64,000 nucleotides of DNA from Podarcis cretensis. Lineage: Eukaryota. Position 1 is the first letter of the stretch; each line of letters starts with the position of its first letter. Below are positions 1 through 64,000 of the stretch, one piece after another. The stretch is taken from the NCBI GenBank assembly GCA_951804945.1, contig OX638149.1, positions 86,056,001-86,120,000 of the forward strand, read 5' to 3'. The position numbers and the translations under genes are program-made. Below the pieces are notes generated by a model. The model ran no database searches and was not told the DNA's origin. It saw nothing but the letters and a program-made list of their open reading frames with translations.

Positions 1-25
1 GCTCTACCACTGAGCTATGGCTCTC
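1..25 (-). mobile_element. tRNA-derived SINE head fragment (Squam3-like)
   Basis: Reverse complement reads gccatagctcagtggtagagc (A-box); cut off by the window edge. Confidence 0.5.
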
Positions 26-2666
26 CCCCAATGGTTTCATGGGATTTTGTTGTTTCAGAAGATAAAAATACTTCAGAACAATTTGCAAAAGTATATGTGG
101 TAGGTATCCAGTCATAAACTAAAGTGGGGATCTGAGGTCATATAATCATTAAGATCAGTGGTTCCCTTTAGGGTAGCTTTTGTTAAGTGAATGGTGCCCC
201 AGACCCCCTGGATGGGTTATGCGGACTCCCAGTTGGGAACCACTGACCTTAGATAAACAGGAGCAGAGCAATGCCCTCGCTAACCTGTACTTATTATGGA
301 CATCTGCTTATACTAAACAAAAGCAGCCGCAAATTCTCATATATGGCCATGGTTAAAGCTATTGCTTATACTCTCTACCACTTGTTTTGTGCAGTTATAT
401 TTGATGCCAAACACATTAAAAAGAGGATTCAGGCTGTTCCTGAAGAATTATGGGAATTGCAGACTTATCTGGATGCTGAGAGCTGTTAGAATATCCCAAG
501 CACGTTTAGAGAATTGCATTTCATTGAGTTATTTATGAACGTAGCGGATGTTGTAACAGTTAAAAGTGTTTAGGTTATAGCACAGAAATGTTGCCATTCT
601 GTCTGCAGAAATCTAACCCATTATGCCTGCATATGAGAGATTACAATATTGACCATTGCCACATGCAGCCTAATCCTATGGCTGTCTATTCAGAAATAAG
701 GCTTACTGAATCCAGTGGGTTTTACTCCCAAGTAGGGATTGAGGGGGGATTCAATTTGCATTTGAAGGTGAACCTACCTAATTCACACTTTCTTGAATAG
801 TATGGAGACTGAAAGGGAGCCATCCTTTCAAATTTGCATTTCTCTGAATTTTGCAATGCAGTTCCACAACCAAGCAATGTCTACAAAATAAAGTGCCCAT
901 ATACAGGCATATATTAGTGAAAATAGACCGACAAAACACATTGCATTAGGGGAAATGACTTTGCATTAGGGGAAATGTGTATTGTCCAACAGTACTGTGC
1001 AACAGTACATGCACAAATGTGTATATTAGGACACATTTGCAACAAAAAGCTGATGCTTTTTCATGAGGACCTTTTATAAAAATCACAGACTGAAGTTGAG
1101 ATGTTGAGAACTGAAATTCATTTAAAAATGAGAAACTGAAACAGACAGATTTGCCCACACGCAGATTTGGCATTATATTGCGTATGAAACTGTGTGTCAA
1201 GAAACAATGGAAAACAGAAAGGAAGGAAGGAGGGAAGGAAGAAGGAAAGAAAGAAAAGGAAGTTGTCTGTCATAATGTCATTACCAGTACACAGTGCTGA
1301 TGATGTGAGGGATGTTCCTAGACTCTGGACAGACAGAAATTGGGAGTAAGCAGTGGAGTGAAATACTCCTTTACGATCCTCTTCTCTAACATCTAATCCT
1401 TGGCTACAATTCACATGAAGATGGGCAGATAATTTGAACACCTCATCATCAACACCATAATTTTATTATTTATACCCTGCCCATCTGGCTGGATTGCCCC
1501 AGCCACATGTGATAGATAGGTTGATTCCATAGTTGGTAGCCTTTGGAGGTGGTTGGAAGATGAGTGACAAAGAATGGGAGCACAATGCCACGATTTATGC
1601 TTCCCCTCTAGGAGGCGAGAAGTAGGACTGAGATGGCGAGGCTTTCCTTGCTGAACAGCTATGGGGAGTTTGGTATGTGACCTGCAGGGCATTGTGATAT
1701 GGAGCCTCTTGTCCCAGCCAACTCCAAGGAAGATTCCTCCAAATGCTGAAGATACACCTCTTTAGCCTAGCGTTTGGCACATGAGAAATATGCTTTCAGG
1801 GCTCACTCTTTTCCTGGTAACAGTTTTAACTGTTACCATTACTATTTATTAAATTTGTATACCACCCTTCATTTGAAGATCCCAGGGCAGTTCACACCAT
1901 AAAAATACAAAATACATAATAAAACAAAAATGAAAACAAACTAATAACCCCACTCAATAAATAAATGCCCCCTTATCCCCAAACCCTTAAAATATGTATA
2001 CTTCCATTGCTGCTCACAGTGCTAAACATACTCCTGCAGAAGATGAGCAGAAATAAAATTTTGCCAGCATTCTGAATACACCACATGCATGGGAATTTGA
2101 AGCACCATGCAGGTACTAGAAAGATGGAGCAGCCTAGACTGGTCTTAGCAAAAATAATACCTGCTTTTTTTCTCTCTAACCCAGGTTTCCCCAAACTAGT
2201 TTTGAATTTTAAATCGTTGTAATATGCACTGGCACCTGCTGCTGAAGGATGGGTAATAAATTCAGTCATCACCATTGTATGGGCATATGTTTTGAAATGT
2301 CCACCTTTTCATTTTCAGGGATTCTTAACAAAAGCAGCAGACTATTTATCTAATATAGTGCAGTATAGTGCAGTCCAGTGCAATAGGCTGGCTGTAGTGC
2401 AGAGTCTCAAGTCTCACTGTCCCAGTGTGACCCCACCTCAGCTTGTCTGTCCCTTCCTGTGCTGCGCACACATTTGCTGCAGCACACTCAGGCCCTATCG
2501 CAGCCCATGCTCCAGGGACACGCTGTGTAGCCGTGGAATCCATGATACTATTTATGAAGCATGTTTCCAACTTCCAGGCAGCATTTCCTAGATGTTCAAA
2601 CTGCACTCAGGACAAAGTTGCAAACAACAACCCCATATTCAGTTGGATGTACTTGGGGAAGTATAT

Positions 2667-2870
2667 TCCCACCACCCTTCTGAGTAATACCCCTCCCCAC
2701 CTTCTCACTATATAGAAGGGTCTGGTGACTTCTGTTTCAGTGTATCTGAAGAAGTGTGCATGCACACGAAAGCTCATACCAAGAACTAACTTAGTTGGTC
2801 TTTAAGGTGCTACTGGAAGGAATTTATTTTGTTTTGACTATGGCAGACCAACATGGCTACCTATCTGTAA
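2667..2870 (+). mobile_element. Penelope-like retroelement terminal-repeat fragment
   Basis: Typical PLE end (CTGAAGAAG...CGAAAGCTC...gttggtctttaaggtgctact...ggctacc), flanked by direct repeat ttggggaagtatat at 2653-2666 and 2871-2884. Confidence 0.75.
2742..2779 (+). ncRNA. Minimal type-I hammerhead ribozyme motif
   Basis: GUAU-CUGAAGA(A)-GUGUGCAUGCACAC-GAAA-GC-UC^AUAC. All core nucleotides are present, stem I is GUAU/AUAC, stem II is perfect and stem III is the palindrome AGCU. Confidence 0.7.
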
Positions 2871-4054
2871 TTGGGGAAGTATATAAGTTACACGGTATGT
2901 AGCTTATATACATACATAGAAATTGTTGCTCTGCTTTATTAATGCATGCTAAGATGGCAGTAGCGCAACCAAGTTCAGTTTTTCCTTGCTGCATTTAGGT
3001 GATAGCTGGATCTGCTCACATGCTCAGATGTTTAAAACCCTTAAGTTGTTATCAGTTCACTAATGTATGGGTAATCCACATTTATCTAAGACAAAGTGAT
3101 TTATTGCGGCAGACACTCTTGTGAACTAGAACCCGCTACACCGGGTTCAAGGTGTGCTAGCTGTATACACCAGGGACCAGGTGGTGAAAGATAAAACTGT
3201 GAAGCCAAAAAGGTCATGAAATGCAAGAGGAACCTCCTGTAACATTTCTGTGCAAAACTGGAACGTCCAGCCTCGAATTTGGTTTTTAGCCACCCACCAG
3301 GGGTTGGGGAACAGGTGACCTTGGGTGTTTTTGTTCCTCCTTTTCTTATGCATGTCACTGTGGTGGTTTCTAATCTCCTGGGTCAACCATGAGTAAATTG
3401 CTAAGCCGCTCCTTCCATCCATTGTTGTGCGGCTAACACCCTCCTTGGAGGAAGGGAGCACAAAGGTTATAAAGGAATAAATAATAAAAACGTGTGCTTT
3501 ACAGAGTTCTGGGAGCAGCGCCCCCCACCCCAGCCTTTAGGAAAGCCACTTCGGTTGCCCATCTGTAAAATGGGCATAATAAGGTTTGCTTAACCCAGCG
3601 AGAGTGAACGGGCTCCTCACCAAGAAAGCACTTGGCGTTCGTTAGAGGAGGGCTACAAAATGGTTAGCAACAGCCCCGCGTGTATCTGCCGCACGTCATG
3701 GGAGCGGATGGGCTCTTTCAGCAAGAAATTCCTCGGCTCCGGACCCCCCCCCCGCCCACCTCTCCCCTCCCCCGGGTGGAACCCCTCCCACCTCCGCTTT
3801 GCATAGCACTCCTCCGCCACCTCTGCGAGGCGCTGCCAGCCCCCTCGCGCCCATTACGCTCCCGCGCACACCCACCCCGGCGCTCACTCGCTCCCAGCCC
3901 CCGGGAGCGCCTATCTGCTTCGGTCAATGGCTGTGGGTGTCTCCGGCGCTGGCGAGTGCCTGCCCGCCTTGCCCCGATGCTCGATAAGCTGGCTCGCCTT
4001 ACTGGGCATGCCCGCTTCGTTTCTATATAAAACCCGCCGGAGTTAATCCCTGGA

Positions 4055-4166
4055 CATTCCCCGGCTCCTTCCACCCCGCCCCTCGCCATCGGATTGCGCT
4101 GGATCGCGCCGCTCGCCCAGCCTCAGCATCGCCCGCAGATCTGCACGAGAGCTGCGCTGCAACAAG
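4055..4166 (+). other. CARNS1: CARNS1 non-coding exon 1 (start approximate)
   Basis: Begins about 30 nt downstream of the TATA box, contains no ATG, ends at donor CAAG|gtaacg. Assignment to CARNS1 is inferred from position. Confidence 0.6.
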
Positions 4167-4363
4167 GTAACGGGGGCGGGGGGCGGCGGGGGTGGACGTT
4201 GGGTTTCTCCCCCAGCCCCGGGTGAGTCTCGGGCGCCTTTCCCGCCCGGAGTGAGGCCCGGATCGGGGGGTTGGGGGAGGGGGCGGCGCTGGCGCCCGGG
4301 GGTCGCGCGAGCGCAGCCTGTTGCTGGAGAGGACGGGGAAGAAAGGGGGTCGGCCGGGACCAC

Positions 4364-4400
4364 GTGTGTGTGTGTGTGTGTGTGTGTGCGCGTGTGTGTG
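4364..4400. repeat. (TG)n microsatellite
   Basis: Seen directly. Confidence 0.9.
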
Positions 4401-5779
4401 CGCGCGGCTCGCTTGAAGAATTGCGGTGCGCCTGGTGAGCAGGACGGACGGAGCGGGAGTCATGCCATTCCCCTTCTCATGTAAGTCTCCCCTCGGTTAC
4501 AATGGGCCACCTGGAATTGGTGCAACCTGTTTTTATTATGCCTGCTGCTGCGAGAAGCGCGCGGATCGCCCTGCAGGTCGCGGAGGGAGACGGGAGGCGG
4601 GTTGCGGGAAGCACAAAGCTGAGGGACGTGCAGTAAGGCTGCTGCTCTTCTGCCTGGCGGTGGGGGGCAGGGAAAGGGGCTTCTCGAGCGCCTGGCGGGG
4701 TCCCTGCTTGACCCGAAGTCCCGCCCACACGGGCCGTCTCCGCCAATCACCCTGCTCCTGGGCGTCCCCCCCCTCCTTTCCTTTTCTTTTTTAGAATTGG
4801 CTGGGGAATAAAAGCATCAAGTTCCTATGGACAAAAAAGGTTGGGCAAGGCTAGGATCCCCAGCTGATGCAACTGGGCACTGGCTTCAAGGGAGCCTGCG
4901 GGCATCTTGATGCTTACACTGGTGTAGGAATATCGGCACGCGAAATCGTCGCCTGAATTTTTTTCTCTTTTTCCTCGATTAAAACGGTCTGGAGTACCTC
5001 GCCCCCCCCCCACCGCCCCACGCCTGTTCTCACCTCCTCTTGCAGACTGGACGCACTATTTCTCCTGCACATAAGCAGGAGCTGAAATGGGGGGGGGGGA
5101 GGGTGGTATACATTCAAAGCCCTCCCTCTTCCTCCTTGGTGTGTGCTAACAAAAGGAAGGTGGTGCTGGGAAGCGCCAAGGGCTTAGGCTGAGAACATAG
5201 ATGGCAGGCAACTTTCTGCATTCCCCATGGGAGTCTTGGAAAGCTTCTTTTGGCATTAAGTGAGATACACACACAGAAAGATAATTTAACACAAATACAC
5301 ACATATTATACACACAGAGAAAAATTTGAAACAACCCTGGAATTCTTCCCCCTTACCAGTAATAGGAAGCCAGATGTGCAGACTTTGTGCCATGTACAAG
5401 GGCCCCACAGTCGTCCTCCACCATGTGGCTAAGTGGACTTAGGGTAGGGGACCAGAAGCCCTGCATATGAGCCATTTGATCCATGCCACAGCCCAAGCTC
5501 CATGAAAGATGTGCCCTTGCCGTAATTCTTCCTCGGTGAATTTGACAATGTACAGGTATTTCTGTTTACCGTTTTCCCCATGCCTGTGGCCTAATTTTCC
5601 CCAACCAGATCAAATAGTTATGAGACATCTTCACCCTTCCAGCTGGTGAGCTGAAGACCTGCCAAGTGAGCTCTTATCTGTGAGTCTCCAGGCTTGTGGC
5701 AGTGGGTGCTGGGGGCAGCGTGGCACAAGAAATTAAGGCAGCCGTGAGCTTGGAGAGAAGGCTGGGAAAGCGCAGTGGG

Positions 5780-5953
5780 TGGGGAGAGCTGCTGCTTTGC
5801 ATGCCAAAGTCCCAGGTTAAATCCCTGGCTTCTCCAGGTAGATCAGGGAGAAACCCTGAAAGATGCAGAGTTGCTGTTGGTCAGTTCTGAGACAGTTCTG
5901 AGCTAGACAAACCCAAAGTCTGACTTGGTAAAAGGCAGCACCTTATGTCCCTA
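5780..5953 (+). mobile_element. Squam3-like tRNA-derived SINE (degenerate)
   Basis: ctgctttgcatgc...ggttaaatccctggc..ctccaggtag...tgagctaga...ggcagc..ctatgtcccta; similar to the copies at 23215 and 47303. Confidence 0.65.
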
Positions 5954-6327
5954 GATGCAGCCCCTGCATAAAAGTCCTAAAGAACAGGAGCACTCTATGG
6001 GTGTCTCTCCTCAGTGAAGCTGTTGGGTCTGCAGGTAATGATTGATTAATTATATTACCTTGCAGTTGCCAACTGTGGGGAAGCCATTCCACTGTTTATA
6101 TGTAAACCATTGGCTGTAAAGTATCCCGTGTGGAATAAACTTAACACAATAGGGATCTCTGTCTTTCTTCTTTGGCGATCACTCCTAGCCGAGTAAGATT
6201 GTCTTCCATGAACTTGGTCTCTGATGGACTTGTTAACAGCATTCAGGAAGTGATAGAAGTTTGTTTATTTAGGGGCTTTATATCCTTCTCTTCACCACAT
6301 GGTCTCAGGGCAAGTTGCTGATCGCTA

Positions 6328-6398
6328 TACAGAGCCTGGCGTGCTCTGGTCCATGGGGTCACGAAGAGTCGGACATGACTAAACAACTAAAAAACAAT
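6328..6398 (+). mobile_element. BovB (RTE) LINE 3' terminus
   Basis: gagcctggcgtgctctggtccatggggtcacgaagagtcggacatgactaaacaac, the characteristic BovB tail. Confidence 0.8.
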
Positions 6399-8238
6399 GA
6401 GTAAATTTTTTTTTTTAAAAAATCACACTATACAAGTTCCTTTATTAGATGAACACAATGCCACTACTGTGATTTGAGGGCTTCAACATCTGTGAACCCT
6501 GAAATTGGGGTCCCCTCCAGACCTTTTGTATGGTTTTGTAAGGCAAACTCTGTGTTTTGTAGGGCCCCCCAAACTGAGAAATTGATACATCAATCCGGAG
6601 TTTGTGGTTAACACCCAGAAATCCAACACTGTCCACTTCACACTCAAATTTCAGGGTTCATAGTTAAATGAATTTTGCTTTGAGGTCCCCAGCATTGGTG
6701 CCCATTGCATCTCAAGTTCTCTCACCATGGAGAACCTTCTGATATTATCTTGGGGGGGCAAATGAAATGGTGCCTTGTGGTTACCACACCCAAAGGAATA
6801 TGTAATCTCAGGTGAGAAAATATATTAAACTTTGGGTGGTGGCACTTTTGCATCCTGGAAAGGTAATATTGGGATGACACTCCCAAAAAGGGTTTTAGTC
6901 AGTTGACCCCCGTCAAATATTTTCAAGGAATGGTAAAGTATATTTAAAGCACTAACTTCATTAGAACAACTAATGAACAACTAATTTCCTGTTACTGTGA
7001 AACAATGAAAATAACATAAAAAACCAGTTACAACATATTGCTATAAATTTTAAGAATGGTAGCAAAGGGTCCTATAATAGTGAATAATTCACATTCCCTT
7101 TGGTGGTAATCCTGCTACCTCAGTCAGCCTGCAGCTGTACCTTAAACAAAAGTAAAACAGAAATAAAGTAGAAGTAACTATAAAAGAAAAATGCTGTCAA
7201 AAGTCAGTTTCTAAAGGAAGCTGTGCTAAGTAGGCAGCAGACCAGATCTTCAAGCATCAACTCTGATTCTTAAGGCAAGCAAGATGGAGTCATGGACCGT
7301 CTTAGGTAGCAACTGTTGCTAATATTTGGAGATGCCTGCAGTTCTAGCTGGTGGCCAACAGGAGGAGCTTGGCTTTGCTGCAAGGCTTGTCCAACACAGT
7401 ACTGTACTGCTTCCAGGGGTTTTATCTGGGGGAGGGGGGTTAGGCATCGTCCTTTCAGTGGGTCCCCCTCAATGCACCTGCCCCCTCCTCTCTATTATTG
7501 CTGGCACCCATTAGTTTGCCTCTCCCTTTGGCTCCTAGTGCACACCATCACATGGAGAGGGAAGACAAAGCATGTTCCTGCCCTTTTTTCTCACTGCTTG
7601 CCTGGAGAGGGCAAGTGAACAGGCAGCAGCACAGCAGAGGAGCTGGGCTGTAAAGCTCCAGGGATTGGCAAGGGGCTCCCACACCTGACCGTGGCCCTGG
7701 GTTTGGCCCCAGGAACTTCTGCGTGATCAAAGGCAACCTACCCTTCACTCTTGCTCTTGCTAAGAAACGACACCCTAATGAAATTTAAAAAAAGAAGGTT
7801 CAGTGGCATTCTTGACTTCATGAAATAGTTGATGGCAATCAGATAATAGACACTCAATCCAGTGCCATTCCACGTCCTAGATGTAGGCTTGAAGAGTGAA
7901 TGATTTTGCAAGTGGAGCTGAAATAAAGAATGGTCTTTCAAATAATTGAAATCCAAAGTTATTTTTCCTCGGACAAGTACTCGGACTTTTACTGAATCTA
8001 CATTACTCATCACATGATAGCTGCAGCCAACACTTTACACAAAGTTGTTGAATGATCGCAGATCATTCCCTGCTTTCACTTTAGATAGGAGCCAAACAAT
8101 TGAGAAAGCTGCTGATAAGCCACTGGTTGGGAGCAGCGACTTACCCCTTGTCTGTGGCAAGCATGAGGCACCTCCAGGTAGTGTAGCTTTTTGGAAGTCA
8201 TAAAAAAATGGTCTCCTTTTTCATTCAGACAATTTCCA

Positions 8239-8355
8239 GAGGGGAAGTTGGGTTAGTCTGTTGGAGCAAAATCAACAAAGAACACTGTGGTGCCTTAAAG
8301 ACTAATCAGTCTATTGTGGCATATGCTTTCGTGAACTAGAGATGAGCAGATACAT
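8239..8355 (-). mobile_element. Degenerate Penelope terminal fragment
   Basis: Reverse complement reads ...cacgaaagcatatgcc...ttagtctttaaggcaccacag, homologous to the 2667-2870 element. The hammerhead core is broken. Confidence 0.55.
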
Positions 8356-9708
8356 AGTATTTAAGAGTGTCAGTTTAGGATGGGGAGAGACCCAGGTTCA
8401 AATCCCCCTCAGTGGACAGCTTTGGGGCAGTCACAGTTTCTTAGGCTAAAATATGTGTGTGGGGGGGGGGGGAACCAAGTACTCCATCTTGAGCTTAAAG
8501 AAGGAAAGATGGAATAGAAATGTCATAAATAAATCTCCTAAACATGGCACGGGGCGGGGGGAGATGCAAATATATACGCACTATACCTTTAAAGCACTTT
8601 TGAAGCACATTCCTTTCCTCAAAGGATTCTGGGAACTGTAGTTTGTTACGGGTTGCTGAGAATTGTACCTCTGTGAGGAGTGAACTGCATTACCCAGAAT
8701 TCTTTGAGGGAAGTAAGGTATTCTAAATGTGCTTACAGATACAGTGTGTACACATCCCTAGTGGTAAGGAGTGGGAAAGCAGGTGACAGAGAGAGAGAGA
8801 GAAAGGAGTGACCCTACCCACTTTGACTCTCACTCTGCCTACTGCCATTATGTGACCCTTGTCAGATCACACTGAGGGAATGCAGCCCTGGAAAGGAGAC
8901 AAAAAGGGTTGCCCACCCCTGATGGAACAGGCTCAAGCTGCATAAGCATAGGAAGCTGCTTTGTGGAGTCAGGTGTTAACCTCAGTTTGTTTATCCAGTT
9001 CTTACTTGGGATTCATTTGATTTGAAGTAAACCTTTGTTTCCAGCCGCACTGCAGATGTGACATACATGCCACCAACCACCAAGTTGCATCAGCACATTA
9101 CTCAACACCAGTTTCCCAAACAACAATTTATGAATTAGGTTTTCATAACAATGAAACGGCAAGCTAAAACTTCTGATATGAATGTTTTCCATTTTAAGGA
9201 GAGATGCAAACACATCCCCAGATGGTTTGGGGAAACCATTCAGTCTCCTGGTGATCATTTAAACTTTACTTAGCTCGATAAAGTAGGCTTAGGGCAGTTC
9301 GGGACTAAAAGCACACTTTGCCTTTGGTAAAGTGAGTCAATATGTGTGGTTTGTCACCCAAACTCAGAGATGCCAATGGACAAGGAAAGCTGGCCTCATC
9401 TCCTCTTCGCAGCAGGTTGAGCAACAGGGGGAAAAGAGGGAAATAAATTTTTAAGACCTGGAGATCTCATCATGATCACCTGCTAATGTCAAAAGCTTTG
9501 TGGGGCCAGTAAAAAAACTGTCAGCCTTGCTGCCAAGATCATTTGCAACCCATCCAGTTTAATATGCCTGGCAGGAAAATAGTAGATGATGATTTATCAC
9601 ACTCTGTCTCATACAGGGAGAGTACATAAATCCTAAATACCATTTCTGCATAAATCCTAAATACCATTTCCTGCCGTGAGCAGGTGCTTGCTCACCTAGG
9701 CTGCATTA

Positions 9709-9933
9709 CGGTGGTACCTCGGGTTAAGTACTTAATTCGTTCCGGAGGTCCGTACTTAACCTGAAACTGTTCTTAACCTGAAGCACCACTTTAGTTAATG
9801 GGGCCTCTTGCTGCCGCCGCGCCGCCAGAGCACGATTTCTGTTCTCATCCTGAAGCAAAGTTCTTAACCTGAAGCACTATTTCTGGGTTGGCGGAGTCTG
9901 TAACCTGAAGCGTATGTAACCTGAGGTACCACT
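9709..9933 (+). mobile_element. Tc1/mariner (pogo/Tigger-like) MITE, family A
   Basis: TIRs c(a/g)gtggtacctc / gaggtaccactg with TA flanks. Near-identical copies at 11953, 29528 and 41850. Confidence 0.85.
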
Positions 9934-10988
9934 GTATTGGGAATGGCTACTCACTGTGGTGGAAGGCAGCACACTACTTGCTACATCAACCCAGTAAGGT
10001 AGTTCCCTAGTAACAGGTGACATTCCTTCCTCCCTCCCCTCCCCTCCCTCTCTGCTTGTCACCTAGGGCAAGGGAATTCTCACTGCCTCAAGGTGGTCTA
10101 TTCAGGAGTAAAGGAACAACCAGCTGAATTCCAGCTCTCCTGCTTGGCCACCTCAGCCCACCTCCTCTTCAGATATTCCAGGTACTTTAAGAACTAATAG
10201 CCTAACCGAGAAGGTTTAACCAATGCAGGGGGGGGAGGCAGGGGACAGCCAGCTCTTGAGTGTGTCCAGAAATTCACAAATCCAAAACAGCGAGTGTCCA
10301 GAATCAAAATGAAAATTAAACAGCATACCAGGATGTTGGTCTAACCCTACACCAGGCAAAGCTAACAGAACAATGGTCTGGCGTTGGTGGCAAGAGGGGC
10401 AACAGACCACATGGACCATGCATTTATGGTCTTTTATGCTAAGGTGGCTTTGAGTGACAGGTTGCTATGCCCAGCCAATAATAGGATGGCCATGCACTTC
10501 AGGAAGGTGTGCTTCACACTTCTGGGAAAGTTGAGAGGTGGGCAGTTAACTGCTGCCGGATTTGCCCACTTCTGCTGTGAGGTGACACTGATGTGCCTTG
10601 GAAGAGGAGATGTAACTTTTCCGCCTGGATGTAATAAAGAACTGGGCAATCCCAAAGTGACAGGATGGGGTGGGCAGAGCCACACCGTTCAACCATTTCT
10701 GTTTGAAGGGAAGCATGTGATGGCACAGCCCTAAAATAACCTGCACCACCCATTTTAACACAGGGATGTTTGTGCTACTGCAAGAACTTCCAGTGGGAAA
10801 TAAATTGGAGTTAACACCAAACGTCTGCCAGGTAATGTGTAAACTGCAAATCACCTCTCTTAGTAAGTTCTGCAGCAGCAAAGCAGCTGCGCAGTCCTGG
10901 CAGAAATGCAGGTGGCATTTTCCCCAAAGAAAGGGAGCTGTCCCTTAAAACAAATGAAGCCTGACTGCATGCTCCCTTGCCTCACCTA

Positions 10989-11340
10989 AAAAAGGTAAAG
11001 GGGCCCCTGACCATTAGGTCCAGTCGTGGCCGACTCTGGGGTTGCAGCGCTCATCTCGCTTTATTGGCCGAGGGAGCCGGCGTACAGCTTCCAGGTCATG
11101 TGGCCAGATGACTAAGCCACTTCTGGCAAACCAGAGCAGCAGACGGAAACGCTGTTTACCTTCCCGCTGGAGCGGTATCTATTTATCTACTTGCACTTTG
11201 ATGTGCTTTCAAACTGCTAGGTTGGCAGGAGCAGGGACCGAGCAACGGGAGCTCACCCCGTTGCGAGGATTCAAACTGCCGACCTTCTGATTGGCAAGTC
11301 CTAGGCTCTGTGGTTTAACCCACAGCGCCACCTGCGTCCC
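10989..11340 (-). mobile_element. Sauria SINE, full length
   Basis: Minus strand starts gggacgcaggtggcgctgtgggttaaacc and ends in an (ACCTTT) tail. TSD ttgcctca(c/t)cta at 10977-10988 and 11341-11352. Confidence 0.9.
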
Positions 11341-11952
11341 TTGCCTCATCTAGTGAACTGTTAATTAACCTTTGGGCTTTCAGTGATTATTTAGCAGCCA
11401 ATTCAAACTGATATTCTTTGTAGTAGATAACAGGTTCTCTTGACAAAAATCATACAGGCAGAATTACTTCTTCCTTTGTAGATTAAGTTCAATGTGTGTG
11501 TATGTACATGGATTACAACTGTGCTTTTGCCACCAAGTACCCATTTCACATAGTTCAGTTTAGATTAAAATCTTACTAATGGGCCCCAATTTTTTTAAAA
11601 AAACTTATTAATGGATTTACTGATGAATTAATTACTTGAGTTATTGAAGACTCAAGTAATCCTTTCTACCCTAGCTAGACTTCGAAGCAAGATTTTGCCA
11701 AATTTAGAGCACTAAGTAGGTAGAGCTTCAATCCTTAATTGATTAATTGGTGAGATTAATCAACTAAAGCTTTAATCACAGATTAAAAATTGATCCCTGA
11801 TTCATCAGTGGGACTCACAGCAAGTGAAGACTCAGGGATTTAGGATTTAAAAGACTTGCTGCTGTAGAGACTGTATTGGGGTGCTCCTGCTTTTCTCGTT
11901 GCTGGTGATTGTTGCCATTACTAAGCTCCGCAGACCAAACGTCATAGCAGTA

Positions 11953-12178
11953 CAGTAGTACCTCTGGTTACATACGCTTCAGGTTACAGACTCCACTAAC
12001 CCAGAAATAGTACCTCGGGTTAAGAACTTTGCTTCAGGATGAGAACAGAAATCGTGCTCCAGCGGTGCAGCGGCAGCAGGAGGCCCCATTAGCTAAAGTG
12101 GTGCTTCAGGTTAAGAACAGTTTCAGGTTAAGAATGGACCTCCAGAACGAATTAAGTACTTAACCCGAGGTACCACTG
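11953..12178 (-). mobile_element. Tc1/mariner MITE, family A (reverse copy)
   Basis: Reverse complement of the 9709 element; TIRs intact. Confidence 0.85.
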
Positions 12179-13859
12179 TACTAAGTTCCGCAGACCAAAT
12201 GTCATAGCAGTACAGTCTAGATTGTGTATAGGTTTTGAACATGTCCATTTTAAAGCTATAATTATACTGTCACTTGGGAGAATTCCATATCCACAGATTT
12301 GATGGTGAGCACATGAAAGGAATCGTCTACTGTCAGATCAGTGGTAATTTTGTTCATTAAATTCCAGGGTACCAGCCCTGCTGTATAACAGTGCATAGCG
12401 TCATGTTGCCAATCTGGGGAAGGGTGTGGCAGCAGTATGGCACACCAGGCATCCCTAACCTGGGATGCTCCAGATGTTCTCGACTACAATTCCCATCATC
12501 CCCAACCAGCACAATTTCACTCATGCTGTTGGAATTCAAGTATCCTGTGAACAGGACTGCAGCCAATACCTTTATGGTTGTGTGAGATTCATCCTTGCAG
12601 AGATACGATTGCCTCTGGCTTATAAGAAACCTTGGAGCTAGAGTTGATGTTTTTATTGGTGGAAATAACCCTATATGTTTGTTAATATTCTTCCAGATTC
12701 TGACTGTTTCCCAGGTACTTCTCTAACATATCTGGATGTATGGGAGTAGCATCCAAGACTAGACGGGGTGAAGAGGGAAAGTGATGCGTTACAGACTAGG
12801 GGAAAGTGTAGTGGGCTGAGAGCCAGGAGGTACTTTCCCACCTGCATGCTGTTTCAGCTCACACCTTCAGTGGCTCTCATGTTACCTGCAAAGGGAATGG
12901 GGATAAGTGCCTAATAAGAATTCATATACAGAATGTGGCAAAGAATGGGAAAGTCTAGCTGTTAAAACCCCTTGATCACAGCAAGCCCATCTGTTAGGGA
13001 ATGGTTAGGGAATGGCATTAATGGTCGGTTGTTTCAGTAGTTATTTAAATCAAGGGTTCTCAGTCTCTTGGGACCTGAAGACATATTAGTAACTGCTGTG
13101 GGTGCCGCAGGTGATGCTCAGACCCCACCTCCCTCCAAACAGGTAAAACTGCCTCCCCAAAATACAAATAAAATGGGAGGGTTAAGGGCACCACATTGGA
13201 GATAAACTAATGAAAAGTAGATAAGCTGTACAAACTTTGTTGTTGTTGTTGTTAAATGACATGCTTTTATTTTATATTTGAATCATTGCTTTGGAATAGG
13301 AAATTCAAATGGCTTCTGGAGACTTTAGCGTTTAGAAAAAAAATTGGAACTAATATCCAAGAAAGTGGTTTCATCAGATCATTTCAAGATGAAGCTCAAA
13401 TTGTATATAGTAGCTGGGTTTTGTTTGAATGGTGATGTTGCCTCAAATGGGTGTGTCAGAGGAGCTTATCTAGAACCTCTGAGAGCCAGGAAACAAATGC
13501 AGGAATCCTGCCTTAAATATGTTTGTCTTGTTGCTTGGCCCATAACAGTATTGGTTGCTATCCTTCCTATGAATCAGGAGGAGAAAGTTACTCTGCACCA
13601 GAATGACTTAACCAGTGCCTTTCCCCTCATGGACCATTTGAAGATTGCTATGACACTTACATATTGCTTAGTCACACACATTTCTAAGGGTGCCATAGAA
13701 TTCAAATTGTAATACAATAAAATGCAACATAAGAAATAAAAATACAATTAAAAAACAAAATAACTACATAACGTGGACATGCCTTGGACCACCTGAATGA
13801 AGCTCATGGGCCAGACAGTTACTTCAGAGGATGCAAGAAACACTGTGGCTTAACTAAAA

Positions 13860-13861
<2 letters not shown>

Positions 13862-13893
<32 letters not shown>
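13862..13893. repeat. (TA)n microsatellite
   Basis: Seen directly. Confidence 0.9.
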
Positions 13894-13896
<3 letters not shown>

Positions 13897-14425
13897 CTGT
13901 ATCTGTATCTATATATCTCTATCTACCTATCTATGTATTTTTGTGCTTATTGTTCTTATTGTTAGCCACGTTGATTTCTTTTTGAAGCTAAAGGGGGATA
14001 TATGTTCCTTAAACAAACAACGTGTAGCTACACAATGCCTTTGTGAGACAGGTTAGGCTTCTGTGCAAAGGCAGTCCTGGAGAGCGAGAAGCTGCAGCTG
14101 CTCAAACACCCTTGTCTTCAAAAGTATTAAAGGCACAGGAACCTTGTAATATATTGAAGTTCTGGGTTGGTGCTACTGCCAGTTACCAGCAAGTGTATAA
14201 AGGTGACGACTGTGTTTGTTGCACAAAAAGGACTAGATAACCTTGGCACCATGATGCAGTCTTGCAGGAAAGCATCATGGAGGGTTAGAGGCCAAGATGA
14301 AGCTTGCCTTTCTGTAATAATGTATTGCTGCTGCTGCTGCTGATATACATTAGGGAAATGGAGAAACTTGCATCAAGTTAACTTTCATTTGCATACTTCA
14401 TTTGCAGAGCATTTGTGCGCAAGCA

Positions 14426-14737
14426 CCATACTTTTCCATCTATAAGACGCCCTCATGTATAAGACACCCCCCCCCCCCGGGTTTGGGGGACTCAATTTTA
14501 AGAAAATGAGGGGAGATGGCCCAAAGTTGTTGACCTTCTCCCCCCACGCAGCTGTGAGCAAGAAACACGCCCTAGATCGTTTCCTGCACGCAGCAGCAAC
14601 AGGGAAAGTTGTGCTCCCGCTGGCTAGCGGGCACGCCGCTTCTCCCCTCCATGCCACTATCTGTGTATTGGATGACCCCGTTTTTTTGACACAATTTTTG
14701 AGTCAAAAAACATCATCTAATACACGGAAAAATACAG
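14426..14737. mobile_element. Tc2/pogo-like non-autonomous DNA transposon
   Basis: Degenerate TIRs ccatacttttccatctataagacg / catctaatacacggaaaaatacag, followed by TA. Confidence 0.6.
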
Positions 14738-15860
14738 TATGTAGAGATGGGTAGGCAATAAGGCACATTGAATTTTTCAAATTCCAAGAAATGAGGGGTG
14801 CTAAAAAGTTGCACCATGACATGGGAATTTAAAATATATTTTGGTTAAATTAATATAATTTATTTTTGTTTGCCAAGTAAAATGTGTGTTAAATTGCATA
14901 TAAGTAGTTAAAAACAATTGCCAAGTACTTGCAGTAAACCTGCCATGTCCCCCCCCCCCCCCCGTTGTCCTTTCTGGCAGCCGGGCAGCCTTCTCTTGGG
15001 TCCTGGGGCAATTGTTATCTAGTGGGACAGGAAAGCCACTGACAGACCAGATAAAATGGAGGCCTTGCATGAACCTTCTGAGCTAGCAGTAGTAGACTGA
15101 GGAGGAAGGGTGGGTGAGCATGTTAGTTTAATCCTAACCTTATCCCATGCCCCCTTAATCTTCTTGAATAACTGGGAATTTCACAGCTCACTGATCCCCA
15201 GGGCACTGCTCAGAAAACAGCCTGGCCTGTATACACAGAGCAGGGCACTTGCCTGGCACCAAAACACACCCAAAAGCCCAGCACAGAGCCCCAGGCACAT
15301 ACCAGCTGCAAGTGTTTTCTAACTGTCCTCTCTGTGCCAACCTTCATTGTGGAATAGGGATGAGCACAGCACTGTTTGATTGCTGTCAGTGCTGGTCAGC
15401 TGCAATCCTCAACACACTTACTAGGGAGTAAACCCTGTTGAATGCAGTGGGAAGCATACATGGGGTTGCCTTGCTTAAAACTTACAGCCTTTGTTCTTTG
15501 ATATGTGCACACGCAAGACAAAAATGGGCATTGAAAAATCATGTAACAGATTGTCAGTTCTTAAGTAATTTAATGTTCTCTTTTCTGTATGGACTAAAGA
15601 AGCATGATTGATTTCAAGATGGCAAGTTAAAAGCCAGATATCCTCTTGCTCATGGGTGTAGTGAGGGCAGCAAATCGGGCAGTGTAGTTCCATTGTAGCG
15701 TCTCCTTGGCCCTTGCACCTTCACAGCCGAGCACAATAAAGTGTGTCATTTCACCATTCATAACCCCACTTGGAGATGGGACAGCCCTGGGTCACAAGCA
15801 GTACAAGAATATATTCACATATCTCTTTTTTCTTCTTTCCTTGCAGCATCGTCACCTGGA

Positions 15861-15866
15861 ATGATG
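15861..15866 (+). CDS. CARNS1: CARNS1 exon 2 coding part (micro-exon 15847-15866, ATG ATG)
   Basis: Pyrimidine tract ending ttgcag|CATC...ATGATG|gtgagt. Phase 0 joins LSLDQ, giving MMLSLD, similar to human MLSLD. Confidence 0.75.
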
Positions 15867-18800
15867 GTGAGTCTAGCCTTTCTTTGGCTTTCTTCTCCTC
15901 GCACCTTATATAGCTCCCATTTGGACCCTATGGTCCCTCTTTGGGGAAATTCAAAACAACAGTAATTCGAAAATGCAGCATATCTGAATTACTGTTCTGT
16001 AGAATTACTGACCCAGTAGAGTACAAAACACATTGGTTCAGTAGGCCTTTTTCTTGTCTGCTCCGCTTGGGGTGTTTTTGGTTTTGTTTCCAGGTACTTG
16101 TTCGTATGACCCATTTTTGTTGAACTCCCTCTGTTCTGGCCAAAATAGCCTCCTTTTTTTGTCTCTCATTGAGACATGTTTATTTTTGTAGCGGTTAAAC
16201 AACATGAAGAAAAAAAACCTGTTAGATGTAGTCTGGGCAACACCAGAACTTGGCTAGTACCATCTTGCCTTTCTATGTGAAAATTATTCAGTTCTCCCAT
16301 GGGTTCCCAGCCTCTTTAGTCCTCCATGACACTGAGGATAAGCTACTCAGCCAGCCAGTGCCACATTGCAGCAACAGACCCTTGAGCACTGTTGTTGTTA
16401 AAATGTCTATACTTCATCTGTGGATCATAGGGCAGTTTTCTCTCTCTCTCTCTCTCAATATAATGTAACATAATAGTAGATAGAAACAATAACCCCCCAC
16501 AGTTTAAAAGATCATAGATCAGTGATGGCCAAACTTGGCCCTCCAGCTGTTTTGGGACTACAACTCCCATCATCCCTAGCTAACAGGACCAGTGGTCAGG
16601 GATGATGGGAATTATAGTCCCAAAACAGCTGGAGGTCCGAGTTTGGCCATCACTGCCATATATAATTTAACTAGCCAAAGGCCTGGGAAAAGACCAATGT
16701 TCTCCACTGGCTACTGGCAGGAATGATCTTCTCCCCGTTTCTCTGGTGGGATCTGTGCTGTGGCTAAGTTCCTTCTCCTTTTCCAGGCCTATTTCCCAAC
16801 CCTTTGTCTTTCTCTTTCTGTAGCTGTCTCTGGACCAGATCCACACAGAGCCACCTCCAACTCCCAAGGAACTGGATTGGGCAGAACAGGGGTTTCTACC
16901 ACCCCTGAGCCCCTTGCGCTGTGCCTGGCGCCGGGATGTGCCTCTGGACTGCAAGATCAGCCCTGAGGATGCACAGGCCCGGGCCTGGACAGCTTACTAC
17001 TATGACCTGCTGCAGTGCACTTTGCAGCAGGAGGGGCTCCCAGAGACAATTGACCACACAAAGGAGCCTCGAACAGGTGAGTCCTTCTTTGGCTGGATGG
17101 CTGCTGTTTCTCTCCTTTAACCTGGAATGTGTCAGAGCATCTGCATTAATGGTAAATGTGATAGGTGGATCACATGGTGGCATCATCACCATTTCCACCT
17201 CAGTGCTTCATCTGAATCCATCTGTAGAATGACTCTAGGATATGGGCTGTGGCTAAAAGAGCAGAGTTAATTACCGTGATTCTATCTTCAAATCCCAGCA
17301 TGTGGAGTTCATGGAGCTGGGACATTAGGATTCCCAGATCTAGTATGAGAATCAGGTCACCAACTCATTTCTTTTCTTTCCCAGGGTTTGGACCATCAGA
17401 CATAACCATCTGTGTCTTGGGCTCTCCCACTTCATACTTGTCTGTGCTTCTGGAAGGTGGCAACCAGTGTCCTGGTGAGTTCCATCCTAATGCCATAGCC
17501 AAAAGCATTAGGTCGTCTCTTTGCCTTGGCTCTGCTGGGTGACTCATTCATCCTTACTCATGGCTGGTGAAGCACTGAGGAGTCCAGTGGTGTCCCACCT
17601 CACCTCACCCAGCAGGACCACAGGCAGTCAATGAATTTCCAAAGCTTTGCCTCCCACTAAAGCATCTTGCCAGTAAGAGGCAACTAGCTTTATTCCCTTC
17701 CTCCTCAATAGAGGAACTGAGCAGTGCTTTCCTCTAGAGGCAGACCAGGAAATCTGGAGAGGGAAGGAGAGAAGGGGCTGCCTTTTTGCTTCCTTGCCAC
17801 ACAGGTCCTTAAAATCCAATGGAGATGGTCTCCCAAGGTGACACCATTTAGCATTTTTGAAGGTCACTCTGGTGAGTCACACCCCATTTTTGTACATTCT
17901 CCTTAAAGGGAAGGAGGCTAAATGTCATTATCTTTGGTAACCAGGCACCATTAAACTCCAAATTGGGGGAAAGCTATCTGTGAGGGGCTGCCTAAAAAGG
18001 TTGCTTGAATCCTCAAGTCTTGACTGGCTGCTGGCTGGGATACTTCCTACTATTTTGTTTCTGAAACAGAAGCTGTGCAGCTTGAATTGTATTGAACCAG
18101 AGCTGCTTACCGTTTTGAGTTACCATACAGAGTTCCACCCCAGCTGGTGTCTGCAACTGAATTTATCCACTTCCTTTGGGGTTGATTCTTTTCTTTTAGC
18201 TTAAATTTCATCTTCAGGAACTTTTATCTCACTGGATTGCTTCACTTACCTGTATGCCAGCTGAAGGCACCTGGAATTAACTTTTGACACAGCAAGCAGT
18301 TGTATATACCTGCTAGGGCTGGGCAATAACTGGTTTTCAATATTGCGATATATCACCAGCTGAACATTGTGATATATCAATATATCATGATATCTGAAAT
18401 AAGGAAATACACAGAGGTGAACAGGACAATGTCCTGGCAACTGCTACTACTTAAGGGTCTAAAACTGATAAATGATGATACTATCAATCACCTCATGGTC
18501 ACTTTCAGCAGCAGGCAAGCCAAAATGCATCCAAATGACACTTTTGGTTTTGGGCTTGGCTACCAAATGGTGGTATTCAGGACAATCCAAACTACTGCGA
18601 TGAGTCATATTGAATACAAATCTGCTAGGTGGCAGCAGCAGCAGCAGCCTGGCAGTGGCAGAATCAACAATGGGGCGTGGGGGGGGGGGAGCAGCGGCAG
18701 CCTCGCAGCAGGGGCACAATAATCAGCAGCCTGTGAAGCCTCGTTATGGCTGTGGGCAGGGGGTGGCAGAAGTGGCAGCAGCCTGCAAGGCCTTGTTATG

Positions 18801-21800
18801 GCGGTTGCAGTAGTGGCGGCAGGAGTGGCAGAAGCAGAGGTGGCCTGCAAGGCCTTGCTGAGGCGGGCTGCCACACCTTCTGCCAACACCTCCCACTACC
18901 TCCAGGAGGACTTGCAGACCACTGTCAACTTCTTGCCACCATGGTGAGACCTTGCCACCATGATGAGACCTTGCAAGCCCCACTGCTTGTGTCGCTACTT
19001 GCAGGCTGCCACTGCTATTGCCGCCATCTCCCACTGCTGCTGTAAGGCCTCGCAGGATGCCACTACTGCTGTCACCTCCTGTCACTGCCCTGAGTCCCTG
19101 CAGGCCACCTCTGCTTCTGCTGCCAAATCCTGTCACCACTGCGAGGCCTTGCAGGCCAGTGCCATTACTGCTACTACTTTCCATCACCACCATGAGACCT
19201 CACAGGCCGCCACCTCCTGCTGTCACCTCAAGGCCTTACAGGCTGCTGTCACTAATGCCACCACCTCCCAATAACTGCTGTGAGTCCTTGCAGGTGGCCA
19301 CCACTCCTGCCACTGCCTCCCATCTCTTCCTCGAGTCCTCACAGTCTGCCGCCCCTAGTGCCGTCACTATCACCACCGCAAGGCCTTGCAGTCCACTGCT
19401 GTTTCTGCTGCTGCTGCTGCAAGGCCTTGCAGGCTGCCACCACTACTGCCACCGTTGTTGTTTTTTGCTGTTGTGAGGCTGTCCCGTTTGCCTCTGTATA
19501 GTTCAATCCTTATTTCAGACATTGTGGTAGATTGCAATATTTAGCTGGTGATAACACTGCAACATTGAGCAGGTGATATTATGAGATTTAGCTGGTGATA
19601 TTGTGAGCTTTAGCTGCTGAAAACATTTAGCTGGTGAGTTATCGCGACGAAAACCAGGTATCGCCTAGCCCTTAAACACATTGTGATTCGCGATATATTG
19701 CCAGCTCAAATACTATGAAGCAATTATCACAATGTGAACTTCAAACCAGTTTTGGACAATGCTTAATTCTTCATGTTTTGTCAATTTATTATGGAAAAGT
19801 TGCATGTGTTTAACACAATTATTTCCTCAAAACCGTACACTGGTTCAAACTGACCGGCTACATTATGAAGGTACTTTAAGTCCCAATGATTGTGACAGAC
19901 GAGCCATAATCATATGCAAATAGTGAACTGGGGTGTTGACTATGTAGCTGAAATAGGACTACTGAGAGATAAGAAGGGAGTGTCAGCATGCTCAGAGCAA
20001 GCCCAAGGTTTGCTGAAATAGAAAGAGAAACTTCAGGGGAGGAAACCCTAAGGGGACAAAAAATGCATTCAGCCCAGTGAGGACTCTGTATGCTCAGTAG
20101 CCCTTCTGAGTGTCTGGGTGTGGATAGGGTGGAAAACCAGAATGAGGAACCATGGAATGGAGTAGCTTGAAAGAAGGCCTGGCTGGTTGGCTGCCTGGAA
20201 CACTGAACAGCAGCACTTCACACAGCAGCATTTTGTCGCAGGTCACAGTTGTATGTATTTTATTTCTTTGATTGCAGTAGTCTGGTTAAAAGGGACAGAA
20301 GTGGGGTTTTTTTATAATAATAAAAAAAAAATAACAGGAATTAAACTTTGCTCCCTCCCGTCAATAAGCTCTGTCCCTTCAGGCACATTTCTCTCCCCTT
20401 TGGCTCACTTGCAGCATATGAGCTGGGCTAGAAGGAAATAGTCTCAAACAATGGAGTAAAGCAAGTTAAGACAAGGGAAATGTTTTTGCTTTAAAAATAG
20501 ACTTTCTTAATAGTTCAGGGAGACATCCGAATAAAATACCAGTGGATCTCTTGTCGCATCTAGTTTGGCTCAGACTGTGGACTCAAGCCATATAGATCAA
20601 CAGTATATTATTTGTCCCCAACCTTATGCTGCCAACTGTCATCTGTAATAAAGGGTTACAGTTTTAATATGTCACAACCTTTTGTTCAATACTGCCTATT
20701 TCACCAGAAGCATGCTGAGGTCTGGAAAGTGTGTGTTTGCTTACACACACGAACACAACCCACACACCGATGAAAAGGAGTCTTAAAAAGCAAGGCAAAG
20801 AAAATAGAAAAGATGCAATACATTATCAGGAAGACAGGTAGTAGTTTTTTTCAGAGGGATGAAGGTAGTTGCTTGAGATCTCCACTTAAAAGTATGTACA
20901 CTTATCACAATTCTGCCACTGGTAAGCAAGTTTTATACCAGTTTTGAAAACTTTTATAGCAAAATTTTCTTGTTTCAACCACAGAGTTTATACAGGTGTA
21001 AATAACATTCTGTAGCCAAGGGATCAGTGCCCCTTTCCCAAGCTTCAATTTTATTTGGAACTATGGCATGTGGGGAAATGGTTAAATATTCTTTCCTCCT
21101 CCCCTGGCTGCATCTCCAGTCACGATTGCCTTCCCCCTCCTCAATTGCAGTTTAGGGTGGAAAATAAAATAAATGGGTATAAAGGCAGCGCCATTTGGAA
21201 AAGGGAGGGTTGATTAAACTGATAAGAGTGGGTTCCTAGAGAGGGGAGATGGACCATAGAGAAGGAGATGGTTAGAGCACAATCTATGGAGGCCATTACC
21301 AAACTGTAGGCTGGAAGAGCTGGATTATGGGTTACCTATGCCTGAGGAAACGGTGCAGCTGTTCCATTGTGAGAAAAAGTAATGGAAGCTGACTTTTTGA
21401 TCAGTGGCATGCAAAAGCCTTGTTAAAAACAAGTCAACTCTATGCTCAGCATAGAGGCAGTTCCAGAAGATGAGGAATTTGCTATCACAATTCCTATACA
21501 AACAAAACAGGCAACTTGATAGATAAAAACAAACTATTGCTCTCTCAGCCTTATTGAAGTGACATGTGCACTGGATTGGATCTTTTTCCCCAACCCAGTG
21601 AAATTGGATTCAGTCATGACAAATTTTGATTTATATATCTGAGCCTGCAATATAATTATTGTATTTACAAGTACATTGTAACAGACCACTTCATTACAAA
21701 CCCAGTGCCTGAAATTCATCAGAATGCTGTCTCTAGCTGCAATCCTGTCTCAACCAAGCTATCTGGCTGTGCATGCTTCTTAGAGACTCTCTTGGGCAGC

Positions 21801-24800
21801 TGCTGCGCTGTTTTCCTGGCATTCTTCCCGTCTCTTCTCAGAGGCCGAGACGGGCTGGTGGTAACCAGAGCTCTTGTGGCAGCTGAGCTGCTCAGATTTC
21901 CCGCTGGCTAAAGTGCATATAGAAGAACAGGGCTGGAATAAACCAGAAGGTCAACTCTCCAACCTCCCACACCAAGGCACAATCCCTCCACCCTTCAGCC
22001 TCCCATAGAGCTTGGCAACTCTTTGTTCGGATCAGTGAATGCTCTGGCACTATTTCTGCTGGGATTCCGAGGGCTAATTCACACTTTAAAAGTGCCGGAT
22101 TCTCAATGGCAGAATACACATGCAACATTGGGTTCTGGGAAAGGATCAGGTACCATTTCTGTGTTCAGGGCATGGAAATCCAGCCTCTAAAATGCACAAT
22201 CTGCTTGCAATTAAGACTTCATCATATTTTTATGTTGCTGTTTAAACTAGAATTGTGTGTGTGAGAGAAAGAGAGAGAGAGATCGTTCAAAAGGTGACCT
22301 CTTTTGAAGCCAGACTGGACAGCTCCCAGCTGCAGGGAAAATTAAAGGTGTGGTTTTAGAGCAGGGCGTATCCAAATAATGCCCCCCTCCTTTTTTTATG
22401 TTCTGAAAGTGCTGTGATTTCCTAGAGCTAATAACTAGCCCAACCTATGAGCACTTGTAGAAAAGAAATTATTCAGTCTCTTTCCCAGCTGACAGATACA
22501 AGAGTGGCTTCTGTGGCCTCGTAGCTTTCAATCATCTATCTGCTAAGGTGGCAAGGAAATGAGTCTTAATAATGGAAAGGTCTGCACCCGAAAGTCTTCT
22601 GGTCCTGCAGTCCAGCTTGATGTCCAGAGCCCTCCATAGTCACTGTGTGATGAGAGGGCTCCTTCCTACTTTACCTCCACTTCTCCCTCTGTGTCTTAAT
22701 TCCGTGTGGTTCGATTCTGCAAGTATTGTCATGGTATGGGAACGTGGTGACCTCTGTACAAAGACAAGGTCTTTTGTGCTGTCCGACACATATACGTTTA
22801 GAAATAGATTTGCCCAGCATAGCCACTAATTTTGGTACCAGCTAAAATAGCAGTTCCCAACATGGCTGGTGAATCTCAAGCGTAAGCGTGTGACACGGGT
22901 GGGAATAGCTTTTTCCTTCTCTAGTGCAGTTGTTGCCCCGACTGTTAGGGGAGGGTTCTGCATGTGCTGCTTCCCTACAGCAGCAGAGTATGAGGAAAGG
23001 GTTCCCCCCCTCTGTTTAGGTCTTCTGACAGACTACAGTGCATGTACAAAGAAAGTAGGGTTGCATATGCTGTCCCCATTCAGCCTCTCTGTGTTAGGCT
23101 GACTGTACAGATTCTACAAATGCTGAACATACACACAGCTCCCTCCCTGCAACTATCGGGAATCCTGAGGTTCCACGTGATCAGTTTGGGAGACTGAGAG
23201 TAGGGACTGCTCTTTGGAAGGCTCAGTGGCTAGAGCATCTGCTTTGCATGATCCTTGAACCCACGTTGAATCCCCAGCATCTTCAGGTAGGGCTGGGAAT
23301 GTCCCCTGTCTGAATCTTAAAGAGCTATTGGCAGTCAGTGTTGTGACAATTTTGAGTTAGATGTAACAGTGGCCGGGCTTGGTATAAAGCTACTTCCTGT
23401 GTTCCATCTGAAAATGCCCAACGTCTAGAGGTAAAGTGAGGGCTGCATGCCTCTCGGAGTGCTGCTGACGAAGGAAGTGGAAAAGGGCAAAGTTTCCCTA
23501 AGGCCACATTCACACCAAACATTTAAAGCACTATGATGCCACTTTAAATAGTCATGGCTTGCTTCCCCCAAAGAATTCTTGGAGGTGTCATTTGCTAAGG
23601 CCCGCAGGCATGGCCAAACTTGGCCCTCCAGCTGTTTTGGGACTACAATTCCCATCGTCCCTGACCACTGGTCCTGTTAGCTAGGAATGATGGGAGTTGT
23701 AGTCCCAAAACAGCTGGAGGGCCAAGTTTGGCCATGACTAGCTAAGGGTGCTGAGGGTTGCTAGGATGTCCCACTCCCCTCCCAGAGCTACAATTCCCAG
23801 AGTGGTTAAACTATAGATCCCTCTTCACAGGGAACTCTGGCATTGTAGCTCTGGGAGGGGAATGGGTTCTCCTCTCAAAACCCATAACAAACTACAGCTC
23901 CCAGAATTCTTTTGGGGAAGCCACTTCTGATTAACATGGCATCAAAATGCTTCAAATGTATGGTGTGAATGCGGCCTAAGAGAATTAAGAACTCTGCATC
24001 CCTTTAAATTAGATTAGGTATGAGGGACAGTGGATATGCCTCAGGTTACTGCTGCCCGAGGTGAGACATTTCTGAAGGATGGAGCAGCTGCGTTACTGCA
24101 AGGCACTTCAGTGGAGGTGAAGTGGCTTATAGTGCTGCTGTGTGAGGGAAGGTTTTTTCCTCTTTGCCTCCCTGCTGCCAGAGTATGAGAATTTGGTTAC
24201 AAAACTGGAGGATTTTGAAACTCTGTCTTAATGGACCAAAACTGATAATCTGACAGCTCAGTTCCAGGTATGGCTGGCTTAGAAGATAAGAAGTGCTTCT
24301 CCCCGCCCCCAGTGCTGTGGGTTAACACACACATAATATCTCAGTAAGGGAGTGTGTGATGGTGAAGAGTTTCTCTTAGTTTACTTTTACTTTGCATGAT
24401 GAATATCTTTTCTGTGGGTCAAAGGAAATGCCTCACCCTTCCATCTGTTGCCGTGGAACTGGAGGTAAACAAAAGGGTGTGGGTTTAGTTTCAGATAGCC
24501 AATGCATAAAATGAGAAACCAAAACAAAGAAGCATATATATATCCACACAGAGGCAATAACCTTCAGCTTTGTAAAGTAATGCATTTATAGTTGAAGGTT
24601 TTGTCTTATCTAAGTATATCTTCTATATTTGGGGCATGCTCCCCTCCTCAACTTTGGATTGAATACCACATTACTCACTAGTTTCGGACGGGGGGGACGG
24701 ACCCCTGAAAGATTAAAATGCATTAAAGATTTAAAAGATTAAAATTGGGTTGTGTTCCAAAGAGGGTGACCAGAATGGTGAAGGCTGGTGGAGAAGGCTG

Positions 24801-27800
24801 GGTGTATTTTGCCTGGAGAAGATTAAGGGGAGACATGATAGCAGTTTTCAAATACCTTGAGGGCTGTCACACAGAAGATGGAGTAGACATGTTCTCTGTT
24901 GCTCCAGAGGGTGGAAATTGCAAGGAAGCAGACTTCAGCTAAGCATTAGGAGACATGTCCTGATGCAGTAAAAGCTGTTGGGACAGTGGAGCAGACTTGT
25001 CTTGGGAGATGGTGGACTCTTTCTTCACTGGAGGTATTTAAGCAGAGGTTGGACAGCCATCGGCCAGACTCTGCAGTGGGGTGCACTAGAAGTCCTCCAA
25101 GTTCCCTGCCAAGCCTGTGGCTCTAGAGCAGACTGGACAACCTCTGTGGCCCTCCAGAGGGTTGCTGGGACTTCAAATCCCATCACTCCCAGTCTGCATT
25201 GCTAACAGAGGTGATGGGCATTGTACTTCAGCAACATCTGGAGAGCCACTGGTTCCCCCATGCCTATTCTAGAGGGTAAAATTTGACTTGTCACCTCGGT
25301 AAGCCCTAAAAGCACTGCCATTATGAACAGACCAGTTTTGCTAATGTGATATAAATGGAGCATTAGTGCCACTGGCTACTGTTGGGGAGGAAATGTAGAA
25401 GAGGTGCTAATGATGTCACAACAGATGATTCCATTTCCTTTCCCCTGTTCAATCTCTCTCCATTCATAGGTGACTTATGGGGAAGCGTGACAGAGTAACA
25501 CTTTCCAGAGAGCCAGAATAAGATATACTCCCGCTTAGTTGGCTCCAAGGCAGTTGTTGGGGCAGATAATCAGGGTGTTGACTGCACCGAGAGCATGTAA
25601 GGCGCCAAGTCTCCCAGCTGCTGCTGATTACTCTGACGCGACTGTCGCACAGGCTGCCGCATTTTGGCAACCCCTCCCAGAACCTTTAGTAGGGGAGAGA
25701 TTTTTGCCACCCTGGTCCAGCTCAGGGCACGTTTCTCTGCTGTGTGAGTCTTATCTTGCACACACTCATGGGCTGGGTTTGCCCTCTGCCTTCTCCTCCC
25801 CAGGTAACATGCTGCTCTGCCTGTCGCCAGCCTGGCTCTCAAAGGCACCATCAGAATCCCACCCGGGAGAGTCGTCCTTGCTGGTCTTCAAGGCCGTGAC
25901 CTTTGAACTCGGTGGCCGCACAACCCTGGAAGAGTTTGCGCCCCCGCGCCGTGTCACCTACTTTACTGGCTGCTTTGGGCCCTGCAAGGTGCAGGGCCAG
26001 TCGGCAGCAGAACTGGCCCGAGACCTCGACTGCCCCACGGGGGGCTCAGGAGAGCTAGCTCGCCTGCTGGAGGACAAGCTCCTGACCCGCCAGCTGATGG
26101 ACCAGCAGGCATGCGTGGCTGTGCCCCCCACCCTGGCCTTCACCTTCAAGCGCCCGCTGCCTCTACGAAGTGTGACAGAGGAGCAGCGTGTCCGCATGGT
26201 GGAGCTGAGCGGCCGTGAGGGGCAGGACAACCTGCTGCAGGAGGAAATAGCAGCCTTCCTGCAGAGTGGCGCCATGGAGTCCTATAGCCAGGTGAGGAGC
26301 CCTGAACCTGAGATGGAAAGCTACAAACAGGAGGTTTGGAAAGGTGCGTTATTATATGGCAAGAGCAGTGCACTTCCTGTATCCGGGACAGGGGTCGCCA
26401 ACTGATGGCCCTCCCATCAGCCCCAACTAGCATGGCCAGTGGTCAGGGTGGGTGCAACTTACAGTAAAGCAACATGTGGAGGGCCTCAGGTTCCTCACTC
26501 CTGGAGTTTGAGCCAAGATAATCCTCTGAGCCTAAGTGTTGTCTCTATTGTGCTTCCTATAGGTGGTGGTAAAACCATCAGGCTGGCGCTGGAACGGAGC
26601 CCAAGCTGTGTCATTCCATGCTAAGTCAGAACAGGGATGTGTCCTTCAAGCTGTCCTCACGCTGCTGGAGACCCTGGAAGAGGAAGAGAGCATTTTGCTG
26701 GAGGCCTTCATTCCCACTGCTCATGTGGTCCGGCCTGGCCCTCCTGACACGAACGGCTCCCCATGTAAGGGATATATTTTCATCCCTTCTCACTGAGGTC
26801 GGTCCACATAATGAACTGTCCTCCAAATTAGCACCCACAATTATGATAGTTTACTCCATAAGTGAGTCTCTCCCATTGACTGCTTCATGTCATCTCTTGC
26901 CCACTCAAGAGCATTTGAAAGAGTTGCCTCGCACCAGCTATTTCCTGACGGGATCTAAGTGGGCAAAAGATGGCATGGGCAGATTGGGGAAGCTACCATA
27001 TTGGAATCTGATAATTCTTCAGGAGCATGTTGCATTGCTGATTTTACTCCAGACTCTGGGCCTCTTCTGATGACCTGTTTACTGAACATTCATCCCAAAT
27101 TGCTTGCGCAAAGCTTATGCAGAGGTTTGATTACATCTGGTCTTTATTGACAAGTGTTCTGAGTTGTTTATGGGGTGGTTATACATCAAGGGCAATTTGT
27201 CCTGCATTCATCCCCAATTGGCATTTGGGGTATATACATGTCTTTCCACCGGTCATTTGTTTATCCCGCACTGTCACTTTCCAAACCACAGAAAGTATTT
27301 CTTTTAAAAGTGCCTTTGTTGTGCTAAGCCAATAGAGCCCTTTGGTACCTTGTAAACGTGCAAGGCTAAAGTTCCAGCATGCACTTGAATCCCTCCTGCA
27401 AAATGATGACACTCTGGAGGCACCCCTTCTTCTTTTCACTCCCCTCCACATGCCCCACTCCTATCAATTTGCCTCTCTGATATATTCTATCTCCCTCTCC
27501 CTCCCTCTCCTACATCTCCGATTCCAGGCAATTCATCTCCACAGACCAATCTAGCAGTCCGAATATGTGCTGTTGTCTGCAGATCCCGAAAAGACCAGCC
27601 TCTACTGAGCAAGGTAACCAAAGCCCAGAGCTCCACTACAGATTGGGGGAAGAAATCCCAAGGAATCCTCACTGGCAGAAAAATTGTAGCCCTGTACTGT
27701 AGTCCGTTCCTCTTACCTGTTTTCAGGGGAACAAATTGTTGGTTGAGGGCAAGGAAATAAGTGGCTGTGCCCAGTTTTAAACTGTTTTGTGAGGAAGACA

Positions 27801-30800
27801 CACAAACACTGATTGGTATTGGTAGATTTGGGTGATCTTTTGACTCCAAAATAATGTCTTGTTTGGAACCAGGCTAGCTTATTTTATCAACTGTCCCACT
27901 CACAGTCTCTAACCTTCACCTGGAAAGACTCCAGAAATCATAGATCACGGCACAAAATCCCACAGACACCTTGCATGCACACAGCCATAACCCACTGTAT
28001 GAACAGAAGAAAGTAGAGAAATTCCAATTTGGACTGTTGGTATGGAGATGTTAAGACTAACTGGAGGAACAGATGCTTGAATGTCAGCAGCCCAGAGAGA
28101 CTGCATGCATTTTTTGGGTTCTCTTTCAGGTGGTGTGTGGTGTGGGCCGGGCAGATAAGCCCCTGAAGCACCAGGCCACTGTGCCCCAGACTTTGGAGAG
28201 CAGCCTGCGTCAGTGGGGACTAAAGGATGAGGCCCAGATTGCAGCCATTCATGCCCAGATAAAGCAGAAGGCTGAAGCAGCCATGAAGGCCTTCATGGAC
28301 ATGGAAGCTGGCCTGTCAGTTGAGCAACGAGGTGGTCGCCGAGCACAAACCGACATCATTGGTGAGTTGCCCTGTCAAGTCATTATGGGGCCCTGCACTT
28401 TCGATGCCCAGAATAGCATGAGGCTATCAGCATTCCTCAAGCCCAGGCTCCATCAGCTGTGGGGCAGCAGTGCAAAGCAGCTGCACTTAGCTATGCACCA
28501 GCAAGCAAAACTCAATTTTAATCAGCTATGGGGAAGTCCTTGCCAAGCCCTTGTTGTGTTCAGAAATCCTTGCACTGGCAGAATGATTGGCAAAGTGTGG
28601 TGCTGAATTCCTCCTTTTGAACCAGTGGCAGGTTGGGACCCTGAAATCCCACAACCCCAGAGATGCATACACCTTTTTGTCCCGGCCTCTGATGTGGACA
28701 TGAAACTGTCTTAAGTAATGATTCCCCAATATCTTCAGTGTATGTTTCTGGCAGTGCAAGAACCAATCCCTTAAGTTTCTGCAGCAGAGTGATGGAGCCT
28801 GAGTTGCTATTGTGGAAACTTCTGCTGTAATGCCTTTTGTGAACTCTTTGCCTCAGTAAAATTCTTGAGCAACAGATTCCTATGGCAATCATTCTTCCTA
28901 AAACCAAACAAAAAAATGACAAACCCAGTTGCCGCCCCTTAGTTATGTTTTGATCTCATTGACCAGCTTATCAGAAACCATTAATTCTCATTTAGATTTA
29001 TTTCCCACTGTATGACGTGTACTGTACTAAACTTTTTCATCCTCTCTCACTCACTGCCTAATGGCAGTGGCCTGCAGATGTACAAAAGCTGCATGCACAC
29101 TCTTCTCCCCTTGCTTATTTTATTTATTGATTTCTCACCCCTTGACCATTCTGACTGGGGCTAATGGGAGTTGGAGTCTAACAACATCTGGAGGACCACA
29201 GGTTCCCCATACTTGGATTAATCCACTGTTCTTAGTGCACCTTTGAGGTTTCTTCTCTTTCATTCCTTTTCTGTCTTTATGACACATTTGGCCCAATAGT
29301 TCATTTCGATGAGAGGTGTTCTCCATTGGCCCAATGTCTAATCCTCCAGCCTTTACGGAATGAGGGGCTGGTCCAGCTGCTCCTGGGAAGAGGGTTGTTT
29401 CCCGCTGCCAACCTCTAAGGCAAGAGAGCCAGGAGCAGCTGCAAATTTGGCCTGACAGCAGGCAAGGAAACTGGCGGGGCGAGAGGTACAGCAGCAGTGG
29501 CACAACTTCTCAGTGTGTGCAGCAGTACAGTGGTACCTCGGGTTAAGTACTTAATTCGTTCCAGAGGTCCGTACTTAACCTGAAACTGTTCTTAACCTGA
29601 GGCACCACTTTAGCTAATGGGGCCTCCTGCTGCTGCCACGCCGCCAGAGCACAATTTCTGTTCTCTCTTTTTTTTATATAAATAATTTTTATTAACAGGC
29701 CAATCACATCACATTATCCAAATCACATTAGTTCCATATTATACAGCCAAATTTTAAATTTTGTTGGGGGTACCCGTACATCAAGTTCCGCACGAGTCCA
29801 AAACTCCGGACAAGTCCAAGCATCACTTATATTACTGCTTTAATTAGACAGTTCTATCCAGTTCGATCCGGATAGTCCTTTATTACTTTCTTTCTCTTCT
29901 TGTTGTTATCGTATATTCCTTTCTTTGCGATCTCTGATGATTTTCACAAGCAGATTGAAAACAGGCGTCTCTGTGTGGGTTTTGTACTCCTCAAAGATCA
30001 TATCGCTCAGGAACAGCCTCTGTTCAACACTTCCATAAACAAAATTAATCTTCGGTCTGTCCTTTATTTTTCTCAGGCTTGCCAAATAAATCAAATGAGT
30101 GAGTCAGGGGGCTCTGTCAGGTCAAGTTTGCGTTCCAACATTCCTTCTCTTTCGAACGATCCTGATTCTCTCCCCCTGTCCTTCTTTCTCCAGCAAGCCT
30201 GTCTTGGCAAGTTGCCATTTTTTAACTGCGTCATAAAAATTTTCCTCTTTCTCACTGTTCAATCCTCTATCCTGTTATAATCCATCCCACACAGTTCTTG
30301 GATTCCTGCTTGTGTTTAATAAAAACTCAATGATCTTATTTCTATCTGGGGTGAAGAGTTATTAATATAATATCGTGCAAAGAGAAAAAAAGTTTTTTCC
30401 TCCACCCCCCCCCCTTCGTTCCATACATACAGTCTCCTAGTGGTGATTCATCAGAAGATTTACTTATCCATCCGTCACTCCCGGTCACAGAGATCCATTA
30501 ATCAGCAGTCTTATCCTCGAGCATTACTTGATGTATGTGCTTCAGCTTCATTTCCAATCATTTGTTTCCAATTATAATTCCGAGCTGAAGCAACCAGCAC
30601 GCGCTAATTGGAATCGGCGTCAGGAAGATCTGACTCCACCGAGGGCTCGTGCCAAGTGTTCAGCACCCCCATCTCACGGATCTGGGGGTGCATTGTGAAC
30701 ACCGCTGGCAAGGCAGTGCCCCCTCATCTCCTGGGGGGGGGGAGGAAGACTGCATACTTCCCATAGCAGCCCCTTAATTACCTCGTATGGGTCAGAGAGA

Positions 30801-33707
30801 TGTTATTGTCGGCCATCTTCCAACGCGCCACCTGGTGGCCCCCCTCTGTTCTCATCCTGAAGCAAAGTTCTTAACCTGAAGCACTATTTCTGGATTAGCA
30901 GAGTCTGTAACCTGAAGCGTATGTAACCTGAAGCGTATGTAACCCAAGGTACCACTGTAGTGAAAAGTGCAAATTCCACATTAGGAATTATTAGGGAAGG
31001 AATTAAAAATAAAATAAATTTTTGGAGGCTAATTCTGTCATGTTGGCCCTGTAAAAAGACCATGTTCAGAAAGCAGGGTGGGATGCTCAGTTATCAGATC
31101 CTAGTGGGTGACAGAAGAGTACTGCTGCCTTGATGGTTTCCTGTGGGGAGGCGTGTGGTTGGCAATCCATGTGAAATGGGATGCTGGATGAGGTGGACCT
31201 TTTGAGCAGATCCTACCAGGGCTGCTCATACGTATAATGAAGGAGCTCTTACTTCAGTGGGGTTATTTGTTCCATCAACTCACCCTTGGGATTCGGCTAA
31301 TGGTTGAGCTGACCAGAAGTTCAGTGATCTTCAGCCACATGTTCTTGATTGACAGGGCCTCCTTTGCTTCTCCTTTCTCCAGGTGTGGATTTTCTCCTAA
31401 GCTCAGAGGAACAGGTGCTGCAGCTGGTGGCCCTGGAGATGAACGCGCAGCTGTGCCTAGAGACCTGCTCCGTCTTCGAGTCCATGGGCCGGGTGGTGGG
31501 GGCTCCAGCGGGCGAGGCAGCACGCCCCCTGGTGGAGACGATGATGCGTCGTGCGCAGTGCCACCTGATGGAGGGCAAACACGTGTTGGTCATTGGGGCC
31601 GGCGGAGTCAGCAAAAAGTTCGTCTGGGAGGCAGCCAGGGACTACGGGCTAAAAGTAAGATGCGGAAACCGGAGCCATGCAGCCCCCCACAGGCTGCAGG
31701 ATGGACTAACTAGAGCAGCACCCCCCTAAAGCCCCCGTCCATATAATATAAACTTTATGGGTGCCATCTAAGCACAGAGAGGGGAGAAAGGCACAGTCCC
31801 CCTGCCAATCAAAAGGGCTCACCATTGTGCTATGCATTTACGCCAGTGGAGCTGGCCTGCTTGCTGCATTGCTGCTCCCCGGTCATGCTATTCTTGAGGC
31901 TGGCCATCTTATCAGGATTACTTCGAGCAGGGCATCGGACAGCCCAGTCTGGAACCAAGTTTTAAGTTGGACGAGTCACTGGGGATGGAAGTGAGTTCTT
32001 GAGGATTTCAGGCGTAGCCAGGTCTGCTTCTTTTTAATCACATCTTGCCTCCATTTAAAAATGGTAGGAAGCAAACATGAGGCACGACTGTTGTGCGGGT
32101 TCTGGATCCCCAAGATCCCAGTCTGCCAAGCAGCACTTGCTTTCTTGTTCCTAGCCTTATATAGCAGCCAGGAGGCTTCAGAGGCTTAAGCTTCTTCTGT
32201 CACTGCTTCTCCACCACAGTGTGCAGCTGTTTAAAGTCACAGGCTAAAGGAAATGGGATGGAAGCCTTACAGCTGAGGCAGCAGGGATACATAAAAAGAG
32301 CTTTTTCAATGAAATACCCCTGCTTTGCCTCTCCCATCCCTTGTATCATTATTTATTAGACTTATTAGTCACTTGTTAACTAAAGGTCTCCAAGTGACTT
32401 TCATTCTTACCTTTCTAAACATTGTAGTTTTGTGGCTTCTCCAAACTCAGAAGAGAAACCCTGTTCCGTTCTGGGTGCTGGGACATAACTGTGCTGGTTA
32501 TTGTCTGCTTTGGAGGACATGGGTGTACAGTGCAGTTTCAAGAATGAACTGGGTTATCCTGTTTCCAGGACCTCTAGATTACCTTTGGAGCCACAAAGGG
32601 GGCCCCCTCTCAATAGGCAGGAGACTGACAAGCAGAATAGATATGGGGATAGCATGTGTGGGGAGGGGTGGTGGTAATGTTGTAATGAAATGAAAACTAA
32701 ATTGGTAGGAGACAGCTGGCGGTTTAGCCAGCAGCAACTAGTCCCATTTTTCTTTCAAAAGCCCAAGTGCCTTGATGCCACTTTATTCCTCTGAGGGCTG
32801 AATTTGCCCCTGTTGGAGTCTTGCTGCCATTTTGCAGTTCAGACCCTGAACAAAACATGTTGACCAGAGACTATGTCAACAGCTACGGTCTTCACAATGA
32901 GACAGTCTGTATGCTTTACTCTCCTGGAAAATGGCTGTGCTCCGGAGTTACTTTAAAGTGGTGGGGGGGGGGGAGCCTGCTTCTTGGATGTCCCCATGTC
33001 TCTGGAGTTGCTATATGTCCCTGTTAAAATCATCAGCAGTGAAACTGTTAAGGCTGCCTTTCCCATCCACTTGGCTTATTTTTTGTTTAGTTATTTACAT
33101 AAGCTATTTATATTAAGTGGTGTAACATAAGACTTAAAGGCACACAGTGGATATGCTTATGGCTCACAAAGCCCAATGAGCTGAATGGAGGCACCTCCCT
33201 GATGCAAACTGAATCCAGTTTAAGGAGGCACAGTGGACACGCAGAGCAGAAGAGTGACTCCCTTTTGCACACACACCCATGCAACCACCTGGCTCAGCTT
33301 TTTGTTTCCGCCCTCTTGCCAGCCATGGTCCTTCCCCAGCACCACCTCCTACTACACCTAGAGGACAATGTCTCCTCATTCTAAATTCTCTTGTTGCTGA
33401 AGCAGGCATGTAGAGAATGATCAGATCCTGTCTCCCTCCCCTGCCACCAAACCTGTGGGTTCCAATGGAAGCTGTCCCACTAAGAGCACAAATGGGATGC
33501 CTGCAAGATGGGGAGTTGCTGCCCATAGATTGGAGCCTACTTCCCAGGGGGCTGTTGTGCCGTGCCTGGTCCCAAGGAGCTGTCCTTCTCTGGTACTGTC
33601 AGTAGTGATGCATCTCTGATTTTTCTCCCATCTTCTCTGCATCTCTGCCCTTCTGTGTCTGCCCTTCCTTATTCCCCATCCCTGCTCCCACTCCTACCTC
33701 TCTCCTA

Positions 33708-33751
<44 letters not shown>

Positions 33752-35044
33752 CATCTCCACCCCACCCCCCTCTTTCTTTCTCGCTCTCTTTCTGATCTTT
33801 CCCATCCCCAGATCCACCTGGTGGAGTCCGACCCCAACCACTTTGCCTCCCAGCTGGTGCAGACCTTCATCCACTATGACACCACAGACCACAAGAGGGA
33901 TGAAGAGCATGCCCAGAGGCTGCTGGGGCTTGTGCAGGAGCGGGGCTTGCATCTGGACGGCTGCCTCTCCTACTGGGACGACTGCATGGTCCTGACGGCA
34001 CTGGTGTGCGAAGGGCTGGGCCTGCGCTGCAGCTCCCCGACAGCCATGCGCGTGGCCAAGCAGAAGAGCCGCACTCACCTGCACTTGCTGCGCCGTCGCA
34101 AAGAGGGGGCTCGCTGGCCCTCGGCAGCGCTCTATGCCGTGCCCTGCTGCCACCTAGAGAGCCACACGGATGTGGAGCGGGCTGCGAGCCACATCAGCTT
34201 CCCTGGGGTCATGAAGCTAGAGTACGGGGCCGGGGCTGTGGGGGTCAAGCTGGTGGAGGATGCACAGCAGTGCCACCTGCACTTTGACAAGATCTCCAGG
34301 GACCTGCAGGATGATTCAGACCACCCGGGCATCGGGCTGGGCTGGGGCAACGCCATGCTATTGATGGAGTACGTCTCCGGCACTGAGCACGACGTGGATC
34401 TGGTGATGTACGAAGGGCGGATGCTGGGGGCTTTTGTCTCTGACAACGGGCCCACCCGGGTGCCCAACTTCACTGAAACGGCAGCCTGCATGCCCACCTG
34501 TCTGCCCCCTGACCGTGAGGCGCAGCTCATCCGCGCTGCCTACCAGTGCTGCTTAGGCTGCGGCCTCACCGACGGCGTGTTCAACGTGGAGCTGAAGCTG
34601 ACCGCGTCCGGCCCCAAGCTCATCGAGATCAACCCCCGCATGGGCGGCTTCTACCTCCGCGACTGGATCCAGGAGATCTACGGTGTGGACATCATGCTGG
34701 CCTCCGTCATGGTGGCCTGCGGGGTGGTCCCCCTCCTGCCTGCTCGCTCTCGCCCCCGCATGCACCTGGTGGGAGTGATGTGCTTGGTGTCGCAGCACCT
34801 GCAGGCCCTCAAGTCCACGGCCAGCCTGGAGACGCTCCAGGCCCTGCATGAGCGTGGCGTCATCCGCCTCAACCTGCTCGATGACGAGCTCGTGTCCAGC
34901 GAGTACGAGGAGCCCTACTGCAATGTGGCTTGTGCCAGCTCTAGCCGCCGCGAGGCCTGCCTCAAGCTGCTCGGCATCTGCCAGGTGCTGGGCATCGACT
35001 CCCCACACTACCCTGTGGCCCACTTCCTCTCGCATTTCAAATAG
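15861..35044 (+). CDS. CARNS1: Carnosine synthase 1 (ATP-grasp ligase), spliced CDS of 953 aa
   Basis: join(15861-15866,16824-17076,17385-17474,25804-26291,26563-26764,27528-27613,28130-28361,31383-31654,33812-35044) = 2862 nt. All introns are GT-AG with consistent phases. Recognisable CARNS1 motifs: ARAWTAYYY, GNMLLCLSPAWL, GAGGVSKKFVWEAARDYG, ESDPNHFASQLV, IEINPRMGGFYLRDW, C-terminal YPVAHFLSHFK. Confidence 0.95.
16520..16655. mobile_element. Palindromic hAT-type MITE
   Basis: Near-perfect hairpin cagtgatggccaaact...agtttggccatcactg. 8-bp flanks tcatagat/ccatatat match 6/8. Confidence 0.8.
16824..17076 (+). CDS. CARNS1: CARNS1 coding exon (LSLDQ...EPRTG)
   Basis: tag|CTG...ACAG|gtgagt. 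Encodes WRRDVPLDCK and ARAWTAYYYDLLQ. Confidence 0.9.
17385..17474 (+). CDS. CARNS1: CARNS1 coding exon (FGPSDITICVLGSP...GGNQCP)
   Basis: ccag|GG...CCTG|gtgagt, 90 nt, phase 1-1. Confidence 0.9.
18314..19673. mobile_element. hAT-like non-autonomous DNA transposon with internal minisatellite
   Basis: TIRs tagggctgggcaataactggtttt / aaaaccaggtatcgcctagccctt match 20/24. Subterminal (tt)agctggtgat repeats are inverted between the two ends. Confidence 0.65.
23215..23407 (+). mobile_element. Squam3-like SINE
   Basis: gctcagtggctagagcatctgctttgcatg...caggtagggctggga...ttcctgtgttcc. Confidence 0.65.
23502..23976. mobile_element. PIF/Harbinger-like palindromic MITE
   Basis: TIRs ggccacattcacacca / tggtgtgaatgcggcc with TAA on both flanks. 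Confidence 0.7.
23605..23740. mobile_element. Palindromic hAT-type MITE nested in the Harbinger MITE
   Basis: Same family as 16520-16655; gctaagg is repeated on both sides. Confidence 0.75.
24750..25062 (+). mobile_element. CR1 LINE 3' fragment
   Basis: Degenerate ORF2 C-terminus RLRGDMIAVFKYLEGCH, then aagcagaggttggacagccat. Confidence 0.8.
25804..26291 (+). CDS. CARNS1: CARNS1 coding exon (GNMLLCLSPAW...ESYSQ)
   Basis: cag|GT...CAG|gtgagg, lies within ORF 25539-26405. Confidence 0.93.
26563..26764 (+). CDS. CARNS1: CARNS1 coding exon (VVVKPSGWRW...)
   Basis: tag|GTG...CCAT|gtaagg. Encodes LLETLEEEESILLEA. Confidence 0.9.
27528..27613 (+). CDS. CARNS1: CARNS1 coding exon (NLAVRICAVVCR...PLLSK)
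   Basis: ccag|GC...AAG|gtaacc. Absent from the ORF track; translated by hand. Confidence 0.9.
28130..28361 (+). CDS. CARNS1: CARNS1 coding exon (VVCGVGRAD...EQRGGRRAQTDII)
   Basis: ttcag|GTG...ATTG|gtgagt. Confidence 0.92.
29528..30958 (+). mobile_element. Tc1/mariner MITE family A, split by a retro-insertion
   Basis: Left half 29528-29665 and right half 30845-30958 are colinear with the 9709 copy. Confidence 0.85.
29666..30844 (-). mobile_element. Short L1-like non-LTR retroelement (1.18 kb)
   Basis: 9-bp TSD tctgttctc at 29657-29665 and 30845-30853. Minus strand has AATAAA plus an A-tail at the 3' end and GGGG...AAGATGGCCG at the 5' end. Confidence 0.7.
31383..31654 (+). CDS. CARNS1: CARNS1 coding exon (GVDFLL...ARDYGLK)
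   Basis: ccag|GT...AAA|gtaaga. Contains GAGGVSKKFVW. Confidence 0.93.
33713..33748. repeat. (CT)n microsatellite in a long polypyrimidine tract
   Basis: Seen directly. Confidence 0.9.
33812..35044 (+). CDS. CARNS1: CARNS1 last coding exon (C-terminal ATP-grasp domain)
   Basis: ccag|ATC CAC CTG GTG GAG. Matches ORF 33821-35044 and ends HFK*. Confidence 0.97.
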   Translation: MHLVESDPNHFASQLVQTFIHYDTTDHKRDEEHAQRLLGLVQERGLHLDGCLSYWDDCMVLTALVCEGLGLRCSSPTAMRVAKQKSRTHLHLLRRRKEGARWPSAALYAVPCCHLESHTDVERAASHISFPGVMKLEYGAGAVGVKLVEDAQQCHLHFDKISRDLQDDSDHPGIGLGWGNAMLLMEYVSGTEHDVDLVMYEGRMLGAFVSDNGPTRVPNFTETAACMPTCLPPDREAQLIRAAYQCCLGCGLTDGVFNVELKLTASGPKLIEINPRMGGFYLRDWIQEIYGVDIMLASVMVACGVVPLLPARSRPRMHLVGVMCLVSQHLQALKSTASLETLQALHERGVIRLNLLDDELVSSEYEEPYCNVACASSSRREACLKLLGICQVLGIDSPHYPVAHFLSHFK

Positions 35045-36911
35045 CCTTGGAGATATGGCTCCCTCCGTCTGGAGCTGAGCCTGGGCCTGCTCCGGAGAGG
35101 GAGCCTTGCCTGCCCCTGCTCCTAAATTAGCCTTCCCCTGCTCCCAACTCACCACTGGGGTTTGCATTATTACACAAACGCCCTATTTCCTACAGTCTTT
35201 CTCAAGTGGCTGCTGTCTCCCTCAGGAAGGAGCGTGGCACCATCTGGTGCCATCTCTGGTAAGTGCCACACACACACACCATTCACACCCTTGAATGGGC
35301 TCACATCCTCCTTTTGCGGGGGGGTCCTATTCAATGCAGAGTCCCACCCTTCTTGAAGTTATCTCCTCTTCCTTTATTTGCAGCTCTGCTTAATTCCCCA
35401 ACTACAACCTTGGGTCCTACATTGTTCCTCCCCACCACCATACACAGAGGCAAGATCTCGCCTCTTCACTTTCCCTTTCTTCCGCTGGGGGAAAAGTTGT
35501 TGGCTCATGGCCAGGCATCCCCTGGAGAGATCCTACTTCATGCTTCCAAAATCAGTGGAAAGAGGGCTGGGGTCAAAAAATTCTTACAGTCCCCACCAGC
35601 CACAATACTTCAGTGATCCTGCAGAGCAAAATAGTGCAAATCTGACTCTGAGCATTCTCCCCCCCCCCCGCCCCAAATATTGAACCCCCGTATGCAAACG
35701 TCATCTACTTGCGGGAAAGTCCCGCAAACTCCTCTGCCAACCTACTGTAACAAAAGGACCATATGCAAGCCTGCAATAACAGATGTTTACAGAGCAGTAG
35801 AATGTAAGACATTAGCAAGCTAGTTCCACTGACTCAGCACTTGCAAACCCCCGCAGTAACATCCTAGCGCCGCGTGATCCTTTTAGGAGCTAATGAGCAT
35901 GCACAATACTGTGCTCATAAAATGACCATAGAAATAACAGGAGGGCAAACAGTGATGCAGTGGCAATCTCTGACATGCATGCTTAGGTGCTAGGAGAAGC
36001 CGCCAACCAAGTTTTCAGTGCTTGCAAGAGAAACTGCTGTAACAATCTCCCTGCAGTGTCCCAAGAGAGACCCTACAGTAGGATATCACTGTGACAGCGC
36101 TTCTAAGCACCCACCAGTAACACATTAGCATATGAGAATCTCCAGTGAAAAACAGCACCAGCACTCCTGACTTACCTTAAAATAATAAGCCTTCCAACGG
36201 AAGCCCCTTCCAATGCCCCTGAAGACCCTACACTACTAAGAAACCATAGTGCCAGCATTCCTGAGTGTTTCTGCAATAACAAGCCACAACCTTGCCACCA
36301 CTCTGAATTATGGTGAAGTAGTAATGCTTTGTGCATAGTCCTAGCATCCCCAAATAAGTGACGTTACCAATATAGTACCAGCATCCTTAAAAATGCCTAT
36401 AACCAGCATAAAGGAAAAAGAAGCAAAAGCAGTTTTGACTGGCATGGTGGAAGAGCATCTCTTGTCTGTTTAGCACGCTAGTGGAAAACTCTGGCCCTCC
36501 AGAAGCGGTTGGATTACGACTTCTGTCAGCCCCAACCAGACATGGCCAATGATCAGAGATGACGGGAGCTGCAGTCCAACAGCATCTAGAGGGTCCATCA
36601 GCCTACCACACTTGTTTAATAGCTCATGGGTTTCCTGCAGCTTCTGAAAGAGCAGTTGCAGGATGGAGCACCTGAAGGGCCTGGGATGACATTCCAGAGC
36701 CTGTGAGGCTTAAAATGACAGGCATATTGATCCCGTTGGGGGAGAGGGGAGGCAGGAACTGAGAGATTCAGGGTGCCCATGATTGGGTGACTAACAGCAG
36801 GACCATTAGTTAAGTGTGCCCTCCTAACATGGGTTGGTGACCCTGCCTTCCTGCCTGCCTATCCTTCCCAACACTTCTGTAACCAGGCAGGCATAATAGT
36901 TCCTCCCCCAC

Positions 36912-36917
36912 AATAAA
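36912..36917 (+). terminator. CARNS1: Candidate CARNS1 polyadenylation signal
   Basis: First AATAAA I noticed downstream of the stop, with GU-rich gtgttatttg about 30 nt later. Implies a 3' UTR of about 1.9 kb. Confidence 0.45.
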
Positions 36918-39319
36918 ATGCCGTGTAAAAACATCCAGACTGCAGAGGTGTTATTTGCACCTGCCCCAGAGCTCAATACCCAATTGCTTACTGGCTGGTG
37001 AAAGAAAACCTGGCAGAGAATGAAGATCCACTGAGAAGCAAGTGGACTTTGGAGGACTTCACTGGATGGATAAGTCTCTTCACAGCCACCACCACCCTCA
37101 CCTCATGGACCTGTTCACTTCAGGGAGGCTTCCAGATGCTTCTATAAGAAGCTGCTCCCAAAGGGGGTGGGGGGTGGAAATAGCGTTCCAGAGTTTGGCT
37201 GTTCATCATCTTATGTGAAGAACAAAGACTGGCTTCATTCAGCACCCAGACCAGATGTTCTTTTCTGCACTGTTCTGCCCAAGGGTGTTCTCTCCTCTGA
37301 CCTAGGGTGTTTAGAGCAGTTGAACCAGAATTTATCCCCTTCCCCGATTCCTGAAAGGAAAGAGCAGCTCTCCCTTTGTCTTAAGCACTTTGCAGGTTTA
37401 GGCAGAGCTACTCAGTTGAACTGTTCTCTAACCAAAATGACTGAGAGGAGGGGTTTGACATTCTCCAATAAGGAGGGTGAGGTAGGTGTAGCTCTCATTC
37501 TCTTACCTTGGTTCTGCTTTAACCAACCCCTCACCTACAATGACCTGTGAAAAATAGTCTTCTCTGCTGCTTTGGAATGAATACTGATACTTTTCAGGCC
37601 TTGCCATCGGAACCAAAGCTTCATTTGCTGGATCTACCCCACACATTTCCTGCCTTCTCTTCACAAAACAATCTTTGTACTTAACTAAGACCAGCGAGCT
37701 CGTGAATTCTAGATACAAAACGTACCATGAAGAAACCTAAGTACGTGACCGGAATGCAGTAGTCTCATTGAAGAGAGGGAAGGAGAAATGGGAAAAAAGC
37801 TCTGGCAAACTTTCTCAATTTGCATTAACTTCTGCTCATGAAGTAATTCCATAATGTCATGGAATTTGTAATGCTTTGGCAGTGATGTAGCATGAGAAAA
37901 GTGCTTCAGCAGGAATGTGCTGGAGGGTAAAAAGTCCAAAGCTGTAAAATGAAATGGGGTAAGGGGTGCTGTTGGCAGAGGGACAGAGCAGTGGAGAAAG
38001 GGAGAGGAAGTAACTGCCAAGCCACTTCTGTTCAGCCATGGAGAATGCACAAGTCCCAGGCATTTGACATTCTGTAGCCTTAACCATTCTACCAGGGATA
38101 CTGGGAGAGCTCAGAACTCAGGGAGCCCGGTCTTTTGACATCTAATCCATGCTAGTTCTTCCCTCAAAATAAGTGCCAAGGGAAGAAAAACTTGGGGGGG
38201 GGGGAGAGAGAATGTCAAGAGCACATAAAAATATTTTATTGGGCCAGTGCTTTTGTGTTCTCTTGGTTACCAAACACATCAGTGTGCTTTGTAAACGGCT
38301 CTGAATAAGCAGGATGCTGTCAGGCCAGTTAAATCTTGCAGGTTTTTGTGCTGCCTTGAAATGCACTCTCCACTTTTTATCCTCTCTTCCGTTTGAGCCT
38401 TCTATTCTAGTTTTTCAACAGGAGTGCCAGCATGAAGGTCATTTGCTGACCACGTGGGTAGAAACAATGTTCACAATCTTGTGTGTCCTTCAGCATGTGT
38501 AACCCTATACCATAGAGGGCTTTAGCGGCAGAATACGGAGGGCTGATCAAGCTGCATGTTAACCTACATAGATGAAGAATATGAGGAAACTTACATCGGT
38601 CTTTATTAGTTAGGTAACATTTTAATGTATCCCCATGAGAGGATTACCCGTGTTAGAAAAATCCACGCTTCCATTGGCCTTTGAGCTGGGAGCCTACCAA
38701 ACGTCTCAGATCACAATGTAACTTCTATAAATCTCTGGTGAATACCTAGTCTTCCTGCAGAACACTAAGAAGATCACAATGGGTGGCTGGCTAGGAGCCA
38801 CCTCTCTAAAGGCAGGATTTGGCACAGGAGTCTGTAGTTGCTGACTTCTATAAAGCCATATGGCAATAGATGGACTGAGATACCACCAGAATGTTTAGAA
38901 CTGGACAACATATCTGGAGTGCCAAACCAGAAAATGATTTTTATTAAGAAAAGAAGACAACAGCCACAGTGTCTCTATATTAATAAGTCTCAATGCCATA
39001 GTGAAGGACACAACAGAGGGCTTCTAGCATAGTGGAGGAGGTTCTCTACCAATGGTGCGGAGAACCTATCTTTGTAGAAAGATAGCCCACCCAACCTTAC
39101 ATCTAGAACTTATGGGGTCTCGGGTTTCTGCATGTCAGTTGCCCTCATGCTGCTAACCAATTAACTGCAGAATTAAAAACAACACATGCTAGTTAAAGAA
39201 ACCACAGCTTGCTAAAGAGTAAGCAGTTAAACCAGTAAGTCTTACAGCTTTTTAAAAAGCAGAAAGGCCCTTCTCTTAGAAGCTGATGTTTGGACTTCAT
39301 AAAGTGAAGATACAAGGGG

Positions 39320-39640
39320 TATTATTTATACCCCACCCATCTGGCTGGGTTTCCCCAGCCACTCTGGGCAGCTTACAGTGCATATAAAAGCATAGTAAAA
39401 CAGCAAACTTAACAACTTCCTGATACAGGGCTGCCTTCAGATGTATTCCAGAAGTTATGTAGTTCTTTGTCTCCTTGACGTCTGATGGGAGGGCGCCACT
39501 GCCAAGATGGCCCTCTGCCTGGTTCCCTGTAACTTCTCAAAGTGTGGGAGCCGCTAGAAGACCCTCAGAGGAGGACTTCGGTGTCCAGACTGAGCAATGG
39601 GGGTGGAGATGCTCCTTCAGGTATACTGAACCAAGGCTCT
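39320..39640 (-). mobile_element. L2 LINE 3' fragment
   Basis: atttataccccacccatctggctgggtttccccagccactctgggcagct...; a shorter copy lies at about 1465-1506. Confidence 0.65.
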
Positions 39641-40699
39641 TTATTGGATTGATGCAGGGAGAGATGGCTCCAAAGGCATGCCAAGTCTCAGGCCCTGAGG
39701 AGCTTTAAAGGTAAGTCCCATGAATTGGCCCTGGAAGCTAACAGAATGACAGTGCAGAGGCCACAAGACTAACTGAATATGCTAATGCCTCCCAGAGTCC
39801 ATCAGGAGATGAGCAAGAACATATTCCTGCAGCTTCTTGATGATCTTAAATGGAAACACCACAGGCCACATTGTAGTAGTCAAGCTATAAAAGCATGCAT
39901 AAACGTAGGGGAGTACCTCCAAAAAGCAGTCTATGTAACAGTCACCATTGGTAAAAGTTTCCTCTGGCTACCACCAATACTTCCTTATCCAGGAGTTGGA
40001 TCCAGAACTATACCTAGATTACAAATGTATTCAAATCCTGATATCTCCACCACATCCATCATGGACACACTAATCACGTCCACAGCCTAGGTTTACCCCA
40101 CCAGCAATATCTTGTCTGGATCCCTTTGGCTTTGCCCCTCTAGTTCACTCCTTCACAACCTCCAGACACTGGTTGCGTCAGCCTGTCAGTCCTGTCTGTT
40201 TAGCTAGTGATAGAGAATTCCAAGGCTGTCCCAGTGCCTTCATAGATGATGTAGACATTAAGCGGCATTAATAAGAAAAAGTCTTCTGGAACACCCCATG
40301 CCAAAGAGCATCACAAACGACAACTCGTTGAGGGTGGGAAAACAAAAAAGGAAAAATACTGAAAAGCCAGCTCCAAAAAGCTAGCTGTTCTTTCCATCTG
40401 ATCCAAAGTATCAAAAGCCACTGAGAAGGCTAACAAGATCAACCGGGTAATAAAGAGGACTCTTGGAGGGTTGCCAAAACTACTATGGAAAAACCCAACA
40501 GTAAAGAGTCAAGGAAATAAGTTTCATCTCGAAATGTTTAGCTCAGAAGACAGGAGATGAGGGAATGGACTTGATTGTTTTCATAAGTGGCTAAAAAATG
40601 CCATAAAGAAGATTGAGTAAAGTAGTACAAGAAACACACAAAATAGATTACTTCTTCATAGCACACATACTTGAAAACTACTGAATTTGCTGCTAGGAA

Positions 40700-40955
40700 A
40701 TGTACTGACCACTGACTTGCATGGCTTTAAAAGGGGTGTGCACAAATTAATGGAGGATAAGTCTCTCCATGGCTTCTAGCTACAATGGCTGTGTTACTTC
40801 TAGTAGAGGTAGTATGTCTATTAGATGCTGTGGAATACAAGTGGGGAGAGTGCTTTTCTGCTCTCATGTACTATTTGTGGGCATCCGTCAGCCATCCACT
40901 TGGCCACTGTGAGAACAGGATGCTAGGCTAGATGAGTTTTTGGCCTGATCCAGCT
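40700..40955 (+). mobile_element. Old CR1-type 3' end
   Basis: ggctttaaaagggg...atggaggataagtct...ttggccactgtgagaacaggatgctaggctagatg...ggcctgatccagc. Confidence 0.55.
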
Positions 40956-41849
40956 GTACCCCCCACGTTTGTGGGGGCCCATCTATACCTACAAGTCTTA
41001 ACATCTTTGAAAACTCCCAACATCACAGTGCAGCTGTAATCAATGTACTGGTGATAACTGCTGAAGTACATGGGAGATGGTTTTTGAAATTTATAGACTG
41101 CTGGAAGTAATAGAAAGTCATTCCCGCCTCCCACTTGCTGATCATGTAAAGTTTACATATTTTCCCTCCTTTCTGGTTAGGTAAAAATTTTCCAAAAGCG
41201 GCAACAGGCATCAGAATTGATATGGCTGGTGGAATTCCTGCTGCTTATGCTTTACAGATGCACCCATGTGGAAGTTATCTTTCTGCAATACAATTCCACA
41301 CGGTGTGTGAATTTTGCAACCACGTGGTCAGGGCAGATTATGTGGGGCCTTCCCCTGCAATCAGCAAACGACCCAAACTATCTGACTCACCCTCATATTT
41401 GCATAGGTTAATAAAATTGTAGAGTTGGAATGTTTCCCAAGGGTCATCTAGTCCAATTCCCCTGCGATGCAGGAATCTCAGCTTGTAGGTCCAAGCCACG
41501 TGACATTGCATCAGAGAACAGTGGCTTCCATGTGGAATTCAACCAATGTTATGGACGCCTCTTAACATCTATTAGCATCTGTGAAAGCAGGTGACAACCA
41601 ATCTCATCATGTTACACTTCATTTGATGTCATGTTACAGTAAAAAAATATGTCTGATTCTAGTTCATCACCAATGGAGGCTTTGAGCTGCATATATGGGC
41701 TACCAGAAAGCAGCTACAGTAGTTCCTAATTCCACTTCTCTAGCACAATAATTAACTCTTCTCCACAGCAATATGTCAAAATCAAACCTTCTAAGCTTAC
41801 TTGATCTCTAGAGGTAGACAGACCCATTAAAGTCCAGTCTGTCCCAGTA

Positions 41850-42076
41850 CAGTGGTACCTTGGGTTACAGACGCTTCAGGTTACAGACTCCACTAACCCA
41901 GAAATAGTACCTCGGGTTAAGAACTTTGCTTCAGGATGAGAACAGAAATCGTGTGGCGGCGGTGCAGCAGCAGTGGGAGGCCCCCATTAGCTAAAGTGGT
42001 GCTTCAGGTTAAGAACAGTTTCAGGTTAAGAACAGACCTCTGGAACAAATTAAGTTCTTAACCCGAGGTACCACTG
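41850..42076 (-). mobile_element. Tc1/mariner MITE family A (reverse copy)
   Basis: TA-cagtggtacct...gaggtaccactg-TA. Confidence 0.85.
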
Positions 42077-44391
42077 TACTACTTGGGGATGGGTCTAAGT
42101 CCATCCTGTCCTGTTCCCATGCAGATTTTAAAGTGTTTGCACATTGGTAGCCATGTTTCTGCTGTATAATTCACTCAGAGTGAGAGTGGCAAGAAGCCGT
42201 GCTAACCACTCCAGGCTGTAGATGGCTGGAAGACTTCCCTGGGTCTTAAAAAAAATGGGAACAGAGGAAGTACTGTAGCACTCAGACCATCTCATAAAGG
42301 AATCCATTGTAAAGTGGACTCCTGATTCTATCCAAATCTTGATTTTCCCAGATGAGATCCAGTAACTCCAATTTGGAATCTGAATTCTGTGGATTCCTCC
42401 CTGCTAAGAGCTTTCAACTGCACGTCTCTAGTTACACACCCAACTAATAAACTCCACATAGCGCTTAGTTGCAATCTCCTAATCCACAGGCACCATTTTA
42501 ATGCAAACACCAAATTTATCCACTGTTTTTGCAATAGTAGCTTCCAGCTTAAAGTTTTATATACTCGGGAGCTGTTTAGAGCTAAGAGCTACTGCAGTAA
42601 TAATCCTGTCTGTGTACACTCTACATGCTTTGTTTTTTGGAATCATAACCATTGTGGATTAAACCAAAATAGTGGTTTGAAGCCCTACAAAGCCAATGCA
42701 AATCACAGAAAGGCAAGTATTACGTGAAGGATCTTTTAAAGATGAATAACAAGGTTGTGTAACAGAAGGTAGATGTGCTTCCAGGGTATGGTCTGAAAGG
42801 AATATGATACAAAACCTTGTCAAACCTAAGTTGGTTTGGGTCTAGTCAGTACTTTGATGCAGTGTTTGAAACTCCCATTGTTCTAGGCACATTTTGCAAC
42901 AGGGAATTTCATTAGTGCAAAGGTTCTGAGCTCTGGGTGCAGTACTACGCCTAAGATTTCAGATTAAAACTGCAGAGTGGAAGGAAAGGAGGACCTTTTT
43001 GCCTCCCCACTTCCAGCTACTCTGAAGACTGGAGAAGAGACCCTCTTAAGAATATTAGGGGGGTGGGCAGAGGAAGGACTAGAGTAGACCATGTGAAAAA
43101 TGAATGTAATATTTTAACTGCAGTTCGTTCATTTTCAGCTTTGTATTCTTGTTATAAAAAAAGCTCGCCTAGACATTCCATTTTTGCGCCCATAACCTAG
43201 GTTTAAGGTGCCATTTAGCTCCTAGCTTTCATATTTCAGTTTCTAACACTGCTTTGATGGGAGATTGGACAAGAACCCCATGTACATTACACCCTGAACT
43301 CTGGGATGGAAGAAAGGTGGGGGTACAAACATAATATACGTTTAAAAAATTTAATTTAGAATTAGTCATGTTACTAACTCAAACATCGGCATATCCCAAA
43401 TAAGCCATTACTCCTACTCCACAGTGGTCTAATTAGGAAGCCCATATCAGCACAAATGTTTTTGAAAACTGAAGAATAGATTGCTCTAGATTTCTATCCT
43501 AGGAGATTTAATTTACTGCCTTTTTCTAAAAACAAACCAACTCAAGAATGTGTTAAGCGCACTCTTACTAGGCTGCAATCTTAAGCATATTTACAATGCA
43601 ATAGTTTCCACTGAACTCAGATGTATTTGGGTATGTCTAAGGCTGGTAGCTCCTACACAACCATTGCTCTACTATTGTAAGCTGCATGTGCAATTTTGTA
43701 TGCTTGCAATTTTCAGATTTCAGGAGTGCAGCACTCTTTGTCCGTATACATTTTCACTATCTTCCCATTCTGGTGAGCTTGACATGGTCTTGTGTGTGGA
43801 GACAGCAAATTAGAAGTGTTTAATAGCAAATTAGAAGATGAGGTGGGAAAGAAACAGTACTAAAATGCTGCTCAATGGGAGGGGGGACCCCTGGATTTTG
43901 TTTTTAAAAATTGTGTTAAAGTGCTTTTTCATTTTGGTGCTGTGAAATTAAATTATTGTGTAAAAAAATAAGCATGCTGATTAAATGCTGCCCCTGGGAA
44001 AGGCAATGACAAATGTATGTCCAACCAGATGTGTGGTAATAGATTCACAACCACACTTTTTTTAAAAAAAGGTGGAATATTAGGTCCAAGGCAATCTGAG
44101 TTGCATTCAACAAAGCACCGGGGTTTACTTTAAGATTCTTGTCCCACTGAACAAGCAGCCAGTACACTGTTCTCCCCTGAACTTTTTGTAGCTGAAAGAA
44201 CATGAAAGATAGAAGAAGAAAGTAAGAATTAACAGAGAGAGAGAGTAGGGAATAAAAAAAAAACAGAGAAGAAAGGAAACCTAGGAAATCTTGGGAAATG
44301 AAAAAAAGAGTGATGGAGCAAGAAAAATAGAGGTGAATATGAATGATGGAAGAATAAGGGGACCCCTCCCATTATTTTGGGGAAGAGATTA

Positions 44392-44611
44392 CAGTGGTAC
44401 CTTGGTTTACAACCATAACCCATTCCGGAGGTCCGGTTGTAAACCAATACAGGTTGTAACCCAAGGTGTGCTTTCGCCAATTGCCCCCCCCCCCCCCCCG
44501 AAAAAAGGGATTGTAATTTTAAAAAATGGATTGTAATCCTAAAAAAGGGACACACACTTCTGGGTTTGACGTGGTTGTAATCCAAAATGGTTGCAAACCA
44601 AGGTACTACTG
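44392..44611. mobile_element. Tc1/mariner MITE, related family B
   Basis: TA-cagtggtaccttggtttac...gcaaaccaaggtactactg-TA. Confidence 0.75.
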
Positions 44612-44764
44612 TAGCTCACATTCTTGACATATAGTTGGGTTCTGAGACTCCCTTGTCACAGAAAGCAAAACTATGGATCTGAGCCCCCACACTAAGTTAT
44701 AATTTTTGTGGCTAAAAGTTTTCCTGTTATAAATTGTTATCCCTGTAAAATATGTTGAAGATTA

Positions 44765-45508
44765 TGTTTCTGTCTTTACCATTATGATATAGTAAGGGTT
44801 AACAGAGATCTTCACAAAATGGTTGCTCAAAACTAAATGTTTGTTGCCTCTAACACACATATTATTTACAACACTGTCTGGAATAAGGTCCAGGATGCAA
44901 ATGAATTAATATCAAAAGTACCTCTTGGCCTACCTTGTTCAGTCTGCAAAGCCTAGCAATCTGTTGGGCCTTTCAGAGGGTGGCCTCCTCTCAACCTTGG
45001 AGTCGCTCTGAGATGTTGCCTTCTACAGAACAGAACTTTCCAGAAGTCTGGTCCTGTGATATGAGTCTTCTTTTCAACATTTAGTTCTCCAGGTCAGGAG
45101 CAAAGCTCCAGGAATCTGTTATAGTTGAGAAAAGCAAACCAGAGGGTTGGAGAAGGAAGGTCAAGGAGCCAGCACAAAGAGCTGAAAGGAAAGTTGGGGG
45201 CCTGTCCTGTGATTTGTTGAAAAGGCGAGAACTAAATGTGTTTTGGAGGCCTAAGTTTTACTGAAGAGCTGAAGCAGGAAGGAGTCACTTCAAAGCCTGA
45301 GCAGAACTCAGCTATGGCTGCTGGAGACTGCTTTAGGGCCACAGGTACCTGAACACTAAACTGCACCACTTTGCCTTTGTAAAGAGTTTATTGCTGGCTA
45401 GGACAAGCACAAAGTCTCAGGGTGAAATTCTAACATGCACCCCTACCTGTCCGAATAAAAGTTTGATCGTTTGATTTTCTTGTTTGTATTAGCCCTTAAC
45501 CCGGAACA
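44765..45508 (+). mobile_element. Possible solo LTR
   Basis: TGTTTCTG...CCGGAACA ends with AATAAA at about 45454. No convincing TSD was found. Confidence 0.3.
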
Positions 45509-46767
45509 TTATTTTGCACACCACATATCTCTCTAGCTCGATAAAGCACCATGGGAACATTGGATGAACTGTTGTTCCAAGGACTAGGGCCTTGATCCAG
45601 TTCTCTGTACAGGCAGCTCGTCGTATGTTACAACTGATGGGCCTGGATGCAGATGTACATCCTTCTGCACATTTAAAAAACACACACACATATCCACCCA
45701 GTTCAATGATGCTCATATGGTCAAAAACTTCGTGGACATCACAAACAAACCCACACTCCTAAAATGTTGAACATGTAAAACAAACCCTGAGGGCATGCTC
45801 ACATAATTCTGAAATTGTTTCCAGTACATGCAGGAAAAGTATTCTGACAATCAAATATATATTTTGCAAAAGTGTCACACCTGTGAGTGGAAACTAGGCA
45901 GATGGAATGGAAAGATTGAATATCTTCTGTGTTCTTGGTGCTACAGCTTTTCACACCTAAGATTTACCAAGTGTTTATGCAAATAAACAACAGTCAGCAG
46001 ATATGTTAAACATCTTTCATTTCGTCAGCATACCTTGTGATTTGTGCTGCAAGATTTGCTACCCTTGCCAATGCGGGCTATAGCTATGATCTATTAGCAC
46101 ATTAACCTACTGGCAGCATGGTGTCACAACTTGATCTAAGGTGTGTAACAACAGCTATACTACCCCCAAACAAATAAATGGTAGAAAAATTAAGAAGTGG
46201 ATTCTCAAATGCATTCTTGGTTGACCTAAGATGGATTCTGGGTCTGAAAATACTGAAGAGTTCTGGTTCATTTCTGATCCATGTAAACGTAGAGGATAAC
46301 ATAGCAGTTCTTGGAACTATCACAAGAGGCCACTGTTGAACAACCTCACTCCATGGAAGAGAAGGTGGAATTTTTGCAGAGAAATTAAGAGTTGTGCAGA
46401 TAGAAAAATATCAAATGACACACATAGCATAAACTTCTAGTAAAAGCAGAAAGCTGTCACCAGCCATGATTCCCTTATGGGCACCATGGCTTTGCGGTGT
46501 GATTCAGCTAACAACAAAGCCTGCAGGTTTAGCAACAAAGTTAAGGCTATCTTGAACTGGCTCAAACTCCACAAAGCATGAGAACCAGAAGCTAAGGCTG
46601 ATGTCTTCACATACATGCCTCTTGATCACTAGTCAGGTTGTGCAATGACACGTGCTGACTTAAACTTACCCTCCATGCACCCACAGTTCTTGGCCTTTCA
46701 GGCCCAAATCTAGATGAGCATGGAGAGCAAAGATGCCCCAAGTTCTCCTGACCTTAAGGAGCATATA

Positions 46768-47075
46768 GTAAAGGTAAAGGTACCCCTGACTGTTAGGTCG
46801 AGTCGTGGACAACTCTGGGGTTGTGGCGCTCATCTCGCTTTACTGGCTGAGGGAGCCGACGTTTGTCCGCAGACAGCTTCCAGGTCATGTGGCCAGCATA
46901 ACTAAGCCGCTTCTGGCGAACCAGAGTAGCGCACGGAAATGCCATTTACCTTCCCACTGGAGCGGTACCTATTTATCTACTTGAACTTTGATTTGCTTTC
47001 TAACTGCTAGGTTGGCAGGAGCAGGGAGAGAACAATGGGAGCTCACCCCATCACGGGGATTTAAACCTGTGTCCC
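46768..47075 (-). mobile_element. Sauria SINE with internal deletion near the 5' head
   Basis: Homologous to the 10989 copy. Perfect TSD ttaaggagcatata at 46754-46767 and 47076-47089. Confidence 0.88.
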
Positions 47076-47302
47076 TTAAGGAGCATATACGCCTTACTAA
47101 ATACAAGCCTGAGAAGCAAGAAGGGCAGGGTAAGCTGGTTGTGGTCAAGTTTATTATTCTAGATTGGAAGCTGTAACATTCTGAATGAGAGGAAAATGTT
47201 AATTCACTATCATGTTGAGGTTTCCCCGAGCAGGTAAGACGTCTGGGGTGGCTTTAAAACCAAGCCAGATGGGTGGGGTATAAATAATAATTTATTTGTA
47301 TT

Positions 47303-47575
47303 ATCAGTGGCAGGGCATCTGTTTTGCCTCCAGGGCTCAAGTTCAACCTCCAATATCTCCAGTAGGGCTGGGACACACCCCAGGGGTGGTCTGTTTTTAT
47401 TTTTATTATGTATTTTGTGGTTTTATATTTTGATTTTATTCTGTGAACTGCCCTGAGACCCCCAGGTATAGCGCGGTATATAAATTATTTTTAAAAACCC
47501 AAAAACCATGGAGAGGCGCTGCCAGTCGGTGTGCAGAATACTGAGCTAGTTGGACCCAATGGTCTTCTCAGTATA
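47303..47575 (+). mobile_element. Squam3-like SINE interrupted by a LINE-tail insertion (about 47381-47500)
   Basis: The SINE halves flank a tattttgtggtttt...gaactgccctgagacc...gcggtatataaat segment. Confidence 0.55.
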
Positions 47576-47780
47576 AACATTAGGAAGAACTTCCTGACAG
47601 TAAGAGCTGTTTGACAGTGGAATTTGCTGCCAAGGAGTGTGGTGGAGTCTCCTTCTCTGGAGGTCTTTAAGCAGAGGCTTGACAACCATATGTCAGGAGT
47701 GCTCTGATGGTGTTTCCTGCTTGGCAGGGGGTTGGACTCGATGGCCCTTGTGGTCTCTTCCAACTCTATGATTCTATGAT
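47575..47780 (+). mobile_element. CR1 LINE 3' end
   Basis: aacattaggaagaacttcctgacagtaagagctgtt...ccaactctatgattctatgat, with the CR1 octamer tail. Confidence 0.88.
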
Positions 47781-47989
47781 AACGCTGCTTCCCGCGTTGC
47801 CTATGCAACCCGAGATGCTTGGTGGGGTTAAAACAGACTATAGTGCTACAATTGGAGCAACAAACGGAAGAGTTAAGCCCCTTCTGCCAACACACCACAA
47901 ACGGCTGTGTGTGTGTAGAAAGGGGTGCGCGTGCAGGAAGGTGTTGCACTTCTCCCTCTTTATTCACAGTGTAAAATGGAGACGACCAC

Positions 47990-48191
47990 TTCCCCCACAC
48001 CCTTAAAACAGGAAACCGGGAGTGAGGTGCGAGTGCGGCCACTCTTCTCCCGCCTCTCTATGATACGCTCCCGCAGAAAGGGCGGAAGCCTCGGTCCCAT
48101 GACGACGATAACACCCGCGTCGCTGGGGAGATGACGACACTCAGGGAGGCGGGGCCTGGAAGGCCGCGGGGGTAATCGGGGATCCCCTGCT
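47990..48191 (+). promoter_or_regulatory. RPS6KB2: RPS6KB2 CpG-rich TATA-less promoter / 5' UTR
   Basis: CpG-rich, with an ETS-like GGCGGAAG (about 48081), a GC box GGGAGGCGGGGC (about 48144) and TGACG half-sites immediately upstream of the ATG. Confidence 0.65.
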
Positions 48192-61286
<13,095 letters not shown>

Positions 61287-61725
61287 CGGAGGCAGCAGTG
61301 AGATCCTTAGACCGTCCGCCTTGGCAGGGCGGAGCGCTCTGGTTGCCCAGGTGGACGGGGGCTCCGAGGTGGAGAGAGCTGTGCCACAGCAACGTCAAGC
61401 CCTGTTTGGGGAGCACCTTTTCTCCCCTGCTGCAAGGGGCCACCTTCCCTCCCAGCTGCAAAGGGTGGTGTGGTGTTGGTGCTTTTCCGTCATAGGGAAC
61501 GATCCCTACGTGAGGTGCTTTCTTTTGAAATATATAGTGAAACGTGGTGGGAACGGAGGGAAGTTGAGACACACAAAGGATCGGTCAGAAGGCGCCTGCC
61601 TCAGGGCTGAGTACGCTGCCATCTTACTGGTGGTGCATTTTGCGTGAGTGTGAACTGGGGGTAGGGAGGACTTTGCTGTTAGGACATGCAGTCTGGCTCT
61701 CCTCGCTGCTGCCAGACCCGTGGCA

Positions 61726-61731
61726 ATTAAA
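61726..61731 (+). terminator. RPS6KB2: Candidate RPS6KB2 poly(A) signal ATTAAA
   Basis: The only A(A/T)TAAA I noticed between the stop and the convergent PTPRCAP 3' end. Confidence 0.55.
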
Positions 61732-62163
61732 GCTTTAGGACTTGTAAAGCAAGGGGCGCAACTTTGACCAGATGGAAAGGATTGAGCGAATCCTACTGGG
61801 TGGAGTTGCACCCTCTCGCGAGAAACATCTGCACCCGTCTACTTTCCCTAGTGTGCACCAAGTGCCAAAAACTGATGCTGCTCCCTAAGTGGCCGTGGCC
61901 AGGTCAGTCTTTCCCCCGGGCTACTACCTATCTAGCAGTGCCTCTTTCTGTACCCTTGACTGTGAGTGAATCCTAGCGGTCTAGTTGCCGCCCAGACGAT
62001 GGGCTGGTAAGTGGCAAGGATTTAACAGCTTGTTTCTGTGGACTGCTGCCACGATGCCCATGAAGCTTGGCCTTTGCCAAGTAGTGCAGTTATGGTAGGA
62101 GAGAGTCATGCTGTGCTTCAGTCCACAAGGAGACCACTACGGTGTCTCTTATCTCCCCTCTAC

Positions 62164-62169
62164 TTTATT
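62164..62169 (-). terminator. PTPRCAP: Candidate PTPRCAP poly(A) signal AATAAA
   Basis: TTTATT on the + strand, about 210 nt past the PTPRCAP stop. Confidence 0.55.
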
Positions 62170-62381
62170 TGTCATAGGAAACTTTCAAAACAAAATGGAA
62201 ACTCAGGCTGCATTTTTGGTGGGGCAGGCGATTGAGCAAGCTAGGTGCAAACAGGAAGGGGTCAAAAGGCAACACAGGGCAAAAGCAGCTTCTGCTATGT
62301 CCATGGGATGGGGCGGTGAACTGCCTTCAGTCTGTAGCTGTCTTTGCAGAGAGTGCTTCAGTGCCCTCTATCCTGCTGCTT

Positions 62382-62990
62382 CTAGAGGGCAGTGACATGC
62401 AGCTGTTTGCCTGGGTCCTCCCAGGCTGCTGTCCCAGAGAAAGAATGCAGATCACTCAGGAGAGCCCCTGCGCTGCTCTCGGTTGCCTTTGGGTCCCCTT
62501 CTTCCTCCGAGGCCTCCTGCACTGCTTTATCTTCTGCTGGCTCCGGATCGGCCTTCTCCTTGGATGCTTCTTGCTTTTCCTCCTCTTCCTCCTCCTCCTC
62601 CTCGTCTTCTCCTTGGAGGAGCTGCTGCTGCTCCCTCTCATCCCCCACATCAATGGGTTGCTCCTCCCCGGACTCTTCGTCTCCCAGCTTCTCGTCCTGG
62701 TGTCCCTGTAGCGGCTCTCCGGGGAGTTCCCCTCCCCAAAGCCCTTGCCATCGGAGCATCAGGCCCCTCAGCAGGCGCTGGGGGTGGTACCTTCCTCCTG
62801 AATTGCGGCTCAGCCGACGCCACGCCAGGAACAGCAAGAGGAGCAGCAGCAGCAGCAGGCAGACCAGGAAACTCACGACGATGTCATCGCTGCTCTTGCC
62901 GCGGCCGCCACCTCTCTCTGGAGCTGCTCCCATGGCTTTCCCTGGAAACAGCAGGAGCAGGGCAGAGAGCGCGTGGACGAACTGGGGCCT
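62382..62990 (-). CDS. PTPRCAP: CD45-associated protein (LPAP), main coding exon; ATG exon not found in window
   Basis: Minus-strand acceptor tttttctctgtag|AGG at 62990, phase 0. Encodes signal peptide RPQFVHALSALLLLFPG, a Leu-rich TM segment followed by AWRRLSR..GRYHP, an acidic tail, and LLSDLHSFSGTAAW...LHVTAL* (human: LLSDLHAFAGSAAW...LHVTAL). Synteny also fits. Confidence 0.9.
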   Translation of the reverse strand, partial: RPQFVHALSALLLLFPGKAMGAAPERGGGRGKSSDDIVVSFLVCLLLLLLLLLFLAWRRLSRNSGGRYHPQRLLRGLMLRWQGLWGGELPGEPLQGHQDEKLGDEESGEEQPIDVGDEREQQQLLQGEDEEEEEEEEEKQEASKEKADPEPAEDKAVQEASEEEGDPKATESSAGALLSDLHSFSGTAAWEDPGKQLHVTAL

Positions 62991-64000
62991 CTACAGAGAA
63001 AAAGGAGCCAGGATGAGTCCCTGCCCCAGCAATTTTAATATGACAAGGAGCCTGCTGTCTGCAGCTGTGGCGCTGTTCCCTGGGCTGTGTGGATCATGGA
63101 ATCGTGCCCTAAAAACTCCCACTTGCACAGTGTTAATTGGACTCTGATGTAGATATTAAGGAGGGATCATGGTGAAAAGAGCAGGGCACTGCCATTGCTC
63201 GGAAGCTGTCTTAGTTTTTAAAATGTTCACCAGCAACTGCCTGCATATATATATATTTTTAACCTACATGCTGCAGCTAGGAGGGCTTGCAATTAAAGAA
63301 GACAAAAAAATGAGTTCCTGGCCTTGTGTGATGTTTGGGGATTTTACTGGGTGCTGCAGTAGATCTGCTCATGGGGGCTTTGCATCATCAGTGGTGGCTC
63401 ACAGACCACTAGACATTTGCTGAAGCGCTATAATGTAAGAGGAGCAAGAGTGCGGGTGATTGTTTCCTAGCACAAGCTCCACTGATACAGTCATAAAGAC
63501 ATATCCAGGTGGCAGAGGAGAAACTACAGCCAATAAAAGCTTATAGCAAATTGACTATAAATTATGCAGGCTTAAGAAAATGTGCATGCATATATATATT
63601 TCTTGCATATTTCCCCTGCTATTTTTACATAATTTACTCTGCTGTTAGGGAGGGACAAGGAGCTATGTAGGGTCTTTGGAAGTCATCCTCAGTGACTATT
63701 GTGGTTTTGGAAATTCAGCAAGAATTTCTCATGCTTATGATTGTGAAGATATGATAAAGCATGTACTTTTAAATATAAAAGCTGTGATTCTTTAGAAAGC
63801 TGAACTCTGTATACAAAGCCACCCTCAATTTAATCTCAACCTTCGCTTCAGAAGGCAGAACCTCTATTTGGTGCTTTGGCCATTGGCAATTACTGTACTG
63901 TCTGCCCCAAATGACCTGAGACTCAGTATGTCAGGTGAGGGAAGAAGATATATTTTTGCTAAGCCAGCGTATGAAGGTAGACAGTGCCAATTATCAAGCT

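Follow-up and report, generated by a model that had tools for sequence, protein, structure and literature searches.

The question raised by this locus is why a hammerhead ribozyme motif lies upstream of CARNS1, on the strand of that gene, and whether it acts on its neighbour. We analysed the whole stretch of 64,000 nucleotides that contains it (the window). Very probably the hammerhead is a ribozyme motif belonging to the terminal repeat (pLTR) of a young, high-copy Penelope-like element (PLE), and the 204-bp copy at this site is a recent 5'-truncated insertion that sits beside CARNS1 as a likely neutral passenger.

The motif letters given in the initial annotation were confirmed at window positions 2742-2779 (+), both by direct re-reading and by a descriptor match. 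The minimal type-I descriptor matches exactly once when both strands of the 64 kb are scanned, while 100 dinucleotide-preserving shuffles average 0.03 matches with its loose form and 0.0 with its strict form: the motif is genuine and not a chance occurrence. It combines the core CUGANGA/GAAA/UH and stems I and II with the lack of a stable stem III that defines the minimal type-I form, and it has the traits of PLE minimal hammerheads (a bulged base before stem II, the pair G10.1-C11.1 and a palindromic stem III remnant). Judged by these structural features, it is the minimal hammerhead of an EN+ PLE. This form of hammerhead goes undetected by Rfam 15, the check that had been proposed for it: a search of window positions 1-8000 at E ≤ 10 gave six matches, none of them to a hammerhead family. 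Descriptor matches across 175 loci (557 kb, some overlapping) all belong to one family; 155 are identical, and compensatory pairs are absent. The features of the locus are collected in Table 1.

Table 1. Features in and around the insert (window coordinates).
Feature	Position	Strand	Basis or remark
Left target-site duplication copy, 14 bp	2653..2666	+	exact repeat; empty-site contigs
5'-truncated Penelope-like copy	2667..2870	+	last 75 nt of 3' UTR/pLTR, hammerhead, tail
TATA-like box of pLTR, inferred core promoter	2709..2718	+	sequence
Inferred 5' end (likely start site) of element RNA, hammerhead first base	2740..2742	+	junction counts
Minimal type-I hammerhead	2742..2779	+	predicted cleavage between 2775 and 2776; 6,322 exact genome copies
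Stem I	2742-2745/2776-2779	+	4 bp
CUGAAGA core	2746-2752	+	
Bulged A	A2753	+	precedes stem II
Stem II	2754-2767	+	first pair G2754-C2767 = G10.1-C11.1
GAAA core	2768-2771	+	then GC
Palindromic stem III remnant AGCU	2771-2774	+	
UC (UH site)	2774-2775	+	
PLE tail, optional 3' extension	2837..2870	+	bimodal 3' ends of sampled copies
Right target-site duplication copy	2871..2884	+	exact repeat; empty-site contigs
Probable CARNS1 core promoter and non-coding first exon	4024..4168	+	TATA 4024, donor GT 4167, CpG island; inferred
CARNS1 coding exons, neighbour outside element	15861..35044	+	protein match, tblastn

The metazoan PLE minimal hammerheads of Cervera and De la Pena (2014, PMC4209133), as the available part of that paper describes them, are similar in their type I core and 4-bp stem I, in the bulged base before stem II, the G-C first pair and the palindromic 15.2-16.2 region, and also in their setting, as they lie in the pLTR, mostly as lone, truncated copies, and occur by the thousand in genomes that include those of reptiles. 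Unlike those hammerheads, which are highly variable, the copies described here are near-identical (42 of the 59 sampled spanning copies are exact); stem II together with its loop is a perfect 14-nt palindrome, whose MFE fold has 5 bp and a 4-nt loop; and we place the likely RNA start at the ribozyme, a placement not found in the available part of PMC4209133. The most frequently mutated position in the sampled copies is the equivalent of 2768, the G of GAAA (9 of 59), which fits CpG decay in a core that is unprotected after insertion.

The PLE origin proposed initially, with the hammerhead in the terminal repeat, is borne out by continuity with an RT and GIY-YIG reading frame, by a tandem array and by a target-site duplication (TSD). 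Exact copies of the hammerhead 38-mer number 6,322 in the genome (one per 238 kb), and the reversed control has none; the insert itself has 939 candidate matches, the 40 scored being 93-100% identical. Homologues have a common 3' end and a variable 5' extension into an ORF with RT and GIY-YIG, with no fixed boundary at 2667. Twenty RT-containing loci were examined. Locus L055 is a tandem array of two identical units, with hammerheads 3,011 nt apart and two open frames of 925 codons, and L056, whose hammerheads are 3,016 nt apart, has one further open full-length frame. The 925-codon protein (P0001) matches RVT_1 with an E value of 1e-11 and has a C-terminal GIY-YIG domain at the curated cut-off. 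The family has the features of an EN+ PLE: a single RT and GIY-YIG ORF, tandem pLTRs with a hammerhead, a tail and inverted partner, and a TSD with an empty site. The intact tandem copies, with their identical units, suggest that this young, high-copy family was active recently. The L055 array, a partial tandem trimer at L055:1978-8894 (C14), has an apparent 13-bp TSD around its whole length, which fits a single insertion event from tandem or circular RNA.

Between RT and EN, the protein carries a linker motif CX4CxxC (residues 785-793). A linker Zn finger of the form CX2-5CxxC is described for the Neptune clade, with a reduced form in Nematis, in the accessible text of Craig et al. (2021, 10.1101/2021.04.23.441226), and by its linker motif the element would be of the Neptune/Nematis type of EN+ PLE. 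The linker motif also sets the family apart from PAc (Poseidon_Ac) of Anolis carolinensis (Frangieh et al. 2024, PMC11167929), which, according to the portion of that paper available, is likewise a lizard PLE in tandem repeats, with two 3' end classes that define a tail and an ORF start near the hammerhead; PAc, however, belongs to the Poseidon clade and its ORF starts inside stem II, whereas the ATG here lies 65 nt 3' of the cut site. Our literature search returned no paper on this lizard PLE family, which the supplement of PMC4209133 or Lunse et al. may already include.

Both the 204-bp insert and the 14-bp direct repeat of the initial annotation proved exact. The window copy differs from a full-length tandem copy at 4 of 204 nt and retains just the first codons of the element ORF: its tail holds the first ten, with a likely ATG at 2840 (the ORF start being read in tandem copy L055), and tblastn gives a match at window 2795-2875. 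Two CCAAT motifs of the pLTR, read in L005 at the window equivalents of 2655 and 2663, fall just 5' of 2667 and so are missing from the window copy; the TATA-like box is retained. The target site contains a 14-bp inverted repeat (93%, 5-nt spacer) at 2879-2911, overlapping the right TSD copy. Directly before stem I, a pyrimidine tract and CAG (2725-2741) resemble a 3' splice site, as reported for Drosophila Penelope; no spliced copies were seen for this sequence.

To describe the ends of copies, we took a 22-mer that lies immediately 3' of the cleavage position and has 8,493 matches in the genome, and sampled the first 100 consecutive ones, all from the first 9 Mb of one contig. Their 3' ends are bimodal, 55 being short and 45 long, and the window copy falls in the long class. 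An inverted partner is present at 63 of the 100; an optional tail of 30-40 bp and an inverted, 5'-truncated partner are known PLE anatomy in what is accessible of PMC11167929, 10.1101/2021.04.23.441226 and PMC3846280. By a simple search, a clean TSD of at least 9 bp was found at 4 of 33 solo copies, and the tidy TSD of the window copy is not the family norm.

Non-LTR retrozymes also carry a type I hammerhead of PLE origin, and the insert might be read as the monomer of such a non-autonomous element (a non-LTR retrozyme or a SINE-like unit) and not as a truncated PLE. The insert is short, and retrozymes are described as descending from the pLTRs of PLEs and leaving monomers behind (10.64898/2026.07.22.740005, available text); in addition, some contigs of sequencing runs X4 and X8 return from 2779-2824 to about 2742. 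As defined in the same text, however, non-LTR retrozymes consist of short non-coding units in tandem, with two or more consecutive hammerheads, whereas the locus has a single unit, the solo end of a coding element, and no head-to-tail repeat. The insert is not a retrozyme array, and the monomer reading, which is largely refuted by the variable 5' ends of the homologues, is very unlikely. The returning contigs of X4 and X8 suggest that short head-to-tail hammerhead repeats occur elsewhere in those genomes, and these could be retrozyme-like.

The age of the truncated PLE insertion can be judged from relatives. Contigs from four public sequencing runs (X4, X5, X8 and X11) were compared over window 1900-3500. 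In X8 and X11 (organisms D and E), contigs run directly from 2652 into 2871; the gap amounts to 218 bp, with 14 letters that can be assigned to either side. These are empty sites, and they prove that the 14-bp direct repeat is a true TSD. In X5 (organism B), contigs span both insert junctions and the site is filled, and X4, which has the same species label as the best-matching runs, gave no contig across the flanks. The search of sequencing runs listed no RNA run among the matches, which says nothing for or against expression. The flanks differ from the window at 16 of 1,407 positions in X5 (~1.1%, filled), 17 of 1,382 in X8 (~1.2%, empty) and 31 of 939 in X11 (3.3%, empty), so the insertion is younger than the split represented by a flank divergence of roughly 1.2% at the X8 empty site. 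With the insert missing in two of the three informative runs, the hammerhead is not a conserved host ribozyme. The insert is common to at least two organism labels, for which drift or selection could each account.

The 5' ends of the sampled copies bear on where the element RNA begins: 21 of the 100 lie at 2739-2742 and 37 are spread over 2743-2774, with none at 2776 and one each at 2777 and 2778. The pile-up is 31-33 nt downstream of the TATA-like box. Junctions were counted genome-wide at 2739, 2740, 2742, 2776 and 2778. The 21-mer from 2742 has 8,915 exact matches; the base before it is the template T in 6,432 of them and a non-template base in the other 2,483, where G is found in 1,618 (65%); the control position 2778 has 39 non-template junctions genome-wide (7 with G). 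Before 2740 there are 1,590 junctions, with T preceding in about 80 of the first 100 listed, and before 2739 there are 347, with G in about 15 of the first 100 and no G excess. Flanks at 28 of 30 G-class loci are not element sequence in register (they are non-element or inverted), and at L155 and L172 the TSD stops 3 nt before the element, which indicates that the extra G is not target-derived. For L1, an untemplated 5' G has been interpreted as copied from the cap (PMC9341517, available part), and TATA/Inr-like motifs have been noted in the rotifer pLTR (PMC3846280, likewise). The junction counts make it likely that the element RNA begins at the first base of the hammerhead; our literature search found no report of this start-site and extra-G pattern for PLEs.

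Several observations run counter to a simple cap reading: in 18 of the 30 loci the G follows a T, the 2740 class has an excess of T, at least 17 of the 30 loci are junctions with an inverted partner, at which bases can be gained through microhomology, and the internal promoter of Drosophila Penelope is described as TATA-less in the available text of PMC2377424. The extra bases could instead come from terminal-transferase activity where the RNA ends, or from template switching at stem I. Four other accounts were rejected. A splice acceptor at 2740/2741 does not fit the heterogeneous flanks, the main class at 2742 or the T that precedes the 2740 class; a canonical initiator A2739 as main start has only 347 junctions, without G excess; a T-to-G subfamily variant is at odds with the non-element or inverted flanks at 28 of the 30 G-class loci; and fold-back of stem I accounts for one of the 30 (L169). 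A 5' junction at 2754 was also seen in 6 of the 100 sampled copies, where inverted partners share the stem II palindrome.

RNA that had been cut left no excess of copies: ends at the cleavage-product start 2776 number 58 genome-wide against 39 at the control position, 36 of the 58 being preceded by T, as expected from C-to-T decay, and none occurs among the 100 sampled copies. All copies that span the cut site, the window copy included, would derive from RNA left intact, or religated, at that point, and the likely template is uncut RNA. The lizard family would in this respect be like the anole PLE, for which, in the sections of PMC11167929 available, uncut RNA is the main substrate, cleavage needs the element protein, no RNA-seq reads end at the site, and there are a tail and internal priming. 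In the schistosome minimal hammerhead, monomer cleavage was absent and dimer cleavage low in vitro (PMC4209133, available part). In the folding calculations the active dimer has -11.1 kcal/mol and a pair of monomers -13.6, and the stem II palindrome is predicted to form a competing RNA duplex at -30.6; the active dimer lies ~19 kcal/mol above this duplex in a folding model that leaves the tertiary contacts of the hammerhead core unscored. The predicted pairing probability of stem I is 0.33-0.38 in one tested RNA only, that starting at 2742, and 0.00 in all three contexts with upstream sequence.

The window copy could have arisen as follows. The element protein would have nicked the target and primed reverse transcription internally on an element RNA produced by read-through; the priming position would be the far tail site, which lies about 95 nt 3' of the cleavage position. 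Reverse transcription would have run through the uncut hammerhead and ended 75 nt past the point where RNA starts in that repeat, and the 14-bp duplication would be the outcome of repair. Since the window copy extends 75 nt past the inferred start, it is likely derived from the downstream repeat of a read-through RNA. In the cycle of the element, the hammerhead would likely be the first 38 nt of pLTR-started RNA, and cutting would be rare, requiring the element protein to help it dimerise with the next hammerhead of a tandem transcript, 3,011 nt further downstream. A bolder reading, which we think has about an even chance of being right, is that the hammerhead begins at nucleotide +1 of a capped RNA from a TATA-type pLTR promoter, that thousands of short genomic copies arose as run-off cDNAs, primed at the internal tail sites, extended as far as the cap and finished with an untemplated G, and that RNA cut by the ribozyme hardly ever serves as template. 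On this view the ribozyme would act as a self-decapping switch, withdrawing RNA from use as template or circularising tandem transcripts, and a countable fossil record of this choice would be preserved in the genome.

As to the neighbour, the initial identification of CARNS1 was correct: its last exon has 99% identity to lacertid carnosine synthase 1, its exons map to window 16824-35041 by tblastn, and it is because of this identity that the host is judged to be a lizard of lacertid type. The promoter, said to lie ~1.3 kb downstream of the hammerhead, is inferred here at 1.25 kb, within a region (3501-5000) that has a CpG o/e of 0.70-0.93. A search of the ESM Atlas with a CARNS1 exon returned generic ATP-grasp clusters only. 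A weak tblastn piece of CARNS1 at window 17285-17482 (47% identity, residues 51-119) overlaps a true small exon and is probably alignment run-on. Upstream on the same strand lies a TBC-domain gene, which we take, by human synteny, to be TBC1D10C; its last apparent coding frame and first AATAAA are about 34-36 kb from the ribozyme, with 27 AATAAA hexamers between.

The initial annotation had suggested that RNA reading through from upstream could pair with another copy, cleave itself after C2775 and in this way limit read-through toward CARNS1. In favour of this, the + strand carries an intact core, thousands of identical copies are possible partners in trans, and minimal hammerhead dimers cleave somewhat in vitro (PMC4209133, in the part available). 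This is nevertheless highly improbable: the insert is missing from two close relatives, the upstream gene apparently ends about 34 kb off, stem I is not predicted in any context with upstream sequence, the active dimer is disfavoured relative to the duplex, and no second same-strand hammerhead copy exists in the window or the 30 kb upstream of it. The nearest upstream copy is a truncated member of the same family ~22 kb away on the - strand (L033; C1, about 86,036,650-86,037,320), and it is broken by a short simple repeat. Slightly less remote, yet still improbable, is a role for the insert as a small upstream promoter, whose + strand RNA would start with the hammerhead and enter the CARNS1 promoter, there creating an alternative 5' end or transcriptional interference. 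The TATA-like box and inferred start site are intact on the CARNS1 strand, 1.25 kb from the CARNS1 TATA box, and the RNA starting at 2742 is the one in which stem I is predicted; against this, the CCAAT motifs are cut off and the insert is absent from relatives. A position near a promoter is, moreover, expected by chance from 6,322 copies: if 18,000-22,000 genes are assumed, random placement would put 75-92 of them on the strand of a gene and no more than 2 kb upstream of it. A role of this copy for CARNS1 is not supported, although, with the box and start site kept on that strand, it may have a local effect.

For CARNS1, the hammerhead is of little significance, being one among thousands of young transposon ends, and the insert provides a clean presence/absence marker for lacertid phylogeny. 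For the element family, the copy-end counts from a single genome back the in vitro finding that the template is uncut RNA, and the likely start site at the ribozyme touches on the in vivo role of PLE hammerheads.
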